Source: Chloroflexota bacterium (GTDB lineage: Bacteria; Chloroflexota; UBA11872; UBA12225; JAJDUF01). From it: a DNA stretch of 64,000 nucleotides. The translations under genes were made by a program, and so were the position numbers. Positions within the stretch are counted from its first letter, which is position 1, and every line of letters begins with the position of its first letter. The notes under the pieces were generated by a model. That model was not told the DNA's origin. It worked only from the letters and a program-made list of their open reading frames with translations, and made no database searches. Where the stretch lies: the NCBI GenBank assembly GCA_965238265.1, contig OZ250185.1, forward strand, positions 4,081,031-4,145,030, in the 5' to 3' direction. Shown in pieces: positions 1-64,000 of the stretch.

Positions 1-89
1 GCCAGCGCCAACTCCAGCGCATAGCGCTCGCCCCCCCCGACAACACCGTCCGCGCCGAAAAACAGCGGCGAGACGTGGAGTACCTTCAT
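1..89 (-). CDS. glycosyltransferase (GT4-like), N-terminal fragment; gene runs off the window start
   Basis: Minus-strand translation from ATG 89..87 gives MKVLHVSPLFFGADGVVGGGERYALELALA, a typical GT-B/GT4 N-terminus. There is an ATGA start/stop overlap with the upstream flippase gene. Confidence 0.5.
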   Translation of the reverse strand, partial: MKVLHVSPLFFGADGVVGGGERYALELAL

Positions 90-1495
90 GCGCTGACCGG
101 TTGGTTGGCTGCGGCGGATGGCCGGGCGCTGGTCTGCCAGAACCAGTTGGAGGCCAGCAGACTGAGATAGGCCACGTACCCGACGCTGTAGGCCGCCAGC
201 ATATAGAGTGCCGCCCCCTCGGCCCCCCATTGCATCACCAGCAGCGCACCGAGGGGCAAGAAGGCCAGATTGATCGGCGTCTTGATCGCGATATTGAGAC
301 CAATACGATCCGTCAGGAGGAAGACCGACCCAAAGCCCACGCCCAGGGCCATCAGCCCGGTGTGCAGGGCAAAGATGATGACCAGGGTGAGCGAGGGCAG
401 GACCTCGGGCTTGAGGGCCAGGCGGAAGAGGGGCAAGCAGACGACCAGGCCCACTGCCAGCGCCAGGGCCAGCGGTGTCCACAGGAGCGTCACTCGCCAG
501 AAGACCGTCCGCGCGCCGCTCAGACCGACTTGGCCCTTCCGCTCTCCCAGCGCGGCCCGCAGCTTGCGCGCGACGGCGCCGTGGAAGACGGCGAGGAACG
601 AGAGCACTTTGCGGGCGGCGTCGTAGAAGGCGGCTTGCTCCGGCGGCATGAAGCGGCCGAGGAGGAGCACAGGCGTCCGTTCGAAGAGCGCGGCTACGTT
701 CTTGTCCACGAGAGCGAGGGCACTGAAGCGAAAGTAGGCCAGCCACGGCACAGTGATGGCTGTCGCCACCACGGCCGGGAGGGAGGCAAAGGCATGGTGG
801 CGGCGTAAAACGCGCTGGTAGGCCACCAGCCCTATCACACACCCGACGGCCTGGCTGATGATGGTCGCGCTGACCAGGCCCGTTAAGCCCAGCCCCGCCA
901 CCATAGCGCCAACGCCGAGCAGCGTATGGGTCGTCTTGGCGCAGACCTCCACCAGCGCGATGCTGTGCATCCGGCTGACGCTCTGGAGCGCGGTCGTCAT
1001 CACGAGCGAGAGCACCGCCAGCGGCGCGCCCAGCGCCAGGATTTTCACTAGCTCGCCGTACAGCGGCTTGCCATACCACCACACGGACAGCGGCGTCGCC
1101 ACGAGCAACGTGAGTGCCGTCACCGGCAACGCCCACGCAGCATTGATCTTGAGCAGATAGCCCATGATGCGGCGCAGCTCATCGGGATCGTGCGCGGCGG
1201 CAGCCTCGGCCAGACGGGTGACGAGGCTGGGGCCGAGACTGAGATACCCGAGCAGATTGATTGTGCCGAAGAAGGCCAGGGCGAGGACGTATTGGCCATA
1301 CTCTTCGGTACTGAGCAACCGGATGAGCACGAACCAGAAGACCGTCGCCAGCGCCTTTTGCGCGGTGTTCGATACTTGCAGGGCGGCAACGTCGCGCGCG
1401 AACCTGGCGCGGATGGCCCGCCGTACCGTGTCCTTCACTTGGGGTAGCCAACCGGATGAGGCCGAGGTCGTATCCGGCGCACGTGGGGACGACAT
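86..1495 (-). CDS. polysaccharide/oligosaccharide flippase (MOP/Wzx-like multi-pass membrane protein)
   Basis: 469-aa ORF, highly hydrophobic with many predicted TM helices and the general layout of the polysaccharide biosynthesis (flippase) family. It is translationally coupled to a GT gene. Confidence 0.7.
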   Translation of the reverse strand: MSSPRAPDTTSASSGWLPQVKDTVRRAIRARFARDVAALQVSNTAQKALATVFWFVLIRLLSTEEYGQYVLALAFFGTINLLGYLSLGPSLVTRLAEAAAAHDPDELRRIMGYLLKINAAWALPVTALTLLVATPLSVWWYGKPLYGELVKILALGAPLAVLSLVMTTALQSVSRMHSIALVEVCAKTTHTLLGVGAMVAGLGLTGLVSATIISQAVGCVIGLVAYQRVLRRHHAFASLPAVVATAITVPWLAYFRFSALALVDKNVAALFERTPVLLLGRFMPPEQAAFYDAARKVLSFLAVFHGAVARKLRAALGERKGQVGLSGARTVFWRVTLLWTPLALALAVGLVVCLPLFRLALKPEVLPSLTLVIIFALHTGLMALGVGFGSVFLLTDRIGLNIAIKTPINLAFLPLGALLVMQWGAEGAALYMLAAYSVGYVAYLSLLASNWFWQTSARPSAAANQPVSA

Positions 1496-1739
1496 GGTAT
1501 TATAGCTTACCCGGTTCCAGTGAAGAGTGCCGAGGTAGACATCGTGCCCCCCGGCTGGTACCTTGCACCGCCGGAAGGGCCTGTGCCCTTAACGAGCGGC
1601 CGCTCCATGTGACAGCGCCTCGCTCATGACGGCTAGGAGCCGCGGCATCCGGTTCGGGCGCTAGGCCCGCAGCATCGGTCGGTGCGCCACCCGGCCCCTG
1701 TACTTGGATGGCTAGCATAACAGACGGTGCCAAGAACGT

Positions 1740-2951
1740 ATGCGTCGGGAGGGAGAATGTTATGCGCTTCTTATCCAGGAAGTGGACAGCCCTGTTCGGA
1801 TTACTGCGCTTCTGGCGCTGACAACCACGGCCTGTGATCGTGGTGGGGATACCTATAAGAGTGGGGATACCTATAAGATAGGAGTGATGGAGTCCGTCAC
1901 AGGACCCGGCGAGACCTATGGCACGGTGGCCGTTCAGGCCAAGCAGCTGGCCGTGGACGAGATCAACGCTGCCGGCGGTATCAATGGGCGCATGCTGGAG
2001 CTTATCATCGAAGACTCGAAGTGCAACGCCCAGGACGCGATTACCGCCTATAACAAGCTGACCGATGTGGATGGAGTGAAGATAATCCTGGGAACCTCCT
2101 GTAGTGGGGCGATGCTGGGCGCCGCACCGCTGGCCGAGGCAGACGGCGTGGTCCTGTTCTCCGGGTTGGCCACCAACCCGGACATCGCTACCGCCGGGGA
2201 CTACATCTTCCGGACCTCAATGAGTGACGCCCTGCTGGGCATTGACACCGGCAACGTGCTCTGGGCAGACGGGGTCCGCAGGTTGGCTACGATCACCGAG
2301 ACAACCGACTACGCCGAGGGCGTGCGGCGGACCAGCGTTGCCCAGTTCGAGAAGCGCGGCGGCCAGGTGGTGGCCGAGGAGCGGTACGCTTCCGACGTTA
2401 CCGACTTCAGGAGCCAGCTGACAAAGCTGATTAGCGCGAACCCGGACGCCCTGCACATCGCCGCCCAGTCCGAGTTCAGCGGCGGCACCATCGTCAAGCA
2501 AGTCCGCGAGCTGGGCTACACAGGCCCCATCTACTCTGACATCGTGCCTATCGGGACGACGGCGCTGGAGATCGCCAGCGATGCCGCCACCGGGATGAAG
2601 GCCATCACAGCGGACCTCGACCCGGCCAATGCCAAGGGTCAGGAGGTGCTGGCGAACTTCAAGGCTCGCTACGACTACATCACGCTGCCCTGGTACCTCG
2701 GCTCGGCCTACGACGACGTGTACATCACCGCCGAGTGCATCAAGAAGACGGAAGACGACCAGGATGCCGACGGATTCAGAGACTGCTTGTACGACATCAC
2801 CTGGAGCGGCGCCATCGGGGACAACTACAGATTCGATGAAAACGGCGAGGTGGTCGGTCTTGCCAACGTGGTCGTCGAGATTCTGCCGCCGGCCCAAAGG
2901 ACCGAGGACAACCACGGGTACAAGGTCTTGGGCGCTGCTCCGACCGGGTAA
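1740..2951 (+). CDS. branched-chain amino acid ABC transporter substrate-binding lipoprotein (LivJ/LivK-like, type I PBP); start region frame-ambiguous
   Basis: YKIGVMESVTGPGETYGTVAVQAKQLAVDEINAAGGINGRMLELIIEDSKCN is a typical Leu/Ile/Val-binding protein N-terminal lobe. It has a lipobox-like LALTTTAC and is followed by LivHMGF-type genes. A strong SD (GGGAGGGAG, 1748..1756) precedes an ATG at 1762 that is in the +1 frame (see findings). Confidence 0.85.
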   Translation: MRREGECYALLIQEVDSPVRITALLALTTTACDRGGDTYKSGDTYKIGVMESVTGPGETYGTVAVQAKQLAVDEINAAGGINGRMLELIIEDSKCNAQDAITAYNKLTDVDGVKIILGTSCSGAMLGAAPLAEADGVVLFSGLATNPDIATAGDYIFRTSMSDALLGIDTGNVLWADGVRRLATITETTDYAEGVRRTSVAQFEKRGGQVVAEERYASDVTDFRSQLTKLISANPDALHIAAQSEFSGGTIVKQVRELGYTGPIYSDIVPIGTTALEIASDAATGMKAITADLDPANAKGQEVLANFKARYDYITLPWYLGSAYDDVYITAECIKKTEDDQDADGFRDCLYDITWSGAIGDNYRFDENGEVVGLANVVVEILPPAQRTEDNHGYKVLGAAPTG

Positions 2952-3110
2952 GCCCGCTCGCATAGCCGTCTAGCGCATGGGGTTGGCCCACGGCATCGTC
3001 AACCAAACAGTGGCGCTTCCGCAGCATCCTAAACCGGGCGCTGCGGGGCCGAGTCGGCGGCTCGATCAGGCGGTGAGTCCCGGCCGACCAAGTCCGCTTC
3101 GGGGGGCTGT

Positions 3111-4457
3111 TTGCTTAGATACCTTGAGGACCGTCGCCGGCTGCTGGCGATTGTACTGACCCTCGCGGTCGCAGCGTACATCGGCTGGAAGATCAGCCAG
3201 TCCGCCGACCAAGCCCTGCAATTTGCCTTCAACGGTCTGGCCGTCGGAGCCATATACGCCCTGCTGGCGATGGGCTTCACCCTCGTCTATAGCACCGTTT
3301 GGTTCTTCGATCTGTATTACGGCGCGGCCGCTGCGCTCGGCGCCTACGGTGTCTTCTACCTGCGGTCTCAAGAGTCCATCGGGCGATACGATGTCAACAA
3401 CCTGTACGTCAATATCGTATTTGCCGCGGTGACCGCCGGAGTAGTCGCCTGGGCCTTCCATGTGAGCTTCGCCGCCCGCCTCCGGCCCCGCTTCAACCCG
3501 ACCGCGCTGCGTAGTATCGGCGGCCTCCTGGCCGCCGGCGCCGGAGCCTACACCGGGCTTGTCCTCGCCTATCCGGACAAACTCAACGTCATGCTCAGTC
3601 CGGCGATTGGCCTGGCGGTCGCGCTGGCGGTGGGCTGGGCGCTCTATCGAGGCTATCGGCGCCTAGCGGCCGGGGCCGGCCGCGTGCCGTTTCTCGCCGT
3701 GGCTACGGTCGTGGCGGCCGCGCTGGGAGCATACTGTGGCCTCGCCGTGGCCAACGCCCCGGGGTCCAGCCTCTACTTGAGTTGGGGCGTGTCGTGCCTG
3801 CTGGCGGGGGTCGTCGGCCTGGCCCTCTACCGGGGGCTGTACATGCAGATGCGCGCACGGGCCAGGTCCCCGCTGGTCATGCTCGTCGCTTCCCTCGGTA
3901 TCCTGCTGGCTATCACCGCCTTCATCGTCATCGTCTTCCAAAGCGCGCCCCGTCCCCTGCCCGAGGCCTTCGGCAGCACCCCCTGGACCATTGGCGGGGC
4001 CAATATCAAGGGGTTCAACGTCTTCACCATCGGCGTCGCGCTCATCGGCTTCTTGGGCCTGCTGCTGCTCCTCAAGAAGACCTCCTTCGGTAAGGCGGTG
4101 CGGGCCATCGGTGACGACGAAGAGGTGTCGAAAGTGGTGGGAATAAACACCACCGTCGTCATCGCCACCGTGTTCTTCATCGGCGCAGTCTACGCCGCGC
4201 TGGCCGGTCTGCTGAGTGGCCACGATACCGCCATCCAGCCCCGGATGGGCCTGTTGCTCCTGTTGAAGGGCTGGATCGCTTCCGTCGTCGGCGGCATCGG
4301 GAACCTCTACGGCGCCATCGTTGGCGGGTTTGTCTTGGGCCTGATCGAGCAGTTCGGTATCTGGGACGTGGCCGGTGAATGGAAGAACGCCATCTCCTTC
4401 ATCCTCTTGATCCTCTTCCTATCCTTCTGGCCCCAGGGCCTGTTACCGAGGGAATAG
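3111..4457 (+). CDS. branched-chain amino acid ABC transporter permease (LivH-like)
   Basis: 448-aa polytopic membrane ORF with a TTG start after a GGGGGG SD. The N-terminus (NGLAVGAIYALLAMGFTLVY) and C-terminus are LivH-type, with an inserted hydrophobic region. Sits in the operon with the SBP, a second permease and two ATPases. Confidence 0.8.
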   Translation: MLRYLEDRRRLLAIVLTLAVAAYIGWKISQSADQALQFAFNGLAVGAIYALLAMGFTLVYSTVWFFDLYYGAAAALGAYGVFYLRSQESIGRYDVNNLYVNIVFAAVTAGVVAWAFHVSFAARLRPRFNPTALRSIGGLLAAGAGAYTGLVLAYPDKLNVMLSPAIGLAVALAVGWALYRGYRRLAAGAGRVPFLAVATVVAAALGAYCGLAVANAPGSSLYLSWGVSCLLAGVVGLALYRGLYMQMRARARSPLVMLVASLGILLAITAFIVIVFQSAPRPLPEAFGSTPWTIGGANIKGFNVFTIGVALIGFLGLLLLLKKTSFGKAVRAIGDDEEVSKVVGINTTVVIATVFFIGAVYAALAGLLSGHDTAIQPRMGLLLLLKGWIASVVGGIGNLYGAIVGGFVLGLIEQFGIWDVAGEWKNAISFILLILFLSFWPQGLLPRE

Positions 4458-4461
4458 ACCG

Positions 4462-5517
4462 ATGCTGATGGATTCACAGGTCTTCAGGGACGTGGGCAGA
4501 CTGGCGAGCAATCCCCAGGAGCTTTGGCGGCATGCCAAGGGCAACTTAGAGCTGTGGGCAAACCTGCTCGTTATCACCTGGGCAGTGGTGTTCATGCTCT
4601 GGCAAGGCACCGGATTTGCCATCGCCCTCGGCACCGTCTTCGCTATCTGGGCGATATTGGCAATCAGTCTGAACCTGGTGCTGGGCTTCACCGGCCTGCT
4701 GTCGGTGGGACATATCGGCTTCTTCGGGATCGGCGCCTACGCGATGGCCGTGCTCACCTCGGACCCCGCCTACGAACAGCTGCGCTCGGAAGCCATTCCC
4801 CCCTTGGCCTGGCCTTTCTTTGCGGCGCTGCCGGTCAGCATAGTCTTAGCCGGCGTGGTGGCCTTTGCGGTGGGCATCGCGTTCAATCGGTTCAGAGACG
4901 ATATTTATGTCCTCGTCTCCTTTGGATTCGCCGTCATCGCCTTCAACGTCTTCTTGAATTGGCGCAGCGTGACCAGGGGAGCGTTCGGCATTCACGAGAT
5001 CGCTAGGCCCGAGATCGGCGGCTGGGTGTTCGACGGCGCCTTGGAGTTCATGCTCCTGGCCCTCGTATTCCTCGCCATTGTTGTCCTGATCGCCCGGTTC
5101 ATCGTGACCTCCTCCTTCGGACGGGTGCTGACTGCCATCCGCGAGGACGAGCAGGCCATCGAGGTCTTCGGCTACCGGGCCTCCCACTACAAACTCGCTA
5201 TCTGGGTCATCTCGGCCATGATGGCGGGCCTCGCCGGCGGCCTGTTCAGTAGCTGGGCCAGCTTCATAGACCCCAACTCCTTCATCCTGCTGGAGTCGAT
5301 CCTCTTGGTATCCATCGTGATCCTCGGAGGACTGGCCACCATCTGGGGGTCCCTGCTTGGCGCGATGGCCTTCGTGCTACTCGAAGAGGGCATGCGCTTT
5401 CTGACCTTCCTGCCGACCGAGTTCATCGGCCAAGCCCGCCAGATCGTCCTCGGTATTCTCCTGGTGCTGCTGATGATGTACCGGCCGCAGGGCCTAGTTG
5501 GGAGATACAAGCTGTGA
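4462..5517 (+). CDS. branched-chain amino acid ABC transporter permease (LivM-like)
   Basis: 351-aa polytopic ORF with LNLVLGFTGLLSVGHIGFFGIGAY, typical of LivM. Its 4-nt overlap with the next ATPase gene indicates an operon. Confidence 0.85.
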   Translation: MLMDSQVFRDVGRLASNPQELWRHAKGNLELWANLLVITWAVVFMLWQGTGFAIALGTVFAIWAILAISLNLVLGFTGLLSVGHIGFFGIGAYAMAVLTSDPAYEQLRSEAIPPLAWPFFAALPVSIVLAGVVAFAVGIAFNRFRDDIYVLVSFGFAVIAFNVFLNWRSVTRGAFGIHEIARPEIGGWVFDGALEFMLLALVFLAIVVLIARFIVTSSFGRVLTAIREDEQAIEVFGYRASHYKLAIWVISAMMAGLAGGLFSSWASFIDPNSFILLESILLVSIVILGGLATIWGSLLGAMAFVLLEEGMRFLTFLPTEFIGQARQIVLGILLVLLMMYRPQGLVGRYKL

Positions 5518-6275
5518 GCGCTGCCCAAGCCGAATCCCGGGGGGCTTATGCCCTGGAGACGGAGGCGATCTCGAAGCACTTCGGCACCGTTCGGGCCGTG
5601 GACCGGCTCTCCATCTCCGTTCCTCGCAAGGGAATGACCAGCATCGTCGGTCCCAACGGCTCCGGGAAGTCCACCCTCGTGAACCTGTTGAGCGGGACAT
5701 TGCCCCTCGACGGAGGGATGGTAATTATAGACGGCGTCGGCCTCAAGGTCGTACACGCCCACGAGACTCCGGCACATGGCATCACCAGAACCTTTCAGGA
5801 GGTCAGGCTCTTCGATCAGATGAGCGTGTGGGACAACATCATGGTGGCCTTGACCGACCGGCGTGTCTTCCCCGCACTGCTGGAACGGGCAAAACCCAGC
5901 CAGAGAGAGCAGGCCCAGAGCATTCTGGAGAACGTTGGGCTGTGGGAGAAGCGGCGTGACCTGGCCCTGAATCTGTCCTATGGCCAGCGGAAACTGCTGG
6001 AGATCGGCCGCGCCATGGCGTTGGAGGTCAACACGTACCTGTTCGACGAGCCGTTCGCCGGCCTCTTTCCCCAGATGTTGGAGCGGGTCAAAGACATCAT
6101 GAAAGATATGCGGGACCAGGGCCGCACCATCATCTTCATCTCCCACAACATGGACATCGTGCGCGAGCTGTCGGATTACATATTCGTCCTGGACAGCGGG
6201 AGCCTGCTCGCCGAGGGAGAAGTGGACGAGGTGCTGAGTAGAGCAGAGGTGATAGCGGCCTACCTGGGCGACTAG
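5514..6275 (+). CDS. ABC transporter ATP-binding protein (LivG-like)
   Basis: Walker A GPNGSGKST, signature LSYGQRKLLEIGRA, Walker B YLFDEPFAG and a C-terminal LivG-type tail. Confidence 0.9.
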   Translation: MSAAQAESRGAYALETEAISKHFGTVRAVDRLSISVPRKGMTSIVGPNGSGKSTLVNLLSGTLPLDGGMVIIDGVGLKVVHAHETPAHGITRTFQEVRLFDQMSVWDNIMVALTDRRVFPALLERAKPSQREQAQSILENVGLWEKRRDLALNLSYGQRKLLEIGRAMALEVNTYLFDEPFAGLFPQMLERVKDIMKDMRDQGRTIIFISHNMDIVRELSDYIFVLDSGSLLAEGEVDEVLSRAEVIAAYLGD

Positions 6276-6346
6276 GCTCCGTTGACGTTGCCTGGTTATT
6301 GTCGGCTTTGCCCGGTCGTTCTCGCAGTCGCGGCGGTGATGGATAG

Positions 6347-7150
6347 ATGAACACTCCGGAAGAGACCACCAAAGCACAGAGCGCTGGCGCGCGCGCTGGC
6401 ATTGCTTACGGGAACGGGCCGTCCACCGACGGGATGATCCTGGAGCTAATCAATATATCCGTGCATTACGGGGCCGTAGTAGCCCTGGATGAGGTATCCC
6501 TGGGACTTCAGAAGGGTGAGGTGGTGGCGGTGATGGGCCCCAACGGGGCCGGCAAATCCACCGTCCTCAGAGCCATCATGGGGCTGGCACCCGTTGTCGC
6601 CGGGGAGGTCTACTGGCACCAACAGCGGCTCGCAGCGGCCACCCACGAGATCGTGAAGGAGGGTATCTCCTTCGTCCCTCAAGGCCGGCGTGTGTTTACC
6701 CACCTCACCATCGAAGAGAACTTGGAGATGGGCTGCCTGTACCTGAACGATAGGGCAGAAAAAGAGCGCCGCCTGGATGCAGTCATGGAGCTTTTCCCCA
6801 TCCTGCATCAGAAGCGTCGCGATTTGGCCAGCCAGATGTCCGGGGGGCAGCAGCAGATGTTGGCCCTAGGCCGTGGGCTGATGGCCGGTCCGGAGGCGCT
6901 CCTGCTCGACGAACCCACCCTGGGCCTCGCGCCCATAGTGGTCAAAGAGGTATTTCAGAAGGTCTCCGAGATCAACGAGCGGCTCAGGACCACCATCTTC
7001 GTCGTCGAGCACAACATCAAGGGCGTTCTGGACATCGTGCATCGCGCCTACGTCCTGGACAAGGGCCGCGTCGTACACGACGGCACGCCCCAATCGGTCC
7101 GGGAGACCGACATCCTGACCCAAGTCTTCCTGGGCAAGGTCAATCGCTAG
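6347..7150 (+). CDS. ABC transporter ATP-binding protein (LivF-like)
   Basis: Walker A GPNGAGKST, signature MSGGQQQMLALGR, Walker B LLLDEPTLGLAP. The true start may be the internal Met at 6434 (MILELINISVHYG). Confidence 0.9.
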   Translation: MNTPEETTKAQSAGARAGIAYGNGPSTDGMILELINISVHYGAVVALDEVSLGLQKGEVVAVMGPNGAGKSTVLRAIMGLAPVVAGEVYWHQQRLAAATHEIVKEGISFVPQGRRVFTHLTIEENLEMGCLYLNDRAEKERRLDAVMELFPILHQKRRDLASQMSGGQQQMLALGRGLMAGPEALLLDEPTLGLAPIVVKEVFQKVSEINERLRTTIFVVEHNIKGVLDIVHRAYVLDKGRVVHDGTPQSVRETDILTQVFLGKVNR

Positions 7151-7509
7151 GCCAGCAGCGCCAGCAGCGCTTTGCCCGCAGCGTCGGCCGGTGAGCCACC
7201 CGGCGCCGTCGTGGCGCTGACGGTGCATATCCACCGGCCGTCGGCGCCCGCGAGCGTGACCGGCCCGTAGCGATGGAGCGCTGCCAGGAGGTCATCGGGA
7301 CGGGGCAGCCAGCACAGGCCCAGCACGTGCCGCCGTTCGATCACCGCGCCGTTGTGGACTTCGACTCCGCCATCCTGCTCTGGGCCGTCAGCCAGCACGA
7401 TCCAGTAGATACCCAGCCGATCCATACAGCGGTCACCACGGCGCGGCCGCCATGGTAGCCCGGCTACCTTGAGGGCGCGGCCCAGTTCCCCGTCAATCGC
7501 TTGGCTCAT
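7147..7509 (-). CDS. hypothetical protein
   Basis: 120-aa ORF convergent with livF, with overlapping stops. No recognisable motif. Codon composition looks host-like. Confidence 0.35.
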   Translation of the reverse strand: MSQAIDGELGRALKVAGLPWRPRRGDRCMDRLGIYWIVLADGPEQDGGVEVHNGAVIERRHVLGLCWLPRPDDLLAALHRYGPVTLAGADGRWICTVSATTAPGGSPADAAGKALLALLA

Positions 7510-7576
7510 GCTCGACTACCGTTCCGCTCCCTCGCGCTTCCATCCCCGGCCGGCTGCCCTTCGCTAGGCTAGAGTG

Positions 7577-7801
7577 CTACTTGACCGGTACCTTGCCGCG
7601 GCCCTTGCACTTGGGGCAGACGCCTTCGACGTGATGAAAGCCGCTGGGTTCCGTGGGGTCGGGCCAATGCTCGTTGACCTCGCCGGTGCCCTGACAACGA
7701 TTGCACGCCATCTCCGTACGAAAGACCCGTGATATGACGAACGAGACCACGAGCAACAGGGCAACAATGATCACGAGGGTCGGCAGAAAACTGAGATCCA
7801 A
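7577..7801 (-). CDS. small membrane-anchored protein with a DnaJ-type zinc-finger (2x CxxCxGxG)
   Basis: 74 aa with a TTG start. It has an N-terminal TM helix (LPTLVIIVALLLVVSFVI) followed by CNRCQGTG and CPKCKGRG, the CxxCxGxG repeats of DnaJ/BSD2-type zinc fingers. Confidence 0.6.
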   Translation of the reverse strand: MDLSFLPTLVIIVALLLVVSFVISRVFRTEMACNRCQGTGEVNEHWPDPTEPSGFHHVEGVCPKCKGRGKVPVK

Positions 7802-7996
7802 CTTCTCGCCCCTTGGCCGCTCGCCACGCCGGCGGCGGCGAGTCTCGGCCCGATTGTAACGCTGCGAGACCCAACAGCGCTACAGACAGTGATCTTGTGA
7901 TGCACGCTCTTGACAGATATTCACTGCTACCTTAAAGTATAGCAGGTCTTACTTAACAATCTTGGGGGCAGCGGTCCCGCGAAATGAGGAGGGGAT

Positions 7997-8638
7997 ATGA
8001 GTACGGAACGGATGCAGGTGCTAGAGCTGGTCCGCGATGGCAAGGTCTCGGCAGAAGATGGGATGCGCCTCCTAGAGGCGCTCGGCGAGCCGCGGGCGGC
8101 CGAGGAGCAGCCGGCACACGAGGGAACCGTTGCCAACGATCCCTGGGACAGCATTGACACATCTCCCTCCGAGGAGGCGCCGAGAGAGGCCAAGCAGACG
8201 GGTGTCAGGACTGTCACGAGAGCGTCAGCAAGGATAGAGCAAGCGGCCAAACAGCAGGCTACCTCCCTCAGCCTATCATACACCGGGCTAACGCACCTGC
8301 CGCCGGAGATTGGCCAGCTGACACACCTGGAGGAGCTGGATGCCAGCTTCACCGGGCTGACCAAGCTGCCACCGGAGATCGGGCAGCTCACTAACTTGCG
8401 GCGACTGGATGCCAGCTTCACCGGTTTGAGCGAGCTGCCACCGGAAATTGGCCGGCTGAAACATCTGGAGGAGTTAGCGGTCCACCACACCGGACTGACT
8501 GAGCTACCACCGGAGATCGGGCAGCTCACCAGCCTGCAGCGGCTAGATGCCAGCTTTACTGGGCTGCGCGAGCTGCCGCCAGAGCTTGACCAGCTTCCCG
8601 ACCTGGAGCTGGATATCCGCAACACTGGGATCGGCTAA
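7997..8638 (+). CDS. leucine-rich repeat (LRR) protein with a short N-terminal SHOCT-like helix
   Basis: Five consecutive 23-residue repeats of the form LxxLDASFTGLxxLPPEIGQLTxL. The N-terminus MQVLELVRDGKVSAEDGMRLLEAL resembles the SHOCT-like helical motif. Confidence 0.85.
   Translation: MSTERMQVLELVRDGKVSAEDGMRLLEALGEPRAAEEQPAHEGTVANDPWDSIDTSPSEEAPREAKQTGVRTVTRASARIEQAAKQQATSLSLSYTGLTHLPPEIGQLTHLEELDASFTGLTKLPPEIGQLTNLRRLDASFTGLSELPPEIGRLKHLEELAVHHTGLTELPPEIGQLTSLQRLDASFTGLRELPPELDQLPDLELDIRNTGIG
8267..8630 (+). repeat. 69-bp coding tandem repeats (LRR units) inside the LRR gene
   Basis: The DNA unit ctgccgccggagattggccagctgac...gatgccagcttcaccgggctg recurs about 5 times in register with the 23-aa LRR. 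Confidence 0.8.
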
Positions 8639-8678
8639 CCCACGCTGACAGGGGTAGGTTTTTCGGCGGGAGGCAGGT

Positions 8679-8772
8679 TGGACCTCACCCCCGTCCCCTT
8701 CCCTCCAGGGCAGGGGAGTCATCGAGGCGCCCGGCAGCTCCTTCCCTTGAGGGAGGGGGTTGGAGGTAGGTG
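8679..8772. repeat. GC-rich palindromic intergenic repeat, family D (composite)
   Basis: ttggacctcacccccgtccccttccctccagggcaggggagtcatcgaggcg...cttcccttgagggagggggttggaggtaggtgc. Near-identical modules occur at 32851..32956 and 45865..45925, and D-like cores at 16717, 20201, 47057 and 53500. Confidence 0.85.
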
Positions 8773-8929
8773 CATTCATCCAAACGGTCGGTGACGGCGA
8801 CTGCCGCCGCTGCCCGGCCGTCACTATACTAAGGGACTACAGCGCGACTGGCCGACGCGGCCCCATGCTTGCGCCGGCTGTTGTCCTTCCAATCACAGCC
8901 ATCCGTCATACTCGGAAGGGAGCCACGCG

Positions 8930-11900
8930 ATGTCCTCGGAATTCGTCCACCTCCACGTCCACTCCGAATACTCCATCCTCGACGGCCTCGCCCGCATCAA
9001 CACCTTGATCGAGCGCACGCGCGAGCTGGGTATGTCGGCGCTCGCGCTCACCGATCATGGCGCGCTGCACGGTGTCGTTGACTTCTATACCGCGGCGCAG
9101 GAGGCCGGCATTCAGCCGATCATCGGCTGCGAAGCCTACGTCGCGCCGCGCCGGATGGACCAGCGCGAGCCGAAAATTGACGACAAGAACTATCACCTCA
9201 CCTTGCTCGCCCAGGATGAAACCGGCTATCGCAACCTGCTCACGCTCTCCTCTCGCGCCCATTTGGACGGCTTCTACTACAAGCCGCGCATTGATCGAGA
9301 CTTGCTCTCGCAGCACCACCACGGGCTGATCTGCCTCTCGGGGTGCCAGTCCGGCGAGGTAGCACGCCTGCTCCTCAATGGTCAGGAGGAACAGGCGCGG
9401 TCGGTAGCGGCGTGGTACCGCGATCTGCTCGGGCCAGAGCGCTACTTCATCGAGCTACAGGATCAGGGCCTCGAGGGGCAAGCCGAACTCAACCGCCAGC
9501 TCGTCACACTGGCGCGTGAGCTGGGCCTGGAAGTGGTCGCCACGAACGATCTGCACTACGTCCGGCCGGAGGAGTCGCGGGCGCACGACATCCTGCTGTG
9601 CGTGCAGACCGGCTCGACCGTCAACGATGAGAAGCGCATGCGGATGGCGACGCCGAATTTCTACCTGCGCTCGCCGGCAGAGATGACCGCCTTGTTTGGC
9701 GAGCTACCGCAGGCGCTACGCAACACCGTGGCTATCGCCGAGCGCTGCCGGCTCACGCTGGAGTTTGATCGCATTCTGCTGCCCCAATTCGACATTCCCG
9801 CCGGCCACACCCCCGATAGCTATCTCCGGCAGCTCTGTGAGGAAGGGTTGGCAACCCGCTACGAGACAGTGACCGAGGCGCATCGCCGGCGGCTCGACTA
9901 CGAGCTGGACGTGATCGCCAAGACGGGCTACGCGCTCTACTTCCTGATCGTTGCGGATTTCGTCAGCTATGCCCGGTCGCGCGGCATCTTGGCCGACCCG
10001 CGGGGATCGGTGGCCGGCAGCATCGTCATCTACTGCCTGGGCATCTCCAACATTGACCCGCTCAGGTACAACATCATGTTCGAGCGGTTCCTGCACGCCG
10101 AGCGCCTGGGCATGCCCGACATTGACATGGATTTCGCCGACGACCGGCGCAGCGAGGTCATCCAATACGTGACCGAGAAGTACGGTCACGATCACGTCGC
10201 GCAAGTCATCACCTTCGGCACGATGGCCGCGCGTGCTGCCGTCCGCGACGTGGGCCGTGTCTTGGGGATGAGCTATGGCGAGGTGGACCGGGTAGCCAAG
10301 GCGATCCCGTTCGGTACGGACTTGGCCGCGGCGCGCAACGTGACCGACGTGCAGAAACTCGTGGCCGAGAATCCGCAAGTCAAAGAGCTGGTCGAACTGG
10401 CCGAGGCGTTGGAAGGCACGCCGCGCAACGCCTCCACGCACGCCGCGGCCGTCGTCATCTCCGCCGATCCCTTGATCGAGCACGTGCCGTTGCAGCGAGC
10501 GACGAAAGATAACAAGGAAGGGAGCCTGAGCAGCATTACCCAGTGGTCTTTCGGGATCATCGAAAAGGTTGGCTTGCTGAAGATGGACTTCCTCGGCCTG
10601 ACCAACCTCACCATCCTCGACCGCGCCGTGCAGTTCGTGCGCGAGCACCGGGGCGAGGAGCTTGATCTCAAAGCGCTGCCGATGGACTACGCCGACGAAC
10701 GGGCAAAGCGGACCTATGACATGCTGGCCCAAGGCCAGACGACGGCCGTGTTCCAGCTGGAGTCCGGCGGCATGCGGCGGTGCCTCAAGCAGCTGCGGCC
10801 CAACCGGATTACCGACCTGATCGCCATTGTGGCCCTCTATCGGCCGGGGCCGATGGAGAGCATCCCCGATTTCGTGGCCGCGAAGAACGGCACTCAGCCG
10901 ATTGCCTACCTCCATCCCGACCTGGAGCCACTGCTGGAGGAGACCTACGGGATCATCGTCTACCAGGATCAAGTGCTCCAGATTGCCCGCAAGATTGCCG
11001 GGTTCTCGTGGGGCGAGGCCGACGTGCTACGCAAAGCCATGGGCAAGAAGATCGCCGCGCTCATGGCCGAGCAGCAGGGTCAGTTCATTGACCGGGCGGT
11101 GCAGCGCGGCTACGACAAGACATTTGCCGAGACACTGTGGCAGCTGATCGAGCCGTTCGCCGGCTATGGGTTCCCCAAGGGGCACGCCGCCTACTATGCG
11201 GTGGTGGCCTATCAGACCGCCTACTTGAAGGCCAACTACCCGGTGGAATACCTGGCGGCGGTGTTGACGGCAGCATCCGGTGACGCGACGAAAGTCGGCG
11301 AGGCCGCGGCCGAGTGCCGGCGCTTGGACGTATCGCTGCTCCCGCCGAGCGTGAACCACAGCGGGTTGGCGTTCCGGATAGCTGACGCTCCGGGGGGCAC
11401 CCATGGGGCGGCGATCCGTTTCGGGCTGGCGGCGATCAAGAATCTCGGCGGCGCTGCTATCCGCAACCTCGTCCAGGCCCGCCAGCAAGATGGTCCGTTC
11501 TCGGACCTCGCCGACCTGTGCCGGCGGGTGGACTTGCGGCAGCTCAATCGCCGAGCACTCGAAAGCATGATTAAAGCCGGCGCACTCGACGATCTCGGTG
11601 AGCGGGCTGCACTCTTGGAGGGTCTGAACAGTGCGTTGGGCTTGGCCCAGACCGAGCAACGCGCCCGGCAGGCCGGACAGCTCTCGCTGCTCGACCAGTT
11701 TGCCGATGAGTCGGACTCTGCGGCAGCCGGTATGGGCTTTGCGTTGCCGGAGGCTGCGCCGGCCGAACGCAAGCAGCGGCTCGGCTGGGAGAAGGAGCTG
11801 CTCGGTCTCTACGTCTCCGAGCATCCGCTGGCGAGCATCGCCCAGAGCCTCGAAGCGGCCAGCACCCATCAGCTCGCTGATCTGAGCGAAGAGCTGGCCG

Positions 11901-12769
11901 GCCAGACGGTGCGGATCGGCGGAGCGGTGGCGTCGGTACGCATGATTCCGACGCGCAAGGGCGACATCATGGCGGTGGTCCAGGTGGAAGACCTCGCGAG
12001 CGGTATCGAGGTCGTCGTGTTCCCGCGCACCTTCGACGAAACGCGCGATCTGTGGCAAGAAGACAATGTGGTGCTGGTCTACGGCCGCGTGGACGTGCGC
12101 GCCGAACAGGTGCAGATCATCTGCGAGCGGGCAGAGCTGTTCGAGGGGAGTGAGGACGCAGCACCGCCCGGCGAACAGCAAAGTCAGCTGGCCCATGCCG
12201 TGACTGCCGGCGAGGCGGCGGCCGTCGAGCTGGCTGCTGAAGACGTGCCGAGCACCTCTACCGCAGCGGTCGCCACGCCGGGGGGCCAGTCGCCGGATGG
12301 GACGCCGGCCTGGTTCACGGGCGCGGACCAGGCGGAACCGGCACCACAGGAGGAGCCAGCCCGCCCGCGGCCCGGCGAGGACGCTGGCGAACCGGAGCAG
12401 CGCCAGCCGCCGGCTACTCAGCCTAGCCCCGGCACGAACGGGCACAATGGGGCCGTCCATACCCTGGCGCCGCAGCGGCTCGACATCGTGCTACGCCGCA
12501 CCGCGAACGATGCGGACGACGTGCATCGGCTGGACGAGCTAGGCACCTTGCTCAAGCGACACCCCGGCCTGGACCGCGTGCGGCTAACCATCGCGATGAA
12601 CACGGCACGGGTGGCCTTGGCGCTGCCCCACGAGGTGGACGCGAATCCGCAGATCGTGGACGCAGTGAGTCGGCTGCTCGGCGCACATGGGCAGGTGCAG
12701 ATTCACCCGGACATTGAGACTGGCGCAGGGGTGGTAACGCCCGCCCCGGAGCCGGCCGCTGCCGGATAG
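8930..12769 (+). CDS. dnaE: DNA polymerase III alpha subunit
   Basis: 1279 aa. The N-terminal PHP domain (FVHLHVHSEYSILDG) is followed by polymerase core motifs (YRPGPM, GFPKGHAAYYA), HhH, an OB fold, then a low-complexity P/E/A/Q linker and a C-terminal domain. Confidence 0.95.
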   Translation: MSSEFVHLHVHSEYSILDGLARINTLIERTRELGMSALALTDHGALHGVVDFYTAAQEAGIQPIIGCEAYVAPRRMDQREPKIDDKNYHLTLLAQDETGYRNLLTLSSRAHLDGFYYKPRIDRDLLSQHHHGLICLSGCQSGEVARLLLNGQEEQARSVAAWYRDLLGPERYFIELQDQGLEGQAELNRQLVTLARELGLEVVATNDLHYVRPEESRAHDILLCVQTGSTVNDEKRMRMATPNFYLRSPAEMTALFGELPQALRNTVAIAERCRLTLEFDRILLPQFDIPAGHTPDSYLRQLCEEGLATRYETVTEAHRRRLDYELDVIAKTGYALYFLIVADFVSYARSRGILADPRGSVAGSIVIYCLGISNIDPLRYNIMFERFLHAERLGMPDIDMDFADDRRSEVIQYVTEKYGHDHVAQVITFGTMAARAAVRDVGRVLGMSYGEVDRVAKAIPFGTDLAAARNVTDVQKLVAENPQVKELVELAEALEGTPRNASTHAAAVVISADPLIEHVPLQRATKDNKEGSLSSITQWSFGIIEKVGLLKMDFLGLTNLTILDRAVQFVREHRGEELDLKALPMDYADERAKRTYDMLAQGQTTAVFQLESGGMRRCLKQLRPNRITDLIAIVALYRPGPMESIPDFVAAKNGTQPIAYLHPDLEPLLEETYGIIVYQDQVLQIARKIAGFSWGEADVLRKAMGKKIAALMAEQQGQFIDRAVQRGYDKTFAETLWQLIEPFAGYGFPKGHAAYYAVVAYQTAYLKANYPVEYLAAVLTAASGDATKVGEAAAECRRLDVSLLPPSVNHSGLAFRIADAPGGTHGAAIRFGLAAIKNLGGAAIRNLVQARQQDGPFSDLADLCRRVDLRQLNRRALESMIKAGALDDLGERAALLEGLNSALGLAQTEQRARQAGQLSLLDQFADESDSAAAGMGFALPEAAPAERKQRLGWEKELLGLYVSEHPLASIAQSLEAASTHQLADLSEELAGQTVRIGGAVASVRMIPTRKGDIMAVVQVEDLASGIEVVVFPRTFDETRDLWQEDNVVLVYGRVDVRAEQVQIICERAELFEGSEDAAPPGEQQSQLAHAVTAGEAAAVELAAEDVPSTSTAAVATPGGQSPDGTPAWFTGADQAEPAPQEEPARPRPGEDAGEPEQRQPPATQPSPGTNGHNGAVHTLAPQRLDIVLRRTANDADDVHRLDELGTLLKRHPGLDRVRLTIAMNTARVALALPHEVDANPQIVDAVSRLLGAHGQVQIHPDIETGAGVVTPAPEPAAAG

Positions 12770-12799
12770 CAAGCGCACGGTCGCCGCATACTGGCCGCT

Positions 12800-12834
12800 G
12801 TCACTGTTACTCCCGCTTTCGCGGGAATCTGGGC
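12800..12834. repeat. hairpin repeat, family A (tcccgc-ttt-cgcggga core)
   Basis: gtcactgttactcccgctttcgcgggaatctggg. The same core is present at 20114, 34159, 50349, 52251, 53576 and 55231, with a gattgcggc...gccgcaat variant at 18844, 53620 and 55285. Confidence 0.8.
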
Positions 12835-12916
12835 CTGTATCCTGTGGCATCTGGCTTGCGTAGGCAGGTATCGAACCGAGGTTTCCGCCCCAACTGAGGA
12901 GCGCTAAGGAGGCCAT

Positions 12917-14044
12917 ATGCTGAGATATTATCGACGAACATTGTTGGCGATGCTTTCCCAACTCCAGAAAATTCGTCATGACCCAGAGGGGAGTGCCGTG
13001 GAGGTCTTGCGGTTACAATTGAAACTCCTGGAAAAGATCAAATATGTTGAATCTCGGAGCCGAGCAGCACGTCAAGACGGAAACCTAACTCTCAGAGACG
13101 AGTATCGCGATCTAATTCTGCTGTTGAAGAGTATTGGTGACAGCATTGCCCTATTCTATCTTTCCATCTGGGATGTCAAGCCAATCTCAATGCATCATTC
13201 ACCGGGATTCATCTTGGGCAAAAGCGGTCTGCGTGCCGAACTAGCCGAACTTCGTCGTATCTACAAGATGGGTGGCATCGCTATCCTGAATGATATTACA
13301 AACAATTTGAGATATGGGGACATCACTATCCTTTCTCCTATTAATGCTATTATTGAGGTCAAGACAAACAAAGAGAGATCACGTCGAGCGACTCGCCAAC
13401 GCAGGGCATTGAAGAAACTCACAGATTATCTAGTTTCTGATGATGAAGGGGCACCTTTCGGTCGCTTTGAGAATCTCATACGGATTGGAGTTCATCAGAA
13501 GGAGCATTACTTATGGCGAGAATTAAACGCTCTGATACGAGAAGCGCAGGAGTACGGGCATGCTGGTTCTTTAGTTGAGAATGGTGTCTTCTATCATGTT
13601 TCTCGGCGTGGCGTTTCACCAAAACTTATCATCGACGACATAGGACGTCATGTGTCTTCACCTATATTGAATATGTGTAACGAGAATAAGTTTGATAATC
13701 TCTATTATCACCCCTTTACATCATCTATACACGAACCTCGCGCTGTTTTGGATCTCTTGTGCGGTGAATTGTTTATTTTTGTTGCTGTTGATAAGGAGTT
13801 TATTTCCGAGAGACTTTTCCAAATGGGTCTCACGGCACAGTTCCTTGAGGATGAGAATTTCCCAGTCAGGATCACTGCAGCTGATAGTGCCGCTGATGAT
13901 TCTGCCAAAATGGAGGTTGGGAAGCATCTATTCAATCGTGTATTTCGTGAGTTCCTAAGTATGGATTGGCTCTTATGTGAGTTAGTCCGTCGCTACACGA
14001 GATTCGCAAGAGAAGAAGCTGAGGTTAGTGGCGTATTGGACTAA
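12917..14044 (+). CDS. AT-rich orphan protein with a candidate PD-(D/E)xK nuclease motif (D135 ... E147-V-K149); function unknown
   Basis: 375-aa ORF with a strong SD (ctaaggaggccatATG). Composition is clearly foreign: the line 13321..13380 has 21/60 G+C against 38/60 for 12661..12720 in dnaE. The motif is RYGDITILSPINAIIEVKT, followed by a basic helix RSRRATRQRRALKKL. Confidence 0.75.
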   Translation: MLRYYRRTLLAMLSQLQKIRHDPEGSAVEVLRLQLKLLEKIKYVESRSRAARQDGNLTLRDEYRDLILLLKSIGDSIALFYLSIWDVKPISMHHSPGFILGKSGLRAELAELRRIYKMGGIAILNDITNNLRYGDITILSPINAIIEVKTNKERSRRATRQRRALKKLTDYLVSDDEGAPFGRFENLIRIGVHQKEHYLWRELNALIREAQEYGHAGSLVENGVFYHVSRRGVSPKLIIDDIGRHVSSPILNMCNENKFDNLYYHPFTSSIHEPRAVLDLLCGELFIFVAVDKEFISERLFQMGLTAQFLEDENFPVRITAADSAADDSAKMEVGKHLFNRVFREFLSMDWLLCELVRRYTRFAREEAEVSGVLD

Positions 14045-14128
14045 GCTTGCCATGCCACCCTGCGCGGCGTATCCTCGGAAGAGGCAGCCCCCGCGACAAC
14101 GAGGTGCCGGGGGCGAGGGGATGGTCCG

Positions 14129-15607
14129 ATGATTGGCCGCACGGCGCGTCGCCTGCTGTATGTGCTGCTCCTGCTGATCGGGCTGGGGAGCGGCGTCGCT
14201 GCGCCCGGCCTCGCCGCTATCGCCGCGGCGGCAGAGACGGCCAGCCCGGCGGCGCAGGCCCAACGGGTGCTCTACACCGCCGAGATTGACGGCGCCATCA
14301 CGCCGATCACCGCCCAGTACCTCAGCCGCGCCATCAGCCGCGCCGAGCGGGACCAGGCAGCGGGGCTGCTCATCCGGCTCGACACGCCCGGTGGTCTGGA
14401 GAGCGCCATGCGGGACATCGCCCAGCGACTGCTCGGCGCCCAAGTCCCGACGATTGTCTACGTGGCCCCGGCCGGCGCGCGTGCCGCGTCCGCCGGCCTG
14501 TTTGTGACGCTCGCCGCCCACGTCGCAGCGATGGCGCCCGGCACCAACATCGGCGCCGCCCATCCGGTGGCGCTTGGTCAGGACGGGGCGGCTGCCGAAA
14601 CGACACCGCTGACCAAGGCCACCGAGGACGCTGCGGCGCTGGTGCGCTCGCTGGCCACTACCTATGGGCGTAACGCCATTTGGGCCGAGCAGGCGGTACG
14701 CGAGAGCGTAGCGATTACCGCTGCCGAAGCACTCGACCGGACCGTGATTGATTTCGTTGCGACCGATGTCACTGACCTGCTGCAACAGGTAGAGGGGAAA
14801 ACGGTGCCGGTGGCTGGGCAGCCGGTCACACTGCAACTGGCCGGCACGCCCACGCAAGCCATCGCGATGACGTGGCTGGAGCAGCTCCTCGCCATCATCG
14901 CCAATCCCAATATCGCGCTGATCTTGATGAGCCTCGGTACGCTGGGGCTGTTCGCCGAAATGCAGCATCCCGGCACGGTGCTCCCCGGCGTGCTGGGAGG
15001 CGGCGCGCTGATCCTCGGACTGGTGGCCCTCGGCAACCTCCCCTTCAACTGGGCCGGCCTGGCGCTGCTGGCGCTCGCTGCGGTGCTGCTGATTGCCGAG
15101 GTCTTCATCGCCGGTTTCGGCGCCTTTGGCGTTGGCTCTATCATCGCCTTCGTCTTGGGCGCCATCCTGCTCTTCTTCCCGCTCACCCCACCGTCGCCAA
15201 TCCAGATCACGGTATCGGTCCATCCCGGCGTCATCGCCAGCATGACGGCCACCATGGGCGCCTTTGTCTTCATCGTCGTGCGCGGAGTTTTGCGGGCACG
15301 CAACGCACCGATAGGCACGGGCAAAGAGCGGCTCGTCGGCGCGACTGGAACGGCGCTCACGCCGCTGCATGCCGAGCGCATTGGGCAGGTGCGCGCGGCG
15401 AGCGACACCTGGAGCGCGACGCTCGAACCGCTCTACCGCGAGTCGTCCGTCTCGGTCGGGGAGACCGTCGAGGTCATGGAGGTCCGCGGCGTGACACTGC
15501 TCGTGCGGCCCAGCCTCGTCACCGCGCCGCACCCCCGGCCCCCGCGCCACAAGGAGAGCGGGAGCGTCCGCCGGAGCCGACCATTTGACAGCGTAGGGCA
15601 AACCTGA
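14129..15607 (+). CDS. NfeD-family membrane-bound ClpP-class serine protease
   Basis: Signal/TM N-terminus, a ClpP-like domain (LIRLDTPGGLESAMRDI ... APAGARAASAGLFV), central TM helices and a C-terminal NfeD OB domain (GQVRAASDTWSA...VEVMEVRGVTLLV). It lies immediately upstream of an SPFH gene. Confidence 0.9.
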   Translation: MIGRTARRLLYVLLLLIGLGSGVAAPGLAAIAAAAETASPAAQAQRVLYTAEIDGAITPITAQYLSRAISRAERDQAAGLLIRLDTPGGLESAMRDIAQRLLGAQVPTIVYVAPAGARAASAGLFVTLAAHVAAMAPGTNIGAAHPVALGQDGAAAETTPLTKATEDAAALVRSLATTYGRNAIWAEQAVRESVAITAAEALDRTVIDFVATDVTDLLQQVEGKTVPVAGQPVTLQLAGTPTQAIAMTWLEQLLAIIANPNIALILMSLGTLGLFAEMQHPGTVLPGVLGGGALILGLVALGNLPFNWAGLALLALAAVLLIAEVFIAGFGAFGVGSIIAFVLGAILLFFPLTPPSPIQITVSVHPGVIASMTATMGAFVFIVVRGVLRARNAPIGTGKERLVGATGTALTPLHAERIGQVRAASDTWSATLEPLYRESSVSVGETVEVMEVRGVTLLVRPSLVTAPHPRPPRHKESGSVRRSRPFDSVGQT

Positions 15608-15642
15608 GGTACACTGGAGCAGTCGCCCAAGGAGACGTAGCG

Positions 15643-16614
15643 ATGGAACCCAATCTGATCGGCATAGGCGTGGCTGCCGTGGTCGTTATCCTCATATTTC
15701 TGTGGGCCGCCCGGATTGTGCCGGAGTATCGCCGCCTCGTCGTGTTCCGGCTGGGGCGCTCTATCGGCGCCCGCGGCCCCGGCTTGGTGCTACTCATTCC
15801 TTTCGTTGATCGCCCGGTAGGCGTGGACCTGCGCGAGCGCTATTTTGACGTGCCACCGCAGTCGGCTATCAGCCAGGATAACGCCTCGCTCTCCATTGAC
15901 TTCATCGTCTACATGCGGGTCGTGGACCCGGTTAGCAGCGTGGTGGAGGTGGAAGACTTCACGGGGGCGGCGCGCGGCATTGCGATCACCACGATCCGCG
16001 CTATCGTCGGTGACATGATGCTCGACGCGGTGCTCTCGCAGCGCGATCAGATCAATGCGGGCATGCGGACGAAGCTGGATGAAGTGACCAACCGTTGGGG
16101 GGTCAAGATCAATGCGGTCGAAATCCGCGAGATTCTGCCCCCGCAGGATATTCAGGAGGCGATGACGCGCCAGATGTCGGCCGAGCGCACCCGTCGGGCC
16201 GCGGTGACCGAGGCCGAGGGACAGCGCGAGGCGACCATCACCGTCGCCGAGGGCAATAAGCAGGCCGCCATTCTCAACGCCGAGGGCACCCAGCAAGCAA
16301 CGATCCTCGAGGCCGAGGGCCGCCGCCAAGAGGCCATCCTGACGGCCCAAGGCTTCGCCGACGCTTTGCAGCGGATTTACGCCGTGGCCCAGCAGGTCGA
16401 TCCGAAGACGATGAGCCTGCAATATCTGGACGCGCTCAAGGCCATTGGCGCCAGTCCGGCGACGAAGTTCATCCTTCCGATGGAGCTAACCACACTGATG
16501 CATACCTTCAGCGACTTTGCCGCCCGCGCGGCCGACGGCACGGATGGCGCCGCGGCGCAGCCAACCGGCGGACAACAGCCCGTCACCATCGTCCCCGACG
16601 ACAGAGACGAGTGA
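15643..16614 (+). CDS. SPFH/band-7 (stomatin/slipin-like) protein
   Basis: N-terminal TM, RIVPEYRRLVVFRLGR, and an EA-rich coiled coil (AEGQREATITVAEGNKQAAILNAEG...). This is the classic nfeD-stomatin operon arrangement. Confidence 0.9.
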   Translation: MEPNLIGIGVAAVVVILIFLWAARIVPEYRRLVVFRLGRSIGARGPGLVLLIPFVDRPVGVDLRERYFDVPPQSAISQDNASLSIDFIVYMRVVDPVSSVVEVEDFTGAARGIAITTIRAIVGDMMLDAVLSQRDQINAGMRTKLDEVTNRWGVKINAVEIREILPPQDIQEAMTRQMSAERTRRAAVTEAEGQREATITVAEGNKQAAILNAEGTQQATILEAEGRRQEAILTAQGFADALQRIYAVAQQVDPKTMSLQYLDALKAIGASPATKFILPMELTTLMHTFSDFAARAADGTDGAAAQPTGGQQPVTIVPDDRDE

Positions 16615-16624
16615 TCAGTGGTGA

Positions 16625-16712
16625 GTGGCCCCCACCCTGGCCCTCCCCCGTTGCGACAGGGGAGGGAACGCGCCGTCCCCCCGCCGCAGCGGGGGGGCCA
16701 TAGGGGGGCCGG
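16625..16712. repeat. about 88-bp intergenic repeat, family E (copy 1)
   Basis: gtggcccccaccctggccctcccccgttgcgacaggggagggaacgcgccgtccccccgccgcagcgggggggccataggggggccggc is nearly identical to 35075..35163. An inverted fragment of the same element lies near 37710..37745. Confidence 0.9.
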
Positions 16713-16716
16713 CCGG

Positions 16717-16772
16717 TATTGCACCTACCCCCCGGCCCCTTCCCTTCAGGGAGAGGGGTGGGGGTAGGTATC
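16717..16772. repeat. palindromic repeat, family D-like
   Basis: attgcacctaccccccggccccttcccttcagggagaggggtgggggtaggtatc. It overlaps the last codons of the cca ORF. Confidence 0.75.
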
Positions 16773-18161
16773 AGGCGCGATGCCTCGCTCCTGGGCAAAG
16801 GCCACGGCCAGCTCGATGGCTCGCTCACGGTCGTCTTGGGCCAGCTCACCGTCCAAGACCAGGGCCAAGAGATAGTCCTTGATTTCCTGAATCCAGCGCC
16901 CCGGCCCACGGCCGAACAGCGTCATCAGATCGTGCCCGTCGAGCGGGCTGCTCATCTGCGCTATGTCCTCGGCGGCCTGAAGCTCGGCGCAGCGCCGCTC
17001 GAATTCGTCCGCGCGCTGTGCTGCGGCCCGCACCCGCTCCTCGCGGTAGCTCGTCACGTCGGCCCGCGACAGGGCAACCAGTGGCGCTAGCTCCTCGCCG
17101 GCCTCGCGGACGAGCCGCCGGACTGCTCCGTCGGTCCACGTAGAGGCGTAGGAGTTCACGCGCAGGTGCATCCTGATCAGCTTGGTCACGCGGCGGATGA
17201 AGCCCTGCTCGAACCGCAAGCCGTTGAGAATACGCCGCGCCATGCGGGCGCCAACCTCATCGTGCCCGAAGAAATGCACCTGACCGTCGCGCACCGACTT
17301 GGTTTGCGGCTTGGCGATATCGTGCAGCAGCGCCGCCCAACGCAGCAGCAGATCGGGCGGCGTATTCTCCAGCACGCCCAACGTGTGCTCGAAGACATCC
17401 TTGTGGTGCATGGGCCGCTGGCTGACGCCACTCAGCGTCAGTACCTCCGGGATGATGTAGCGCATCAGATCGAGGGTCACGGCGAGGCGAATACCGAACG
17501 CCGGGCGCGGCGACACCAGAATCTTGCTCAACTCGTCCGCTACACGCTCGCGGCTGATCGTCCGCAGTAGCAGGGCTTGGGTGCGGATAGCCTCCAGCGT
17601 TTCGCGGTGGAGGCCAAAACCCAACTGGGCCGCCTGGCGCACCGCCCGCAGCAGCCGCAGTGGGTCTTCGGCAAACCGCTCGTGGGGGACGCCAACGGCG
17701 CGAATCAGCCCGGCCCGCAGGTCGGCCTGACCGCCGTAGGGGTCTACAATCTCGCCCGTCCGCAGGTCGCGCGCCATGGCGTTGATGGTGAAGTCCCGCC
17801 GCGCCAGGTCCTCGGCGAGCGACACGCCGTACTGCACCTGCGGCTTGCGTGAGCCGCGCTCATACTGCTCGCCACGGAAGGTCGTAATCTCGATGTTCCG
17901 GCCCGCAAAGACCAGACCAATCGTCCCGAACTTCTCGCCCACGCCATGCACGGCATCGGGCTGCACGTCGCGTGCCAGCCGGCGCACGGCGGCCGGTACC
18001 GCGTCGGTCGTGAGGTCCAGGTCGGGGCTAGGCCGCTCCAAGAGCCGGTCGCGCACGGCGCCACCCACCAGATAGAGCTGATGGCCGGCCGCCGAGAAGG
18101 CCGCCGCGAGCCGCGCCAACACCGGATCAAGGCTATTGTCTGCCTTCTGCGCCACGCCCAC
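16746..18161 (-). CDS. cca: CCA-adding enzyme / poly(A) polymerase-family tRNA nucleotidyltransferase with HD domain
   Basis: LYLVGGAVRDRLL...DLDLTT nucleotidyltransferase head, RDFTINAMA, and a C-terminal HD motif (LLHDIAKP). The 5' end overlaps the preceding ORF by 29 nt and the last codons lie in a repeat. Confidence 0.85.
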   Translation of the reverse strand: MGVAQKADNSLDPVLARLAAAFSAAGHQLYLVGGAVRDRLLERPSPDLDLTTDAVPAAVRRLARDVQPDAVHGVGEKFGTIGLVFAGRNIEITTFRGEQYERGSRKPQVQYGVSLAEDLARRDFTINAMARDLRTGEIVDPYGGQADLRAGLIRAVGVPHERFAEDPLRLLRAVRQAAQLGFGLHRETLEAIRTQALLLRTISRERVADELSKILVSPRPAFGIRLAVTLDLMRYIIPEVLTLSGVSQRPMHHKDVFEHTLGVLENTPPDLLLRWAALLHDIAKPQTKSVRDGQVHFFGHDEVGARMARRILNGLRFEQGFIRRVTKLIRMHLRVNSYASTWTDGAVRRLVREAGEELAPLVALSRADVTSYREERVRAAAQRADEFERRCAELQAAEDIAQMSSPLDGHDLMTLFGRGPGRWIQEIKDYLLALVLDGELAQDDRERAIELAVAFAQERGIAPDTYPHPSP

Positions 18162-18786
18162 ATCCTCCTTCTGGAATTGGCATCCAATAGCTTATGGGCG
18201 TCTCCAACGGTAGAATAGGGTTCGGTTCCTCACAGTAAAGATTCCTCCAGCCCGGTGACCGTCTATGCATAGACCAAGCGGCGAATGCGGCAAGCACGGC
18301 ATCACGCTCATGCTCAGATCGGCCATTTGTCAATTGTGTCAATTGGGCTGATTCTTCAGCACATAGTAGCCAAAGCAATGCTTTGGGATGCGCCTCGGTA
18401 ATCGGCACATCGAATTCTTTCCTGACATACGATCCCAACAAAACACCCTGTACCAAGCATGCGCCTCGCAATGCATTAACGTGCTGAACGGTGCCTGGTG
18501 CAGTTCTACAGCCATGATGAGTTATTGCTTCCCTGACAATTTTATCAACTTGTCTACCACCGATGTCGCTCCAAAACATCGGAGCATCAATCCCGGCTGC
18601 CACAACACGCGCGTTCGATGGGAGCTTAGACGATACCTTCCTGGTTACTTCCAGTGCGTGGCTTGCTACACCGGTCTTGCAGATACACAGTTGTTCTCCG
18701 CCGACCGTGCATATGCTCCAGCCAAATTTCCCGGCACCGCCAGGATCGAACCCCAATACGACATCTACCCGTTCGTTCATTTCCAT
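18133..18786 (-). CDS. DUF429-like protein (predicted RNase H-fold)
   Basis: VVLGFDPGGAGKFGWS ... VVAAGIDAPMFW ... ITEAHPKA match my recollection of the DUF429 pattern. It is visibly AT-richer than its neighbours, and its 3' end overlaps the cca start. Confidence 0.6.
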   Translation of the reverse strand: MEMNERVDVVLGFDPGGAGKFGWSICTVGGEQLCICKTGVASHALEVTRKVSSKLPSNARVVAAGIDAPMFWSDIGGRQVDKIVREAITHHGCRTAPGTVQHVNALRGACLVQGVLLGSYVRKEFDVPITEAHPKALLWLLCAEESAQLTQLTNGRSEHERDAVLAAFAAWSMHRRSPGWRNLYCEEPNPILPLETPISYWMPIPEGGCGRGAEGRQ

Positions 18787-18843
18787 CCTCCCTCTATGGC
18801 AAGGGTGGTTTTTCGCGTGGAACTACGTACCTCCCCCAGCCCC

Positions 18844-18870
18844 CTGGATTGCGGCTTCTGCCGCAATGAC
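18844..18870. repeat. hairpin repeat, family A variant (gattgcggc-ttc-tgccgcaat)
   Basis: ctggattgcggcttctgccgcaatgac. The same module occurs at 53620 and 55285. Confidence 0.75.
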
Positions 18871-18888
18871 GAGCGACTAGAGGCGGCG

Positions 18889-20049
18889 CTACGGTCCCTC
18901 GTCGGCGGGGTGGCGGATGCGCCGGGGTGGAAACTGCCGATAGGGATGCCGTGCGAGGGCGTCTTCGTTCAGGTCGAGACCGAGGCCGGGGGCCGTTGGC
19001 AGCGCGATATAGCCGTTCTCGACCGTAAACGGCGGTGCGGCGATCTCCTGCCCTAGGGTCTCGAAGTTGACGAAGTATTCGGTGATGAGGAAGTTGGGCA
19101 TCACCGCTGCGGCGTGGATGGTGGCAGCCAGACCGACGGTGGTGCTGTTGTAGTTGTGGGGCGCGACTGCTACATGGTAGGCCTCGGCCATCGCCGCGAT
19201 CTCTTTCAACTCCAGAATGCCACCGCAGTTGCAGACATCGGGGTTGATGATGTCGGCTGCCCGCAGCTCGAAGACGGGCCGGAACTCGGCCTTGGTGTAT
19301 AGCTCTTCACCCGTCACCACGGGCAATTGGATATTCCGCCGCACCTCGGCCAGCGCCGTGAGGTCACGCGCCGACACCGGCTCCTCGTACCAGAAGGGAT
19401 CGAACGCTTCGATCATGCGCGCAACACGCACGGCCGGCAGTGGGGCGAGACGGCGGTGGACCTCGATGAGCAGATCAATCGCCGGGCCAACCGCCTCACG
19501 GACCGCCCGCACGCTGGCGACGGCGGCCTGCTCCTCCGCACGGCTGATATAGGGACGCCAGGGCGCCGGAAAGGGGTCCCACTTCAGCGCGGTAAAGCCC
19601 CGTTCGACCAGCACCGCGGCCTTGCGTGCCGTCTCCTCCGGCGCATCGCTGCCACTCGACCAGCCGTTGGCGTACACCCGAATGCGGTCGCGGCACGGGC
19701 CGCCCAGCAGGTTGTAGACCGGCACGTCGAGGGCTTTGCCGGCAATGTCCCAGAGGGCCTGCTCCAGGCCACTCAGCGCCGAGTAGAAATCCATCGCGCC
19801 GCGCTTGCCGGCAAAGTCCAGGTACATGACCGTGGTGAAATGCTTGATCTGAAACGGATCGCGTCCGATCAAATATCGGCGCATTTGCTCCACGTGTACC
19901 CCTATAGCGTGGTCGCGGTCGGCTTGCGTATACGCCTCGCCCCACCCGTGGATGCCGGCATCCGTCTCGACCTTCACAAACAGCCAGTTTTTGCCGGTCC
20001 CCGGATGGACGAGGAAGGTCTTTACGTCCGTTACCTTCATGCGCTCCAC
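18889..20049 (-). CDS. enolase-superfamily enzyme (mandelate racemase/muconate lactonizing family; sugar-acid dehydratase-like)
   Basis: MKVTDVKTFLVHPG..NWLFVKVETDAGIHGWGEA N-terminal capping domain and a TIM barrel with metal-ligand acidic residues (EEP...GEE). Confidence 0.9.
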   Translation of the reverse strand: MERMKVTDVKTFLVHPGTGKNWLFVKVETDAGIHGWGEAYTQADRDHAIGVHVEQMRRYLIGRDPFQIKHFTTVMYLDFAGKRGAMDFYSALSGLEQALWDIAGKALDVPVYNLLGGPCRDRIRVYANGWSSGSDAPEETARKAAVLVERGFTALKWDPFPAPWRPYISRAEEQAAVASVRAVREAVGPAIDLLIEVHRRLAPLPAVRVARMIEAFDPFWYEEPVSARDLTALAEVRRNIQLPVVTGEELYTKAEFRPVFELRAADIINPDVCNCGGILELKEIAAMAEAYHVAVAPHNYNSTTVGLAATIHAAAVMPNFLITEYFVNFETLGQEIAAPPFTVENGYIALPTAPGLGLDLNEDALARHPYRQFPPRRIRHPADEGP

Positions 20050-20113
20050 TCCTCAGCGATGTCGTGCTTCCGCGCGCAACGCCGGCCCCCACTGTAGCAC
20101 CTGACATCTGTCC

Positions 20114-20139
20114 GTCATTCCCGCTTTCGCGGGAATCCA
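20114..20139. repeat. hairpin repeat, family A
   Basis: gtcattcccgctttcgcgggaatcca. Confidence 0.8.
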
Positions 20140-20200
20140 CCCCTGCCGCCGGATTCCGGCCGGCAGGGGCATGACGGGGGTGATGGAGGGGAGGCCGATA

Positions 20201-20325
20201 TTGCACCTAACCCCCGGCCCCTTCTCTGGAGGGAAGGGGATTCATCTACCAGGGGTAGGTAGTGGTGCCGGGGCGTGGGACGCCCCGCGCGCCGCCAGGG
20301 TAGGGGCGTCCCTTGTGGGTGCCCT
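20201..20325. repeat. composite repeat, families D and F
   Basis: ttgcacctaacccccggccccttctctggagggaagggga, followed by the inverted pair gggacgcccc...ggggcgtcccttgtgggtgccc (family F core gcccacaagggacgcccc). Confidence 0.75.
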
Positions 20326-20530
20326 GGATCCGAGGGTATTGACGCGGGCAACCACCGGGTTGCCCCTACAGTGGTCCTCCCCGCCGGCCAGCAGGGGAGT
20401 TAGGCACCGAAAATCAGCACGGCGCACAAAGATACGCGGCCCGGCCTCATGCCGCGGCATGAGGCTAACCCGGGGTTATGAGGACAGTTGGAGGGAGGAC
20501 TCGGCATCGCCCCCCTTGCTTGGGAAGCTA

Positions 20531-20755
20531 CTAGCCTATCAAGTTCATTTCGGGGCTGGCGAGCACTGTCACGATTGCGGCCACTCCCACGATCACGTAG
20601 ATGATCCTGGAGATCACGTTGACCTCGCCAAACTTAAGCCCACCGGCAATGAGCGCGACGAGATCGAACTTGAACAGGCCAACCAGTCCCCAGTTGAGTG
20701 CCCCGATGAGTGCCAGGATCCCGGCCACATTGTAGATTATCTCCATGGCATCCAT
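20531..20755 (-). CDS. DUF378-family small membrane protein
   Basis: MDAMEIIYNVAGILALIGALNWGLVGLFKFDLVA... The start at 20755 is preferred over the ORF-track start because AAGGAGGAGGGAGCC precedes that ATG. Confidence 0.75.
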   Translation of the reverse strand: MDAMEIIYNVAGILALIGALNWGLVGLFKFDLVALIAGGLKFGEVNVISRIIYVIVGVAAIVTVLASPEMNLIG

Positions 20756-21021
20756 GGCTCCCTCCTCCTTTGCGCGTTCTCTCCACTGCGCGCTGAACCT
20801 ATTTAACGGATTTTTCCAAGTGTGTCGACTCATTGCGGCGCAATTTGGAGGCTTGGGCCAGCAGCCAGGTGTCGGTCGGACAGCACACGATCACGAGAAA
20901 TATGTCACTATCCAGCCGGGAGGCCCGGCCGCGCGGTGGTTACTGCCAGTACCGAGCGGCCGGCCGCGCTCTTTGCAAGTCCCGGACAGCTCGCACACAG
21001 AGTTGGCTAGGAAGGAAAACT

Positions 21022-22527
21022 ATGAATACGTCAGCCGGCAGTCGCGACGGCTTCCTGCTCCTGACCGGGGTCGAGGCGTCCTATCACGTCGTCCGGCGCG
21101 TCTGTGCGGCCGAGAAACACCCCAATAACCCGGTGCTCCCCCTCGGCGACATGCACGAGTGGGACGCCACCCAGGCCAGACCGTGGTCGTCCCCGACGGT
21201 CATCTGGGACGAGGAGGAGCGCATCTTCAAGGCCTGGTACTCCGGCTCCGACGTTGCGCCCGAACGCTGGACCGCGGTGGGCTATGCCACCAGCCTCGAC
21301 GGCGTGACGTGGGAGAAGCCCCGGTTGGGGCTGCACGAGTTCCGCGGGTCGAGCGCCAATAATATCGTGGTGATGGGCTATGGGCCGGTGCTCAAGGACA
21401 CCGCCGAGCCGGACCCGGCCAGGCGCTACAAGATGATCCTGCGGGGGCCGCGACCGCGCACCGACGGCGCGGTTGCCCCGGCGACGGGCCCCGACCGTGG
21501 GATGCGGCTGAACTATTCGCCGGACGGTATCCACTGGACGGAGGGACCCAGCCTGCGCTTGCCGCAGTGGCGGGATCGCTCGCTCGCCTACGGCGACCCC
21601 GGCGCGTTGGTCCGCGACGACCAGGAGCACGATCCCTCGCGCCGGTACAAGCTGGTGTGGCAGGCGGGAGTGCCGATGGACAAGCCGGACAAGCAGATGG
21701 GCCGCGCGAAGTTCCTGTCGTATGGTCCGGACATCGAGCACCTGCGGGCAGCGGACCACAACCCGCTCCTCTCCCCCGACGAAGGCTTCGAGTACGAGAA
21801 CCATCACGTGCTGTTTGCCCCTTACGGGGGCGCTTGGGCAATGGCCTACGAGTACGGCTGGTACGTGCCGAACGGCTATGGCGTCTATGGCACCTACTAC
21901 GCCGACGTGCGGCTGGCGGTCAGCGCCGACGGTGAGCGCTTCGAGCGCATTGACGTGCATCAGCCGCTGATCCCGCGCGGCGATAACCGGGAGTGGGACG
22001 GCGGCCTGCTGGTGATCGCCGACAAGCCGGCCATCAAGGACGGGACGATCCACCTCTTCTACGGGGGCAATGGGGAGGAGTGGACCAGCTGGCCCGGCGA
22101 GAACACGCCTGCGGTCTATCCCTACGCGAGCACCGGCCAGGTCCGCCTGTCGCGACTAGGGCTGGCCACGCTGCGGGAAGACGGGTGGACGTGCCTGGAG
22201 TCGGCGGACCGGGAAGTGCCCGGCTGGGCGGTCACTACCCCTATCGAGCGGACCGACCGCACGACGGCGCTGACGGTGAACGTGGGGGAGGTGCGCCAGA
22301 ACCGGAGCTGGGTGGAAGTCGAGGTGCTGGACGCGACGACGCTGGAGCCGCTAGAGGGCTATCGGCGGGAAGACTGCCATGACCTGTGTACAGATGGGTG
22401 GCGGCAGGAGGTGCGCTGGCGCGGGGGCAGCCTCCGGGAGCTAGCCGGGCAGCGGTTCCGACTGAAGTTCTGGCTCTATGGCCGTGCCCGGCTCTATGCC
22501 TACGGCTTCGACGCCGCAGGAGGCTGA
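21022..22527 (+). CDS. beta-propeller glycosidase-like protein with C-terminal beta-sandwich (GH32/43-like fold family; paralog A)
   Basis: GYATSLDGVTWEKP and repeated W/D-rich blades. The C-terminal pattern is LTVNVGEV...VEVEVLD..LEPLEGYRREDC...VRWRGG...GQRFRLKFWLYGRARLYAYGF. The start at 21022 follows GGAAGGA. It is a paralog of 27766..29133. Confidence 0.65.
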   Translation: MNTSAGSRDGFLLLTGVEASYHVVRRVCAAEKHPNNPVLPLGDMHEWDATQARPWSSPTVIWDEEERIFKAWYSGSDVAPERWTAVGYATSLDGVTWEKPRLGLHEFRGSSANNIVVMGYGPVLKDTAEPDPARRYKMILRGPRPRTDGAVAPATGPDRGMRLNYSPDGIHWTEGPSLRLPQWRDRSLAYGDPGALVRDDQEHDPSRRYKLVWQAGVPMDKPDKQMGRAKFLSYGPDIEHLRAADHNPLLSPDEGFEYENHHVLFAPYGGAWAMAYEYGWYVPNGYGVYGTYYADVRLAVSADGERFERIDVHQPLIPRGDNREWDGGLLVIADKPAIKDGTIHLFYGGNGEEWTSWPGENTPAVYPYASTGQVRLSRLGLATLREDGWTCLESADREVPGWAVTTPIERTDRTTALTVNVGEVRQNRSWVEVEVLDATTLEPLEGYRREDCHDLCTDGWRQEVRWRGGSLRELAGQRFRLKFWLYGRARLYAYGFDAAGG

Positions 22528-23807
22528 TGATGCCCAGGCCGGTGGACGCCGTGCTCGTCGGGGCCGGGATGCGCGGCTACTACAGTCATGGCCGGTACGC
22601 CCGTGAGCACCCCGACACGCTACGCTTTGTAGCGGTAGCGGAGCTTGATGCGGCGAAGCGGGAGCGCTTTGCTCGCGCCCACGACCTGCCCCCGGAGCGC
22701 TGCTTTGGGTCGTGGGAAGAGCTGGTGGCCCACGAGCAGTTGGCACCAGTGCTCATCAATGCCACCAACGATGGGGTGCATTTCGCCTCAACCATGGGCG
22801 CGCTGGAAGCCGGATACGACGTGCTGCTGGAGAAACCGATCGCCAGCACGTTGGCCGAGAGCGTTAGCCTGGTACAGACGGCGGCCAGGCTGCAGCGGGC
22901 CGTGTGGGTCACGCATACGCTACGCCACTCCCCCTTCTTCCAGACGATCCGGCGGCTGGTCCAATCGGGCCGTCTCGGCGATGTCGTGGTGGTGCGGCAT
23001 TCTGAGAACGTCTCCTGGTTCCGCATGGCGCACTCCTTCGTGCGTGGCTTCTACTCGAACAGCAAGGTCGCCGCTCCCATGATTCTGAGTAAGTGCTGCC
23101 ACGATCTGGACCTGCTCTATTGGATTCTCGGTCGCCGGGTAGTGCGTCTTTCCTCGTTCGGCTCGCTGCTGCACTTCCGTCCGGACCGAGCGCCGCACCC
23201 GGAGGTGCCGGAGCGCTGCACCGATGGCTGCCCGGTGGAAGACGAGTGCGCCTACTATGCCCCGCGCATGTACGAGCCGGACTTCATGCAGTCCTTTGCC
23301 CGCCACTTCACGGTAGACCTGGACCGGGCCAGCATACTCCAGGCGCTGCGTACCGGTCCGTTCGGCCGCTGCGTCTACCGTTGCTCGAACGACGTGGTGG
23401 ATCACCAGACCGTGAACATGGAGTTCGAGGGCGGCGCTACCGTCAACCTCGTCATGCAGGGCCACTCCTATCACGATTCGCGCACCATGCGCTACGACGG
23501 TACCTTGGCCACGCTCGAAGGCCGGTTCCGCGCTGACATCACTGTCCACGACCACCGACCGGGGAAGCCGGTGGAGCGGATCGTGCCCCGCGCCGGTGGC
23601 GGGCACGGCGGCGGCGACAAGGGCGTCTTGGAGAGCCTTGTGCAGGGGATCCGGGGACAAGGCGCCGGCCTGTTGAGCACCGCCGAGGAGGCGTTGGAGA
23701 GCCACCTGATGGCCTTTGCCGCTGAGGAATCGCGGCTCGGCGGGGGCACTGCCATAGACATGGAGGAGTACCGGCGGGCGGCACACGCCCTGGGACCGAC
23801 GGCATAA
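22527..23807 (+). CDS. Gfo/Idh/MocA-family NAD(P)-dependent oxidoreductase
   Basis: AVLVGAGMRGYY Rossmann N-terminus and an EKP motif (VLLEKPIAST). The ATGA overlap with the preceding stop indicates translational coupling. Confidence 0.85.
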   Translation: MMPRPVDAVLVGAGMRGYYSHGRYAREHPDTLRFVAVAELDAAKRERFARAHDLPPERCFGSWEELVAHEQLAPVLINATNDGVHFASTMGALEAGYDVLLEKPIASTLAESVSLVQTAARLQRAVWVTHTLRHSPFFQTIRRLVQSGRLGDVVVVRHSENVSWFRMAHSFVRGFYSNSKVAAPMILSKCCHDLDLLYWILGRRVVRLSSFGSLLHFRPDRAPHPEVPERCTDGCPVEDECAYYAPRMYEPDFMQSFARHFTVDLDRASILQALRTGPFGRCVYRCSNDVVDHQTVNMEFEGGATVNLVMQGHSYHDSRTMRYDGTLATLEGRFRADITVHDHRPGKPVERIVPRAGGGHGGGDKGVLESLVQGIRGQGAGLLSTAEEALESHLMAFAAEESRLGGGTAIDMEEYRRAAHALGPTA

Positions 23808-23830
23808 GCCGGAGTGGGCCGCGCCGCACC

Positions 23831-23863
23831 TTTAGCCACAGAGAACACGGAGAGCACAGAGTA
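23831..23863. repeat. short repeat, family G
   Basis: tttagccacagagaacacggagagcacagagt, also present as tttagccacagagcacacagagagcacagagt at 51301..51333. Confidence 0.8.
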
Positions 23864-23877
23864 GGGGGAGTGCTGCG

Positions 23878-25092
23878 ATGAAGATTACCGCCGTTCGCCC
23901 GGTCCTGGTGACGGTCCCGGAGCCGTGGGAGCACGGCATGCGACCTTCGACCTACGGGTTTGTGCGCGTCGAGACGGACGCCGGGATCGTGGGCTTCGGC
24001 GAGACGTACATCGCGTGGTACAACCCGGAGGTTGTGCCGCCGCTCGTCGAGCACTTCGGCAACGTCGTGCTGGGCGAGGACCCGCTGGCGATCAATAGCC
24101 TGTGGCGCAAGATGATGGTCAAGACGCTGCGCTGGGGACCGATGGGGCCGGCCATCTCGGTGCTGGGTGCAGTCGAGATGGCGCTCTGGGACATTCTCGG
24201 GAAGGTGGCAAATCTGCCCGTCTACCAGCTGCTCGGGGGCCTCGCGCACGATTCCCTACGCTGCTACACGAGCATAGCGCGAGCCGACCAGGAGGCCGCC
24301 GATAAGCTGCTGGGGCAGGGCTATTCCGCCCTCAAGGTGGCCCATATCGGAGAGATGCTCCAGGCACCCTACATCACCCTCCCGGACCTCATCAAGCAGG
24401 AGTGCGCCAAAGTCGAGGAGATGCGGGAGGTGCTCGGTGACGGGGTTGACCTGATGCTCGACCCCGGCATGCCGTTTTATCGCCGGCCGTGGTCGGTGGA
24501 CATTGCGCTGCGGGTCGTCAAAGCGCTGGATGCCTATAACCTCCTTTGGATGGAACAGCCGGTCCTGCAAACCAACGTTGATGACTATGTACGCATTCGC
24601 CAGCTCACCACCACGGCGCTGGCGGCGGGCGAGAACGAAACCACGCTCCACGGCTATAAGCCGTTTTTCGAGAAACGGGCGATAGACATTGTCCAGCCGG
24701 ACGCGACGTGGTGCGGCGGGATCAGCGAGGACATGAAGATCATGGCCGCGGCGGACGCGCACGACATGCGGACGGTTACGCACAGCTTCAGCGGCGCCGT
24801 CGGCCTCGCCGCCAACTTCCACGTCGGGTTTGTGAACAGGAACTGCTTCATGGTGCGCTTCCCTACCAAATACAATCCTTTCGGACTGGGCCTCATCGAA
24901 CAAGCCTTCGAGTTCAAGGACGGCTATATTCACCCCACCGGGGCACCCGGACTGGGCATAGACTTGCCCGACAGCCTGATCGAGCAGTACCCGTTCATCC
25001 CGAACAGCGGCATCTCACACGGCCGGTCGCCATTTCCGCGGCCGACTGCGCCGGACTGGAGTCCGGCCGAGCAGGATACGGTGTCGTGGTGA
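23878..25092 (+). CDS. enolase-superfamily enzyme (mandelate racemase/muconate lactonizing family)
   Basis: MKITAVRPVLV...FVRVETDAGIVGFGETY, followed by MEQP...AAGENE...DIVQPD barrel motifs. Confidence 0.9.
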   Translation: MKITAVRPVLVTVPEPWEHGMRPSTYGFVRVETDAGIVGFGETYIAWYNPEVVPPLVEHFGNVVLGEDPLAINSLWRKMMVKTLRWGPMGPAISVLGAVEMALWDILGKVANLPVYQLLGGLAHDSLRCYTSIARADQEAADKLLGQGYSALKVAHIGEMLQAPYITLPDLIKQECAKVEEMREVLGDGVDLMLDPGMPFYRRPWSVDIALRVVKALDAYNLLWMEQPVLQTNVDDYVRIRQLTTTALAAGENETTLHGYKPFFEKRAIDIVQPDATWCGGISEDMKIMAAADAHDMRTVTHSFSGAVGLAANFHVGFVNRNCFMVRFPTKYNPFGLGLIEQAFEFKDGYIHPTGAPGLGIDLPDSLIEQYPFIPNSGISHGRSPFPRPTAPDWSPAEQDTVSW

Positions 25093-25163
25093 GCTGACCG
25101 CGCCACCCGTAGGCGTAGGCGCCATGCTCGCGGTGCATAATCCGGGTCAGGAGAGAGATACGC

Positions 25164-26192
25164 ATGACAGCGACAACCAAGCTGCTCGTTACGGTGGCGG
25201 AGCTGGAGGGGCGGGAGGACCTGCTCGCGGAGATCGCGGCCGTATCGCCGCGCCTGGAGGTGGAACAGCGGACCTGCCGGTCGGCGGCGGAGGTCACGGC
25301 GGCGCTGGGAGACGCGGAGATCATCTACACGCTCTGGTTTCCGGAGACCATCGCGCCGGACTCGACGCTGCGGTGGCTGCAAATGACTTCCACCGGGGTG
25401 GACAACAAGCTCTCGAACCCGGTGTTCGATCCGCGCAACGCCGTCGTCGTCACGAGCGCTTCCGGTTGCCACGCCGTCCCCATCGCCGAATACTGCCTCT
25501 TTGCGATGGGCATGCTGGCGCGAGGGCTGCTGGGCTTCTATCGCGATCAACAGCAGAAAGTGCGGGATCGGGCGCATAGCACACTCACCGATTTATGGGG
25601 GCAGACGGTCGGGATCGTCGGCTACGGACACATTGGCCGGGAGGTGGCGCGTCTCGCCAAGAGCTTCAACATGCGCGTGCTGGCCCTGAAGCGACACCCG
25701 GAATGGCGGCAGGCCGAGGGCTTCGAACTGGCCGGAGTCGGCGATCCCAACGGCAGTATACCGGAGGCGTTCTTCGGGCCGCAGGACTTAGCTGCGCTCC
25801 TCGCGCGCTCCGATTTCGTGGTATCCACGGTGCCCCTGACCGCGGAGACGGCGCATGTCTTTGACGACGATGCGTTCGCAGCGATGCAGCGCAGCGCCTA
25901 CTTCATCAACGTCAGCCGGGGCGGGGTCGTGGACCACGAGGCGCTGGTCCGGGCGCTGGAGCGGGGCGCTATTCGAGGCGCCTGCCTGGACGTGCTGTTC
26001 AGCGATCCCCGGCCGTTGCCCCCGGAGCATCCGCTGTGGTCACTCGACAACGTGCTGTTGACGCCGCACGTATCGGGCAACCGGAACCCCGACTACATCC
26101 GCAGAGCACAGGACCTGCTCCTGACCAACCTCACGCGGTACCTGCGCGATGAGCCGTTGGTGAACGTGGTGACGAGAGCGAAGGGCTACTGA
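25164..26192 (+). CDS. D-isomer-specific 2-hydroxyacid dehydrogenase family protein
   Basis: NAD-binding motif GIVGYGHIGREVARLAKSFNMRVLAL, catalytic-region NVSRGGVVDHEAL and LTPHVSG. Confidence 0.9.
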   Translation: MTATTKLLVTVAELEGREDLLAEIAAVSPRLEVEQRTCRSAAEVTAALGDAEIIYTLWFPETIAPDSTLRWLQMTSTGVDNKLSNPVFDPRNAVVVTSASGCHAVPIAEYCLFAMGMLARGLLGFYRDQQQKVRDRAHSTLTDLWGQTVGIVGYGHIGREVARLAKSFNMRVLALKRHPEWRQAEGFELAGVGDPNGSIPEAFFGPQDLAALLARSDFVVSTVPLTAETAHVFDDDAFAAMQRSAYFINVSRGGVVDHEALVRALERGAIRGACLDVLFSDPRPLPPEHPLWSLDNVLLTPHVSGNRNPDYIRRAQDLLLTNLTRYLRDEPLVNVVTRAKGY

Positions 26193-26217
26193 CACGGTTG
26201 CCAGGAGGGACGGAGCG

Positions 26218-27000
26218 ATGAGTACGAGCATGAGCACCCAGCAGCAGCTGTTCGCTCGCGACGGCTATGCGATTTATCGGCAGGTTCTGGATGCCGGGCT
26301 GGTACAGGAAGCGCGGGACCACGTCGTCTGGCTCTTGGAGCGGAATCCGGGGCTGCGGCCGGAGCAGCTGCATCACCATCTCATGCGGAACGATCCGTTC
26401 TGGGTGCGGCTGGTCAGCGACGACCGGCTGCTGGACATCGCCGAGGAATACGTCGGGCCGAATATCGCGCTCTTCGCCTCGCACTACATTTCGAAGCCGC
26501 CGGCGGACGGACAGTCGGTGCTCTGGCACCAGGACGGGTCCTACTGGCCGCTGGAGCCGATGGAGGTGGTGACCCTGTGGCTGGCGGTGGATGACGCGAC
26601 TCCGGAGAACGGCTGCCTGCGCGTCATTCCGGGGACGCAGGCGATGCAGCTACACGAGATGGAGCGGCGCGTAGACGTGCCGAACGTGCTCAACTCGCAG
26701 ATCGCCCCGGCGCTAGTGCCAGCGGACCGGGCCGTTGATGTCGTCCTCAGCGCCGGCGACGTGTCGGTGCATCATCCCAATATCATCCATGGATCGAATG
26801 CCAATACCTCGGGAACGACGCGCACCGGCCTGACGATCCGCTATATTCCCACGACGACGCGCATCGTCAGCGGCGAGCAGTGGCCCTCCGTGTTCCTGCT
26901 GCGGGGCACAGCGGTGGCCAACGTCAACGACTACTTGCCGCGTCCCCGCTATCGAGCCGGGGAGCACATGCCGTTTCTCGGCTGCGAGCGGTGGAACTGA
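26218..27000 (+). CDS. phytanoyl-CoA dioxygenase (PhyH) family Fe(II)/2-oxoglutarate oxygenase
   Basis: FARDGYAIYRQVL N-terminus, an HxD facial triad (LWHQDGSYW), a distal His (VHHPNIIHGS) and an Arg (LTIRYIP). Confidence 0.85.
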   Translation: MSTSMSTQQQLFARDGYAIYRQVLDAGLVQEARDHVVWLLERNPGLRPEQLHHHLMRNDPFWVRLVSDDRLLDIAEEYVGPNIALFASHYISKPPADGQSVLWHQDGSYWPLEPMEVVTLWLAVDDATPENGCLRVIPGTQAMQLHEMERRVDVPNVLNSQIAPALVPADRAVDVVLSAGDVSVHHPNIIHGSNANTSGTTRTGLTIRYIPTTTRIVSGEQWPSVFLLRGTAVANVNDYLPRPRYRAGEHMPFLGCERWN

Positions 27001-27025
27001 ATCGCCGGCGATAGGAGGAGGACCG

Positions 27026-27769
27026 ATGGAGCTGAAGGGAAAAGTCGCGCTGGTCACGGGCGCCAGCCGGGGGATCGGTGAGGAGATCGCGCTGGGCTAT
27101 GCGCGCGCTGGCGCACACGTCGTCCTCACGGCCCGCGACGAGGAGCGGCTACAGGCGGTCGCCGCACAGGTTGAAGCCGCCGGCGGGGTCAGCAGCATCT
27201 TCCGGCTGGACGTTACCGAGTACGCGGAGGTCGGCCGCGTCGTCAACCGGACGATCCGTGAGCTGGGACGGATTGACGTGCTGTGCAATAACGCCGGCAT
27301 CAATCTTGCCAACGGCCCGGTCGCCGAGATACCCCCGGAACGGTTCGCCGCTGTGTTCGCGGTCAACACCGTGGGGCTGTATGCCTGCTGCTATGCCGTG
27401 CTGCCCCACATGATCGGGCAGGGCTACGGGCGGATCGTCAACGTCAGCTCGGCCTCCGCCTTCATGTGCCAAGCCGGGAGCGCCGCCTACGCCGGCTCGA
27501 AGGCCGCGGTCAATGCCCTGACTGCCGCGCTGGCGAAAGAGGTACAGGAGCATGGCGTGCTGGTCAATGCCATGAGTCCAGGCGCGGTACGCACGGACAT
27601 GAACCCTACCGCGGCCACCCACCCGGTCGAGGCGGTGCCCACGGCGCTCTGGCTCGCCGCGCTGCCGGCCGGAGGGCCAACGGGCCGGTTCTACCGCTTC
27701 ATGGAAGAGCTTCCGATGCTGCCGGAGCACGATGCTGATTTCATGGCCGGCCCTACCGGATCGCGTTAG
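27026..27769 (+). CDS. short-chain dehydrogenase/reductase (SDR)
   Basis: TGASRGIG cofactor motif, NNAG, and the catalytic S...YAGSKAA (YxxxK). Confidence 0.9.
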   Translation: MELKGKVALVTGASRGIGEEIALGYARAGAHVVLTARDEERLQAVAAQVEAAGGVSSIFRLDVTEYAEVGRVVNRTIRELGRIDVLCNNAGINLANGPVAEIPPERFAAVFAVNTVGLYACCYAVLPHMIGQGYGRIVNVSSASAFMCQAGSAAYAGSKAAVNALTAALAKEVQEHGVLVNAMSPGAVRTDMNPTAATHPVEAVPTALWLAALPAGGPTGRFYRFMEELPMLPEHDADFMAGPTGSR

Positions 27770-29133
27770 CCTTGGTCGGCCGGCACCCAGCGGTAGGAGT
27801 AGAGGCTCGCATTGCGGAGATGGAGCTTCAGGTGGACACGCCCACCGGCCTGCGGGGGGACCACCCTCCCACCGCGCCATGCTACGGCCACCGCTACTCC
27901 ATCCGGCGCGGACAGCCGGCAATCATCGGCGCTATACCCGGCAACCGCCTGACCGTCGGGGCGTAGTACCTCGACACTGGCGTCTCCCGTCCCCGCATCG
28001 AGATTGACCGTCAGGCGGCGGGGCGTAGTGGCATCGAGGGCCGCGGTGAGGAGGAAGCCTGGCTCCATCCGCCCTTCGATGGAGACAAAGCCGTCGCGCC
28101 GGATGGAGGCCAGGCCCATCGCCCGACGATGCCCGCCTTTCGAGCCGTGGTGGGTGCTGCCGCCCGCGTACCAGAAGCGCAAGCGGTCGCCGACGACCTC
28201 CGGCGCATTATTGGTCAGCACAACCCAATGGGAGTCCCAGCTTCCTTCGCCGCCACGCGCGAGAATGGGATCGCGGTGTCCCACGCGCTGCCAGTGGTGG
28301 CCATCGCGGCTCCAGCCGAGCTGCGTATCCATGCGCTCTACAGCCCGGTGGTAGACCTCCAGAAAACCGATGATGCCGGGACCGTAGCGCAGCGGGAGCA
28401 TGCTATAGAACTCGGTGTTGGGCCGGTCGTGCTCGTCAGTCCGCAACAGCTGGCCCCGGTAGGACCACGTGCGGAAATCGGCGCTCTCCCAAAGGGACAC
28501 CTCCCGCTGTCGGAGCACGCCGACGGCGCTGGCCCGCCGGGTGGTCAGCATCCACAACCGGCGCACCGGGTCGTAGGCGATGGCGTAGCGGTCGCCGGCA
28601 TGAACTACCGGCTCCGCACCGACCGTCCAATGGATGCCGTCCGGGGAGGCTGCCCGGTAGATACCCCGCTGCTGGGGGCCGCCGCCCTGATACAGCGTGG
28701 CCACAAACCGCTCGCCCGGCGCCGCGCCCGGCATATCGAGGTAGGGGAACAGCAGCCGCGCCCTGGTACCACGGGGCAGGCCCACGATGTTGGTGGGCGA
28801 GCCATCCTCGTGGCGCACCACGTCGAGGGCCGGCTTTTCCCAGCTGACGCCATCGGGCGAGGTCGCGTAGCCGATCCCATAACGATAGGGGGACGGATCG
28901 TTGGTGGTCGCGGCCAGATACCAGCATTTATAGAGTCCGTCGGCCGGGTCGTGGAGGATACGCCGGGGCACAACCTGCCCCATCTCCCAGGGCTGATCGG
29001 GCCGCAGCACCGGCTCCAGGGAATCGCGGCGTAGCTGGTTGATGAGCCGCGTCACGCCGACCATGGAGTCGATCTCCTCATCGCCTAGAAAGAGATGCAG
29101 GTGGGGGTCGGCCAAGTCTGCCGACGTAGACAT
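27766..29133 (-). CDS. beta-propeller glycosidase-like protein with C-terminal beta-sandwich (paralog B)
   Basis: GYATSPDGVSWEKP, then LTVNLDAG..ASVEVLRPDGQAVAGYSADDC...VAWRGG...GRVHLKLHLRNASLYSYRW, colinear with 21022..22527. The start at 29133 follows AGGAGG. Confidence 0.65.
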   Translation of the reverse strand: MSTSADLADPHLHLFLGDEEIDSMVGVTRLINQLRRDSLEPVLRPDQPWEMGQVVPRRILHDPADGLYKCWYLAATTNDPSPYRYGIGYATSPDGVSWEKPALDVVRHEDGSPTNIVGLPRGTRARLLFPYLDMPGAAPGERFVATLYQGGGPQQRGIYRAASPDGIHWTVGAEPVVHAGDRYAIAYDPVRRLWMLTTRRASAVGVLRQREVSLWESADFRTWSYRGQLLRTDEHDRPNTEFYSMLPLRYGPGIIGFLEVYHRAVERMDTQLGWSRDGHHWQRVGHRDPILARGGEGSWDSHWVVLTNNAPEVVGDRLRFWYAGGSTHHGSKGGHRRAMGLASIRRDGFVSIEGRMEPGFLLTAALDATTPRRLTVNLDAGTGDASVEVLRPDGQAVAGYSADDCRLSAPDGVAVAVAWRGGRVVPPQAGGRVHLKLHLRNASLYSYRWVPADQG

Positions 29134-29219
29134 ACCACGTCCTCCTTGCTGCAGACGCAAACGAGGGGCTGCTGCCGGCGCCCCGGCAACAGCCCCTCGA
29201 TACAAGAGCAACTTACCGC

Positions 29220-30788
29220 TTAGAGCTTGGCCTGCAACACGTCCGACGTGGGGTGCAGCGTCCGCAGCCCGGCGATCAGCTTATTGAGGCGGTCGGCCTC
29301 CTGCGCCGCGTTCACATAAGAAATCTCGCCGGCCCACACCTTGTTGATGACGGGCCGCCACGCGCGGGCCATGGGGTACCACCACTCGTGCGCCTGATGC
29401 ACGTAGCGGTAGTTGAACCCATCCATCAGGATGTCCCGCCGGAAGGTATCGGACGGAATGTTGCGATCCGAGTCGAACAGTGCCTTCCAGGTCGGCGGGG
29501 TGTTGCCATGGGTCAGGATGATGTCGCTGGTCTCCGGGCCGGCCAGGTGGGCGGCCAACTCGGCGCTCTCGGCGACGACACCACGGGTGCCGGCCCACTT
29601 GGTGACCATGTGCGCCTGATCCTGCTGGGACACGGCCCGCTCGCCGTTCGCCGGCCATTTCGGCGCGTACATGAAGTCGAACTCGAAGTTCGTGCCGACG
29701 GCCTTGCGGAACGCGGCGCTCGGATACGTGATGAAGAAAGCGTAGTTGCCCTTGGCGGTACTGAGCTTCTTCTCGCTCGCTACCTGTGGTGTCGGCGCGA
29801 CCTGGTGCTTGTGGACGATGTCTTCCCAGAACTGGCCGGCCTGAATCCCGGCGGGCGAATTGAAGAGGTAGTACTCGCCGTTATGGGCACCCGTGTCACC
29901 GCCGATCTGGTACATCGTCATGACATGGTTCCACCAAGCGGGTGCGGGCATCCCGTAGATATTGTTGTCCGGCTCCTGGACCTGCCTGGCCGCGTTGATT
30001 AGGTCGTCGAAGGTCCAGTTCTCGTTCGGCTCGATGCCGTGCCGGTCGAGGATGGACTTGTTGTACATCCAGTCACGGGTAATCACCTGGAACGGCCAGC
30101 CGAAGACCTTCCCGTTCGGATACGGGTAGATCTCGTGCTGCGGGATGCTCACATAGTCATCCATCGCGACCTTGAATTGCTTCAGGTAGGGGGTCAGGTC
30201 CGCGAAGAGACCGCGCTTCGCCCAGTAGACGAAGACATACGCGGCCCACAGGAAGAGGTCGCCCATGTCGTCGGCCGCGATCAGCACCGCCGTCCGCGCG
30301 AAGACACTGTTGCTCTTGGCCTGCTCACGGCCAGCGCTAAAGCGCACGTCTACCGTAACTTCGGGGCGCTGCTCCTTGTAGAGCGCCAGGCTGCGCTTGA
30401 CCACCTCACCACGCGGCCCGTCCGGCCCCCAGTCGGTGTCGAAGAGGATCCGCTTCGGGCCGCTCGACGTGACGGGCACCTCCACCACCTTCTCGACCAC
30501 CTTCTCGACGACAACCGGCTTCTCGACGGTGACCACCTTCTCGACCACCTTCTCGACAACGACCGGCTTCTCCTTCTCGACCACAATGGTCTGACCGGCG
30601 GCCCCGGACGACCCCTTGGCCCCGGCGGAGCCAGCGGCACCCTGCGCACCCTGCACGCCAGCGGGTCCAGCCGGTCCCGCCGGGCCTTGGACGTAGCGAA
30701 TCTCGACTTCACCACAAGCAGCTGCGAGTACGCCCCCCAGCGTTGCGGCTGCGCCACCGAGATACCGTCTGCGGATCACACGTGCCAT
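29220..30788 (-). CDS. extracellular solute-binding lipoprotein (ABC sugar-type SBP) with a long repetitive N-terminal tether
   Basis: Start at 30788 after AAGGAG. Tat-like RRRYLGG plus lipobox LAAAC, then GPAGPAGPAGVQGAQGAAGSAGAKGSSGAAG (Gly-X-Y) and (V)VEKVV repeats, then a family-1 SBP-like body. No permease or ATPase genes are adjacent. Confidence 0.8.
   Translation of the reverse strand: MARVIRRRYLGGAAATLGGVLAAACGEVEIRYVQGPAGPAGPAGVQGAQGAAGSAGAKGSSGAAGQTIVVEKEKPVVVEKVVEKVVTVEKPVVVEKVVEKVVEVPVTSSGPKRILFDTDWGPDGPRGEVVKRSLALYKEQRPEVTVDVRFSAGREQAKSNSVFARTAVLIAADDMGDLFLWAAYVFVYWAKRGLFADLTPYLKQFKVAMDDYVSIPQHEIYPYPNGKVFGWPFQVITRDWMYNKSILDRHGIEPNENWTFDDLINAARQVQEPDNNIYGMPAPAWWNHVMTMYQIGGDTGAHNGEYYLFNSPAGIQAGQFWEDIVHKHQVAPTPQVASEKKLSTAKGNYAFFITYPSAAFRKAVGTNFEFDFMYAPKWPANGERAVSQQDQAHMVTKWAGTRGVVAESAELAAHLAGPETSDIILTHGNTPPTWKALFDSDRNIPSDTFRRDILMDGFNYRYVHQAHEWWYPMARAWRPVINKVWAGEISYVNAAQEADRLNKLIAGLRTLHPTSDVLQAKL
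30470..30590. repeat. coding tandem repeat (VVEKVVEK... tether) in the SBP gene
   Basis: accaccttctcgaccaccttctcgac(g/a)acaaccggcttctc is duplicated in tandem, with a Gly-X-Y-coding stretch directly adjacent (about 30595..30700). Confidence 0.75.
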
Positions 30789-30883
30789 AGCACCCTCCTT
30801 CGGGTTTACCCTGCTCGGTTCACATCTCCTATGAGCGAGGGTCGCGGTCATGCTACACCAATGTCCGGCAGGGAGGCAAACGC

Positions 30884-30911
30884 TTGTCCTGCTTCTGGGA
30901 GAGAGTATAGT
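30884..30911 (+). promoter_or_regulatory. putative sigma70-like promoter feeding the double-HEPN gene
   Basis: TTGTCC (30884..30889), a 16-nt spacer, then TATAGT (30906..30911). The -10 lies inside the left copy of the direct repeat, which corresponds to the -10 region of the GNAT gene. Confidence 0.3.
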
Positions 30912-30946
30912 TGCCCCATACTGCTGCGTGGGGAGCGTGCCGCGCT
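30904..30946 (+). repeat. direct repeat, left copy (degenerate duplicate of the GNAT gene 5' end)
   Basis: AGTATAGTTGCCCCATACTGCTGCGTGGGGAGCGTGCCGCGCT against 32279..32321 AGTATAGTTGTCCCATGCTGCTGCGCGGAGAGCGTGTCGTGCT: 37 of 43 nt identical by my count. In the left copy the ATG is ATA and a TAG follows. Confidence 0.85.
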
Positions 30947-30972
30947 AGACGCGCGAGAAAGGGCAGTGGGGG

Positions 30973-32208
30973 ATGAACACGCCGGATGATTTGACCTTCA
31001 GGGGGTTGGAGGCAAAGCGAAAGGGCCTGGTCGACGATGGTGAGTTCGGTACGTTTTCGTCTGCCCTCGGACTTCGCCCTCGGCGTTGCACCAGTTGGCT
31101 GGAGCGTGCCGAGCGGGAGATGGAGAAAGACCGTCCTGACCACGATGCTGCGTTCATCTTCTACTGGATCGCGTTCAACGCCGCTTATGAAGAAAGCCGG
31201 ACGGGGGCATGCCTGGGGGAAGAAGATAAGAAAAGAAGAGATGTTCTTTTCGACGAAATCATCGCGCTAGACCGCTACGATAAGGTCAGCAATGCAATCC
31301 CAATGAAGTGCAAGGACCCCATCATGGAATTCCTGGACAACAAGTACGTCTTCCAACTCTTCTGGGCGAGGTACAAAAACTGGGAAGAAACTTTGGAAAG
31401 AGAACGAGATGAAGTGGATAGAGCACCACTACTATGGCGTGCAGAGGAACATACCAAAAAGACTCTAAGTATACTATTCGACCGTCTGTACGTGCTGCGT
31501 AATCAGCTTATCCACGGGGGTGCGACTTGGAAGGGTTCGATGAACCGTGAACAGGTCATTTCCGGAGCGCGGACCACGGCCTCCCTGGTCACGCTGTTTA
31601 CCGAACTGATGATGGACAATCCGGACACTGAGCGCGCTCTGCGTTGTCTCAGTTGGCGCGAGCGTGCCGATCAAGAGATGGCGAGGCAAGAACCTGACTA
31701 CGATGCCGCGTTTATTTTCTACTGGATTGCGTTCAACGCCGCCTACGCATGGGGCCGGGGGGAAAGGCGATCTCACCGACCATCACCCCAAGTAGCGGCC
31801 GCTCGCGACGGGTATTTCGGCAAGATCATCAAGCTAGATGACCGCGGGAAGGTCTATGACGTGATCCACGGCAACGAGTACGTCTCCCAACTGCTCAGGA
31901 GTGACCACCAAGGATTGTCAAGGTACAGATACCGGCAATCTCGGTCGCGAGGCGGCCATAGCGTACACGAATCACCCAATGATCAGTATACCAGGCGCAT
32001 TCTATCCCGACTACGCCGACTATTCGACTACCTATATAGTCGGCGCAATCAGCTTATTCATGGTAGCGCGACTTGGAATGACCTGGAAAATCGCGTCCGG
32101 AGCGAGGCCGATGCGCGGATTCTGTCTTCCCTAGTTCCGCTGTTTATTGACTTGATGATGGACAAACCGATGGCTGACTGGGGTGATCCACCCTACCCCG
32201 CCGCGTAG
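30973..32208 (+). CDS. tandem double-HEPN-like protein (two Rx4H motifs in one chain); predicted single-chain RNase, family unassigned
   Basis: 411 aa made of two internal repeats (about residues 38-218 and 222-400). Each has ...ERA..EM....D(H/Y)DAAFIFYWIAFNAAY and then (L/R)RNQLIHG(G/S)ATW: R176-H181 at 31498..31515 and R358-H363 at 32044..32061. The gene is AT-richer than its flanks (27-32 G+C per 60 nt in 31201..31380). Confidence 0.75.
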   Translation: MNTPDDLTFRGLEAKRKGLVDDGEFGTFSSALGLRPRRCTSWLERAEREMEKDRPDHDAAFIFYWIAFNAAYEESRTGACLGEEDKKRRDVLFDEIIALDRYDKVSNAIPMKCKDPIMEFLDNKYVFQLFWARYKNWEETLERERDEVDRAPLLWRAEEHTKKTLSILFDRLYVLRNQLIHGGATWKGSMNREQVISGARTTASLVTLFTELMMDNPDTERALRCLSWRERADQEMARQEPDYDAAFIFYWIAFNAAYAWGRGERRSHRPSPQVAAARDGYFGKIIKLDDRGKVYDVIHGNEYVSQLLRSDHQGLSRYRYRQSRSRGGHSVHESPNDQYTRRILSRLRRLFDYLYSRRNQLIHGSATWNDLENRVRSEADARILSSLVPLFIDLMMDKPMADWGDPPYPAA

Positions 32209-32278
32209 CCACATAGCAAGCGCCCGTGAGTAGCGGGCGGCGACGCAGGGAGCGTGATAGTTGCCACCGGGGCCGTGC

Positions 32279-32321
32279 AGTATAGTTGTCCCATGCTGCT
32301 GCGCGGAGAGCGTGTCGTGCT
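32279..32321 (+). repeat. direct repeat, right copy (functional 5' end of the GNAT gene)
   Basis: See 30904..30946. A further partial copy, gggagcgtgatagttgccacc, lies at 32248..32268 (compare gggagagagtatagttgcccc at 30897..30917). Confidence 0.85.
32281..32293 (+). promoter_or_regulatory. putative -10 box placed for a leaderless GNAT transcript
   Basis: TATAGT at 32281..32286. The A of the ATG at 32293 is the 7th nt downstream and there is no SD, a geometry typical of leaderless mRNAs. Confidence 0.3.
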
Positions 32322-32838
32322 GCGTGAGGCCCGGACGAGGGATCGGGCCGAGCTGGAGCGGCTACGGGCGGACCCTGAGATTGACCGTTACATGGGGGTG
32401 GACGCCGCGCCGGAGGGGTCCATCTTGAATCGCGTCTTCGTAGGATCAGCCAGCGGCGCATTGGCCGACTATGTGCTCCAACGTCCGGCGGGCCGGATCA
32501 TCGGGCTGCTCTCGTTCTGGGAACGAGCCGTGCCCCACCACGCCGCCGAGGTGTCCATCTGGCTGGCCCGCGACTATCGCGGCCGCGGCTACGGCACGGA
32601 TGCCCTAATCCTGGGCCTCCGGCACGTCTTCGAGCGCTTCCGCTTACATAAGATTTACCTGCGGGTGCTGTGGTACAACACGGCGGCTATCCGCTGCTAC
32701 GAACGCTGCGGTTTTCGCAAAGAAGGAGTGCTGCGTCAGGAGATGTGCGTCGAGGGCATGTGGCATGACCTCATCTATATGGGCGTGCTGCGCTCCGAGT
32801 TCGACGCGCCTTCATCCGGCGGGGCGGGGAAGTCGTAG
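32293..32838 (+). CDS. GNAT-family N-acetyltransferase (RimJ/RimL-like)
   Basis: MLLRGERVVLREARTRDRAELERLRADPEI... and RGRGYGTDAL (acetyl-CoA Q/RxxGxG/A motif) ...RCYERCGFRKEG. The ATG at 32293 is preferred over the ORF-track start at 32254. Confidence 0.85.
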   Translation: MLLRGERVVLREARTRDRAELERLRADPEIDRYMGVDAAPEGSILNRVFVGSASGALADYVLQRPAGRIIGLLSFWERAVPHHAAEVSIWLARDYRGRGYGTDALILGLRHVFERFRLHKIYLRVLWYNTAAIRCYERCGFRKEGVLRQEMCVEGMWHDLIYMGVLRSEFDAPSSGGAGKS

Positions 32839-32850
32839 GCAGGTCGGTAT

Positions 32851-32956
32851 TGGACCTATCCCCCGGCCCCTTCCCTCCAGGGAAGGGGAGTCATCGAGGC
32901 GGTGAGCGTGGCGCGGGGTAGCCGCTTCCCTGTCAGGAAGGGGGTGGGGGTAGGTA
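32851..32956. repeat. palindromic composite repeat, family D
   Basis: ttggacctatcccccggccccttccctccagggaaggggagtcatcgaggcgg...cttccctgtcaggaagggggtgggggtaggtatc, colinear with 8679..8772. Confidence 0.85.
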
Positions 32957-32987
32957 TCGTGGCCCGTAGCGATAGTAGGCAAGCACC

Positions 32988-34097
32988 ATGCGCGTCCTGA
33001 TGGTTTCCAAAGCCTGCATCCACGGCGCCTACCAGCGCAAGCTGGAGGCGCTGGCCCGCTGCGGCGCCGAGCTGACCGTCGTGGTGCCGCCCTCCTGGCG
33101 CGATCACGGCGGGCAAGTGTTCCCCCTCGACCGCCGGCATACGCAAGGCTATCGCCTGGTGGTCGAGCCGCTGGTACTCAACGGCCATTTTCACACCCAC
33201 TTCTACCCGCGGCTCGGTCGCCACTTTCGCGGCGAGCGGTGGGACGTGGTCCACGCCGACGAAGAGCCGTATAACCTCGCCACGCTCCAGATCATCGCGC
33301 TCGCGCAGCGCGCCGGCGCTCGTGCCCTGTTCTTTACCTGGCAGAACCTACTCCGCCGTTATCCGCTGCCGGTACGGCTGATGGAGCGCTACTGCTATCG
33401 CCGGGTCGCCGGCGCCATTGCCGGCAACGCCGAGGCGCGGACCGTGCTCCGCCGCAAAGGCTACGCCGGGCCGGCGTGGGTCATCCCGCAGTTCGGCGTT
33501 GATCCGGAGCTATTCTCCGCCCACGCGGCGCCGCGCCCCACCGCGAACGGCAGCTTCCGTGTCGGCTACGTCGGCCGCCTGGAGCACAAGAAGGGCATAC
33601 ACCTGCTGGTGGCGGCGTGTGGCCAGCTCGGTAAGGGCATCCGGCTCGACCTGCTGGGCTGGGGACCGGAAGAGCGCCGGCTGCGGGCGCTGGCCGCAGC
33701 GTCCGGTCTGGCCGAGCGGTTGCATATCCACACCGCCCGCGCTTCGACGGAGGTACCGGCGTTCCTCCGCCAGCTCGACGTGCTGGTGCTGCCGTCACTG
33801 ACCACGCCGCAATGGAAAGAGCAGTTCGGGCGCGTCCTGGTGGAAGCGATGGCCTGTGAAACGGCGGTGATCGGGTCCGACTCGGGGGAAATCCGGCGCG
33901 TGATCGGTGACGCCGGCCTGCTCTTCCCGGAGGGCAACAGCGCTGCGCTCGCGGAGCAGCTGGCCCGGCTGCGTGACGACCCGGCGCTGCGGCAGGAGCT
34001 AGGAGCGCGGGGGCGGCAGCGCGTACTGGCACACTACACGCAGCAGCGCATCGCCGAGCGGACCTGGCGGGCCTACCGGGCCATCACTGATCGGTGA
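32988..34097 (+). CDS. glycosyltransferase family 4 (GT-B)
   Basis: MRVLMVSKA..., GRLEHKKGIHLL, and the E-x7-E region EQFGRVLVEAMACETAVIGSDSGEI. Confidence 0.9.
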   Translation: MRVLMVSKACIHGAYQRKLEALARCGAELTVVVPPSWRDHGGQVFPLDRRHTQGYRLVVEPLVLNGHFHTHFYPRLGRHFRGERWDVVHADEEPYNLATLQIIALAQRAGARALFFTWQNLLRRYPLPVRLMERYCYRRVAGAIAGNAEARTVLRRKGYAGPAWVIPQFGVDPELFSAHAAPRPTANGSFRVGYVGRLEHKKGIHLLVAACGQLGKGIRLDLLGWGPEERRLRALAAASGLAERLHIHTARASTEVPAFLRQLDVLVLPSLTTPQWKEQFGRVLVEAMACETAVIGSDSGEIRRVIGDAGLLFPEGNSAALAEQLARLRDDPALRQELGARGRQRVLAHYTQQRIAERTWRAYRAITDR

Positions 34098-34158
34098 AGT
34101 CCAGCGGCCCCTCCCATCGTCACTCCGGCGAAAGCCGGAGTCCAGGGAGCCGCGGCCT

Positions 34159-34215
34159 CTGGATTCCCGCTTGCGCGGGAATGACGGATGGGTGTTATTT
34201 TCGTGCCAATGACGG
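34159..34215. repeat. hairpin repeat, family A long form
   Basis: ctggattcccgcttgcgcgggaatgacggatgggtgttattttcgtgccaatgacggg. The long tail (gacggatgggt.ttattttcgtgccaat.acgg) is shared with 55285..55341 and 53620..53710. Confidence 0.85.
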
Positions 34216-34294
34216 GGGCGCCGGAACGGCGTTGGTAGCAGCCGATGGTCGAAGATCGGCGCGTGTGGCACAGTGGGATGGAGGGAGGCCGGGA

Positions 34295-35059
34295 ATGAAA
34301 CTGCTGTTGGCGGAGATGACACGCCTGGAAGCGCGAGGAGCATTCGATCAAGGGGCGACGGTCGTGATCCCGACCGGCTCGACGGAGCAGCATGGCTCCC
34401 ACTTGCCGCTGATCGTGGATTCCTGCACGGCCGAGCATATCGCCCGTAGCGCGGCGGCGCGAGCGGCAGGCGACGTGCCGATTGTCGTGGCGCCCACGGT
34501 CACCTATGGAAGCTCGCATCACCATCTACCCTGGGCCGGCTCGATGTCGCTCAGTGTGCAGACCTACATGGCCGTGATCGAGGACCTGATCCGGTGCGTC
34601 GCCCATCACGGGGGCCGGCGGGTGGCGCTGGTGAACGGGCACGGCGGCAACGTGGCGCCCCACGAGGTCGTGACCGCCGCCCTGACCCTGGAGCTTGATA
34701 TCGCCGTTGCTGCCGTCTCCTACTGGACGCTGGCGGAAAAAGAGCTGGCAGACGAGGGCCTCGAAGGTCTTGGCAGTATTCCCGGCCATGCCGGCGGTTT
34801 CGAGACCTCCTTGATGCTGGCGCTGCGGCCGGACATCATCAACCTCGATCAGCGCGGCGTCGGTGTGCCGGTAGCGACACCGGACGGCGATTGGGCAACG
34901 CCACGGCTCGGTGGGCTGGTGAAGCAGCGTGGCGCCTTCGAGCAGACCGGCGGTGTGAGCGACGACGCCGGCGGCGCTTCCGGTGAGCGCGGGCAGCGGC
35001 TGCTCGAAGTCACCATTGAGGCGGTCCGGCGCTTTCTGGTGGACTTCGCGCGGTGCTAG
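34295..35059 (+). CDS. creatininase-family amidohydrolase
   Basis: VIPTGSTEQHGSHLPL..D and NGHGGN motifs. The start at 34295 follows GGAGGGAGG, and the upstream part of the ORF-track frame is repeat-encoded. Confidence 0.85.
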   Translation: MKLLLAEMTRLEARGAFDQGATVVIPTGSTEQHGSHLPLIVDSCTAEHIARSAAARAAGDVPIVVAPTVTYGSSHHHLPWAGSMSLSVQTYMAVIEDLIRCVAHHGGRRVALVNGHGGNVAPHEVVTAALTLELDIAVAAVSYWTLAEKELADEGLEGLGSIPGHAGGFETSLMLALRPDIINLDQRGVGVPVATPDGDWATPRLGGLVKQRGAFEQTGGVSDDAGGASGERGQRLLEVTIEAVRRFLVDFARC

Positions 35060-35074
35060 GCTGTGTTGACTGGC

Positions 35075-35163
35075 GTAGCCCCCACCCTGGCCCTCCCCCG
35101 TTGCGACAGGGGAGGGAACACACCGTCCCCCGGCCGCAGCGGGGGGGCCATAGGGGGGCCGGC
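35075..35163. repeat. about 88-bp intergenic repeat, family E (copy 2)
   Basis: Nearly identical to 16625..16712, with a few substitutions. Confidence 0.9.
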
Positions 35164-35179
35164 AGAGAAGGGAGCAACG

Positions 35180-35725
35180 ATGGATCGTAACCAGGCGATG
35201 GCGATTGTGGACGAGATGCTGACCGACCCCAACCTGAAGAAGCACTGTCTCGCCGTTGAGTCGATCATGCGGGCGTTAGCGCGTCACTTCGAGGCAGATG
35301 AGGAGGAATGGGGACTGGTTGGCCTGCTCCATGATGCTGACTACGAGGTGACGGAAAAAGACCCGGATCGTCACATGCACGTCATCGTCGAGCGCGTGCG
35401 TGCGGAGGGCGTATCCGAGCGGATTGTTCAGGGCATCCTGGCGCACGGCGGCCAAGCGCCGCTCGACAACAAGCTCAATGCCTCCATCTTTGCTTGCGAC
35501 CACCTCTCCGGGCTGATTACGGCCTACGCGCTGCTCCATCCACAGAGGCTAGCCGGGGTCAAGACCAAAGGGGTACTCAAGCGCTTCCGGCAAACGGCCT
35601 TTGCCCGCGGCGTGGACCGCGACGACATCCTCACCTGCGAGCCAAATCTGGGCCTGCCGCTGGCGGAGTTCGTGACCATCGGGGTTGAGGCGATGCAAGG
35701 CATCCGCGACGACCTCGGGCTGTGA
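35180..35725 (+). CDS. HD-domain metal-dependent phosphohydrolase
   Basis: LKKHCLAVESIM ... GLLHDADYE (H...HD) ... ILAHGG. Start at 35180; the upstream ORF-track extension is repeat-encoded. Confidence 0.8.
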   Translation: MDRNQAMAIVDEMLTDPNLKKHCLAVESIMRALARHFEADEEEWGLVGLLHDADYEVTEKDPDRHMHVIVERVRAEGVSERIVQGILAHGGQAPLDNKLNASIFACDHLSGLITAYALLHPQRLAGVKTKGVLKRFRQTAFARGVDRDDILTCEPNLGLPLAEFVTIGVEAMQGIRDDLGL

Positions 35726-35794
35726 CCGGCCCCCTGAGCGCCTCGACCGTGCCTCCCGGCGGATTGACGAGGCGCAGCGCAGGATTGCGAGGCG

Positions 35795-37387
35795 CTAGGG
35801 CCGGAGCCGGAGCAGCCAGAGGCTGTGGTCGGCGGCTGAGGTGAAGACGATACGCTTGCCGTCGGTTGACAGCTCCCAGCTATTGTTGGTGATGGCGAAG
35901 GGAGTTTCGGCGGGGTCGGTGAGCGGCACCGGTAGCACACCATCTACATAGGCACGCCAGAAACGGTCGCCGCTGGCCCCCTTGGGGCGCGGTGGCAGCA
36001 CGATCAGGCTGGCCGAGTCCGGCGCCCAGCGATAGTCACCCCAGATAATGAGACGGCGGGCTTCATCGCCATGCACGCGCTGGACCCACAGGCCATCGCG
36101 CTGCAAATCGCCGGTGAAGGCAGCGACGTAGGCTATCCATTCCCCATCCGGCGAGAGACGGCCGGACAGCAGCCGGGGCGCAGTGGTCCGGAGCGCCACC
36201 TCGCCCGTTTCCACGTCCAGGAGGCCCAGTGATGTCTCCAGCTTGCCGACGGTGCGCCACGTCACCAGGAGCGCAGAGCCATCGCGCAGCCAGCCGTGAA
36301 TACGCGCACCGGGCAAGGTGGCGAGCGCTCGCGCCTCTGTGCCACGCAGGTCCGCAATCCAAATCGCAATGGGGCCGAGGATGCGGGCAGTGCCTTGGGG
36401 GGGCCGGCTGACCGCGCCCCGTGCGAGCGGACGCTCGGCGGGCCGCAGCGTGAACGCGATGTGCTCCCCACGCGGACCAAAGAGTATCCGGCTCGGCAGG
36501 TTGGGGAGCACCCATTCCTCTTCAGTAGCCAGCTCCCGGACCCGCATCTGCCTGCTATCCGGTTCCGGCACAGCAACCGTCGAGCGGTCGGACGAGAAAT
36601 AGCCATAGAGCGGTGTCAACAGCGATTCTTCGCCGGTTTCCACATTGACCGACCAGGTGCCGGCAGCGTCGCTAGTGCGCCGGTCGTAATAGAGCACATG
36701 GGTACTATCGGCTGCCCAGAGAAACGCCGCGCAGCAGCCGTCGGGAGTCAGCTTGGACACCGTTGGCCGGAACGGCGGGGTCGCGGTCGGGAGCGGCACC
36801 TGCCCATTCACCGTGCCTCCTGGGGCCTGGCTTTGCTTGGAGACCGGGGTGATGGCGCTGCGTAGAGACACTGCCAACCCGGTAGGGGTTGGTACCTCGC
36901 GCCCGATTCGTGCTGCTCCCACCGTAGGCGTGCGTACTAGCGACTCTACGGTCACGGTCGCCGCGCTGCCAGGGTCCGTCTCAACTGTAGATGCGGAGAT
37001 CGTAGCCCCGGCTTGGGGCGTGCTCGGCGGCTGCGTGCTCTGTTCGGACACCACGGACATGTTCTCTTGAACGCGGCCCACACGCTCGGTCGGCGTAACA
37101 ATCGCCGGCTTGGCTAAACCGACTGCGCCGGAGGTGCCTGTTGGGGCAACGGAGAGCATAGCAAGGATGGTTGCGCCCGGCGCTGCCAGCACGGTGACCG
37201 CCAAGGCCAGCCAAGCGTACCGCCGGTTAGTCGCATGGACAGCAACCGTGGGCGTCGGTAGCTGCCGTATACTCTGGCGCCAGTAGCGCCGCAGCCGCGG
37301 CGGGAGTCTTTGCAGCTGCCGGCCGGCGCGGCTCAGGAGCGAACCTAATGCCGCGGTCTCGGCCTGGTCAAGCAGCGCTGGTAGCAT
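35795..37387 (-). CDS. membrane-anchored TolB-like (PD40/WD40-like) beta-propeller protein
   Basis: N-terminal TM (YAWLALAVTVLAAPGATILAML), an S/T/P-rich linker, then PD40-like blades (SPDGEWIAYV, STDGKRIVFTS, GPRGEHIAFT). Confidence 0.7.
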   Translation of the reverse strand: MLPALLDQAETAALGSLLSRAGRQLQRLPPRLRRYWRQSIRQLPTPTVAVHATNRRYAWLALAVTVLAAPGATILAMLSVAPTGTSGAVGLAKPAIVTPTERVGRVQENMSVVSEQSTQPPSTPQAGATISASTVETDPGSAATVTVESLVRTPTVGAARIGREVPTPTGLAVSLRSAITPVSKQSQAPGGTVNGQVPLPTATPPFRPTVSKLTPDGCCAAFLWAADSTHVLYYDRRTSDAAGTWSVNVETGEESLLTPLYGYFSSDRSTVAVPEPDSRQMRVRELATEEEWVLPNLPSRILFGPRGEHIAFTLRPAERPLARGAVSRPPQGTARILGPIAIWIADLRGTEARALATLPGARIHGWLRDGSALLVTWRTVGKLETSLGLLDVETGEVALRTTAPRLLSGRLSPDGEWIAYVAAFTGDLQRDGLWVQRVHGDEARRLIIWGDYRWAPDSASLIVLPPRPKGASGDRFWRAYVDGVLPVPLTDPAETPFAITNNSWELSTDGKRIVFTSAADHSLWLLRLRP

Positions 37388-37799
37388 CGAATGTGCTCGG
37401 TCTCGTTGACGTGGGTGAGGAGCGGTGGGTGTCCCGGGAAAGCATCGTCGGTGTCCTCAACCTAGCAACCATTCCCGAGGCGCTGTGGCGCGGATGGGTC
37501 TGCGCTCCTGGCACCACTCAGAGCACCGTAGCGCCGCGTTCCGCTATTGTGACTGCGAACGGCATCCTGCTCACGACACTCCACGTGCAGACGCTGTACC
37601 GACGCATCGCCGCCGCGGATCGTCCGGTCCGGGGGTATCTCCAGGAGGATGCGCCGGGTCTCGACAGTGTAACCTGGCCCGATGCCTAGGGCGTGGCTGC
37701 AAAGTACCAGTCGGCCCCCCCTATGGCCCCCCCCCGCTCCGCAGGGGGACGTGGATTCCGGCCGGCGCCGGGGTCCGGAGCCGCTACTTGCTTGCTGCC

Positions 37800-38522
37800 T
37801 CAGAGGGTATCGGCGGCGGGTTTGGGTTGCGCCTCGGCTTTTGCCGGGTTAGGCGCCGGTAGCCTACCACGCACCCGCGCCTTGATATCCGCTAATTGCC
37901 GGTCCAGATCATTGTCTGTTTCCAACGCCTCAAAGCGCTTTTCGAGGCTCGTCTCCGACACTTCGGCGTAGGCTGCCGTGCGTGCCTCCTCGCTGCGGAT
38001 ACGCACTTCCATGCGGGCCAGCTCGGAACTGGGGTTCATCAGGTTCAGCCGCGCAGCCGACTGAGCAACCTGTTGCTGGGCCAGCACCGTGCGGTGACGA
38101 GCAATCAGCGCATCGCGGTGACGTATCGCCTCATCATACTTTGCTTCCAGCCGGGTGAGGTCGTGCTTCAGCTTGGTCGCGATCTCTTGTTGCGCCGCCA
38201 ACTGCCGCGAGAGCATCTCCGCGTTCCGTTCGAAATCAACCTTCCGCCGGAGCGCTTCGCGGGCCAAGTCATCGGCACCGTGGGTCACGGCAAGCTCCGT
38301 CTTGCGCTCCCACTCCTGGGCCAGCCGGTAGTTCTTGAGGTAATCGGCCTCGATCATCTTCTCTTGGGCAATCATCTCGGCCGCTTGCCCGCGCGCCTGA
38401 CCAATAGCCTCGGCCATGTCCCGGATCGCCTGTTCCAGCGTCCGCTCGGGATCCTCAGAGGCATCAAGGAGGGCATTAACATTACCCCGCAAGACAGTTG
38501 AGATTCGGTCCAGTATGCCCAT
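37800..38522 (-). CDS. pspA: PspA/IM30-family protein
   Basis: MGILDRISTVLRGNVNALLDASEDPERTLEQAIRDM... is the canonical PspA/IM30 N-terminus, with coiled coil throughout. Confidence 0.9.
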   Translation of the reverse strand: MGILDRISTVLRGNVNALLDASEDPERTLEQAIRDMAEAIGQARGQAAEMIAQEKMIEADYLKNYRLAQEWERKTELAVTHGADDLAREALRRKVDFERNAEMLSRQLAAQQEIATKLKHDLTRLEAKYDEAIRHRDALIARHRTVLAQQQVAQSAARLNLMNPSSELARMEVRIRSEEARTAAYAEVSETSLEKRFEALETDNDLDRQLADIKARVRGRLPAPNPAKAEAQPKPAADTL

Positions 38523-38584
38523 GTTGCTGCGCTCATCCCTTTCCGGCCGCTACCGCGTGGCCCGATGTGGCTCCTGGCATGTTC

Positions 38585-39724
38585 CTATCCGGTGACTCTA
38601 GCATTCCTGGCCGCCTCAGACGAGCGCTCTCGTTTGCGCTGCCGGCGCCGCGCCACGATAGCCTCCTCGAAGATTGCGCGCACATCGTGGGCCATGCGCT
38701 CCGCATGGAAATAGCGAGCTACCGCTTCGCGGCCGGCCTGGCCCATGCGCCGCGCCTCGTCAGGGTGCTCGTGTAGCCAGCGTAGCTGATCGGCAAGCTG
38801 CCCCGTATCGTTCGTGCGGTAGAGGCGGCCGGCGGGGCTGGCCGTGCGGTGGAGGATTTCGGACGCTGCGCCCGTGTCGGGTGCAACGATGGGCAAGCCG
38901 GTTGCCATGGCCTCAAGCACCACCAGGCCAAACGGCTCGGACCGAATGAAGCAGCCCGCAAACGCATCGCTGGTGTGGAGGAGCGCGATCTTGTCCCGCT
39001 TGTCCCGCACCAGGCCGATCAAGTCCACATAGTCCGTCAGATCGAGGAGCCGAATCTTGGCCTCGATCACGGAGCGGAAGGCGGCGCCATCCAAAGAATC
39101 GCCAATGAGACGCAGCCGTGCCGGTACGCCGGCGCTGCGGAGAATGCGGATGGCGTGGAGCGCAAGGTCGGTGCCCTTTTCGATGTCCACCCGACTGAGG
39201 ACGCTCACCACGAAGTCCCGGTCGCTCGTGGGGGCAACAAACCGTCGGGTACGCTCGTGAGCCTCGGCGGCGGATAGCTCGGTGAGGTAGTCGGTGGAGA
39301 TGCCATACGGGACCACACGGGCCTTGGCGGTTAGGAACGGGACATCGGCGGCGATATTCTCCCGCACATTCGCGGCCGACCCCGAGATGACCAAGTCTAT
39401 CCGCTGGGCATTCCGGTGGATTTCGGGCGTGATGTCTATGCCCCGCCGTTTCATCACCTCGAAGCCTTGGGCCGCAACCACCAGCGGTACGTCGAGATCG
39501 TCCAGTAGACCAAAATAGCGGGCCATCGAAAGCTCGCAGGCGTAGTCCACGTCGGGGGCAAAGGCATGTCGGAGGCGGTTGACACGCTCTATATCGGCTG
39601 CAGAGGGACGATAGATCAACTCGTGAGCGACCTGACCCACATCGAGATCGGTAACAGCATGTCCCCCGCGAGCGGTGGACGGGTCCCCGTGCGCGACGCG
39701 CCACCGCGCAAACCAGCCCACCAC
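38585..39724 (-). CDS. glycosyltransferase family 4 (GT-B), atypical N-terminus
   Basis: C-terminal domain motifs GRLRLIGD..., EPFGLVVLEAMATGLPIVAPDTGAASEIL. The N-terminal region lacks the usual MRIL...GG start. Confidence 0.75.
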   Translation of the reverse strand: MVGWFARWRVAHGDPSTARGGHAVTDLDVGQVAHELIYRPSAADIERVNRLRHAFAPDVDYACELSMARYFGLLDDLDVPLVVAAQGFEVMKRRGIDITPEIHRNAQRIDLVISGSAANVRENIAADVPFLTAKARVVPYGISTDYLTELSAAEAHERTRRFVAPTSDRDFVVSVLSRVDIEKGTDLALHAIRILRSAGVPARLRLIGDSLDGAAFRSVIEAKIRLLDLTDYVDLIGLVRDKRDKIALLHTSDAFAGCFIRSEPFGLVVLEAMATGLPIVAPDTGAASEILHRTASPAGRLYRTNDTGQLADQLRWLHEHPDEARRMGQAGREAVARYFHAERMAHDVRAIFEEAIVARRRQRKRERSSEAARNARVTG

Positions 39725-40037
39725 TCTTAACCTGCGTGTACTATCGACAGAGCCGATTCGCTAAGACGAATCGGACGCCGTTCCTGCGGGTATGGGGGCT
39801 CTGCTCATGGCGGGCGCCATCGCCGTCCAATGCTGGCTCATCTTCCAAAAGGGGAGAGAAGCCCTGGAGAAGCTCTTGGTTATCTGTTGGCGCTATATGT
39901 TATAGTGGGTGAACGCGCCTGGTACCGCACCAAGGCTTCATACACGGCAACGGACCACCATCTGCCCCATCTTTCGTCTTTTCCCCCTGCGCTAGATTAC
40001 CCGTTCTGCCCCTTTGGAAGAAGGAGTCCGTTTCCAC

Positions 40038-41410
40038 ATGCCTTTAGAACCCCTATCGACTCGCCCAAGTTTGGCTGGCCCTAAACGCCGGCACCAGGCC
40101 GTCTGCGCCGAGTGTGGCACGTCCACGACAGTCCCCTTCCGGCCAAGCCAAGGCCGCCCGGTGTACTGCTCCCCGTGCTTCAGAACCCAGCGTGACGCCC
40201 TTTCCTCTCCCGCAGGAGCACCCGCAAGGGGGCCATCTACCACAAATCAATTCCCCGCTGATGGCGCTGCCGGCCCTGCTCCAGGGTTTCCAGAAATGGC
40301 CTTGAGAGCCGCTATCAGAGCAGCGCTCTTCCGTATGAACATATCAGAGCCCATGCCCATTCAAGAGAAGTCGATCCCTCTTCTCCTGGCGGGCCGGGAC
40401 GTGGTAGGGCAGGCACGTACGGGGTCTGGGAAGACCCTGGCGTTCGCCGTACCCCTGGCAGAACAGTGCGACCCGTCGGTCCGGCAGGTCCAGGCGCTGG
40501 TGCTGGTGCCCACTCGCGAGTTGGCCATCCAGGTGGCCGGAGTAACGGAGGCCATGGCGTCACCACAACGGCTACGCTGCACCTTGCTTTACGGTGGCCG
40601 GTCGTTGCAGCCGGAATACAAAGCATTGAAGGCCGGCGCCCAGATCATCATCGGCACTCCTGGCCGCACCCTGGACCACCTCCAGCAGGGTACTCTAGAC
40701 CCACAATCAGTACGGTTCTTGGTGTTGGATGAGGCGGACGAAATGCTGGACAAGGGGTTTGCCCACGACGTCGAGGCTATCCTTAGCCGGACGCCCTCCA
40801 GCCGGCAGACCGCGCTCTCTCGGCGACAATGCCCGACTGGGTGGCGAAGACGGCCACGAAGCACCTGCGGAACCCCGCAATGGTAGAGGTGGACGCAGAC
40901 CTGCAAGCGGTGCCTACCGTGAAGCATCTGGTCTATACCATCCAGAAGGACGCCAAGATCGGCGCACTCCGGAACTTGCTGGGCCAGCGGGACGACGCGC
41001 CGGTCAACGTCTTTGGCAAAACCAAGCGCGGGGTGAAGAAGCTGGCAGCGCAGTTGGGCGGGCTGGGCTACCCGGTGGAGGGCTTCCGTTCCGGCGCGAC
41101 GCCTATCCTGGTGGCAACCAACGTGGCCGCGCGTGGGCTGGATATCGAGGGTGTTGGCCAGGTCATCAACTTTGACCTGCCGGACTCTGAACTGCTCTTC
41201 ACCCACAGGACCGGAAGGACGGGCCGCATGGGCCGCTCCGGTGAGGCCGTGACGTTCATCACACCGGATGAGGAGCGGAAGTGGCGTGAGATCGACCGGG
41301 GCCTGGGCGGCCGGTTCGTACGCAAGCCGTGGAACGCCTCCCGTAGGGTGGGACAACGTCAAGAGAGCACTCCAAAGCAGCCGCAGCTGCTCTCTAGCGT
41401 CCCTGTGTGA
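40038..41410 (+). pseudogene. DEAD-box RNA helicase with N-terminal CxxC-x17-CxxC zinc ribbon; disrupted by a 1-nt frame shift and an apparent in-frame deletion
   Basis: ORF 40014..40886 carries CAEC-x17-CSPC, the Q motif (PMPIQ), motifs I (ARTGSGKT), Ia (PTRELA), Ib (TPGR), II (DEAD) and ...RQTAL. Motif III onward (MPDW..., VATNVAARGLD, HRTGRTGRMG) continues in ORF 40829..41410 in another frame. ctctctcggcgaca reads L-FSAT-M if one T is restored. GYPVE|GFRSG (about 41078) lacks the expected LHGD..Q..R segment. Confidence 0.65.
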
Positions 41411-41562
41411 TGGCGCAGTTGCCCCGTCTCCAAGACGTACAGCCGTTTGGGATAGCCAACAACTCGGCTATAAGGCGGTGGGACTGCTCCGAGCCTTTCC
41501 AAACAAATTCGGCGCTCTCCGGGTCCGTCCTAACGCCATCATGGCACGCGGTGTGAATAGAT

Positions 41563-43401
41563 TTGAGCGACTACCAGAACAACACCATCCGTAACCTAGC
41601 CGTCATAGCCCACGTCGACCACGGCAAGACCACTCTGGTCGACGCCCTGTTGATGCAGGGACAGGTCTTCCGTGCCCACCAACAGGTGGGCACGTTGATC
41701 ATGGACACCAATCCTCTGGAGCGAGAGCGTGGCATCACAATTCTGGCCAAGAACGCCTCCGTCTCCTATGGGGGAGTTAGGATCAACATCATCGACACCC
41801 CGGGCCACGCCGACTTCAGCGGTGAGGTGGAACGTGTCATGAACATGGCCGATGGCTGTCTGCTGTTGGTGGACGCTGTAGACGGGCCCATGCCTCAGAC
41901 TACCTACGTGCTACGCCAAGCCCTCCAACAGAACGTCACCCCCATGGTGGTCATTAGCAAGATAGACCGCCCCGAGGCCCGGGTGGCAGAGGTGGTCGAG
42001 ATGGTCCAAGACCTGTTCTTGGAACTGGCTACAGATGCGAAGCAGCTGGACTTCCCGGTGTTGTATGCATCGGCCCGGCAGGGTTACGCCACTACGGACC
42101 TGGACACGCCATGGTCGGATATGCAACCCCTCTTTCAGGCGATCCTGGACTCAGTCCCGCCGCCAAAAGGAGACCCCACGGCCCCGCTCCAAATGCTGGT
42201 TGCGGCGCTGGACTACGACAACTATCTGGGACAGGTGGCCGTGGGCCGGATCACCAATGGCACGCTCAAGCAGCGCGACGACGTGACCTTGCTGTGCCTC
42301 AACGCCGAGCCCACTACCCACAACCTGGAGCACATTTTTGTTTTTCGTGGGATGAAGCGGGCGGAAGTCTCCGAAGCCCGCGCCGGGGACATTGCGGCCG
42401 TGACTGGTCCCAAGGGGGTGTCCATAGGCGACACCATCACCTCTCTTGAACACCCGGAGGCTCTACCGTCTATCGACATCAATGAACCGACGGTGCGGAT
42501 GAGCTTCGGGGTCAACACCTCCCCTTTCATGGGCAGGGAGGGTGTCCACTGCACTTCCCGAAATCTCCACGAGCGGCTGATGAGAGAGTTGCGGACCAAC
42601 GTCAGTTTGAGGGTAGAGGCCACCCCCAGCGCCGACGTGTTCATGGTTGCCGGCCGGGGAGAGCTACACCTGTCCATCCTAGCCGAAACTATGCGCCGTG
42701 AACAGTTCGAATTTCAGGTGTCCCGTCCCGCACCCGTCACCAAGGTGATTGACGGTGAGATATACGAGCCCTACGAGATTTTGAATGTCAGCGCCCGTGA
42801 AGAGTACGTTGGCGTACTGACCGAATACCTATCGGCCCACATGGCCCAGTTCCGGGATATGCGGTACACCGAGAGCGGCTCCGTCCACATGGAGTACAAG
42901 ATACCCACCCGTGGGCTGATCGGATTTAATGCTTTCTTTCTCCGCACCACGCGGGGTGACGGAGTGAAAAGCAGTATCTTCACCTCCTACGAGCTGATGG
43001 AGGGCGAAATAAAATCCGAACGCGGTGGCGTGCTCGTGGCGTCGGAGCGTGGTGTGGCCGTCACCTATGGGTTGCGGAACGCCCAGGGCAGGGGCGACAC
43101 CTTCATCGACCCGGGCACAAGAGTGTACGAAGGCATGATCATCGGCTCCCACCGCCGCGACGGCGACATTGAAATCAACGTCTGCAAGGAGAAGAAGCTG
43201 ACCAATATGCGCTCTTCAACGGCCGATGTCGCCAGACGCCTGAACTCCACCATAAGGTTCAGTCTGGAGGAAGCCATGGCGTTCATCTCTGACGACGAAC
43301 TGGTGGAGATTACTCCACAGAGCTTGCGCCTTCGTAAGATGGCGCTCTCGGCGCCAGACCGAAAGCGCCACCGCCGGGCCGGGGCCCGCACCCGAGATTA
43401 A
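41563..43401 (+). CDS. typA: translational GTPase TypA/BipA
   Basis: [30 protein letters not shown] and SKIDR G-motifs. The EF-G-like domain order and C-terminal domain are typical of BipA. TTG start. Confidence 0.95.
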
Positions 43402-43425
43402 GGACGCCCCAGGGCGGACGTACCA

Positions 43426-43818
43426 TCACGAACTCCATCGCTGAAACCTCGGCGATTTCGCCAAGCCAACCCCCGTCATGAGTCGAAATTCTAGGTTGTT
43501 AGTCCGACCATCCCCGGCCCCAACCGTGCCGCCACGCTCACAACGCCACCACCAACTCAAAAGTTCGCAGTACAGTACGCTTAGGCCCGCCAGCCACCGG
43601 AGCGGAAACGGCTTCTGGCGCAGGGCGTAGTCACCGACGTTGAAGCCCAGCTCGTAGTCCAACAGCTCGGGAGGGATTTCGTCGTTGTGCGGGGGTGCTA
43701 CCGCTGCAAAGGGGAGCACCTGACAACCAAGCCGGCGCAGGTGGCGGATCAGCAGAATGGACTGCTGGATCACGCCGCCATACCAGAGCTGGCCGGTCAT
43801 CGCGAAAAAGATGCGCAT
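43426..43818 (-). pseudogene. possible remnant of a glycosyltransferase N-terminus (very uncertain)
   Basis: MRIFFAMTGQLWYGGVIQQSILLIRHLRRLGCQV resembles the beta1-loop-alpha1-beta2 start of GT-B enzymes, but the rest has no GT features and ends after 130 aa. Confidence 0.2.
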
Positions 43819-44025
43819 CTGCTCTCCACTCAGACAACTGTATGCTGGTACCGCACAAACCGGGCAGTGGTGCAGACCAAGCGATCAGTGGCAGCAAGTC
43901 GTAGCCAGCTCTGAGGACGCTGCAACGGAACGAGGCCGATGGCGGCGCTCATTGGCTGCTCCGCCGTACTCTTGCGATGCATGCCAATGTTTAGACCGAT
44001 GACAGGCCCGCCAAGTTGCGCGCGC

Positions 44026-44054
44026 TTGTACCACGCCGAACCCAGTGCTATAAT
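44026..44054 (+). promoter_or_regulatory. putative sigma70-type promoter upstream of the LysM gene
   Basis: TTGTAC (44026..44031), a 17-nt spacer, then TATAAT (44049..44054). This leaves a GC-rich leader of about 100 nt before GGAGGGGGAG and the ATG at 44162. Confidence 0.4.
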
Positions 44055-44161
44055 CGCGGCGCAGCGGACAGCGCACGCGCCGGGCAAGCGGCCGGCCGCA
44101 GGGCAGGAAGGCGCTAGATCCGACGGGACACAGGGACTGTCCATAGCGCAGGAGGGGGAGT

Positions 44162-44440
44162 ATGGGTATCTTAGACTGGCTGTTTGGGGGTAGCAAAGAG
44201 GAGGCGGTGCCCGAAACACCGCCGATCACCTATAGCACCGGTTCCGGGGAGACTCTCCGGACAATCGCGCGGAAGTTCTACGGCAGTGAAACGCAGTGGG
44301 AGAGGCTCTACCGGCGCAATTCCCGTATCCTGGAGGATGCGGAAGGAGACATTTACCCCGGCACCCAGCTCACCATTCCCGATCCGAAATATGATCTGGA
44401 AGGGAATCCCATCAAGCCGGAGGACGCGGATAGCGAGTAG
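44162..44440 (+). CDS. small LysM-domain protein
   Basis: YSTGSGETLRTIARKFYGSETQWERLYRRNSRIL....IYPGTQLTIP matches the LysM consensus layout. Strong SD. Confidence 0.75.
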   Translation: MGILDWLFGGSKEEAVPETPPITYSTGSGETLRTIARKFYGSETQWERLYRRNSRILEDAEGDIYPGTQLTIPDPKYDLEGNPIKPEDADSE

Positions 44441-44655
44441 TAGTCTAGCTGCTCACCGCGATCAGCGCGTGAGACGCATTTGCGTTTTGCCGGCTGTGTA
44501 GCATGTTCCACTGCCGCCCGAGGTGTCGGCGCCTACCGTGTAGGCACGCCCTTGGTCAACCGCAATGGCGGTACACTGTGCGTGGTGACGTGCCCGGTAG
44601 CTCTTGCCGCCGGTGATGACTTGTGCCACTACTCCATAGGTCGGGGCCGTAGCCC

Positions 44656-45858
44656 TTGAACCCCTTCGTCCTGATCCTCCTCAGCCTCGGCCACCTGGTG
44701 ACAGACTTCAGCGCCGGGGCTATACCGGCGCTGCTGCCGTTCTTCCAACGGAGCTTCGGCCTCAGCTACGGCAGTCTCGGTTTCCTGAACGGCGTCTTCC
44801 AATTCACCGCGTCGGTCATGCAGCCCCTCTTTGGGCTACTCACTGACCGAGTCCCGGCCCGCCTGCTGCTGCCGGTAGCCTGCATCGTAGCCGGGGGAGG
44901 GCTGGCCTTCACCGGTCTTGCACCAGGCTATGGCGCGCTGCTCTTGCTGCTCGCTGTCGCCGGAGTGGGTGTTGCCGCCTTCCATCCGCTTGGCTATCGC
45001 TTGGCAAACCAGCACAGCGGCGAACGGCGCGGCGCGGCGACCGCGCTGTTTAGCGTCGGAGGCAACTTCGGCGTCGCCATCGGCCCGCTGTTGGCGACGG
45101 CGCTGGTACTGGAGTTTGGCGGACCGGGCACGCTCGGAATAGCCCTACCCGGTCTCCTCGTGGCCGGCTTCATCTGGTGGAAAGTGCCCCGGCGCCCGCC
45201 GTTCTCCTTGCGACGCGCTAGTGACGGCGGCGCGGCGCCGGTGCGGCCACGGATCGCACCGATGGGCCTCCTCACGCTGGTGGTGATCCTGCGCTCGGCC
45301 GCCACCGTTAGTCTGAATACCTTCATCCCGTTGTACTACATTGACGTTGTCGGCGCGTCCGAAACGACGGCGAGCCGGATGCTCTCGCTGCTGCTCGTCA
45401 GCGGCGCCGTCGGCACCTTGCTGGGTGGCCCGGTGTCTGATCGGGTCGGTCGCCTGCGGGTGTTGGCGGCAACGCTCGCGTTGATGACCCCGGCGCTGCT
45501 GGTCTTCCTCAACAGTCAGGGATTCGTGGCCGCAGCAGCGCTGTCGCTCACCGGATTTTTCCTGGTGTCGTCATTCGCAGTTACCGTCGTGATGGCCCAG
45601 GACCTGTGGCCGGAGAACGTGGGCCTAGCCAGCGGCATGATGGTGGGGTTTGCCTTCGGCGTCGGTGGCCTGATCGTCCCGCTGATTGGCCTGGTCGCCG
45701 AGCGCTGGGGACTACTCGCAGCCCTGCAAGTGATCGTCGTCTTCCCCGTGAGCGCCGTAGCGCTGACCATCCTGCTGGCCGCGGCCATGCGTCGCCTCGA
45801 CCGGGTGGGGTCGTCAGCAGCATCCGGCCACGGCCGGCGCATTGGCGCCGGGGCCTGA
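44656..45858 (+). CDS. MFS transporter
   Basis: 400 aa with about 12 TM segments and an MFS-type loop motif (GLLTDRVPAR). TTG start per the ORF track. Confidence 0.8.
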   Translation: MNPFVLILLSLGHLVTDFSAGAIPALLPFFQRSFGLSYGSLGFLNGVFQFTASVMQPLFGLLTDRVPARLLLPVACIVAGGGLAFTGLAPGYGALLLLLAVAGVGVAAFHPLGYRLANQHSGERRGAATALFSVGGNFGVAIGPLLATALVLEFGGPGTLGIALPGLLVAGFIWWKVPRRPPFSLRRASDGGAAPVRPRIAPMGLLTLVVILRSAATVSLNTFIPLYYIDVVGASETTASRMLSLLLVSGAVGTLLGGPVSDRVGRLRVLAATLALMTPALLVFLNSQGFVAAAALSLTGFFLVSSFAVTVVMAQDLWPENVGLASGMMVGFAFGVGGLIVPLIGLVAERWGLLAALQVIVVFPVSAVALTILLAAAMRRLDRVGSSAASGHGRRIGAGA

Positions 45859-45864
45859 GCGGGG

Positions 45865-46012
45865 TTGGACCTCACCCCCGGCCCCTTCCCTACCAGGGAA
45901 GGGGAGTCATGGCGGCGCCCGGCGGGAGTAGCCGCCGTAGGGGCAACCCTCGTGGCTGCCCTCGCCAGCACCTCAGCCGCGGTGAGGGCGCCCACAAGGG
46001 ACGCCCCTACAG
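45865..46012. repeat. composite repeat, families D and F
   Basis: ttggacctcacccccggccccttccctaccagggaaggggagtcatggcggcg ... gcgcccacaagggacgcccctacagg. Confidence 0.8.
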
Positions 46013-46033
46013 GATTGGTGCGCCGGACGCGAC

Positions 46034-46972
46034 TTAGGAGGCGGCGACGGTATTGCTCAACACGCCGAGACCGGTGATCTCAACGTCAACCACGTCGCCG
46101 GCCTGCAGGTACACGTCTTGCACCGAGCCTACTCCGGCCGGCGTACCGGTGGCGAGGACATCACCGGGCGAGAGGGTGATGAACTTGCTGATCCATTCGA
46201 TGGTGTCGGCAATGTAGAAGATCATGTCGGCCGTGGTGCCGTACTGCCGCCGCTCGCCGTTCACGCGGGTTTCGAGCATGAGGTCCTGGGGATCGGCAAC
46301 CTCGTCTGCCGTGACGACGTAGGGGCCCATCGCCGCAAAGGTATCGAACCACTTGCCGATCAGCCAGTCGAAGAAGCCGCTCCGCGCGCCCTCGTCGCGT
46401 TCGATCCCCGGATCCAGCTCACGGCCCGATACGTCGTTGAAGTTCACGTAGCCACCGACGTAGGAAAGGGCCTCCGCTTTGCTCACGTTGCGGGCCATCT
46501 TCCCGATGACGACGCCCAGCTCGCCTTCGTAGTCTACCATGGTGCAGATCGGGCCGGGGAGGAGAATGGAGTCCTCCGGGCCGATGACCGACGTGACCGG
46601 CTTCATAAAGACCTCGGGCACCGCCGCGACCTCGACCGGCCCGGTCTCGCCTTCCTCACGGTGCGACATGTAGTTGCCGGCGAGGAGGAAGATTTTGTCG
46701 GGCCGCGGGATGGGCGCCAGCAGGGACGCCGCGGCCGCCGGCACCGTCCAGATGCCGCTCTGGCCCGCGGCGAAGTCGAGCGCCTGCTGCGCGGCTACTT
46801 GGCCGGCGGCGCCGGCACCCAACAGCGCTTTGATGCTGCGGAAATCCTGGATGGCCGCCACACTGAGACCGGCATCCAGGCCGGCAGCGGCCAGATCAAT
46901 GATGGTATCGCCCAGCGGCACACCGACACGGTTTCCGCCGCCCGGTGCTCCGGAAAATGTGACCAGCTTCAT
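46034..46972 (-). CDS. fumarylacetoacetate hydrolase (FAH) family protein
   Basis: MKLVTF... N-terminal domain, then a FAH core (GNYMSHREE, DYEGELGVVIGK, TLSPGDVLATGTPAGVG). The start at 46972 is preferred. Confidence 0.9.
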   Translation of the reverse strand: MKLVTFSGAPGGGNRVGVPLGDTIIDLAAAGLDAGLSVAAIQDFRSIKALLGAGAAGQVAAQQALDFAAGQSGIWTVPAAAASLLAPIPRPDKIFLLAGNYMSHREEGETGPVEVAAVPEVFMKPVTSVIGPEDSILLPGPICTMVDYEGELGVVIGKMARNVSKAEALSYVGGYVNFNDVSGRELDPGIERDEGARSGFFDWLIGKWFDTFAAMGPYVVTADEVADPQDLMLETRVNGERRQYGTTADMIFYIADTIEWISKFITLSPGDVLATGTPAGVGSVQDVYLQAGDVVDVEITGLGVLSNTVAAS

Positions 46973-47056
46973 GCCTCTGCTCCCCTCTCCGTTTCGATAG
47001 ATTGTGTCCCACAACAGTCTAGCCGAGGCGCCGCGATCCGGCTAGTGCGGGGAGGA

Positions 47057-47098
47057 GCACACCTACCCCCACCCCCCCCACCCTGAAGGGAAGGGGCC
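47057..47098. repeat. family D-like repeat fragment
   Basis: gcacacctacccccaccccccccaccctgaagggaaggggcc. Confidence 0.6.
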
Positions 47099-47136
47099 AA
47101 TGTCAGTGGCCAGTGACCAGTGGTTAGTGGGACAGG

Positions 47137-48318
47137 CTACCTACTCCAATCCGGGGGATCGGCGAGGTCGGCTGGTGGCGACTTCCGGCGCACCCGGCGG
47201 TACAGAGCGCGCACCCGCCGCCCGCCGAACGACCTGCCCTGCTCAGAGGGTGAATCCTCCGGTGCCGGCTCGGCAGCGTGGTCGGCCGGTGGCGGCTCGC
47301 GGAGCATCCGACGGTACAAGTCGCGCAACTGGCGCTGGCCCAGCGTCTTGCCGCTGGCAAAGTATTCAATCGTGGCGCGGCCCAGGGCATAGGTACCGGT
47401 AGCGGCGACGCCGCCGGCCGCAGCCCAGCCCACGACCGGCACCAGGCGGGCGACCTGTCTGGCCGCCGTGCGTACCAGCATCCCGCCCATGACCGCCCCG
47501 ATGACCTCCTTCGCCCGCTCCGCGTCGAGCGTCTCGCCATAGATCGCGGCGACACGGAGCACCATCCGTATCTGCGCCGCCAGCACCAGGGGAATGTCCA
47601 CGAAGGGGACCGGCTCGGCGCCGGCAGCGGCGGCCAGTCCCGCGGCTTCGCGCACGATACGCTCGGCTGCCGTGCGGCGAAAGCCCGGCAGCGCGCGACC
47701 GAGCGCCACGGTGACGGTCGGCTCCAGATCGAGGAGCGCCGGCATCAGCAGCTCGGCGACGTTGGTGCCGCGCTCGGCCGAGATCGGAATGATCTTCGTG
47801 GCCAACTGCTGCTCGACGTAGGCGATGGCGGCGATGAGGTCATCAGCGCGCAGCAGATCAATCTTGTTCAACGTGACCAATGCCGGGGAATCGAGGGCGG
47901 CAATCGCCTGCCAGAGGGCCACGTCCGCTTGGCGCAGCCCAGCCGCTGCATCAAGCACCAAGACCACCCCGCTGGCCGCGACGACCTGCTGCCACGCGGC
48001 GCCCCAGCGCTCGTCGTCGCCCGGCTCGCCAGCGCCCGGCGTGTCTACCAGTTGGAGCGGTCCGACCAGCTCCTCGACGGCCGTCGTGGTTGTCCCCGGC
48101 ACCGGCGAGACCTCGGAGCGCTCGGCGCCAGCAATCGCATTGAACAGGGTGGACTTGCCCGCGTTCACCGGGCCAACGATGGCCAGGCGCGGACGCGATG
48201 TGTCGTCGAACTCGGCACGCAGCTCTTCCCAGCCCACCGCCTCCAGCAGGCGGCGCAGGTCATCGAGCCGCTTGGGGTACTTGGTGGCCGTGGCCAGGCG
48301 GGCGGTTGGTGTGGACAT
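47137..48318 (-). CDS. GTP-binding protein with C-terminal DUF697-like domain
   Basis: G1 GPVNAGKST, G3 VDTPG and G4 LNKID, then AERIVREAAGLAAAAGAEPVPFVDIPLVLAAQIRMVLRVAAIYG (DUF697-like). The C-terminal tail holds an internal duplication (LYRRMLREPPPAD / LYRRVRRKSPPAD). Confidence 0.8.
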   Translation of the reverse strand: MSTPTARLATATKYPKRLDDLRRLLEAVGWEELRAEFDDTSRPRLAIVGPVNAGKSTLFNAIAGAERSEVSPVPGTTTTAVEELVGPLQLVDTPGAGEPGDDERWGAAWQQVVAASGVVLVLDAAAGLRQADVALWQAIAALDSPALVTLNKIDLLRADDLIAAIAYVEQQLATKIIPISAERGTNVAELLMPALLDLEPTVTVALGRALPGFRRTAAERIVREAAGLAAAAGAEPVPFVDIPLVLAAQIRMVLRVAAIYGETLDAERAKEVIGAVMGGMLVRTAARQVARLVPVVGWAAAGGVAATGTYALGRATIEYFASGKTLGQRQLRDLYRRMLREPPPADHAAEPAPEDSPSEQGRSFGGRRVRALYRRVRRKSPPADLADPPDWSR

Positions 48319-48340
48319 GCTTACTCTGATACTTCCCTGG

Positions 48341-48390
48341 CCTCACCCCCGGGCCCCTCTCCACAAGTGGAGAGGGGCCCGGGGGTGAGG
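48341..48390. repeat. perfect 24-bp-arm palindrome, family B
   Basis: cctcacccccgggcccctctccac-aa-gtggagaggggcccgggggtgagg. I checked that the arms are exact reverse complements. It lies between two co-directional minus-strand genes. Confidence 0.9.
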
Positions 48391-48409
48391 GCCCTAGACA
48401 TCTCCTATC

Positions 48410-50032
48410 CTAGTGGAATGGTGGGGCCAGCGACAGTTGTAACTCCAATAGCGACGGGCCGGGGCGCTTGAAGGCGGCGGTCATGGCGCCGGGTAGCTCG
48501 TCAATATGGGACAGCCGCTCGGCGTGGGCGCCAAACGCCCGGCCGAGCGCGACGAAATCGGGATTGCGGAGGTCGGTGTCGAGGACCTTGCCGTTGCGCT
48601 GCTGCTGGGCCGCCTTAATCATCCCGTAGGCGTTGTCGTTGACGACGATCACGGCGATAGGCAGGTCGTACTGCACCGCAGTCGCCAACTCTTGCAAGGT
48701 GAACAGGAGGCCGCCATCGCCGGCGAGCACGGCGACCGGCGTGTTGGGCCGGGCCACCTGCGCGCCAATGCCTACGGGCAGACCGAAGCCCAGCGCGGCC
48801 GAGCCGGCCGGATAGAGGAAACGACGCGGCGCGAGCGTCGGGAAATGGCGGACGCACCAGTAGCAGGCGATGGCCTGATCGCAGGCCAGGATGCCCTCCG
48901 GGGGTAGCCCGGCCCGCAACGCCCGCACTAGCTGCAACGCTTCGGGGCAACGCTGCTCGCCGGCGGCGTCATCGGCGTCGCGGGCAGCGCGAACGTCGTG
49001 GGGGTCCCAGCGGCTGGCGCTATCCCCATCGTCCAGCACGGACAGCAACATTTCCAGGCCGAGCCGGGCGTCGCCGATCAGGCGCTCAGTGACAGGGTAG
49101 CTCTTGCCCATCTCGCTGGCGTCGAGGTCGAGGTGGGCGAGGGTGGGCGGCAAGGGCAGGCGCCAGGCGCGCGTGGCCATCCCGGTCAAGCGGTTGCCGA
49201 CCACCAAGCCGACATCGGCCTGACGCCACAAGGCCGGGTAGCCGTCGGTCGGGCCGGATGACGTGCGCCAAGTGCAGCCTGCCGACCAGAGGCTGGTATC
49301 GGAAATAGCGCCTTTGCCGCTGATGGTCGTGATGACCGGGGCACGCAGTCGCTCGGCCAGTCGGAGCAGCAGCCCGCTCGCCTCCGCACGAGCCACCCCG
49401 CCGCCAGCGAACAGCAACGGGTACTTGGCTCGACGCAGCAACTCGGCCGTGCGAGCGACGGCCGCCTCCGATGGCGGTTGGGGCGGCGGAATATGTGGTA
49501 ACGGCGCCGCGGCCACGTCGGCCGTTTGTCCTAACACGTCAATGGGCGCTTCTAGCGCGGTCGGACGCGGCCGCCCGGTCTGCATCCGCGCCAGTTCCTC
49601 CAGCGTCGCCCGCTCCAGGTCTTCGACGCGCGTGACGAGGCGCGTGCCGGCAGCGGCGGCCATCACGCCGGACTGGTCCTTGAACTCGTGGAGGTAGCCC
49701 TTGTACTTGCCGAGCAACGGTAGCTCTCCGGCGGTGCCGATGACCAAGAGCGGGACGGAGTCCGCCCACGCCCCGGCGAGCGGTGTGACGGTATTGGTCA
49801 GGCCGGGGCCGGTGGTGACGAGCGCGACGCCGGGGCTGCCGGAGACACGGGCGTAACCGTCGGCCATGTAGGCCGCGCCCTGCTCGTGTCGGGTTGCAAA
49901 GCTCACGAGCGTATCTTGGTCGTGGATGGCATCGTAGATCGGCAAGTTGTGGACGCCCGCGATGCCGAAGGCGTGGCGGACCCCCGCGCGCACGAGCGCA
50001 TCAACAATCAACTCACCGCCTGTACGTGCCAT
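48410..50032 (-). CDS. thiamine-pyrophosphate-dependent enzyme (acetolactate synthase large-subunit-like family)
   Basis: GGELIVDALVRAGVRHAFGIAGVHNLPIYDA N-terminal PYR domain and the TPP-binding GDGGLLF...NDNAYG. The start at 50032 sits 8 nt after AAGGAG. Confidence 0.85.
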   Translation of the reverse strand: MARTGGELIVDALVRAGVRHAFGIAGVHNLPIYDAIHDQDTLVSFATRHEQGAAYMADGYARVSGSPGVALVTTGPGLTNTVTPLAGAWADSVPLLVIGTAGELPLLGKYKGYLHEFKDQSGVMAAAAGTRLVTRVEDLERATLEELARMQTGRPRPTALEAPIDVLGQTADVAAAPLPHIPPPQPPSEAAVARTAELLRRAKYPLLFAGGGVARAEASGLLLRLAERLRAPVITTISGKGAISDTSLWSAGCTWRTSSGPTDGYPALWRQADVGLVVGNRLTGMATRAWRLPLPPTLAHLDLDASEMGKSYPVTERLIGDARLGLEMLLSVLDDGDSASRWDPHDVRAARDADDAAGEQRCPEALQLVRALRAGLPPEGILACDQAIACYWCVRHFPTLAPRRFLYPAGSAALGFGLPVGIGAQVARPNTPVAVLAGDGGLLFTLQELATAVQYDLPIAVIVVNDNAYGMIKAAQQQRNGKVLDTDLRNPDFVALGRAFGAHAERLSHIDELPGAMTAAFKRPGPSLLELQLSLAPPFH

Positions 50033-50064
50033 CCACCGCTCTCCTTCGTGCCGGCTGCCCATGT

Positions 50065-50162
50065 CTCACCCGCTGACGGGCCAAAGCCGCACGGATAGTG
50101 CCAGGTGTGGTGCGGCTTTGGCCCATCACCCGGCCCCCTCTCCACCAAGTGGAGGGGGGAGT
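50065..50162. repeat. composite repeat, families C and B (copy 1 of 3)
   Basis: ctcacccgctgacGGGCCAAAGCCGCACggatagtgccaggtgtgGTGCGGCTTTGGCCCatcacccggccccctctccaccaagtggaggggggag, with a 15-bp stem hairpin. Near-identical copies lie at 55073..55178 and 56325..56422. Confidence 0.9.
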
Positions 50163-50348
50163 GTCGCACCGGAGGCCGGGTGAGTAGGTCTGTGCTTCAT
50201 CGTAGCACGGACCGGTTTCCCGGCCGTAACTCAGGTCGCTATAGGGGATCATACAGTCCGACCGCAGCGTGCTCATGTTGACGCACGCCGGAAGCGGCCA
50301 GATAATAGCGCCATTGCGCCGGTTTTGGCTGAGCCTACCGCACCTGCC

Positions 50349-50377
50349 CTGGATTCCCGCTGGCGCGGGAATGACCG
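50349..50377. repeat. hairpin repeat, family A
   Basis: ctggattcccgctggcgcgggaatgaccg. Confidence 0.8.
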
Positions 50378-50500
50378 GGCAGCGGCTGGGGAAACACCAT
50401 AGCCTTGTCAAGGCCACTGCCGGGCATGAAAGTGACGGCCGTCGTTGCGGCTTGCGCCGCAGTGACGAGGCGGGAACGGGCGCCGAAAGAGAGGAACGCG

Positions 50501-51259
50501 ATGGCACTCGTCGAGTATGCAGTGCGGGGGCGGATCGCCACGATCACCATGAACCGGCCGGAGAAGCTCAACGCGATGAACCGGGAGATGCTGGAGGGCT
50601 TGTGGGAAGCCTTCACCAGCCTGCGGGACGACCCCGAGGTGTGGCTCGGCATTGTCACCGGGACGGGGCGCGCCTTCTCCGTAGGCCATGACCTGGAGGA
50701 GATGGGCAGCGGCGGGAAGACCAGCGCCGGGAGCACCGACGAGCTGTATTTCATGGTGCAGCACATCTGGAAGCCCATCATCGCTGCGGTCAACGGCTAC
50801 TGCCTGGCGCAAGGGGCCGGCATCGCCTTGGGCGCCGACATTCGCGTCGCCGCCGAGACGGCGCAGTTCGGCTGGCCGCAGACCAAACGCGGGATTTCGT
50901 CCATCAGCGGACCGGTCATCCTGGGGCATCGCGTGCCGCTAGGTCAGGCACTGGAGTTGCTGCTCACGGGGGATTTCCTGCCGGCCTCCGAGGCCCTGTC
51001 GCTCGGGCTGGTCAACTACGTGGTGCCGGAGGGCGAGGTGCTGCCGAAAGTCGAGGCGCTGGCCGGCAAGATACTGCAGAACGCGCCGCTGGCCGTGCGG
51101 GCGATGAAGGAGGCGACGGTGCGGGGTCTGCACCTGTCGCTTCACGACCGCTTGAACGTGGCGACGACGATCTTCGAGCGGGTCGGCGCGACCGCGGACG
51201 CGCAAGAAGGGCTGGTGGCCTTCCAGGAGAAGCGCGCGCCGCAATGGCAAGGGCGGTAG
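50501..51259 (+). CDS. enoyl-CoA hydratase/isomerase (crotonase) family protein
   Basis: IATITMNRPEKLNAMN, GTGRAFSVGHDL and AAVNGYCLAQGAGIALGADI oxyanion-hole regions. The start at 50501 is preferred. Confidence 0.9.
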   Translation: MALVEYAVRGRIATITMNRPEKLNAMNREMLEGLWEAFTSLRDDPEVWLGIVTGTGRAFSVGHDLEEMGSGGKTSAGSTDELYFMVQHIWKPIIAAVNGYCLAQGAGIALGADIRVAAETAQFGWPQTKRGISSISGPVILGHRVPLGQALELLLTGDFLPASEALSLGLVNYVVPEGEVLPKVEALAGKILQNAPLAVRAMKEATVRGLHLSLHDRLNVATTIFERVGATADAQEGLVAFQEKRAPQWQGR

Positions 51260-51300
51260 GCGGGGGAGGCCTCACCTCCGGGCCGCTCTCGGAAGGCTCT

Positions 51301-51333
51301 TTTAGCCACAGAGCACACAGAGAGCACAGAGTG
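51301..51333. repeat. short repeat, family G (copy 2)
   Basis: tttagccacagagcacacagagagcacagagt; compare 23831..23863. Confidence 0.8.
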
Positions 51334-51387
51334 GGGGCGCAGTAGGCTACGCCCGTACCCCGGCGAAGCGAGTTGGCGCTAGGTGGG

Positions 51388-51426
51388 CCTCACTCCCGGC
51401 CCCTCTCCACATGGTGGAGAGGGGCG
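51388..51426. repeat. palindromic repeat, family B
   Basis: cctcactcccggcccctctccacatggtggagaggggcg. Confidence 0.8.
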
Positions 51427-51439
51427 ATGACCGGACCAG

Positions 51440-52100
51440 GATAGGTTTTCGGTGGGCGGGCGGGCGGTGGGGCGCGAGATTGGTGCCAGAGGGAGAAGCC
51501 CGTGCCTGCGGTGGAGCAAGACCGCGGGTGGGGCGATACTTGGATGGCAGGATGCACTTGATAGGTGGTGGAGCCGCGTTGTGAGTAGGCGGCAGCGGGG
51601 GAATACGGTGCGCGGTTTGTCTGGGTGGTGTGGTGGGATAGCCAGTGAGTGGGAGCTTGGGAATACGGAGCGTGGTAGTTTGCGGTGTTTGGGCGGGATT
51701 GCGGGTAGGTGAGAGTGTTGGGAGTGGCAGGGACGCGGGGCAAGATTACCTGGCGCAGCCGGCGCACGCCGGCCGGCACGGGTGCGGTGGCGATTGGCGT
51801 GGCACGCAGACGGTGCTGACCCGGCGCCCTCGCCGTGGTGGCGAGGGGTACGTCAGCACCCGGTGCGCGCAAGGCGGCACTCAGACAGTGATGACCCGGC
51901 GCCCCGGCCGGAGTGGCCGGGGGTACGTCAGCACCCGGTGCCCCTGAGGCGGCACTCAGTCGGCCATGCCCCGCCGCAGACAGCGCGGCGAGGGGTCGCT
52001 CATGACCCGGTGCCATCGGCTGGGTGGCTTTGCCACCGCGGTTAGTTGACACGATGGTACGTGTACTTCCCTGCCGGGCGGTGCCCGGTGCTCCAGGATA
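51440..52100. repeat. strand-skewed (G/T-rich on +) region containing two different degenerate tandem duplications
   Basis: gggaatacgg(t/a)gcg.ggt..t...gg.g.tt.gg.ggat.gc..gt.agtg.gag occurs twice (about 51597..51715). ggggtacgtcagcacccggtgc.c...ggcggcactcag occurs twice (about 51843..51960). Only a Pro-rich minus ORF with no start context spans the region. Confidence 0.6.
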
Positions 52101-52207
52101 GTCTTGCAGCTGCCACATCCCAACGGTGGGTCATATTGGGGGGAGGTGGGGGAAAGACAACGGGGGGGTATTTACATGGATGGACAGGATGGGGGATGAC
52201 AACGGGC

Positions 52208-52275
52208 CTCACCCCCCGGCCCCCTCTCCACCAAGTGGAGAGGGGGAGTAGATTCCCGCTTGCGCGGGAATGACG
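52208..52275. repeat. composite repeat, families B and A
   Basis: cctcaccccccggccccctctccaccaagtggagagggggag-ta-gattcccgcttgcgcgggaatgacg. Confidence 0.85.
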
Positions 52276-52335
52276 GGGGCCTGGGCGCGATTCATCGCGC
52301 CCCTACGGTGTTGGGGGCGGGAGGGGTGAGGTGAG

Positions 52336-52355
52336 GGCCGGCCCCTGGCCTTTTT
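52336..52355 (+). terminator. possible intrinsic terminator (plus strand)
   Basis: GGCCGG-ccc-CTGGCC (6-bp stem with one G-U pair, 3-nt loop) followed by TTTTT (52351..52355). There is no annotated plus-strand gene directly upstream. Confidence 0.3.
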
Positions 52356-52515
52356 ATTGGCATCAGGATTTGCAAGATTAGATGATTGACAGGATTGATC
52401 GGACGTGTCTGACCAGCCTGCCATCCTGGTAATCCTGAAGCTGACAGATTGCCTATACTGAACGGGCTAGGCTACAGACCACGCCGGACTGCCGGCGGGG
52501 GTAGGGGAGCGTGTT

Positions 52516-53487
52516 ATGAGTAACTCCGAGGGAGAGAGCGGCAGCGGGCCGGATTTGGCAACCATCGAAAGGGTGGACATCCGCGGCGTTTGGTCCAATG
52601 AAGCGGCTGACTTCACGCCATGGCTGGCGGAGAATATAGGAGAACTCGGTGAGGCTCTGGGCATGGACCTCGAAGTGGAAGCCCGGGAAGCCTCTGTCGG
52701 CGGCTATGCGCTGGATATTCTGGCGCGTGACCAGGACAACCGCCAGGTAGTCATCGAGAATCAACTGGAAAATACCGACCACGATCATCTCGGCAAGCTG
52801 CTCACCTACGCGGCCGGATTTGACGCCAATGTGATGGTCTGGATTGCAAGGAAGTTCCGGGATGAGCACCGGGACACCTTGGACTTGCTCAACCGTCGCA
52901 CCGGGGAAGACACGGAGTTCTTTGGCGTAGAGGTTGAGCTGTGGCAGATTGACAACTCGCGGCCCGCCGTCAACTTCAACCTCGTCGCCACGCCCAACGA
53001 GTGGCGCAATCAGACCGTCAGCGACGCACTTACACCAGGCAATGTATCACCAAGAATGGAGAGGTATCGAGAATTCTTCCAAGAGCTTATAGATACGCTG
53101 AGAGAAGATCATAACTTCACAAATGCGCGTAGAGCCGGACATCGGCACTGGTGCCGCTTCTCAGCGGGGTACGGGAAACGTGCTCGGTACGGCGCCAATT
53201 TCGCTGCGGAAGAAAGAGCCAGAGTTGAACTGTACATCGCTAGCGGTGACATGGATTGGAACAGCGAGTTATTCGACCAGTTGTTTGAGCTTCGGGCTGA
53301 CATTCAATCCGAACTCGGAGAACCCCTCGAATGGGACCGCTTGGGCAATCCGCGCATAGCGGTCGTGCGGCCGGGAAGCATTGACGATGACGAGGAGACG
53401 TTGAGGGAAATCCGAGCGTGGATGGTGGAGCGGCTGCTGAAGTTCAAGCAGGTGTTCAGGCTGAAGTTGGATGAGCTGGTGGTGTAG
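52516..53487 (+). CDS. PD-(D/E)xK-like N-terminal domain plus DUF4268-like C-terminal domain protein
   Basis: GGYALDILARDQDNRQVVIENQLENTDHDHLGKLLTYAAG (D...E-N-Q core and GKLLTY helix), followed by a region I recall as DUF4268-like (FWxxL.../RYREFFQELIDTL). It is AT-richer than its flanks and is surrounded by repeat clusters. Confidence 0.7.
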   Translation: MSNSEGESGSGPDLATIERVDIRGVWSNEAADFTPWLAENIGELGEALGMDLEVEAREASVGGYALDILARDQDNRQVVIENQLENTDHDHLGKLLTYAAGFDANVMVWIARKFRDEHRDTLDLLNRRTGEDTEFFGVEVELWQIDNSRPAVNFNLVATPNEWRNQTVSDALTPGNVSPRMERYREFFQELIDTLREDHNFTNARRAGHRHWCRFSAGYGKRARYGANFAAEERARVELYIASGDMDWNSELFDQLFELRADIQSELGEPLEWDRLGNPRIAVVRPGSIDDDEETLREIRAWMVERLLKFKQVFRLKLDELVV

Positions 53488-53499
53488 GGGGCGCGGAGG

Positions 53500-53710
53500 G
53501 GGTGGACCTACCCCCAACCCCCTCCCTAAAGGGAAGGGGCTAGGGCGCCCACAAGGGACGCCCCTACAGGGTTGCCTGGATTCACGCTTGCAGGGGAATG
53601 ACCGGGGTGTGGCGGGGCGTGGATTGCGGCTTCCGCCGCAATGACGGATGGGTGCTAGTGACGGATGGCGCTAATGACGGGTGGGTGTTGTTTTCGTGGC
53701 AATGACCGGC
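53500..53710. repeat. repeat cluster (families D, F, A and A-long)
   Basis: ggacctacccccaaccccctccctaaagggaaggggc; gcgcccacaagggacgcccctacagg; ctggattcacgcttgcaggggaatgaccgg; tggattgcggcttccgccgcaatgacggatgggtgc...gggtgttgttttcgtggcaatgaccgg. Confidence 0.85.
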
Positions 53711-55054
53711 AGTGAGAACCGGGCGCGGCTGCGGGAGCGGCAGAATGAGCAGCTACCGCGGATGATGCGCTTGTGTGCGGTGGCGCATCCACACTACCGG
53801 CGCGTGCTGCGGGAGCGAGGGCTGACGGCCGATGACTTCCGGACCGTCGAGGACCTGCGCCGGCTGCCGATCCTCCGCAAACGGGAGTACGTGCGGGGCC
53901 CGGAGCGGTTCCGGCTGCGGTTGGAGGGCATCGCCGGCCTGGCGCCGGAAGAAACGACGCTGGCCGAGGTGATCTACACGTCGGGGTCTTCCGGCAAACC
54001 GACGCCGTTCTACGATACGGTCCACGACCGCTTTGCCCGCATCCACCATCTGGGGCGGGTCGCTACGATTGCCGGGGTCGGGCCGCACGACACGGTGATG
54101 AATCTCTTTCCGTTGAGCGCCGTGCCGCACCAGGGGTTTCTGAGCGCGACGTGGGGCGCGATGGCGGTCGGCAGCAAGCTGCTGACCGGCATGACCGGCA
54201 GCGCCTACGCCGACTACCCGGTTCACAAGCGGATGGACGACGCCATCGAGATGATCGAGCGGGAGCGGGCCACGGTGCTCTGGGGCATTACCACCTACGT
54301 CCGGCGGGTGGTGCTGCGCGCCCAGGCGCTGGGCAAGGACTTCAGCGCGGTCCGGCTGGCGATGGTGATGGGCGAGCCGTGCCCGCCACCGATGCGCGAG
54401 GACCTGCGCCAGCGGTTGCGGGCGCTGGGCAGCCCGGCACCGATCATCAACAACGGGTACGGGTTTACGGAAGTCCAGGGGCCGGCTATCGAATGCGTGG
54501 AGGAAGGCGGTCGGCACCAAGCGGTACCCGACCAGTTCTATACGGAGATCGTTGACCCCGATACCGGCAGTCCCGTCGCCGATAGCGAGCCGGGGCTGTT
54601 GCTGATTAGCCACCTCAACCGGCGGGGGACGGTGTTGCTGCGCTATGCGCCGGGTGACGTGGTGGCCATGAGCCATGAGCCATGTCCCCACTGTGGCCGC
54701 TGGGAGCCGCGGTTCTTGGGCGAGCCGCAGCGCGCGGACGGTCTCACGAAAGTGCGGGGGACGTTGATTAATCCGGCTGCGCTGCACGAGCAACTGGCGC
54801 AGCTGTTGCATCAAGGCGTAGCGGAATACCAGGTGGCCGTCACGCGCGAGGATCGGCGGGACCCGTTTTCGCAAGATGTCCTCACTGTTCGCGTGGCCTG
54901 TGACGAGGCCGTGCGGGAGCGAGCAGCCCAGGCAGTACCGCGCTTGGTGAAGCAGGCGGTGGAAGTGACGCCGAGCCTGGAGTTTCTGCCGGCGGACGGG
55001 TTCGCGGAGATCGCCGCGAGCTATAAGTTCAGCCGGTTCGTGGACGAGCGATAG
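53702..55054 (+). CDS. phenylacetate-CoA ligase-like adenylate-forming enzyme (PaaK/F390 synthetase family)
   Basis: YTSGSSGKPTPFY (AMP-binding P-loop), NGYGFTE, and a PaaK-like length and C-terminal domain. The start at 53702 is preferred because upstream codons are repeat-encoded. Confidence 0.8.
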   Translation: MTGSENRARLRERQNEQLPRMMRLCAVAHPHYRRVLRERGLTADDFRTVEDLRRLPILRKREYVRGPERFRLRLEGIAGLAPEETTLAEVIYTSGSSGKPTPFYDTVHDRFARIHHLGRVATIAGVGPHDTVMNLFPLSAVPHQGFLSATWGAMAVGSKLLTGMTGSAYADYPVHKRMDDAIEMIERERATVLWGITTYVRRVVLRAQALGKDFSAVRLAMVMGEPCPPPMREDLRQRLRALGSPAPIINNGYGFTEVQGPAIECVEEGGRHQAVPDQFYTEIVDPDTGSPVADSEPGLLLISHLNRRGTVLLRYAPGDVVAMSHEPCPHCGRWEPRFLGEPQRADGLTKVRGTLINPAALHEQLAQLLHQGVAEYQVAVTREDRRDPFSQDVLTVRVACDEAVRERAAQAVPRLVKQAVEVTPSLEFLPADGFAEIAASYKFSRFVDER

Positions 55055-55072
55055 ACGAGCGGGGAGTGTGCG

Positions 55073-55178
55073 CCTCACCCCCTGACGGGCCAAAGCCGCA
55101 CGGATAGTGCCAGGTGTGGTGCGGCTTTGGCCCATCACCCGGCCCCCGCTCCATCGCCAAGCGATAGAGCGGGGGAGT
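55073..55178. repeat. composite repeat, families C and B (copy 2 of 3)
   Basis: cctcaccccctgacgggccaaagccgcacggatagtgccaggtgtggtgcggctttggcccatcacccggcccccgctccatcgccaagcgatagagcgggggag. Confidence 0.9.
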
Positions 55179-55230
55179 CCATTGACCGCCGGCGGTGTGG
55201 CACACTACGCTAGGCTGTCGGCACTTCCCG

Positions 55231-55341
55231 GTCATTCCCGCACAAACGGGAATCTGGAGGTGGGTACGCTGGCTGCTTCCCGAGCCTGGATTGCGGCTTT
55301 CGCCGCAATGACGGATGGGTATTATTTTCGTGCCAATAACG
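55231..55341. repeat. family A hairpin plus family A long form
   Basis: gtcattcccgcacaaacgggaatctgg ... cctggattgcggctttcgccgcaatgacggatgggtattattttcgtgccaataacgg. Confidence 0.85.
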
Positions 55342-55408
55342 GAAACAGGGCCGGAATGACGAGAACGAGGTTGGTGGAACGCACGACCATGACGAGTGGC
55401 TGAAGACT

Positions 55409-55864
55409 ATGATGAGTAGTAGACGAGCGGATGAGCTACAGGTGGGTGAGGCGTTCGCTCCGTTGGAGTTTCACGTGTCGGAGGAGATGAACGAGAACTT
55501 TCTGCACGCGGTCGAGGACTTGCATCCGCGGTATATGGAGGCGACGGCGGCCGGCCCGCCGCTGGTGCATCCGGCGCTGCTCATCAACTTCAGCAACAAC
55601 ACCCGCAGCCCCTCGTTTCATCTGCCGTCGGGTATGGCGGCCATCCACACGCACGAGGACGTGGAGCACACCGGCCCGGCGCGAGTGGGAAAGCGCTTCC
55701 GCGTGTCGTGGCGGGTGACGGGCCGGTACGAGCGGCGGGGGCGGCAGTATCAGGTGGTGGAAGCGCCGATTGTTGACGAGGACGGGGCGCTGGTGCTCAC
55801 GCGGCGGACCACCTACACCTACACGGGCGGATCTCACCCCGGGGCGGACGGACAGACGGAGTAA
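55409..55864 (+). CDS. hotdog-fold protein (MaoC dehydratase N-terminal-like subunit)
   Basis: 151 aa. LVHPALLINFSN..., GKRFRVSWRVTGRYERRGRQYQVVEAPIVDEDGALV fits a hotdog central helix plus beta-sheet layout. It is paired with a MaoC-like gene 15 nt downstream. Confidence 0.6.
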   Translation: MMSSRRADELQVGEAFAPLEFHVSEEMNENFLHAVEDLHPRYMEATAAGPPLVHPALLINFSNNTRSPSFHLPSGMAAIHTHEDVEHTGPARVGKRFRVSWRVTGRYERRGRQYQVVEAPIVDEDGALVLTRRTTYTYTGGSHPGADGQTE

Positions 55865-55878
55865 ATCGGAGCCGGATC

Positions 55879-56358
55879 ATGCAACCATTCACGCCGGACA
55901 CCGCGATTGGCTCTGAGGTGGCCGGGTCACCGAAAAAGATGACCTCGTACCGGACGTGGCTGTTCTCCGGCGGCTGGCCGCGGTTCGACGGCTGGCCGGC
56001 CAAGAACGTGCATACCGACCTGGCATTCGCCCAGCAGAGCGGGCTGCCGACGAGGGCTGCCTCCGGTGCGATGATGCAGGGCTATCTGTGCGAGCTGATG
56101 ATTGACCTCTTTGGGGAACGCTGGTTGGAGCGGGGGCTATTGAGCCTGAAGTTCATCCGCATCGTGGACGTGGGTGATACGATCACCGCGCGGGCTCGTG
56201 TGTCCGCAAGGCTGCCCGGGGCGGGCGCTGCCAGGTTTGACTTGCAGGTCTGGTGCGAGAATCAGCGCGGGGAGCACGTTGTCGTCGGCACCGGGACGGG
56301 CTGGATGGCTGAACCTGCTTCTGCCTCACCCGCTGACGGGCCAAAGCCGCACGGATAG
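55879..56358 (+). CDS. MaoC-like (R)-hydratase hotdog-fold protein
   Basis: NVHTDLAFAQQSGLPTRAASGAMMQGYL (the H.D...A..G motif region of MaoC) ...DTITARARV...VWCENQRGEHVVVGTG. The last roughly 12 codons (ASPADGPKPHG) are encoded by the family C repeat. Confidence 0.7.
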   Translation: MQPFTPDTAIGSEVAGSPKKMTSYRTWLFSGGWPRFDGWPAKNVHTDLAFAQQSGLPTRAASGAMMQGYLCELMIDLFGERWLERGLLSLKFIRIVDVGDTITARARVSARLPGAGAARFDLQVWCENQRGEHVVVGTGTGWMAEPASASPADGPKPHG

Positions 56359-56422
56359 TGCCAGGTGTGGTGCGGCTTTGGCCCATCACCCACCCCCCTC
56401 TCCACCATGTAGAGAGGGGGAG
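56325..56422. repeat. composite repeat, families C and B (copy 3 of 3)
   Basis: cctcacccgctgacgggccaaagccgcacggatagtgccaggtgtggtgcggctttggcccatcacccacccccctctccaccatgtagagagggggag. Confidence 0.9.
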
Positions 56423-56492
56423 TACGGCGGTTGGCATCACGCCCGGGACCGCTCCCTGTCAGCATGGGTGAGGGCCGGGGTGAGGGCAGTAG

Positions 56493-58988
56493 TTAGGTCC
56501 GGGTCGTTAGCCAGATGGGGCTGCTGTAGGCGATGCCCTGATGAGGCCGCGGGCAGTGACGCTGCGGCTGCTGGGTGACACGCACCCAATAGGCATGCTC
56601 GCCGGCCGGCGCCGGTTCGGCTACGTATTCGAGCTGCACCCGCGGCTCCGAGACCGTCTCGACGTGGAGCAGCCGGTCATCCCGATAAAACTCCACCGTT
56701 TCCAGCGGGCGCGAACCGCTTGCTTGGAGGCGCAAGCGCGGCGTGCCGGTAATGCTGCCCGCCTCGCCCATGGCCAACGTCTTACCGTGCGCCTCGCCCG
56801 TAGCCGAGAGGAAGACGCCCATACGCCGGCCATTCGTGGCGAACGTGCGGCGCGCCTGCAATCCGGCCAACACCGCCTCGCGCGAGCGCTCACCGGCGGG
56901 CAGCCAGAGGCCGGTCAGCCCTTGGACGAACGGCGCGGCGCGGGAATGATCGCTGGCGCCGATGACGCCGACGCGCAACCCCTGGCGCCGGAGCGACTGC
57001 ACCCACTGCGGGTACTCACCGCGCGTTTGGATGATCTCGGCGACCGGCTCATAGGCCGGACCGTAGGTGCGGGCCAGATCGTCACCGCGATGTCCCTGGT
57101 GATGACGAATGGCGACGACCTTGCCCGGTGGTAGCCACGCATCGAGCTTCGGCCACACCGCGGCCAGGTCCGGCGAGGAGAGGCAAGCCACCCGTAGATC
57201 GTGCCCCACTGCCTGATCGGCGTAGAAGAAGTTCGTGTGCCCCGGGGGAATAGCCAGCTCGAAGCCGTACAGCGCGAGCACGCGGCCACCGGTAGCGAGC
57301 TGCGCCGCCAAGTCCTCGATATGCCGCCACTCGGCATAGCTCATGTATTCCAGGTGCTCGGTGAGCGCGTAGAAATCCAGCTCGGCCACATCTTGTACCC
57401 ACTGCCAGTGATTTAGCGGGTCGCCGTCGTTGGCGGACAGGCACTTGGAGTAGGCGCTGTGCCGGTGGAGGTCACCGAAAAGCAGCGTGTACGACCGACC
57501 ACCCACCGTCGCGGTACGAGCCGGCTCGGCGGCGGCCGGTCCTACCGAGGGCGTAGCGGATAGGATTGCGGGCACGGTAGCGGGCGGATTGTCGGCGGGC
57601 GGGGCCGATGCCTGGCCGGTCAGCCGGACTTGCTCCACCACCAGGCGGTGGTTTTCGACCGGGTGCGAGGGATGTTGCGACGGCGCGCGGGTGTAGTCGC
57701 CGGCATGGTAGGCCAGCAGCCAGGAGGCACCGTCTGCTCCGGCGGGGACCATCCCGTAGGGGCTATCCGGCGCGCCGCTGGAGGTGCTCAGACGCTCCGG
57801 CGCAGCCCAGTCGTCGCCCGTATGCCGCACCGCCCAGATTGCCCAACCGAAATCCTTGAACCCGGCGCTACGAAACTGCCGGTAGAACACGACCGGTCCC
57901 GGCGGGCCGAGGCGGATGCGCGGCGCCTGCGGGTTGATGAATTCATCCTCGGTCGAGTGCCGGAACGGGATCGCGGCCACCGGGAGGCGTCCAGGCTCTC
58001 CCAGCACCGGCTGTCCGGGCGGGGGCGCGACGTTGAGGTCTCCGGCCGCGCCCGCAGTCACGATGGCAGCGTGGAGGGAGCGAATATGGTTGAAGCGGTG
58101 GTTCAGCTCACCCCAGCGCGTAGTACGGCTCCACACTACCCAGGCGCGACCGTCAGCCGCGGCGATAGCGGGCGTGAGGTGGAACGAGCCGGTTGGCGCC
58201 GGCAAGACCGGGATAGGCTTGCCCCACGTCTCTCCCGGCGGCGCATGGCAGACAAAAACCTGATAGGTCGTGCCGTCCCAAGCGGCCCAGGCGCACCACA
58301 GCCCGCCGTCGGGATCGGCGGACAGCGTAGGCGACCAGGCCGACTGCTCAACGGGCGAGAGCGGCGTTGGTTTGGACCAGCTACGAGGGTGTTCCGCGGT
58401 TGCGCCGGTCGGCCGGCTGGCAGCCATGATGCGCGGACGGGCCGCGGGGCTGCTCCCGGCTTCCGGCCACTGCTGCCAGACTGCCCAGAGCCGCCCGTCC
58501 CGGTCTACCGCCGCTTGGGGGGCGAGGAGGGCGCCGGCCACCACATGCACAACCTCCGGCCGGCCGCTGCCTACCGCCGCCATTAGGCTGCATCCGTCGT
58601 CCCGCCGCTCGGCCCAGACTACGGCCGGCGTAGCCTGTTGCGGCAGCGCCGCCAGGGCTGGTCCTTCGATGACGTGCCGGCTCTCGGCCAGCTCCCGGCC
58701 GAGTGGCGCTGCCGGGTCGCCGAGGCGGGCCAGCGAGAGCGTACACCGGGCATCGGCCGAACGGCGGCGCCAATCGGCCAGGGTCAGGCCGGGGCGCAAG
58801 GGCCATTCCTGGCGCGCATAGGTCAGCAGCGCCGGCTCCGGGTCGTGGCAGGTTGTCCACGCTACCCAAACGGTATCTCCACTCCACGCGAGATCGCCGG
58901 CCCAGCCGCCCGGCAGTTCCCGGCTGTCAGGCTGTTCGGCAAGGGACGCATCCCCTGAAGTCGCTTCCATCTCTCGGCTGCCTTTCAT
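56493..58988 (-). CDS. large two-part protein: N-terminal repeated DG.lW.vW beta-propeller-like region plus C-terminal PHP/CehA-type metal-dependent phosphoesterase-like domain
   Basis: Repeats DRDGRLWAVWQQW, DPDGGLWCAWAAW and AADGRAWVVWSRT are followed by FGDLHRHSAYSKC...DFYALTEHLE...IRHHQGH...GASDHS, which are PHP-like His/Asp metal ligands. Confidence 0.65.
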   Translation of the reverse strand: MKGSREMEATSGDASLAEQPDSRELPGGWAGDLAWSGDTVWVAWTTCHDPEPALLTYARQEWPLRPGLTLADWRRRSADARCTLSLARLGDPAAPLGRELAESRHVIEGPALAALPQQATPAVVWAERRDDGCSLMAAVGSGRPEVVHVVAGALLAPQAAVDRDGRLWAVWQQWPEAGSSPAARPRIMAASRPTGATAEHPRSWSKPTPLSPVEQSAWSPTLSADPDGGLWCAWAAWDGTTYQVFVCHAPPGETWGKPIPVLPAPTGSFHLTPAIAAADGRAWVVWSRTTRWGELNHRFNHIRSLHAAIVTAGAAGDLNVAPPPGQPVLGEPGRLPVAAIPFRHSTEDEFINPQAPRIRLGPPGPVVFYRQFRSAGFKDFGWAIWAVRHTGDDWAAPERLSTSSGAPDSPYGMVPAGADGASWLLAYHAGDYTRAPSQHPSHPVENHRLVVEQVRLTGQASAPPADNPPATVPAILSATPSVGPAAAEPARTATVGGRSYTLLFGDLHRHSAYSKCLSANDGDPLNHWQWVQDVAELDFYALTEHLEYMSYAEWRHIEDLAAQLATGGRVLALYGFELAIPPGHTNFFYADQAVGHDLRVACLSSPDLAAVWPKLDAWLPPGKVVAIRHHQGHRGDDLARTYGPAYEPVAEIIQTRGEYPQWVQSLRRQGLRVGVIGASDHSRAAPFVQGLTGLWLPAGERSREAVLAGLQARRTFATNGRRMGVFLSATGEAHGKTLAMGEAGSITGTPRLRLQASGSRPLETVEFYRDDRLLHVETVSEPRVQLEYVAEPAPAGEHAYWVRVTQQPQRHCPRPHQGIAYSSPIWLTTRT

Positions 58989-59148
58989 CGTCCCTGAGGA
59001 TACAACGAGCGGGGAGGAAGAGGCCCGATGGGAGCCATTCGATGAGCCGCCGCCATCTATAGAGGTGGACCTAAACGGAACTGGTTGCGCGGCTACGGCA
59101 AAGAGCCAGTGGGAGGTTCAAGCCGGCTGGCGGTCATTGCTACCCAGG

Positions 59149-59599
59149 TCAGGTCTCCAGAGCGGCCAAGGCGCGGGTGGCTGCTGCTGCCGAATCGGGC
59201 GCGAATTGCACGCCATACCGATAGCGCAGCGTCAACTCGCCGGTAGCGTTCCGGGCCATCAGCCCGCGCACCCGTACCAGCCGTCCCGTGATCGTCACGG
59301 TCTCCTCGTCACCGGCGCATAAGCCGGAGCCGAACTTCCGCGCCCTCGGATAGATACTGGGTGCTGGTGAACTGTAGCCCCTCGGCCGCTACTGATTCTG
59401 CCGACTCGTCCGGCCTGGACCGCAACCCGGCGCCGCCGAGACTGAGATCAATAGCCTGGACATCCGACAAGGGGGTGACGGCACCCGTTGCGCGGGATAC
59501 CACGGCGAGCTGCGCGCGATGTGCCTGATCTGCGCTGAGGCGCACGCGGACGTGCTGGCGCTGCTGGCCGCCGGGGGGAAGGGTGGTGGAATAGGCCAT
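59149..59599 (-). pseudogene. PilZ-domain protein interrupted by a frame shift near 59312..59325
   Basis: From ATG 59599 (AGGAGG 8 nt upstream) the frame reads ...QRQHVRVRL (RxxxR) ... DLSLGGAG (DxSxxG) ...GAEVRLRL and then stops at 59309. The next frame continues GDEETVTITGRLVRVRG...LRYRYGVQFAPDS...ALAALET to the stop at 59149, which is the expected PilZ C-terminus. Confidence 0.6.
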
Positions 59600-59683
59600 A
59601 GCGGGACCTCCTGCCCCTGACCGCCAGGGTAGCTTCAGGAGCCACGGCACAGCACAGGCATTGTACTCCAAGGGGCGCTCTTA

Positions 59684-59722
59684 CCTCACCCCCGGCCCCT
59701 CTCCACTCGTGGAGAGGGGGAG
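59684..59722. repeat. palindromic repeat, family B
   Basis: cctcacccccggcccctctccactcgtggagagggggag. Confidence 0.85.
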
Positions 59723-59763
59723 AAGGTCGGTGTATCTTCCGCAATTGGTTGGGACGGACGGAG

Positions 59764-60921
59764 TCAGGAGTGACCGTATTTCCGCAGCGCGTCGGGATTC
59801 AACTCGATGCCGAAGCCGGGGCGGTCCGGCAAGGTGAATACGCCGTCCACAACCTCCGGGCGGTGCAGGTACAGCTCGTCCCAGAGGGGATCGCGCTGCT
59901 TGTTGGGGAACACTTCGAGCACGTGCCCATTGGGGACCGCCGCGACGAGATGGCCGTGGATCTGCGGGTCGTGGTGCGGCGCCATGAGCACGCCATGGGC
60001 AGCGGCGTAGGCGGCCACGCGCAGCCACTCGGTCACGCCACCGGCACGTGTAGCGTCGAACTGCATGATCCGCACGCCGCCGTGCAGGATGAGGTCGCGG
60101 CACGCCCAGCGGTGCATCTCGCTCTCGCCGGAGGCCACGGGAATATCCGTTGCGCGGGCGACCTCCCCTAACCCGAACACGCTGTCGTACCAGCGCAGCG
60201 GCTCTTCCAGCCAGCGCGGCGCATACGGCTCGAACGCACGGGCGGCGCGGATGGCCTCCGGCACGTCGTAGGCGCTGTTCGCGTCGAGCATGATGTCCAC
60301 CGTTGTGCCGACGGCTGCGCGCACGGCGCGCACCCGGTCCACGTCTACGTCCAGCGGCTGTCCCCCCACTTTCATCTTGACGGCAGTGAAGCCCAGCGCA
60401 GTGTAGGAGGTCATTTCGGCGACGAGCGCATCAATGGCCGGCTCACCCTCCGGCCCGTAGTAGCCACCGCTGGCGTAGGAGGGCACGCGCGGGTTCGAGC
60501 CGCCCAGCAACGTATAGACCGGGACACCGAGGAGCTTGCCTTTGAGGTCCCACAGCGCCAGGTCTACGCCGGCTATGGCGGCCATGAGCTGCGGCCGAGC
60601 GCCGGCGCCGAAATGGGGCTGACCATGGCTGCCCGATAGGGCCGCGCCGCGGCGCGAGTGGGCGTAGAGGAACAGCTCCTCCCAGATGGCGCTATGCTCT
60701 AGCGGATCGCGCCCGCGGAGCACGGGTGCAAATACGTCTGTCAGGATGGCGCTGATCTGCTCGAGGGGGCGGCCGTGTACCTCGCCGATCCCGATAACGC
60801 CGGTATTCGTCTCGATCTCGACGACGATTTCGGACGCGGTTTGATACGGCTCCAGGCTCATCCAGTACGGCCGCGCCAGCTTGGCTGAGATCAACTGCAC
60901 GCGCAGGTCGGTGATCTTCAT
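59764..60921 (-). CDS. enolase-superfamily enzyme (mandelate racemase/muconate lactonizing family)
   Basis: MKITDLRVQLISAKLARPYWMS...VVEIETNTGVIGIGEVHG; KMKVGG; LDANSAY; LEEP; SGESE. The start at 60921 (AAGGAG upstream) is preferred over 60984. Confidence 0.9.
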   Translation of the reverse strand: MKITDLRVQLISAKLARPYWMSLEPYQTASEIVVEIETNTGVIGIGEVHGRPLEQISAILTDVFAPVLRGRDPLEHSAIWEELFLYAHSRRGAALSGSHGQPHFGAGARPQLMAAIAGVDLALWDLKGKLLGVPVYTLLGGSNPRVPSYASGGYYGPEGEPAIDALVAEMTSYTALGFTAVKMKVGGQPLDVDVDRVRAVRAAVGTTVDIMLDANSAYDVPEAIRAARAFEPYAPRWLEEPLRWYDSVFGLGEVARATDIPVASGESEMHRWACRDLILHGGVRIMQFDATRAGGVTEWLRVAAYAAAHGVLMAPHHDPQIHGHLVAAVPNGHVLEVFPNKQRDPLWDELYLHRPEVVDGVFTLPDRPGFGIELNPDALRKYGHS

Positions 60922-60971
60922 AGTCTCCTTCTTACTCATCTCGTCGTTGTGTTCGGCTCGCTGGACGGGCC

Positions 60972-61000
60972 GGGGCACCCACAAGGGACGCCCCTACGGG
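60972..61000. repeat. family F repeat
   Basis: ggggcacccacaagggacgcccctacgggg; compare 45988 and 53546. Confidence 0.7.
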
Positions 61001-61115
61001 GTTGGCGGGCGGGAGCGCGGCGGTGTCACCATGATCTTACCCCCGGTACGGGCGGCGGTGTATGCTCACCACCAAGCTGGCCTGGCCCCATATGTCTACA
61101 CGGATTGGAGGGAGC

Positions 61116-61493
61116 ATGATGATGTCCGAGAGTGCAGCAACAGGCGGTCTCGCAACGCGGCGCTGTGTGCCCTGCAGAGGGGGTGTGCCACCACTCACGC
61201 GCGCTGCCGCCGAACCATACCTGGCCGAGATTGGAAGCGCCTGGTCACTGGCCGATGACGGCACGGCAATTACCCGTTCGATCACCTTCCGCAGTTTCCA
61301 GCGGGCGATGCGCTTCATCAACGCGCTGGCCGACCTGGCGGAAGATGAAGGGCATCACCCCGATTTCTGCGTCTCGTACAAGCGCGTAGACCTGAGCGTG
61401 AGCACCCACGCTATCGGTGGCCTGTCCGAGAGCGATTTCATCCTAGCAGCGAAGACCAACCGATTGCTGGATGACCTCCGTAAAGAGGCGTAG
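61116..61493 (+). CDS. pterin-4-alpha-carbinolamine dehydratase (PCD/DCoH family)
   Basis: RRCVPCRGGVPPLT, WSLADDGTAITRSITFRSFQRAMRFINALADLAEDEGHHPDF... with the conserved HHPD motif. The start at 61116 follows GGAGGGAG. Confidence 0.85.
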   Translation: MMMSESAATGGLATRRCVPCRGGVPPLTRAAAEPYLAEIGSAWSLADDGTAITRSITFRSFQRAMRFINALADLAEDEGHHPDFCVSYKRVDLSVSTHAIGGLSESDFILAAKTNRLLDDLRKEA

Positions 61494-61628
61494 CAGCGCA
61501 AGCCATCGTCCGTGTGCTGGAGTGTCACCACTGCTGCACGGCCGGCCTATCGTGATACACTGCGATCATAGCGTGGCATCGTGCGGCAGCAATCCGCTGC
61601 GGCTATGTGCAGGTGTTGGAGTCGAGCA

Positions 61629-61940
61629 ATGGAAGCGACACACACGAACGGTCGTGACTACCGCCTGGCTGTCACGGACCCCATGGTGCGAAAGGTACTC
61701 GACGCTCTAGCCGATCCGCAGTGGGATTTTCGCTCGCCGCGGCGCATCGCCGAAACGACGGGAACGTCAGAGGAGGAAGTCCGCGCCATCTTGAAGCAGT
61801 ATCCCGAGTACGTTCAAGCATTCGACTTTCCCAATCACACCGGAGAGCCGGTCTATACTTTGCGTCATCCCGGATGGCGCCGGAGACTGCGGCAATACTG
61901 GGGGATTTTCTCCGTGTATGTTTCTCGGGAAGTGCCCTAG
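61629..61940 (+). CDS. small hypothetical protein, possible winged-helix
   Basis: MEATHTNGRDYRLAVTDPMVRKVLDALADPQWDFRSPRRIAETTGTSEEEVRAILKQYPEYV has an HTH-like layout. It is AT-richer than its flanks. The start choice is uncertain. Confidence 0.45.
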   Translation: MEATHTNGRDYRLAVTDPMVRKVLDALADPQWDFRSPRRIAETTGTSEEEVRAILKQYPEYVQAFDFPNHTGEPVYTLRHPGWRRRLRQYWGIFSVYVSREVP

Positions 61941-61955
61941 CTACCAGGATGGCAT

Positions 61956-62237
61956 ATGGCCGATTGGCAGCCTTTCGCGCTGGGGGTGCTTGGAGGCTTC
62001 ATTGCCGATTTTCTCTCGGTCTATGCGTATCGCAGAGAGAGGGTGCGCCCGCATTGGGTGACATCCTGGTTCTTCTGGCTGACGGGCCTCGGCATGTGGC
62101 TCATCGGTGGCGCGTTAGCCTGGGGCTATCACCAACAGCTCCCAGCTACCAACGTCATTCTGGCGTTACACGTGGGCGTCTCTGCCCCTCTCATTCTTCG
62201 CAAATTCACTACTCAAGGTTTGCCGGGGGTTGACTAA
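61956..62237 (+). CDS. small membrane protein (about 3 TM), hypothetical
   Basis: 93 aa. FALGVLGGFIADFLSVYAY, WFFWLTGLGMWLIGGALAWGY and ILALHVGVSAPLIL are hydrophobic segments. It lies 15 nt downstream of the previous small ORF. Confidence 0.45.
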   Translation: MADWQPFALGVLGGFIADFLSVYAYRRERVRPHWVTSWFFWLTGLGMWLIGGALAWGYHQQLPATNVILALHVGVSAPLILRKFTTQGLPGVD

Positions 62238-62355
62238 GCGTGTGGTGGCGAGGGACAAAAAAGAGTCGGCCTGTCCGGTACGGTTGAGCAGCCGGCCCAG
62301 GCAGTCCGCTGGGGCGCGTCGCCCGATCAGCGCCTTCACCGCGAGTTGGTGATGG

Positions 62356-62940
62356 CTATCGAGTTCGGTCAGGTGGATCGCCCGGCTCCACTATTAGCTC
62401 CTGTGCCAAGCGCTTGCGGTAGTGGGCGATGTCGGCATCCGAGAGGTCGGGCAAATCGGGATCGGTCGGCCGCGGAGACACGGGCAGCGCCGTGGGGGGT
62501 GGCATTGCCGACCGCGAGCGTTGGCGTTGCCGCCAGAAGCCGACTGCGCCGGCCGCGCCGACGAGCAGGACGATAACCGGCACCCACCAAGCGAGCAGCG
62601 AGAAGCCGCGCCGTGGCGGCGCGTACAGGATGGTGTCTCCGTAACGCTCGACGAAGAACTGAATGATCTCGCGGTCGGTGCGACCGGCGGCTTGCTGCTC
62701 GCGGATCACCGCCCGCATTTGGGCCGCCAGCTCGGCATTGGACTCGGCGACCGACTGATGGTCACACACCACGCAGCGCAGCTGACTGGCCACGCGCCGC
62801 ACGTCGGCTGCGCTACTTTGCCCGGCAACCGGCGCCGGCCAGGCCAGCCAGAGGGCAACGAACGCTGCCGCAGCGGCCACTGCCCACCACCAGCGCCGCC
62901 GTCGCTCGGAGGACAGATATTGACTGCGGAGGAGCATCAT
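62356..62940 (-). CDS. ccmH: cytochrome c-type biogenesis protein CcmH/NrfF family
   Basis: Signal/TM, then LRCVVCDHQSVAESNAELAAQMRAVIREQQAAGRTDREIIQFFVERYGDTILYAPP (LRCxxC motif), then a second TM. Start at the MM at 62940. Confidence 0.85.
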   Translation of the reverse strand: MMLLRSQYLSSERRRRWWWAVAAAAAFVALWLAWPAPVAGQSSAADVRRVASQLRCVVCDHQSVAESNAELAAQMRAVIREQQAAGRTDREIIQFFVERYGDTILYAPPRRGFSLLAWWVPVIVLLVGAAGAVGFWRQRQRSRSAMPPPTALPVSPRPTDPDLPDLSDADIAHYRKRLAQELIVEPGDPPDRTR

Positions 62941-63021
62941 GGCGCTTCGGACCCTGCTGCGAACATGCGGCGCGTGCCTCGCCGGTGCAGCCAAGGTGTA
63001 CCACGCCGGGGGCCGGGGAGG

Positions 63022-63459
63022 CTACTCGGCACGCAGACGGCTGTGGCCTCTATTCGCCGGCGAACGGGGTGGAGCGATGATCTCGCATGTGGGACCGCTG
63101 GCCCGGTCGAGCCTCCGGTCAAGGGTTGCCAGCGGGCAATCGAGCGCCTCGGCCAGTGCCACGTACCAAGCATCGTAGCTCGTCAGATTGCCGCGCAACG
63201 CCCATACCCGCTCGGCAAAAGGTGCGAACGGAAATAGCTCTATGTCGAGGCGCAGCAGATCGCCGTGGGCACTGGTAGCCTCTAGCCGTGAGATTTGGCC
63301 GGATCGCTCCAAGCGGCGCAGTACGTTACTGACCTCGGCTAAGGCCAATTCCGGACCAGCCAAGTCGCCCGCAGCGATTACGGATTCCGCCCACTTACCT
63401 TCTCGCCCGGAGTCGATCAAAGCCGCGACGAGCACCGATGCATCAACTACAACGGTCAT
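63022..63459 (-). CDS. vapC: PIN-domain toxin (VapC)
   Basis: MTVVVDASVLVAALIDS... (first PIN Asp), ...SYDAWYVALAEALDCPLATLD (distal acidic residues). It has a 4-nt overlap with the upstream antitoxin. Confidence 0.9.
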   Translation of the reverse strand: MTVVVDASVLVAALIDSGREGKWAESVIAAGDLAGPELALAEVSNVLRRLERSGQISRLEATSAHGDLLRLDIELFPFAPFAERVWALRGNLTSYDAWYVALAEALDCPLATLDRRLDRASGPTCEIIAPPRSPANRGHSRLRAE

Positions 63460-63692
63460 GTCCGGTCGGCGTCACGTGCCCGCAGAATAGTGGACGGTGG
63501 GACACGGGTTCCCGCCGCTGCCTTGCGTCGGCGAACTCCTTGCAGCCACGCGCCGATGGAGGGCCGCGACGCGATCCGTTCCAGCTCGCAGCGGAGGAAC
63601 TCCTGCATTGACTGGCGTTGGAGCGCGGCACGCACGGCAAGCTCGTCGCGGACTTCTTCAGGAACAGACCTTATCGTAATCTGTACAGGCAT
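63456..63692 (-). CDS. vapB: RHH/FitA-like antitoxin (VapB)
   Basis: MPVQITIRSVPEEVRDELAVRAALQRQSMQEFLRCEL is a ribbon-helix-helix N-terminus typical of FitA/VapB. ATGA coupling to vapC. Confidence 0.85.
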   Translation of the reverse strand: MPVQITIRSVPEEVRDELAVRAALQRQSMQEFLRCELERIASRPSIGAWLQGVRRRKAAAGTRVPPSTILRARDADRT

Positions 63693-63799
63693 GAAAGCAT
63701 TATGACATTGGTGACAGCGTTAAGCAAGCGCTAGACGCCTACCGCTTGGGCGGCCGCTTGCTCCAGCAGGAGACGGCGCGTTCCCGGTGCTTTCTGCGT

Positions 63800-64000
63800 T
63801 CAGCCATGTTTGGTGTGCCGTACCACTGCGATGATGTGGGTGCCACCGTCCAGCGCCCCCGGCTCTTGGCACACGGCGACTTCCCATTGCAGAAACGCTG
63901 ACCACAGATCGGTGTCGGCCACGATCTTCTGCAACGACTCCTCATTACGGATCGCCAGAAAGTTCGCGGCCGTCGCCGCTTCGATGGTGCAGGGGTGGTG
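63800..64000 (-). CDS. C-terminal fragment of an unidentified protein; gene starts beyond the window end
   Basis: An open minus-strand frame from the window edge reads ...HHPCTIEAATAANFLAIRNEESLQKIVADTDLWSAFLQWEVAVCQEPGALDGGTHIIAVVRHTKHG, with its stop at 63802..63800. No motif recognised. Confidence 0.3.
   Translation of the reverse strand, partial: HHPCTIEAATAANFLAIRNEESLQKIVADTDLWSAFLQWEVAVCQEPGALDGGTHIIAVVRHTKHG

Follow-up and report, generated by a model that had tools for sequence, protein, structure and literature searches.

A candidate single-gene defence nuclease with a predicted Hjc-like core encoded between dnaE and nfeD of a Chloroflexota bacterium

The gene located at 12917..14044 (+ strand) of the 64-kb stretch of Chloroflexota DNA analysed here, in the following referred to as the window, is predicted from its sequence to encode a new candidate single-gene defence nuclease. 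Its 1128-nt open reading frame with an ATG start, denoted gene X, codes for a protein of 375 aa which is assigned as a stand-alone Hjc-like PD-(D/E)xK nuclease-family protein. With moderate confidence we favour the view that gene X encodes an Hjc-like Mg2+-dependent nuclease, is carried as a bare mobile cassette and most likely serves in single-gene anti-phage/anti-MGE defence. This view builds on the observed residue conservation, the homology to the Hjc profile, the stand-alone status, the horizontal history and the hotspot contexts of homologs; the defence function and a regulatory role of the domains flanking the core are what we infer.

Gene structure and base composition

The start codon of gene X is preceded at a distance of 4 nt by the Shine-Dalgarno sequence TAAGGAGG (12905-12912, + strand), in agreement with an initial annotation of this DNA which had described a perfect ribosome-binding signal upstream of the 12917..14044 reading frame. 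The signal is part of a clade-specific leader of 147 nt (12770..12916, + strand, 61% GC) with weak predicted structure. Interpretation of the leader as an RNA element was rejected, since it matches no Rfam family and the three sequences compared show negligible covariation.

In base composition gene X deviates strongly from its surroundings, with a GC content of 0.44 versus ~0.65 for the window and a GC3 of 0.43 versus 0.83, the GC3 of the neighbouring genes being 0.83 for dnaE and 0.81-0.84 for nfeD and band7. Among all 1128-nt segments of the 64 kb (mean 0.646, sd 0.036) the minimum of 0.444 is found at 12915, while the second-lowest value elsewhere in the window is 0.539. The AT-rich anomaly noted earlier is a property of the whole gene and is visible at positions 13321-13380, where 21 of 60 nucleotides are G+C versus 38-46 of 60 in the complete 60-nt lines at the end of dnaE. 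The switch in composition, which had been said to occur within about 100 nt on both flanks, is indeed seen over ~100 nt on either side; the low-GC block is the coding sequence itself, and the spacers are GC-rich (61% in the 147 nt upstream and 73% in the 84 nt downstream).

Architecture of the gene X protein

The full-length model of gene X (pLDDT 85.6, pTM 0.86) comprises an N-terminal helical domain, the nuclease core and a C-terminal α/β domain. The N-terminal domain (residues 1-87; 12917..13177, + strand) contains three long helices, assigned by DSSP to residues 6-21, 27-53 and 57-81, which corresponds well to the coiled N-terminus of the initial annotation, and harbors the conserved residues Q34, E45, G74, D75 and A78; searched against Pfam, it yields generic coiled-coil noise only. 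Neither is there a convincing transmembrane segment, as had been stated before: the maximum KD19 of 1.78 is located at residues 66-84, a helix which is part of the helical bundle and bears conserved charges. The C-terminal α/β domain (residues 200-366; 13514..14014, + strand), delineated by DSSP and modelled with high pLDDT, belongs to no known family, the consensus of the C-terminal ~175 aa having no Pfam match better than E 0.057 and the model no fold match. Its conserved residues are N204, E221, G223, Y226, N255, P266, D292, R341, E345 and W351. Throughout the family the non-catalytic domains are highly conserved across phyla.

The nuclease core (residues 97-175; 13205..13441, + strand) is arranged as α(E108)-β-β(G134-D135)-β(E147-V-K149)-α(R157, R160, Q161). 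DSSP places helices at residues 105-117 and 156-174 and strands at residues 121-124, 136-139 (after G134-D135) and 144-146 (leading into E147-V-K149). In terms of element order the model thus reproduces the α-β-β-β-α succession, the aspartate opening strand 2 and the ExK motif lying in strand 3. The respective codons on the + strand are 13238-13240 (E108), 13292-13294 (D126), 13319-13321 (D135), 13355-13357 (E147), 13361-13363 (K149) and 13397-13399 (Q161). Among 147 diverse members conservation reaches 100% for D126, D135, E147 and Q161 and 99% for K149, E108 and R189, so that the residues D135, E147 and K149 are not only found where the initial annotation had put them but are also invariant or nearly so; together with E108 they are invariant as well in the alignments or members A1, A2, A3 and A9.

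The glycine-rich segment G97-x3-G101-K102-S-G104 was considered as a P-loop and dismissed, its spacing being GxxxGK instead of GxxxxGK[ST]. It precedes the E108 helix, and we take it to be comparable to the 'KG...E' segment of Hjc.

Relationship to PD-(D/E)xK nucleases

The native gene X protein finds no match in Pfam, PADLOC, NCBIfam or, by phmmer, the PDB, except for a spurious one to PtsI/Enzyme I (E 0.03-0.07); with 0 Pfam families at E<=10 the Hjc gathering threshold is not reached by the native sequence. The core consensus of the family, on the other hand, matches Pfam Hjc with E 9.4e-5 and 22.7 bits (gathering score 21.1), and Hjc is also the top Pfam match of two further consensus variants with 21.1 and 20.8 bits (gathering score 21.1). 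In the alignment to PDB entry 1hh1, D135, E147 and K149 of gene X fall onto D42, E55 and K57 of Hjc, which are the catalytic residues of that enzyme (PMC6555300). Compared to Hjc in the PDB, the family profile gives E 0.72. The recurrent Pfam matches of 72 core segments are Hjc (five), PDDEXK_15, NERD and NOV_C (three each) as well as PDDEXK_9 and UPF0102 (two each), to which HSDR_N, RE_EcoO109I, Cas4 and NucS_C are added; at E<=5 Hjc is matched by 5 of the 72 segments, the consensus included. Weak matches across members are nearly all to PD-(D/E)xK families, ten of which recur.

Searching PDB and BFVD by Foldseek with the full-length model returned nothing below E 0.29 and no nuclease among the matches. 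The core modelled alone is of low confidence (pLDDT 65, pTM 0.38); its best match is VRR-NUC 4qbn (E 1.2, TMt 0.51), followed by five chains of Hjc from A. fulgidus (E 1.3-5.2), a result to be taken as suggestive because the core-alone model is poor. A full-length profile of 137 sequences against PDB sequences gave coiled-coil noise only, and a ParM fusion and GABP-alpha, found by phmmer of the core consensus against the PDB, were discarded as noise.

Non-significant fold searches and a native sequence without family match would be expected if the D...ExK pattern had arisen by chance and gene X were a non-nuclease, e.g. a structural or regulatory coiled-coil protein. Such an explanation is very improbable, however, given that the motif residues are invariant over 147 diverse sequences, that strands and helix are correctly placed in the model, that the weak matches gather on 10 different PD-(D/E)xK families and not on random ones, and that Hjc is matched by the consensus at its gathering score. 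The PD-(D/E)xK core proposed in the initial annotation is therefore retained on the grounds of residue invariance, secondary-structure order and the Hjc profile match, the fold searches not being significant, and the assignment of an Hjc-like core centred on D135/E147/K149 is supported at the level of sequence comparison. From its helix position and spacing E108 would be equivalent to Hjc E12 and thus a fourth catalytic residue, and the gene X protein would be a metal-dependent nuclease. To the putative active site the first helix would contribute E108, the second strand D135 at its start and the third strand E147-x-K149, with D126 and Q161 probably assisting.

The dnaE-nfeD site and its history

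On the left side gene X is flanked by dnaE (DNA polymerase III alpha, 1279 aa; 8930..12769, + strand; Pfam PHP/DNA_pol3_alpha/HHH_6) and on the right side by nfeD (14129-15607, + strand; Pfam NfeD1b_N/NfeD_membrane/NfeD), beyond which a Band_7/SPFH gene follows (15643-16614, + strand; Pfam Band_7), all three being of host-like composition. Homology to the relatives L131/L132, which lack gene X, stops at the dnaE stop codon (12769); the leader is without counterpart there and is conserved among the relatives that carry gene X. Ancestral DNA restarts at TTGCCA (14047), which places the right junction at 14045..14046 by alignment with the same two relatives. The clade-specific segment thus extends over 12770-14046 and is bounded by the dnaE stop and a promoter-like site before nfeD (TTGCCA-17-TATCCT, 14047-14075) that is kept in relatives without gene X. 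Within ±10 kb of gene X the called genes include no integrase, transposase or methyltransferase, and neither flanking repeats (direct or inverted) nor a tRNA or an Rfam element were found at its locus. A transposon- or integron-like insertion was rejected for want of terminal direct or inverted repeats, a tRNA and an integrase.

Relatives informative for the presence or absence of gene X between dnaE and nfeD were found through protein-database searching; an empty-site search of JGI metagenomes with NfeD returned relatives of <=47% identity only, none with dnaE adjacent. Gene X occupies the same dnaE-nfeD site in three species-level lineages (DnaE ~90.5% identical), while the sister lineage (L131/L132) has no gene X and carries a 4.2-kb ABC-2 transporter operon in the slot. 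In more distant relatives dnaE and nfeD are not even linked. The comparison of dnaE-nfeD synteny thus had a split outcome, with gene X present in three lineages and absent from the sister lineage, and the picture of a gene wedged between dnaE and nfeD has to be given up, as the sister slot holds the operon and not an empty spacer. Gene X probably took the place of the ABC-2 transporter operon in a common ancestor of the Chloroflexota clade and has been retained there under purifying selection. The L006 copy of 255 aa lies on a 6x contig on which dnaE is also split and was therefore left uninterpreted; it probably results from an indel error in long reads at low coverage, unless it is a pseudogene.

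Against its syntenic orthologs gene X shows a dN/dS of 0.20-0.28, i.e. purifying selection, and its dS is 2-3 times that of the flanking genes. Polarised synonymous substitutions display no shift toward host GC, by which amelioration in progress is rejected; synonymous S->W changes are fixed at 4 times the rate seen in neighbouring genes, and an equilibrium GC3 of 0.44 is implied, with a genome GC3 of 0.83. Since the synonymous sites do not drift to host GC, the composition of gene X is more than the mark left by a fresh insertion. The earlier description of a recently acquired gene is consequently upheld in one part only. A foreign origin is supported by the patchy spread over phyla, the low GC in 27 of 28 loci and the absence from the sister lineage; the recency is contradicted by fixation in three species-level lineages, by purifying selection and by an AT-richness that is not decaying.

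Gene X lies directly downstream of dnaE in the same orientation with no terminator predicted between them. Together with purifying selection and with Hjc as the closest detectable family, the catalytic triad being aligned, this arrangement would suit a host repair or recombination enzyme, that is, a bacterial analogue of archaeal Hjc which is linked to replication via dnaE. We regard such a role as distinctly unlikely. Adjacency to dnaE is limited to this clade, as is evident from the ABC-2 operon of the sister lineage and the missing dnaE-nfeD link of distant relatives, and no conserved repair or replication neighbour is present in any locus examined; furthermore, the distribution is patchy and dominated by horizontal transfer with foreign composition in nearly all loci, and gene X is 2.7 times larger than Hjc with two extra domains.

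Family size, spread and mobility

The gene X family comprises at least 699 homologous clusters at 50% identity, all unannotated, and spans at least 8 bacterial phyla. For the genome scan a 19-sequence family alignment was employed, the 102-sequence alignment being too diverse. In 27 of 28 loci the GC content of the family member is below that of its own host. No homologs were found in 50,697 cultured-phage records, nor in E. coli by DNA search. Within the subfamily of 380-aa proteins, Pantoea and Achromobacter members are 82-96% identical and the DNA shared between these hosts amounts to just 1.25-1.56 kb, corresponding to the gene and about 90-240 nt per side.

All-vs-all clustering of the open reading frames within ±6 kb of 29 loci revealed no conserved neighbour, only the family itself being shared, and no adjacent small gene is conserved in this range that could act as a type II toxin-antitoxin partner. 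A cognate methyltransferase is likewise missing, both within ±10 kb in the window and as a conserved neighbour in the 29 loci. The initial annotation had remarked on the absence of any visible mobility gene or methyltransferase and had regarded gene X as a single-gene unit; both statements agree with the loci examined here, which lack a conserved partner, methyltransferase or mobility gene. Gene X would be a unit that acts alone and is passed from one genome to another as a bare cassette of ~1.3 kb.

A bare single gene without mobility genes, whose shared DNA is hardly longer than the gene and whose bounds are exact from the dnaE stop to the nfeD promoter-like site, is also reminiscent of a selfish or addictive nuclease gene, either homing-endonuclease-like or a toxin penalising its loss, which spreads for its own benefit. 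The persistence of the foreign composition would be compatible with this, as would the elevated dS of copies that share one site in related species, which could reflect lateral allele exchange. We nevertheless consider a selfish gene unlikely. There is no conserved antitoxin or immunity partner in the 29 loci, and the insertion sites (dnaE-nfeD, P2 hotspot, P4 primase-att and others) are unrelated, with no shared target sequence or flanking repeat found across those of different lineages. Homing endonucleases, moreover, are usually short and tied to introns, inteins or phage genes.

Defence context of homologs

One homolog (L135) belongs to a P2-like prophage, where it separates the portal gene gpQ from gpA; this interval is known as a defence hotspot (PMC9122126). 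Three others (L136, L024 and L047) adjoin a P4-alpha-like primase in the primase-att region, which is a minor hotspot of P4 (PMC13586616). Members of the family are thus recurrently located in defence hotspots, and since the cargo of such hotspots proved mostly defensive in published tests (PMC13586616), these positions likewise argue against the selfish gene discussed above. Genes near homologs encode TIR, PDC-M49A, GajA/GajB (Gabija), MzaA, bGSDM, DRT and an SMC-like ATPase, and a further homolog (P0008) is adjoined by a serine recombinase, an SF1 helicase-DUF2726 protein and Fic. Defence association is seen in roughly a third of the sampled loci, a figure which gives the raw occurrence and not an enrichment over background; many loci, that of the window included, have purely housekeeping neighbours. 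Identity of gene X with the systems newly named in PMC13586616 was rejected, as their descriptions do not fit. A defence role, which the initial annotation had called plausible, remains so because homologs are cargo of P2 and P4 hotspots and neighbours of defence genes (TIR, Gabija, PDC-M49, Mza, bGSDM, DRT).

Defence could also be exerted by a solitary classical restriction enzyme, be it Type IV or an orphan Type II enzyme with a distant methyltransferase, in which the C-terminal domain reads sequence or modification. The PD-(D/E)xK core, the lack of a methyltransferase within ±10 kb and of a conserved one elsewhere, as a Type IV enzyme would have it, and single weak matches of some members to HSDR_N, RE_EcoO109I and PADLOC REase_II point in this direction. 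Type II specificity domains evolve fast, however, unlike the non-catalytic domains of gene X with their high conservation across phyla, and no modification-reader domain or restriction endonuclease family is matched above noise. A classical restriction enzyme is thus improbable and, being a sub-case of defence, overlaps with the explanation preferred here.

Proposed mode of action and implications

According to the preferred explanation of gene X as a defence nuclease, the ~80-residue core would not be an independent module, in keeping with the drop in model confidence from the full-length protein to the core alone, but would be packed between the N-terminal three-helix domain and the C-terminal α/β domain of ~170 residues, and these flanking domains would most likely target or gate the nuclease. 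The most likely role is innate defence in which invading or replicating foreign nucleic acid would be cut without a cognate methyltransferase. A more far-reaching proposal, which we put forward tentatively and consider doubtful as a whole, is that gene X founds a widespread and hitherto unrecognised single-gene immune system with an Hjc-type junction- or structure-specific core under two novel domains, an overall fold without solved relative and an AT-richness that is actively maintained, for instance because it would keep a hazardous nuclease weakly expressed or xenogeneically silenced.

If confirmed, a compact (~1.1 kb) single-protein nuclease system would be added to the defence repertoire. 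The family is unrecognised by Pfam (2025), NCBIfam (2026) and PADLOC, and its flanking domains and overall fold are without characterised relative. From the Hjc-like core one may suspect that the enzyme senses neither sequence nor methylation but DNA that is branched or structured, as arises when phage genomes replicate or recombine; structure sensing, if true, would be an interesting mechanism of discrimination between self and non-self. Furthermore, gene X constitutes a natural experiment, in that a gene of foreign origin became fixed in a 65%-GC genome, flanked by essential genes, with no amelioration over species-level divergence. Its composition bears on whether GC content is upheld by mutation or by selection or biased gene conversion, and on the extent to which transfers can be dated by compositional anomaly.

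Comparison with known systems

Hjc, the Holliday-junction resolvase of archaea, is represented by Pfam PF01870 and the PDB entries 1HH1 and 2WCW. In the predicted PD-(D/E)xK core of gene X the motif residues are spaced as in Hjc, D135/E147/K149 corresponding to D42/E55/K57, and a conserved glutamate is present in the preceding helix of both, located 27 residues before the aspartate in gene X (E108) and 30 in Hjc (E12). Differences are observed outside of the active site: Hjc is a single domain of ~125-145 aa, whereas gene X has 375 aa with an N-terminal three-helix and a large C-terminal domain, and its core is not modelled as an independent domain. As a repair enzyme of archaea Hjc is inherited vertically, whereas gene X is bacterial, mobile and found in defence hotspots. 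Compared to Hjc sensu stricto, gene X therefore matches in the catalytic residues but not in native score, small size or archaeal repair status.

The catalytic motif and the predicted minimal fold are also shared with VRR-NUC, NERD, NOV_C, PDDEXK_9/15, UPF0102/YraN, Cas4 and NucS; all matches to these PD-(D/E)xK families are below the family thresholds, however, and the domains flanking the core of gene X are absent from them.

Cargo of the P2 and P4 defence hotspots has reportedly been described by Rousset in 2022. Like old, tin and PARIS in the P2 gpQ-gpA and P4 positions, the homologs of gene X found there behave as small, swappable low-GC cassettes. Contrary to such cargo, the copy in the window lies outside of a prophage or satellite and is fixed among housekeeping genes, and gene X matches none of the systems named or validated in PMC13586616, from which it is set apart by their descriptions.

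In its logic gene X would be comparable to modification- or structure-sensing restriction enzymes or to Shedu. Neither DUF4263 nor PADLOC SduA is matched by gene X (E<=10) or occurs among the matches listed for 102 members, and the nuclease is central in gene X but C-terminal in Shedu. Shedu (SduA, DUF4263) is a stand-alone PD-(D/E)xK nuclease of ~400 aa with additional non-catalytic domains, which has no methyltransferase and is horizontally transferred in defence islands; by analogy it appears to be the closest counterpart of gene X.

Composition and surroundings of gene X

Gene X (12917-14044, forward strand) encodes a protein of 375 amino acids and is preceded by the Shine-Dalgarno sequence TAAGGAGG at 12905-12912, which leaves a gap of 4 nt to the ATG. 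Its neighbours encode DnaE (8930-12769), an NfeD1b-type protease (14129-15607) and a Band_7/SPFH protein (15643-16614). In 1128-nt windows the GC content of the 64-kb stretch averages 0.646 (sd 0.036) and reaches its minimum of 0.444 at 12915, i.e. at gene X, the next lowest value outside the gene being 0.539. The compositional anomaly described in the initial annotation is thereby borne out, and a recount gives exactly its base numbers (21/60 G+C at 13321-13380 versus 38-46/60 at the end of dnaE). GC3 is 0.43, compared with 0.81-0.84 for dnaE, nfeD and band7. The spacers are GC-rich (147 nt upstream, 61%; 84 nt downstream, 73%), and the low-GC block is essentially the coding sequence itself. 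As annotated before, the ±10 kb around the gene contain no called integrase, transposase or methyltransferase gene; flanking repeats, tRNAs and Rfam elements were not found either. An antisense ORF of 131 codons (12584-12979, reverse strand) covers the dnaE end, the leader and the start of gene X; it probably arises by chance, as long ORFs do in GC-rich DNA. A further candidate for a foreign or orphan gene is a 411-aa ORF (30973-32208, forward strand) without a Pfam match, which lies in the second-lowest-GC stretch (0.539, 1128 nt at 31037) and is followed by a GNAT acetyltransferase gene (32254-32838).

Protein family and predicted nuclease core

Searches of Pfam, PADLOC, NCBIfam and PDB sequences with the native protein return absent or spurious matches, and a word-indexed search yields 20 relatives, none of them named. 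Clusters of 50% identity recovered by exhaustive phmmer searching number 699 at a threshold of E<=1e-3, of which 439 remain at E<=1e-10; almost all share the architecture and a length of 370-430 aa. Across 147 diverse members D126, D135, E147, Q161, E221, G104 and P266 are invariant, while K149, E108, R189, T128 and G97 are conserved in 99%; the three residues on which the PD-(D/E)xK assignment had been based, D135/E147/K149, are thus retained in 100%, 100% and 99% of the members. A 459-aa hypothetical protein of the Streptomyces violaceoruber plasmid pSV2 (7674-9053) has only the core segment in common with X (38% identity over query residues 70-153) and may be a distant architectural variant; its gene adjoins a TIGR02391-family gene, a DEAD/DEAH helicase gene and several IS elements.

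Whole-protein scans of 102 members give sub-threshold matches only, several PD-(D/E)xK families among them. After removal of the coiled-coil N-terminus (residues ~92-215 kept), the core consensus matches the Pfam profile of the archaeal Holliday-junction resolvase Hjc (PF01870) with E 9.4e-5 and 22.7 bits, the gathering score being 21.1 bits. Hjc is also the best match of two other consensus variants, full-length included (21.1 and 20.8 bits). Recurrent matches among 72 core segments are Hjc (five), PDDEXK_15, NERD and NOV_C (three each), PDDEXK_9 and UPF0102 (two each), next to HSDR_N, RE_EcoO109I, Cas4 and NucS_C. In the profile alignment to PDB entry 1HH1, 'GDItv...liEvKs' lies on 'PDIIAL...LIEMKS' (chain residues 41-81), placing D135/E147/K149 on D42/E55/K57, which together with E12 form the catalytic centre of Hjc (PMC6555300). 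From its position in the preceding helix and its spacing of 27 residues to D135 (30 in Hjc), we infer that E108 is the equivalent of E12.

The AlphaFold2 model of the full-length protein is confident (pLDDT 85.6, pTM 0.86) and displays the element order canonical for PD-(D/E)xK folds, namely helix 105-117 bearing E108, strand 121-124, strand 136-139 following G134-D135, strand 144-146 running into E147-V-K149, and helix 156-174 with R157, R160 and Q161. Foldseek searches of this model against PDB and BFVD give no significant match. Modelled alone, the core is poor (pLDDT 65, pTM 0.38); its PDB list is headed by the VRR-NUC structure 4qbn (E 1.2, TM 0.51, rmsd 3.5 Å across 74 columns), followed by five Hjc chains of A. 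fulgidus (22-26% identity, E 1.3-5.2), and all of these matches fall short of significance. The structural evidence for the proposed nuclease is weak. Taken together, the Foldseek result for the full model, the poor lone core and its non-significant matches lead to the conclusion that the core depends structurally on its flanking domains and that the 375-aa architecture is without a solved relative. The N-terminal domain has a generic coiled-coil look yet contains the conserved E45 and D75, and the C-terminal ~175 aa have no family match in a Pfam scan of the consensus. X belongs to the PD-(D/E)xK superfamily by its motif, by the order of its elements and by a profile similarity that is borderline. 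The consensus match to Hjc, the triad alignment and the order of elements support the original reading, for which the profile evidence is the main one, and X is probably a nuclease of this type.

History of the dnaE-nfeD slot

The title of contig L012 assigns the organism to a lineage of Chloroflexota MAGs. The order dnaE-X-nfeD is kept in the relatives L004 (X 80% identical) and L005, L012 and L006 (77-83%), whose DnaE proteins are ~90.5% identical (84% over a 423-aa C-terminal fragment on L005) and NfeD proteins 92-96%. In all of them gene X has a GC content and a GC3 of 0.46-0.49. Its dN/dS of 0.20-0.28 shows the gene to be functional, and its dS of 0.42-0.71 is 2-3 times that of the flanks (0.18-0.25). 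In L006, a 6x-coverage long-read contig, the ortholog (9033-10247) is split into 255 aa and a remnant, and dnaE (5034-8895) is likewise split by indels (1191 and 93 aa); both are probably assembly errors and not pseudogenes.

The sister lineage (L131, L132 and L133) keeps the flanking synteny dnaE ... nfeD-band7-CCA-MR_MLE but lacks gene X. Its slot (3757-7897 in L131, a chromosome of 4.23 Mb whose DnaE and NfeD are 85% and 89% identical) is occupied by a three-gene ABC-2 transporter operon (ABC_tran and two ABC2_membrane genes) of host-like composition (GC3 0.76-0.79). The 64-kb window contains no ortholog of this operon, only paralogous ABC ATPases (5574-7102, 29-31% identity), and the slot is therefore a replaceable cargo site beside an essential gene. 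More distant NfeD genes are not adjacent to dnaE. Homology between lineages with and without gene X stops at the dnaE stop codon (12769) and resumes at TTGCCA (14047), a -35-like box of a promoter-like site before nfeD kept in both, which delimits a clade-specific segment of 1277 nt (12770-14046). Most parsimoniously, the ancestor shared by the lineages with gene X exchanged the ABC-2 operon of ~4.2 kb for this segment. The synteny comparison thus supports an acquired gene, present in these relatives and absent from the sister lineage, but the recent acquisition and simple insertion originally proposed are contradicted by its shared site and dN/dS and by the operon in the sister slot, respectively. 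Directly upstream of dnaE, the gene at 7997-8638 (forward strand) encodes a leucine-rich-repeat protein of 213 aa that begins with a SHOCT-like domain. No counterpart is called at that position in L004 and L006; dnaE seems to have another variable slot on this side.

Stationary AT-richness

Synonymous third-position changes were polarised among three lineages (window, L004 and L012) and compared between gene X and the neighbouring dnaE and nfeD. Per ancestral site, 42/131 W->S and 44/110 S->W changes are found in gene X, implying an equilibrium GC3 of 0.44, equal to the current 0.46, whereas dnaE and nfeD imply 0.73-0.77 and the genome has 0.83. W->S rates are alike (p 0.73), while S->W fixations are four times commoner in gene X (odds ratio 5.7, p 3e-14). 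Since equilibrium and current values agree, there is no amelioration; the AT-richness is stationary, and the anomaly gives no date for the transfer. Three explanations are considered: the composition is kept by selection, the gene escapes the force holding host GC3 at 0.83 (codon selection or biased gene conversion), or recombination swaps its alleles for ones from an external AT-rich pool.

Distribution and mobility

In species-representative genomes the family occurs in Chloroflexota, Alpha-, Beta- and Gammaproteobacteria, Planctomycetota, Verrucomicrobiota, Bacteroidota, Actinomycetota and Gemmatimonadota, and additionally on a Firmicutes-like contig. All-against-all ORF clustering (±6 kb, 29 loci) finds no shared neighbour besides the family itself, and in 27/28 loci the homolog is lower in GC than its surroundings, often by 10-26 points, in accord with the single-gene, foreign-origin claim. 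Within a subfamily of 380-398 aa (L023, L024, L033, L036, L027, L135, L136 and L137), the Pantoea and Achromobacter copies share 82-96% identity; their identity is 70-80% to the Comamonas and Roseateles copies, and 68-80% when L137 is included. The DNA common to its loci spans only 1.25-1.56 kb, that is, the gene plus about 90-240 nt per side, and GC is 0.34-0.41 where the hosts have 0.54-0.62, which indicates a minimal cassette shuttled very recently between orders. By these comparisons X is a stand-alone, horizontally mobile gene.

Genomic contexts and relation to known systems

The three nearest genes per side at 23 genome loci comprise housekeeping genes, as at the window copy, tyrosine integrases, rve and ISL3 transposases, a portal, and the defence proteins GajA/GajB, PDC-M49A/B, MzaA, bGSDM, DRT reverse transcriptases and AriA-like ATPases. 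Individual homologs lie beside a TIR protein (L016), PDC-M49A (L028) or an SMC-like ATPase (L031), and one (P0008) has a large serine recombinase on one side and an SF1-helicase-DUF2726 protein with Fic on the other. Six IMG/VR contigs and a few plasmids carry homologs, which are absent from 50,697 cultured-phage records; a DNA-level search found none in E. coli. In L135, terL (4431-6263), portal (6280-7293) and a 109-aa ORF precede the homolog (8001-9140) and gpA follows on the opposite strand, which is exactly the cos-proximal gpQ-gpA hotspot, the site of old and tin in P2 (PMC9122126). The homologs of L136, L024 (Pantoea) and L047 (Klebsiella) adjoin a P4-alpha-like primase, the position of the minor P4 hotspot; six of eight randomly picked unannotated P4-hotspot loci were protective against phages (PMC13586616). 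None of the systems named there fits X.

Neighbours and hotspot positions point to defence, and a putative general defence nuclease is our main explanation, held with slightly better than even confidence. That X is a classical solitary restriction enzyme, a sub-case of defence, appears improbable. Jointly, the defence readings are likely. The plausibly defensive single-gene PD-(D/E)xK nuclease of foreign origin in the initial annotation was largely right in kind, its recency and simple insertion wrong. X falls outside the Hjc family proper, Shedu, and the restriction-modification and toxin-antitoxin modules; it would best be placed, as a new form, among the stand-alone nuclease defence genes.

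What the first reader, a model, noticed from the sequence alone, without database searches (positions are those of the whole stretch)
30884..32330. The double-HEPN gene is a 1.3-kb insertion bounded by direct repeats that duplicate the 5' end (and -10 box) of the GNAT gene
Seen: 30904..30946 and 32279..32321 are direct repeats, 37/43 nt identical. The right copy contains TATAGT, 6 nt, and the GNAT start ATG (MLLRGERVVL...). The left copy has the same TATAGT, but the ATG has become ATA, its frame reads ILLRGERAAL-stop, and the double-HEPN ATG follows 55 nt later. A third partial copy (32248..32268) lies just before the right repeat. There is no transposase, integrase or inverted-repeat terminus. 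Inference: the cassette landed in, or recombined at, the very start of an apparently leaderless GNAT gene and duplicated its promoter-proximal 40-60 bp. The HEPN gene would then be driven by the captured original promoter (TTGTCC-16-TATAGT, 30884..30911) while the GNAT keeps a regenerated start. This is an unusual recombinase-free footprint for acquiring a putative toxin gene. It also makes HEPN and GNAT potentially co-regulated, so a functional pairing cannot be excluded.
Basis: partly seen in the sequence, partly recalled or inferred. Interest (0 to 1): 0.7.

Follow-up and report, generated by a model that had tools for sequence, protein, structure and literature searches.

The report
Old HEPN insertion with duplicated promoter
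A putative RNA-cutting (HEPN) gene sits upstream of an acetyltransferase gene behind a 43-base copy of that gene's promoter and start; the arrangement is old and shared by related Chloroflexota, and the HEPN gene itself is swapped between lineages as very divergent alleles.

Summary
30904-30946 and 32279-32321 are 37/43 identical. The right copy carries TATAGT-N6-ATG of the GNAT gene; the left copy has ATA in place of ATG, 55 nt before the HEPN start. This is not a recent insertion of a double-HEPN gene. Thirteen syntenic Chloroflexota loci carry a HEPN gene here, and each has exactly both repeat copies. Two HEPN-less relatives have only the right copy. The repeat occurs nowhere else in the sequence examined. 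Most relatives have a single-domain HEPN of about 235 aa. The 411-aa protein in the window is one allele class made by an internal tandem duplication, and a second, independent fusion exists in L018. HEPN alleles do not follow the flank phylogeny: L001 and L009 have 98.6% identical flanks, yet one carries a single and the other a double HEPN, with HEPN dS about 1.1 against 0.04-0.14 in the flanks. dN/dS is 0.2-0.45, so old alleles are shuffled by homologous recombination between conserved arms that end at the repeats. The left repeat is more conserved than synonymous sites, which fits a captured promoter and 5'UTR. A HEPN-GNAT functional pairing is not supported. How the duplication arose remains unresolved.

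The parts
30884..30911 (+). Promoter-like site TTGTCC-16-TATAGT upstream of the HEPN gene. The -10 box lies inside the left repeat.
   Evidence: It is the only sigma-70-type match in 30700-33100. A TTGnnn hexamer 16 nt from TATAGT is present in 6 of the 10 aligned HEPN-bearing loci. The transcription start at 30918 is inferred, not mapped.
30904..30946 (+). Left repeat (R1): a non-coding copy of the GNAT -10 box, start position and first 9-10 codons, with ATG changed to ATA at 30918.
   Evidence: D4, 37/43. It is present in all 13 HEPN-bearing loci and absent from both HEPN-less loci. Mean pairwise identity is 0.92, against 0.78 at 4-fold sites.
30918..30972 (+). Inferred 55-nt 5'UTR of the HEPN gene. 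It contains a small GC hairpin and the conserved sequence GAAAGGGCAGTGGGG before the ATG.
   Evidence: Alignment of 10 loci and folds (z-scores not significant). The hairpin is deleted in L004, L017 and L018. There is no Rfam match.
30973..32208 (+). Double-HEPN ORF of 411 aa. Domain 1 spans 30973-31632 and domain 2 spans 31633-32208. The RNQLIH (Rx4H) motifs are at 31498-31515 and 32044-32061.
   Evidence: ORF. Internal direct repeats of period 534-558 nt at 74-77% identity (D1-D5). Motifs. R176, Q178, H181 and G183 are invariant in 86 homologues. AF2 gives pLDDT 86.4, pTM 0.87, all-alpha. Weak HEPN_RiboL-PSP and HEPN_Apea hits. GC is 0.55 and GC3 is 0.62, against GC3 0.79-0.85 in the flanking genes.
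30950..32245 (+). Variable cassette: the segment whose identity to close relatives collapses. It is bounded by conserved arms that end at R1 on the left and at the sequence just upstream of R2 on the right. The boundaries are approximate.
   Evidence: Sliding identity for W vs L001 and for L001 vs L009. dS contrast between HEPN and flanks.
32248..32268 (+). It supplies TTGCCA 14 nt upstream of the GNAT -10 box. Its homology to the repeat is weak.
   Evidence: It is conserved as GATCGTTGCC in relatives, including the HEPN-less L002, and is absent from L007. Upstream alignment is no better than shuffles.
32279..32321 (+). Right repeat (R2): the GNAT -10 box (TATAGT, 32281-32286), 6 nt, the ATG at 32293 and codons 1-10.
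   Evidence: It is present in all 15 syntenic loci.
32293..32838 (+). GNAT N-acetyltransferase gene (181 aa), probably leaderless.
   Evidence: Pfam Acetyltransf_3, 1.9e-21, with profile position 1 at residue 7. No Shine-Dalgarno sequence before the ATG. The upstream GTG at 32254 is out of frame in L005 and missing in L007.
29220..30851 (-). Divergently transcribed solute-binding protein gene. It forms the left conserved arm of the locus.
   Evidence: Pfam SBP_bac_1. 87-95% aa identity in all syntenic loci.

Best explanation
In the common ancestor of this Chloroflexota lineage, a stand-alone single-domain HEPN gene became fixed between the solute-binding-protein gene and a probably leaderless GNAT gene. 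A 42-43 bp segment of the GNAT gene was duplicated with it. That segment runs from 2 nt before the -10 box to about +28, covering the -10 box, the start position and the first 9-10 codons.

The upstream copy (R1) lost its ATG (now ATA). It now serves as the -10 box and the 5' end of the HEPN transcript, using a -35 hexamer that lies upstream of R1, between the SBP start and the repeat. The downstream copy (R2) keeps the GNAT start intact.

Since then the HEPN ORF has behaved as an allelic cassette. Deeply diverged alleles persist in the lineage and are moved between genomes by homologous recombination. The crossovers fall in the conserved arms: SBP plus R1 and 5'UTR on the left, and the R2-proximal spacer plus GNAT on the right.

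The window carries one allele class in which residues about 35-220 were duplicated in tandem. This gives a covalent two-HEPN protein with both Rx4H motifs intact.

Inferred, not shown: the protein is an RNase whose active site forms between two HEPN domains. The fusion would therefore replace a homodimer, and the gene would serve in conflict or defence.

Shown: the repeat, its strict co-occurrence with HEPN, its age, the allele incongruence, the dS excess, and the two independent fusions.

Inferred: promoter use, leaderless GNAT translation, RNase activity, defence role.
For: Repeat and anatomy.

Synteny: 15 related loci share up481-SBP-[HEPN]-GNAT-GT4.

Co-occurrence: R1 is present in 13 of 13 HEPN-bearing loci and 0 of 2 HEPN-less loci. 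R2 is present in 15 of 15. There are no other copies, and none next to HEPN homologues elsewhere.

Age: R1 copies cluster with each other and R2 copies with each other. ATA is shared by most R1 copies.

R1 conservation: 0.92, against 0.78 at 4-fold sites and 0.685 in the upstream intergenic region.

Single origin at the locus: all same-locus HEPNs form one clade within a family of more than 2000 members. The three extra members of that clade that I looked up are at the same locus.

Incongruence with the flanks:
- Double alleles occur in both flank clades, and so do single alleles.
- L001 and L009 flanks are 98.6% identical, with 1 kb at 100%. Identity collapses from the HEPN ATG to just before R2.
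- HEPN dS is 0.45-1.17, against 0.04-0.46 in the flanks of the same pairs. dN/dS is 0.21-0.44.

Fusions: the five sequenced W-type double alleles share one junction. L018 has a different junction.

HEPN assignment:
- R-N-Q-x-x-H is invariant.
- The confident model is all-alpha.
- 10 of 86 members hit HEPN_RiboL-PSP, best E 2.5e-5, and 2 hit HEPN_Apea.
- The motif matches the ApeA structure 9hxl.
- One source names a homologue 'HEPN domain-containing protein'.

Defence-like neighbourhoods of distant homologues: SIR2_2; AAA_15/AAA_21 ATPase with Lit and Uma2; a Type ISP restriction enzyme; a MNT-HepT toxin-antitoxin pair.

Composition: low GC3 in every allele.
Against: - No transcription data exist, so both start sites and the leaderless status of GNAT are unproven. 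Only 5 of 49 long ORFs in the window show a -10-like hexamer 5-8 nt before a start codon.
- The R2 -10 box has only a poorly spaced -35 (14 nt), and no terminator separates HEPN from GNAT. GNAT could therefore also be read through from the HEPN promoter.
- Neither HEPN-less locus is a clean empty site, so the direction and mechanism of the original event cannot be reconstructed.
- HEPN membership rests on a motif and sub-threshold profile hits. Foldseek against the PDB found nothing significant. PADLOC and NCBIfam gave nothing.
- The trees are NJ, midpoint-rooted and without bootstrap or outgroup.
- Several loci come from low-coverage long-read assemblies with likely frameshift errors (L010 at 6x, L018 at 1.5x).
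Confidence: 0.7

Rival explanations
1. Recent, recombinase-free insertion of a 1.3-kb double-HEPN cassette into the start of the GNAT gene in this genome.
For: The direct repeats flank the gene. The GC content dips to 0.49-0.56. No recombinase is nearby. A relative without HEPN exists (L002).
Against: The same two-repeat arrangement occurs in 13 genomes whose flanks differ by up to about 11%. R1 and R2 had already diverged before those genomes split. The ancestral and most common form is a single HEPN of about 0.7 kb. The double form arose by internal duplication.
Confidence: 0.03
2. R1 and R2 are attL and attR of a decayed integrative element. That element would have entered the 5' end of GNAT by site-specific recombination, carrying a replacement promoter and start, much as phages that integrate into genes or tRNAs regenerate their target. 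Only the HEPN cargo survives.
For: The 43-bp direct repeats regenerate an intact target gene. The cargo has foreign composition. R1 and HEPN are gained or lost together. HEPN homologues elsewhere sit in defence or toxin-antitoxin islands.
Against: No integrase or remnant of one lies within about 5-10 kb in any locus. The sequence upstream of R2 would be element-derived under this model, yet it is present in HEPN-less L002, joined directly to the left flank. HEPN homologues elsewhere carry no such repeat.
Confidence: 0.12
3. The HEPN divergence arose in place, by rapid positive selection on a vertically inherited gene, not by exchange of old alleles.
For: All same-locus HEPNs form one clade. 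HEPN dN/dS (0.21-0.44) is in most pairs higher than that of the flanking genes (mostly 0.02-0.26).
Against: Synonymous divergence is also 1.2 to 25 times that of the flanks. dN/dS stays below 1. Genomes with 98.6% identical flanks carry a single versus a double HEPN. W's allele is closest to that of L008, which lies in the other flank clade.
Confidence: 0.08
4. HEPN and GNAT form a functional two-gene module, toxin-antidote or co-effector, co-regulated through the duplicated promoter and 5' segment.
For: The two genes are adjacent on the same strand with no terminator between them. They share a 43-nt promoter-proximal sequence that is conserved even where it is non-coding. The arrangement is kept in 13 genomes.
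Against: GNAT is retained intact in L002 and L007 without HEPN. The five HEPN homologues examined outside this locus have no GNAT neighbour. GNAT clades do not follow HEPN allele types. GNAT evolves like its neighbouring housekeeping-type genes.
Confidence: 0.07

Closest known systems
ApeA, a single-protein HEPN anti-phage system (PDB 9hxl; bioRxiv 10.64898/2026.01.26.701840)
   Same: Both are HEPN genes that act alone, without a partner gene. The catalytic-helix motif is very similar: LYxxRNxxxHGG, aligned. Homologues of the window protein lie in defence and toxin-antitoxin neighbourhoods. According to the abstract of that paper, ApeA cleaves host tRNA anticodon loops.
   Different: ApeA has a roughly 300-aa beta-rich N-terminal domain (PMC3710099) and forms large ring oligomers with a ligand pocket. 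The protein here is all-alpha, about 230 aa per domain, with its own conserved DAAFIFYWIAFNA motif. The sequence match to ApeA is not significant (E 0.44). Only 2 of 86 members touch HEPN_Apea.
RiboL-PSP-HEPN family (Pfam PF18735)
   Same: It is the best profile match. 10 of 86 family members hit it, best E 2.5e-5, over the C-terminal half that carries the Rx4H helix.
   Different: The window protein scores 17.5 bits against a 28.4-bit cut-off. Most members do not match at all.
Two-HEPN effectors such as Cas13, and HEPN homodimers such as HepT and Csm6
   Same: From general knowledge of the superfamily, HEPN RNases build one active site from two Rx4-6H motifs. The tandem protein here keeps both motifs and is predicted as one compact unit (pTM 0.87). 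Two independent fusions exist at this locus.
   Different: No CRISPR array, CARF domain or MNT partner is present. The fusion is a recent in-family duplication and is not an ancient architecture.
Integrative elements that regenerate their target gene (duplicated gene end at attL/attR)
   Same: Direct repeats flank the cargo, one copy keeps the target gene intact, and the cargo has foreign composition.
   Different: No integrase is present. The duplicated piece is a 5' end with its promoter, not the usual 3' end. The HEPN-less relatives do not show a clean attB.
Variable defence-gene hotspots between conserved core genes
   Same: The flanks are conserved and the content is variable or absent. 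Replacement occurs by recombination in the flanks.
   Different: The content is always the same gene family, a monophyletic set of alleles, or nothing. There is no changing mix of different systems.

Membership tests
HEPN superfamily | Rx4-6H catalytic motif on a conserved helix | tested here: met
   RNQLIH occurs at residues 176-181 and 358-363. R, Q, H and the following G are invariant in 86 homologues.
HEPN superfamily | All-alpha helical-bundle fold | tested here: inconclusive
   The AF2 model is entirely helical and confident (pLDDT 86.4). Foldseek found no significant PDB match, so the fold was not tied to a solved HEPN structure.
HEPN superfamily | Significant match to a curated HEPN profile | tested here: inconclusive
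   The window protein is below the cut-off (17.5 vs 28.4 bits). 10 of 86 relatives hit HEPN_RiboL-PSP down to 2.5e-5. NCBIfam gave nothing.
HEPN superfamily | Metal-independent RNase activity | not testable with these tools
   Needs biochemistry.
ApeA defence system | ApeA N-terminal beta-rich domain plus an Apea-type HEPN | tested here: not met
   There is no N-terminal beta domain; the model is all helices. HEPN_Apea was hit by only 2 of 86 members. PADLOC returned no ApeA hit, only a sub-threshold CARF2--CARF_HEPN match (E 0.019).
HepT/MntA (type VII) toxin-antitoxin | Adjacent MNT nucleotidyltransferase antitoxin | tested here: not met
   No MNT gene is adjacent in any of 15 syntenic loci or in four of the five other contexts. 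L021 has a separate MNT-HepT pair nearby, but that is a different HEPN family.
Transposon or IS-type insertion | Transposase and terminal inverted repeats with a short target-site duplication | tested here: not met
   No transposase. Inverted repeats are only chance-level and not terminal. The direct repeat is 43 bp, far longer than usual target duplications.
Site-specific integrative element | Integrase gene, and a clean empty site with one att copy in relatives | tested here: not met
   No integrase was found. L002 and L007 have one repeat, but their junctions do not match a simple attB.
Integron gene cassette | attC site and a nearby IntI/attI platform | tested here: not met
   No integrase and no imperfect-palindrome attC at the 3' end. 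The gene has its own promoter-like site.
Leaderless gene (the GNAT gene) | -10 box placed so that transcription starts at the A of the ATG; no Shine-Dalgarno sequence | tested here: met
   TATAGT-N6-ATG is conserved in 15 of 15 loci. There is no SD. The alternative GTG start is not conserved in frame. The transcription start itself is not testable here.

The most novel reading that the evidence does not exclude
The duplicated 43-bp promoter and 5' segment is a shared control element that couples a hypervariable HEPN RNase to the neighbouring GNAT. Together they would form a previously undescribed two-gene conflict module, with the acetyltransferase acting as antidote or co-effector.
Probability: 0.07. 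Interest if true: 0.65.

Novelty: new member of a known kind. Interest (0 to 1): 0.42.

Why it matters
The locus gives a dated, multi-genome example of how a horizontally acquired toxin-like gene obtains expression signals in a high-GC Chloroflexota lineage. It does so by copying the -10 box and start region of the neighbouring, probably leaderless, gene, with the start codon then inactivated. It also shows a solo HEPN gene kept as deeply diverged alleles that are exchanged across species-level lineages. This pattern is typical of immunity genes but poorly documented outside model bacteria. Two independent fusions to a covalent two-HEPN protein bear on how two-HEPN effectors arise. The family has more than 2000 members, no Pfam model and no studied representative, so it is a reasonable candidate for a defence or toxicity screen.

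Tried and rejected
- A metagenome-contig scan with the GNAT protein found no orthologous locus.
- Foldseek of the 411-aa model against the PDB gave no match with E below 0.5.
- NCBIfam gave no hit for the HEPN protein and PADLOC only one sub-threshold match (CARF2--CARF_HEPN, E 0.019). Rfam gave nothing in 30600-33100.
- I tested whether the repeat extends to the -35 region or further into the 5'UTR. The alignment scores equal those of shuffles.
- I tested the idea of a structured 5'UTR. A small hairpin has one compensatory change (L003), but the folds are not better than shuffles. The hairpin is deleted in L004, L017 and L018, so I did not pursue it.
- I considered whether L002's 21-nt in-frame tandem duplication at the GNAT start is a scar of R1 x R2 deletion. 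Its first unit matches R2 better (16/21) than R1 (13/21), and its upstream sequence is of R2 type. It is therefore an independent slippage event.
- A literature search for hypervariable or balancing-selected HEPN loci returned nothing relevant.
- SBP values for pairs involving L011 come from an out-of-frame extraction and were ignored.
Full report
**Observation.**

The repeat finder reports 30904-30946 and 32279-32321 as a two-copy direct repeat, 86% identical (37/43), 1375 nt apart (D4).

- The right copy (R2) holds TATAGT (32281-32286), six bases, and the ATG at 32293 of a 181-aa GNAT acetyltransferase. Pfam Acetyltransf_3 matches at 1.9e-21, with the profile starting at residue 7.
- The left copy (R1) holds TATAGT (30906-30911), six bases, and ATA at 30918. 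The ATG of a 411-aa ORF follows at 30973.
- A 16-mer of the repeat with up to 3 mismatches occurs only at these two places in 64 kb, against 0.26 expected.
- TTGTCC-16-TATAGT (30884-30911) is the only sigma-70-type match in 30700-33100. No terminator-like site was found there.

Two details need correction. The R1 frame does not stop after ILLRGERAAL; it runs on to a TGA at 30987-30989. The 'third copy' at 32248-32268 is a 10-13 nt resemblance with no statistical support.

**The HEPN gene.**

The ORF is an internal tandem repeat. Five blocks repeat at a period of 534-558 nt with 74-77% identity (D1-D5). This gives two domains, residues 1-220 and 221-411, each with RNQLIH.

The family has 2089 homologues at E <= 0.001. 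Nearly all are 226-260 aa, and none has a precomputed Pfam domain. One is named 'HEPN domain-containing protein' by NCBI.

- In an 86-sequence alignment R176, Q178, H181 and G183 are invariant.
- Pfam support is weak: the window protein scores 17.5 bits for HEPN_RiboL-PSP against a 28.4-bit cut-off. 10 of 86 members hit that family (best 2.5e-5), and 2 hit HEPN_Apea.
- A profile search of PDB sequences aligns the catalytic helix with ApeA (9hxl) at a non-significant E of 0.44.
- AlphaFold2 gives a confident all-helical model (pLDDT 86.4, pTM 0.87). Foldseek finds no PDB relative.

I therefore place it in the HEPN superfamily on motif and weak profile evidence, outside any curated family.

**Relatives.**

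A genome scan with the GNAT protein returned seven Chloroflexota MAG loci with the same gene order: up481 (the 481-aa ORF at 27766-29211 on the minus strand, no family assigned), SBP, X, GNAT, GT4. Look-ups of HEPN homologues added L008-L011 and L017-L019 at the same locus.

- Thirteen loci (including the window) carry a HEPN gene at X.
- L002 has 147 nt between SBP and GNAT.
- L007 has about 600 nt of repeat-rich non-coding filler.

A census with a 30-mer (up to 7 substitutions) gave a clean result. Every HEPN-bearing locus has exactly R1 and R2. Both HEPN-less loci have R2 only. HEPN homologues in other genomic contexts (L012-L015) have neither, and there is no further copy anywhere in the window or the loci. 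The repeat is therefore not a dispersed family, and R1 travels with HEPN.

**Age.**

In the alignments, R1 copies resemble each other (ATA, GGGGAACGTGTCGCGC) and R2 copies resemble each other (ATG, GGAGAGCGGGTGGTGCTG). The duplication therefore predates the split of these genomes, whose flanks differ by up to about 11%.

Most alleles are single-domain, 228-245 aa. The five sequenced doubles of the window's type (W, L008, L009, L010/P0005, P0003) share one junction...LMMDNPxTE|RAxRC..., which indicates one duplication event. L018 has a different fusion, in which a complete second copy follows the full C-terminal tail. That is a second, independent event, although the contig has only 1.5x coverage.

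The '1.3-kb insertion' is thus an old insertion of roughly 0.7-0.85 kb, enlarged later.

**Allele exchange.**

All same-locus HEPNs form one clade within the family. Within that clade they do not follow the flanks.

- Flank trees give clade A (W, L001, L009, L010, L011), clade B (L003-L008), and L002 on its own. Double alleles occur in A and B, and single alleles occur in both.
- L001 and L009 are 98.6% identical across up481+SBP, with about 1 kb at 100%. L001 has a single HEPN and L009 a double.
- Identity between L001 and L009 falls from 93-96% in R1 to 0-70% from the HEPN ATG onward. It returns to 93-98% just before R2.
- For that pair, dS is 0.04-0.14 in up481, SBP and GT4 and 0.23 in GNAT, but 1.09 in HEPN.
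- Across twelve pairs, HEPN dS is 0.45-1.17 against 0.04-0.46 in the flanks. HEPN dN/dS is 0.21-0.44.

The excess synonymous divergence, combined with purifying selection, rules out in-place acceleration. It indicates old alleles moved by homologous recombination whose crossovers lie in the conserved arms. In window coordinates the variable segment is about 30950-32245.

All alleles keep GC about 0.55 and GC3 0.62-0.72, against GC3 0.79-0.90 in neighbouring genes.

**Function of the repeat.**

R1 is non-coding. Its mean pairwise identity among ten genomes is 0.92. This compares with 0.76-0.79 at 4-fold sites of the four flanking genes and 0.685 in the intergenic DNA just upstream. That points to constraint, most simply as the -10 box and transcript start of the HEPN gene.

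The ATG-to-ATA change would stop leaderless initiation on that transcript. It is shared by most alleles, with ACA in L004 and GTA in L006 and L018.

For GNAT, three observations make a leaderless start plausible:
- the spacing TATAGT-N6-ATG is conserved in 15 of 15 loci;
- there is no Shine-Dalgarno sequence;
- the upstream GTG is not conserved in frame (out of frame in L005, absent in L007).

This architecture is not common in the window: 5 of 49 long ORFs show it. No start site has been mapped. The R2 -10 box has only a 14-nt-spaced TTGCCA, and no terminator follows HEPN, so read-through into GNAT is possible.

**Origin of the duplication.**

The homology is limited to about 42 nt, from 2 nt before the -10 box to +28.

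L007 is nested in clade B and keeps the left-flank bases that precede R1, so it is a secondary loss or replacement. L002 joins the left flank (…CCTCG) directly to the sequence that lies upstream of R2 in occupied loci. That fits either an imprecise deletion or an insertion of [11 nt + R1 + UTR + HEPN + tail] 38 nt upstream of the GNAT ATG.

L002's position in the tree is unresolved, and no outgroup was obtained. I cannot decide between three origins:
- a tandem duplication followed by insertion;
- integration of an element that carried a replacement gene start;
- a later copy of the promoter.

The region is prone to slippage. L002 has an independent 21-nt in-frame tandem duplication of R2-type sequence.

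**HEPN and GNAT as a pair.**

The evidence is against this.
- GNAT is intact without HEPN in L002 and L007.
- The five homologues examined outside the locus have no GNAT neighbour.
- GNAT clades do not follow HEPN allele types.

Four of those five outside contexts contain defence or toxin-antitoxin genes: SIR2_2; an AAA_15/AAA_21 ATPase with Lit and Uma2; a Type ISP restriction enzyme; and a MNT-HepT pair with DUF433 genes. This supports a conflict-related role by association only.

**Comparison with known systems.**

The nearest functional analogue is ApeA, a single-protein HEPN defence that cuts tRNA anticodon loops (bioRxiv 10.64898/2026.01.26.701840). The protein here lacks ApeA's N-terminal domain (PMC3710099) and does not pass the membership tests. 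It is not a HepT/MntA pair, an integron cassette or a transposon.

The locus resembles a defence hotspot between core genes, except that its content is always alleles of one family.

**Verdict.**

It is a new, uncharacterised member of the HEPN kind in an unusual but explicable setting, and of moderate interest.

Noticed in passing
L018:1731-3040: A second, independent tandem HEPN fusion. The second copy begins with a complete N-terminus after the full C-terminal tail of the first (…YYPLVPEPVPVNRPR|MAAWDERTYEGLEAER…), unlike the junction in the window. The contig has 1.5x coverage and the ORF is interrupted, probably by assembly errors.
   Followed up: partly
L002:7980-8040: The HEPN-less relative has a 21-nt in-frame tandem duplication at the GNAT start (MLLHREQ-VLLQGERMVL). 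Both units are of R2 type. The native sequence has an internal TGCTGCGGG..AG repeat 21 nt apart that would favour slippage.
   Followed up: partly
L007:7470-7980; window 32861-32891, 16730-16760, 45876-45906: A palindromic element, CCCCGGCCCCTTCCCT-loop-AGGGAAGGGGAG, occurs at several places in the window, including the GNAT-GT4 spacer. Together with a second repeated unit (CCCCGTATCGGGGTACGGGACATGCTT), it makes up the filler that replaces HEPN in L007. It looks like a REP-like dispersed repeat family.
   Followed up: partly
window 32840-32985 (GNAT-GT4 spacer): This spacer is an indel hotspot. Identity to close relatives drops to 0-40% here while both neighbouring genes stay above 85%.
   Followed up: no
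window 30400-30700 (SBP N-terminal region, minus strand): The solute-binding protein has a collagen-like G-x-y stretch and VVEK(V) repeats after its signal region (weak Pfam Collagen hit). This part is less conserved than the rest of the gene.
   Followed up: no
window 30936-30958 and the same position in L001, L003, L005, L006, L008-L011, L019: A small GC hairpin lies in the HEPN 5'UTR, with one compensatory change in L003 (CGTGCG/CGCACG versus CGCGCG/CGCGCG). It is deleted in L004, L017 and L018. Folding energies are no better than shuffles.
   Followed up: partly
L011:5550-6512; L010:7950-9194: Other rearrangements occur next to the locus. In L011, an IS110-family transposase follows GNAT where GT4 normally lies. 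In L010, an nSTAND1/AAA ATPase gene is inserted after GT4.
   Followed up: no
L010:4937-6710: Both HEPN and GNAT appear frameshifted in this 6x-coverage long-read contig. This is probably assembly error, not pseudogenisation.
   Followed up: no
L013, L014/L015, L020, L021: Distant members of this HEPN family lie beside SIR2_2, an AAA_15/AAA_21 ATPase with Lit and Uma2, a Type ISP restriction-modification enzyme, and a MNT-HepT pair with DUF433 genes. These are defence or toxin-antitoxin-rich neighbourhoods.
   Followed up: partly

Follow-up and report, generated by a model that had tools for sequence, protein, structure and literature searches.

The locus and its chromosomal slot

In the 64,000-nt stretch of contig OZ250185.1 that was analysed here (the window), which comes from a Chloroflexota bacterium, an ATG-initiated open reading frame on the plus strand encodes a 411-aa protein, and an identical 411-aa protein is also present on a 1.5-Mb contig of 70x coverage. 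The AF2 model of this protein is all-helical (pLDDT 86.3, pTM 0.88), as a preliminary description of the same DNA had supposed of its scaffold. The gene, its parts and the elements that flank it are as follows (all on the + strand):

30884..30946, +: upstream control region (sequence, conservation in syntenic loci)
30884-30911, +: promoter-like TTGTCC-16-TATAGT, predicted from sequence
30904-30946, +: 43-nt direct repeat, upstream copy (repeat comparison)
30973..32208, +: whole gene, single-chain double HEPN-like protein, stop codon included (ORF call, AF2 model)
30973..31074, +: N-terminal leader, residues 1-34, with a helix at 9-21 (profile alignment, hmmsearch)
31075..31626, +: HEPN-like copy 1, residues 35-218 (BLASTP, AF2, hmmsearch)
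31498..31515, +: Rx4H motif 1, R176-N-Q-L-I-H181, at the end of helix 3
31633..32172, +: HEPN-like copy 2, residues 221-400 (BLASTP, AF2, hmmsearch)
31747..31980, +: decaying insert of copy 2, residues 259-336 (AF2, profile alignment, dN/dS)
32044..32061, +: Rx4H motif 2, R358-N-Q-L-I-H363, at the end of helix 337-362
32173..32205, +: C-terminal tail DWGDPPYPAA (profile alignment)
32279..32321, +: 43-nt direct repeat, downstream copy (repeat comparison)

The neighbouring genes (SBP, GNAT, GT4, creatininase, HD) compose metabolic and envelope surroundings with no defence island, which counts against a role as conflict effector. No MNT, NTP_transf family gene or small ORF adjoins the gene, and neither an array-like repeat nor an Rfam CRISPR repeat family occurs in the 64-kb window, so that the lack of an adjacent MNT, CRISPR array or small ORF, already reported in the preliminary description, holds. 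At E<=1, Rfam gave no match in the vicinity of the gene, and at gathering score none in 14 diverse loci. The GC content of the gene is 54.5% (50-57% in 400-nt windows), lower than in the window as a whole (64.6%) or in the flanks (65-70%), and its GC3 is 0.62 versus 0.79-0.85 in the neighbour genes; the composition below the flanks had been noticed in the preliminary description, although the figure given there (45-53%) was slightly low. Could this composition reveal a recent transfer into the genome? This interpretation was rejected, since low GC is common to all orthologues at the slot and is therefore not a mark of such an event.

In related genomes, the same slot is filled either by the double or by a single-copy allele (nine syntenic loci). 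A comparison of two genomes gives dN 0.18 and dS 0.42 for the HEPN-like gene versus dN ~0.01 and dS 0.13 for the flanks, that is, a dN 15-20x and a dS ~3x those of the flanking genes, and the slot is hypervariable within an otherwise conserved chromosome backbone. Such a fast-changing slot in a conserved chromosome suggests a conflict or defence role. The lineage-specific character of the allele at this slot, like the insert loss in copy 2 described below, was absent from the preliminary description.

Every syntenic locus keeps the region upstream of the gene, which has a mean identity of 82% and contains long blocks without any change, and the base pairs predicted in the 5'UTR, considered when checking for a structured-RNA partner, never vary among the loci compared, which speaks neither for nor against such a partner. 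Of the two 43-nt copies, the downstream one contains TATAGT as well as the probable real start of the GNAT (ATG 32293, MLLRGERVVLR), whereas the upstream one, in which ATA replaces this ATG, is a remnant of the GNAT 5' end. Finding such a relic upstream of the HEPN-like gene indicates that the GNAT was present first and that the HEPN-like gene was inserted. When JGI metagenomes were searched for GNAT orthologues that might reveal an empty site, no close relative came up, and a 'truncated GNAT' at one locus (L004) was dropped as evidence of dispensability, as it reflects one indel of 1 nt in a long-read contig of 6x coverage.

Tandem duplication and selection on the two copies

The internal tandem duplication proposed in the preliminary description is confirmed by BLASTP of residues 1-222 against residues 217-411, which aligns 35-217 to 221-399 (E=5e-33, 40% identity), and DNA direct repeats 546-558 nt apart span the same blocks. 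A recount agrees that blocks 31138-31190 and 31696-31748 are identical at 45 of 53 nt and that six of the eight differences are synonymous, and the two Rx4H motifs (R176-H181 and R358-H363) lie at the nucleotides first assigned to them. In hmmsearch, domain 1 spans profile positions 6-216 and domain 2 positions 33-224 (score 206). Both the leader and the tail occur once in the double, the former being equivalent in the profile alignment to the leader of single-copy family members, and the latter to the conserved family terminus NPxxDWGxPxYP. The double arose by a single intragenic tandem duplication of codons ~35-218, giving the succession leader, core 1, core 2 and tail.

This duplication in the Chloroflexota lineage predates the split of five sequenced relatives, and the N-half and C-half clades show mirrored topologies in an NJ tree. 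The C half of the double, carried by a long branch, is not placed beside the N half in this tree, and an origin by fusion of two divergent alleles is therefore possible. The reading frame is open across all five lineages with the double, apparent breaks in P0005 and P0006 being frameshift artefacts rather than real gene disruptions. Tandem doubles also arose independently in the family, with at least four origins; every double, whether one of the five orthologous ones or of independent origin, has both Rx4H motifs, and the compact doubles repeatedly shed insert B in one copy.

According to the AF2 model, copy 1 consists of helices H1 (31-51), H2 (57-72), H3 (157-180) and H4 (192-215), with a helical insert at residues 73-156 that contains NKYVFQLFW. 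The second half repeats the helix order of the first, after a junction of ~3 residues (H4 ends at 215 and the next helix starts from 219). A third R....H (RSRGGH, residues 324-329) lies in a low-complexity stretch and is without conservation.

The four core helices and the R-N-Q-L-I-H-G of both copies are under purifying selection, with dN/dS of 0.11-0.29 for the core helices of the two halves, in agreement with the selection on both halves first suggested by the synonymous differences. Copy 1 has a dN/dS of 0.27-0.42, and the core helices of copy 2 are constrained as strongly as those of copy 1 (0.24-0.29 for H1-H2, 0.26-0.29 for H3-H4), keeping the motif residues R, Q, H and G as well as R221, R224, S227, W228, FYWIAFNAAY and NR. 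In contrast, decay is evident in the helical insert of copy 2: its dN/dS reaches 0.59-0.89 versus 0.25-0.29 in the adjoining core helices, its FQPFW...W signature is gone (GNEYVSQLLRSDHQG), it includes an R/S-rich stretch, pLDDT is 47-62 across it, and it is mostly deleted in P0004 and P0005.

Family distribution and probable HEPN membership

Each half belongs to a family of 2,388 representatives at E<=1e-3 (~2,400 clusters at 50% identity), nearly all of them single-domain proteins of ~225 aa and most of them labelled only 'HEPN domain-containing protein'. That the NCBI pipeline already labels this single-copy family as HEPN was absent from the preliminary description; PGAP gives plasmid members the same label. 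At least 544 loci are confirmed among 185,579 species genomes, patchily distributed over unrelated phyla, and 24 plasmids encode a member, 15 of which are conjugative, with DUF3883/NOV_C, WYL, RecB-like and HipA genes as neighbours. No phage record encodes a family member, which counts against a conflict effector. One member (P0140) has a 312-aa N-terminal extension, with no Pfam match, fused to the domain. Tandem arrays of paralogues, suspected at Acidobacteriota loci, were dropped after an HMM check that found one domain per locus.

Across 80 genome loci and the plasmid loci, no MNT, antitoxin or family-wide neighbour was found, nor any RNA partner in the loci searched with Rfam, and the survey of homologues' neighbours advised in the preliminary description thus ended, like its view of the single locus, with no conserved partner. 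Conserved neighbour clusters that seemed to emerge across the 80 genome loci were shadow ORFs overlapping the family gene itself. RF03085 (AbiFr-type RNA) is absent, and the flanks are unconserved beyond syntenic groups.

Each half probably belongs to the HEPN superfamily, judging from its residues, its profile matches and the order of its helices. A set of 51 members shows no variation at R176, Q178, H181 and G182; among 130 diverse members this still holds for R176, Q178 and G182, with conservation of at least 90% for H181, bearing out the conservation expected of the R and H residues if the protein were a HEPN nuclease. HEPN is also the only recurrent signal in the profile searches that the preliminary description had recommended, but family members stay below threshold with every curated model of Pfam, NCBIfam and PADLOC. 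PF18735 matches 11 of the 51 members and, in the set of 130, 29 (best E 3e-5). With 17.5 bits for the window protein, a weak match over residues 131-212, and 24.5 bits for the best member, all scores lie below the 28.4-bit cut-off, so that no member reaches the Pfam gathering threshold. In the Pfam scan of the 130 members, HEPN_Apea is weakly matched by two (E>=0.015), HEPN_Cthe2314 by one and Abi_2 by none, and every non-HEPN family by a single member only. Weak PADLOC matches are chiefly to CARF_HEPN, Csx1, Cas13b and RT-HEPN models, while the non-HEPN models PDC-M11A and ThsB/TIR-like are matched by one member each (E>0.06). A PDB sequence search with the protein and two profiles gave nothing significant, the best match being the motif helix of ApeA (E 0.4-1.3).

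Structural fit was judged by helix order in two confident AF2 models, in which the motif stands at the end of H3 and is followed by a loop and H4, the insert lies between H2 and H3, and acidic residues (D56/D58, also from the alignment) stand at the start of H2. The published description of HEPN domains (PMC3710099) fits this helix order, the insert site, the acidic residue and the motif position. In the fold search suggested at the outset, Foldseek recovered no HEPN structure, nor any other fold: searches against PDB (full-length and single-domain models) and BFVD (single-domain model) gave no match at E<=0.001, the best ones (E 0.36-0.92, TM 0.1-0.4) indicating no alternative fold, and no HEPN chain was among the best 50 matches, though AbiF, ApeA, Csm6 and HEPN toxins have been structurally solved.

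Possible function and comparison with known systems

HEPN RNases normally act as homodimers. We consider it likely, on balance, that the product is a pseudo-dimer of two covalently joined units from a widespread, partner-less HEPN-like family, and that it acts as an RNA-cleaving conflict effector, either in defence or in abortive infection. The two Rx4H motifs would meet at the interface between the halves to form one composite, metal-independent RNase site. For a dimeric unit speak both the full-length model (pTM 0.88) and the recurrent tandem fusions. Fusion would make the dimer obligatory and symmetry no longer needed, and the insert may consequently be needed only once. As no protein or RNA antidote lies nearby, control would have to reside in the protein itself or in its expression; it could operate through a trigger or a narrow choice of substrate, as in ApeA, or through expression. 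In its evolutionary pattern, the family looks like a conflict gene.

How else could these observations be explained? The protein might be a housekeeping or stress RNA-processing enzyme whose narrow substrate (e.g. a specific tRNA or rRNA) renders it harmless and dispenses with an antidote. Its metabolic and envelope surroundings, the lack of an antitoxin, MNT or RNA partner anywhere in the family, the absence from phage records, and a position kept through the divergence of nine related genomes behind its own conserved promoter-like region would all suit such an enzyme. Against this stand the sparse and patchy occurrence over unrelated phyla, the members carried by conjugative plasmids beside conflict genes, and the excess of dN and dS over the flanks with single and double alleles at one slot, which would be unusual for such an enzyme, and we regard this explanation as rather improbable. 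Alternatively, copy 2 might be a degenerating passenger, with N halves of separate chains still pairing into the working enzyme and the fusion having no functional meaning. The near-neutral insert of copy 2, partly deleted in P0004 and P0005, its low pLDDT and the long C-half branch point in this direction. The core helices of copy 2 are nevertheless constrained like those of copy 1 and retain the motif and core invariants, the frame is open in all five lineages, and independent doubles likewise pair a complete copy with a trimmed one and retain both motifs, making a passenger unlikely.

The HEPN assignment itself might be mistaken, with an all-helical fold of another kind bearing an R-x4-H helix by chance and serving a non-nuclease role, a view that the three Foldseek searches with confident models (no HEPN structure found) and profile matches below curated thresholds, chiefly over the motif helix, would favour. 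We hold this to be quite unlikely, because Foldseek indicated no other fold either, the weak profile matches converge on at least six HEPN models and recurrently on no other family, the order of the helices and the place of the motif agree with the published definition, and recurrent tandem fusions are the expectation for an obligate dimer. Least credible of all is that the gene and the GNAT acetyltransferase downstream of it form a two-gene module, as toxin and antidote or the reverse. The two genes share a strand, are separated by 46-85 nt and are adjacent in all nine syntenic loci, with the same promoter-like element copied at both; yet this adjacency is restricted to a close Chloroflexota clade, being absent at the other ~75 genome loci and the plasmid loci, the upstream relic indicates that the GNAT preceded the HEPN-like gene, the GNAT is RimJ/AAC(6')-like (Acetyltransf_3) and matched no TA-toxin GNAT model, and it evolves slowly while the HEPN-like gene is hypervariable.

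Beyond the fused pseudo-dimer acting in conflict, a bolder reading, possible but tentative, would see the family as a living record of the step from homodimeric nuclease to single chain that has been proposed for the origin of Cas13, and the window protein as an asymmetric, partner-less, single-chain defence effector activated by an infection cue rather than by release from an antitoxin. Fusions in the family would then be repeated, independent and recent, with complete, long-linkered doubles at one extreme and, at the other, compact doubles that have shed one insert. The route from homodimer to single chain, recently shown for Csm6-2, bears on the origin of Cas13, and the natural occurrence of single and double alleles at one slot, together with several independent fusions, makes the consequences of fusion (an obligatory dimer, freedom for asymmetry, loss of one insert) directly testable. 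The family is also a sizeable, unstudied and partner-less one (~2,400 clusters), probably of HEPN type, missing from Pfam, NCBIfam and PADLOC models, and a self-contained putative nuclease of 411 aa with two HEPN units might offer a minimal scaffold for enzymology.

How does the window protein compare with known HEPN systems? Unlike HEPN-MNT pairs, no MNT gene adjoins it, and unlike AbiF/AbiFr, the family has neither RF03085 or another conserved RNA nor any Abi_2 match. RiboL-PSP-HEPN (PF18735), described as a distant relative of AbiD/AbiF (Anantharaman et al. 2013), is the sole recurrent Pfam match; it covers H3, the Rx4H motif and H4 (model positions ~100-188 of 191), and both are all-helical with an RN...H motif. 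An endoRNase L-PSP fusion or a ParB operon is listed for RiboL-PSP-HEPN (PMC3710099, Table 1), whereas neither was found in the window or at the 80 genome and plasmid loci, and the present family alone has the N-terminal half of the unit (LRxxRxxSW, DxDAAFIFYWIAFNAAY) and the NxYVFQPFW insert. ApeA, a ligand-gated solo HEPN (bioRxiv 10.64898/2026.01.26.701840), represents single-protein HEPN defence, being a tRNA anticodon nuclease activated by deoxydinucleotides, and shows that a solo HEPN can be silenced without antitoxin. It is likewise partner-less and gives the best PDB sequence match (E 0.4), over the catalytic helix (FRRLYRQRNIVLHGGST vs fdrLYvLRnQllHGgatW), but it has ~550 aa, forms decamers and possesses N-terminal and Mid domains that build the ligand pocket, while the present unit of ~185 aa has no extra domains.

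Closest in architecture are systems with two HEPN units in one chain. Cas13, proposed to descend from the fusion of two AbiD/F-type HEPN genes (PMC12165695), and Cas13an share with the window protein two HEPN-type motifs per polypeptide, which would dimerise in-chain (a prediction in the present case), and an origin in which closely related HEPN units were fused or duplicated. The window gene differs from Cas13 in having no CRISPR array, crRNA or recognition lobe, weak Cas13b matches occur in only two of 51 members (E 0.022), and the halves of the window protein are still 40-48% identical, which indicates a recent event, unlike that of Cas13. Csm6-2, a tandem CARF-HEPN-CARF-HEPN protein forming an intramolecular dimer with functional asymmetry (PMC13187428), offers a precedent for single-chain HEPN pairs outside Cas13 that was absent from the preliminary description. 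The window protein is about half its size and lacks the CARF sensor and type III CRISPR context, but in Csm6-2, too, gene fusion turned a normally homodimeric HEPN effector into a single chain; there the fusion permits asymmetry between the halves, and here one insert subdomain is being lost.

An internal duplication with constrained cores and one decaying insert

The gene encodes a 411-aa protein whose residues 1-222 and 217-411 align at E=5e-33 with 40% identity, and direct DNA repeats spaced by 546-558 nt cover the same blocks, in agreement with the tandem duplication proposed in the preliminary description. Between DNA blocks 31138-31190 and 31696-31748, 45 of 53 nt are identical, and six of the eight differences are synonymous; these earlier counts were exact on recount, as were the positions of both Rx4H motifs:

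30973-32208, + strand: ORF of the 411-aa protein
31498-31515, + strand: first RNQLIH motif (residues 176-181)
32044-32061, + strand: second RNQLIH motif (residues 358-363)

The leader (residues 1-34) is present once, at the front of the protein, as is the family C-terminal tail (DWGDPPYPAA) at its end, and copy 2, which follows helix 4 of copy 1 after about 3 residues, begins at profile position 33. Judged from these sequences, the simplest origin of the double would be a tandem duplication of codons ~35-218 within the gene. The same architecture occurs in four other genomes (proteins P0002-P0005, 62-74% identical), and in a neighbor-joining (NJ) tree of halves, built without support values, the N halves cluster in one clade and the C halves in another, their topologies mirroring each other, so that one event predates the divergence of these doubles. 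The C-half clade is not adjacent to the N-half clade in this tree, so that a fusion of two divergent alleles is a possible, though less simple, origin.

Tandem doubles, representing ~3% of the top 150 family representatives, include at least four further groups whose own halves are mutually closest (P0009/P0121, P0012/14/15, P0129, and P0239/P0252). Both Rx4H motifs are kept in every one of them. Both copies are complete in long-linker doubles, whereas one copy lacks profile positions ~106-160 in the compact ones (P0129, P0239, P0252 and the window clade), as would be expected if the family were dimeric and the insert needed once per dimer.

The core helices (H1-H4) and the insert differ in constraint, as estimated by the Nei-Gojobori method between the window gene and three orthologues:

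Table. dN/dS by region
Region; dN/dS
H1-H2, copy 1; 0.11-0.19
H1-H2, copy 2; 0.24-0.29
H3-H4, copy 2; 0.26-0.29
Insert, copy 2 (residues 259-336); 0.59-0.89

The earlier suggestion that both halves are under selection thus holds for the core helices. The copy-2 insert has lost its FQPFW...W signature, is modeled at pLDDT 47-62, and is mostly deleted in P0004 and P0005; therefore, what is maintained of copy 2 is the four-helix core and its motif, whereas the insert is dispensable.

A hypervariable chromosomal slot

The doubles lie between a gene for an ABC substrate-binding protein (SBP) and an acetyltransferase (GNAT) gene, followed by a glycosyltransferase (GT4) gene. Exactly the same slot is occupied by a single-copy member in four loci of related Chloroflexota: L006 (P0007), L007, L009 (P0019) and L017. 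Flanking proteins are 89-96% identical to those of the window in all eight loci, except for the smaller GNAT (81-90%) and the GT4 of locus L091 (73%), and the HEPN unit is only 41-77% identical to that of the window. Divergence between the genomes carrying P0003 and P0004 was compared gene by gene, the flanks, from the same low-coverage contigs, serving as an internal control for sequencing error:

Table. Divergence between the P0003 and P0004 genomes
Gene; dN; dS
SBP; 0.012; 0.13
GNAT; 0.008; 0.13
HEPN; 0.178; 0.417

The raised dS points to an exchange of HEPN alleles, or to alleles that predate the genomes, and not simply to relaxed constraint. The window gene has a GC content of 54.5% (GC3 0.62), compared with 65-70% (GC3 0.79-0.85) for its neighbors, and low GC is common to all slot alleles (54-56% vs 64-67%). 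The deficit, ~11 points with GC3 0.62 vs ~0.8 in the window, L003, L004, L006, L007, L009 and L017 alleles, persists despite long residence; continual allele import, amino-acid composition or low expression are possible causes.

The window gene is flanked by the two copies of a 43-nt direct repeat, which are 86% identical:

30904-30946: upstream copy, a relic of the GNAT 5' end (ATA, ILLRGERAAL), containing the sole promoter-like site for the HEPN gene
32279-32321: downstream copy, containing TATAGT and the ATG (32293, MLLRGERVVLR) at which GNAT probably starts

The pair is found in all syntenic loci, which suggests that the HEPN gene entered long ago at the 5' end of the GNAT gene and that the GNAT promoter was duplicated in the process. 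The mechanical GTG start at 32254 of the GNAT ORF (32254-32838) is probably wrong, and gene callers give the GNAT of related loci as 194 aa or as 173/181 aa. The "truncated" GNAT of L004 results from a 1-nt indel. With ATG 32293 located 6 nt past the TATAGT box, a GNAT mRNA started there would be leaderless or near-leaderless. The HEPN 5'UTR (30912-30972) includes long blocks without any change and is conserved far beyond the coding sequence; it contains a possible stem (ACUGCU/GGCAGU) beside a G-rich ribosome-binding stretch, all pairs of which are invariant, so that covariation speaks neither for nor against it.

Other features were observed in the surroundings. An nSTAND1/AAA_16 ATPase gene lies between the GT4 and creatininase genes in L004 (8950-10194, - strand) and is absent from the window counterpart (33.0-35.1 kb region), making this gap a second variable spot, ~2 kb downstream of the HEPN slot. 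The SBP gene (29220-30851, - strand) contains at 30477-30601 12/18/48-nt tandem repeats, which encode a collagen-like (Gly-X-Y) N-terminal stretch together with a (VVEK)n repeat, and its product weakly matches collagen-like adhesin models. A 69-nt (23-codon) tandem repeat of 4.6 copies at 8281-8595, unrelated to the HEPN gene, may be a coding repeat, as its length and imperfect copies suggest.

Genomic neighbors and the absence of a conserved partner

The preliminary description saw no CRISPR, MNT or other known partner, and this was borne out: no MNT, CRISPR array or Rfam family was detected in the window, no RF03085-type RNA near the gene or at 14 diverse loci, and no conserved neighbor across 80 genome loci (Chloroflexota, Acidobacteriota, Alpha- and Gammaproteobacteria, Verrucomicrobiota, Bacteroidota). 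Gene flanks are conserved within syntenic groups only, and GNAT adjoins the family gene in the syntenic clade only. Apparent conserved neighbor clusters were rejected as shadow ORFs.

Phage records gave no match to the family. A member is carried by 24 plasmids (15 of them conjugative); on the four that were examined, its neighbors are DUF3883/NOV_C, WYL, RecB-like nuclease, HipA or IS genes. In two alphaproteobacterial plasmids (L086 4675-5532, L087 4652-5485), a gene for DUF3883/NOV_C, a predicted restriction-endonuclease-like domain, starts 3-5 nt after a single-copy member. A WYL regulator adjoins the single-copy member in L087, L088 and L049, and a TM0106 RecB-like nuclease is close to it in L087 and L088. 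This context may represent a local module, unseen in Chloroflexota.

HEPN affiliation and comparison with known systems

Each half of the window protein corresponds to one unit of a large family. A word-indexed search returned 2,089 relatives, and an exhaustive profile search 2,388 representatives at 50% identity (554 with E<=1e-30), nearly all single-domain proteins of 215-260 aa. Within the Rx4H motif, R, Q and G never vary, and conservation of H is 90% or higher.

Table. Family signature elements
1; LRxxRxxSWLxRAE
2; DxDAAFIFYWIAFNAAY
3; NxYVFQPFW...W
4; FDRLYVLRNQLxHGGATW
5; NRxQVxDG
6; NPxxDWGxPxYP

Some members are atypical. In P0140 (528 aa), the HEPN-like unit (313-527) is preceded by 312 aa of unrelated N-terminal sequence (MSPLFDSYLIVDWSANSTPKTGKDSIWW...), which gave no Pfam match and might serve as a sensor or partner domain. 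P0005 (L004 5930-6150) and P0006 are frameshift products from low-coverage long-read contigs, whose odd termini correspond to the window alternative-frame ORFs 31037-31270 and 31664-31795.

The family unit is probably HEPN. Relatives carry no precomputed Pfam domain, no NCBIfam model matches members, and the only label of plasmid members in NCBI's pipeline is "HEPN domain-containing protein". The sole Pfam match of the window protein is PF18735 (RiboL-PSP-HEPN; 17.5 bits, cut-off 28.4), also matched by 11/51 and 29/130 members (best E 3e-5, 24.5 bits); HEPN_Apea is matched by two members and HEPN_Cthe2314 by one, and each non-HEPN Pfam family by just one. Weak PADLOC matches are mostly to CARF_HEPN, Csx1, Cas13b and RT-HEPN models, the non-HEPN ones (PDC-M11A, ThsB/TIR-like) involving one member each at E>0.06. 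The diverse profile finds its top PDB sequence match in the defence protein ApeA, over the motif helix (E 0.4). Confident AF2 models are all-helical for the full-length protein (pLDDT 86.3, pTM 0.88) and the N half (pLDDT 85.9): D56/D58 open helix 57-72, a helical insert (73-156) separates two hairpins, and RNQLIH closes helix 157-180, after which come a loop and helix 192-215, an order that agrees with the published HEPN description. The earlier HEPN reading is favored by recurrent weak profile matches and helix order, but fold comparison did not confirm it: Foldseek recovered nothing at E<=0.001 and no HEPN chain in the top 50, either from PDB (full-length and single-domain models) or from BFVD (single-domain model). 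As no fold of any kind matched, these searches were treated as uninformative.

HEPN proteins dimerize, and their Rx4-6H site is composite (PMC3710099; ApeA preprint bioRxiv 10.64898/2026.01.26.701840). By analogy with this established biology, the two halves would pack as a pseudo-dimer, in which R176/H181 and R358/H363 may form a single metal-independent RNase site. The evolutionary pattern and plasmid contexts point to a putative role in conflict or defence, and control would have to lie in the protein itself, through a trigger or a restricted choice of substrate (as in ApeA), or at the expression level. Another HEPN alone would be of little surprise to the specialist; recurrent fusions with convergent asymmetry, together with single/double polymorphism at one slot, make the homodimer-to-single-chain transition testable.

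RiboL-PSP-HEPN is the closest in sequence, although the window protein falls below its family threshold and lacks its defining contexts. Like Cas13 and Csm6-2, the window protein has two (predicted HEPN-like) units per chain; it comes without CRISPR array, CARF domains or guide RNA. Beside these systems, the family is an unclassified, HEPN-like one, and its single-chain form a recent, lineage-specific allele.
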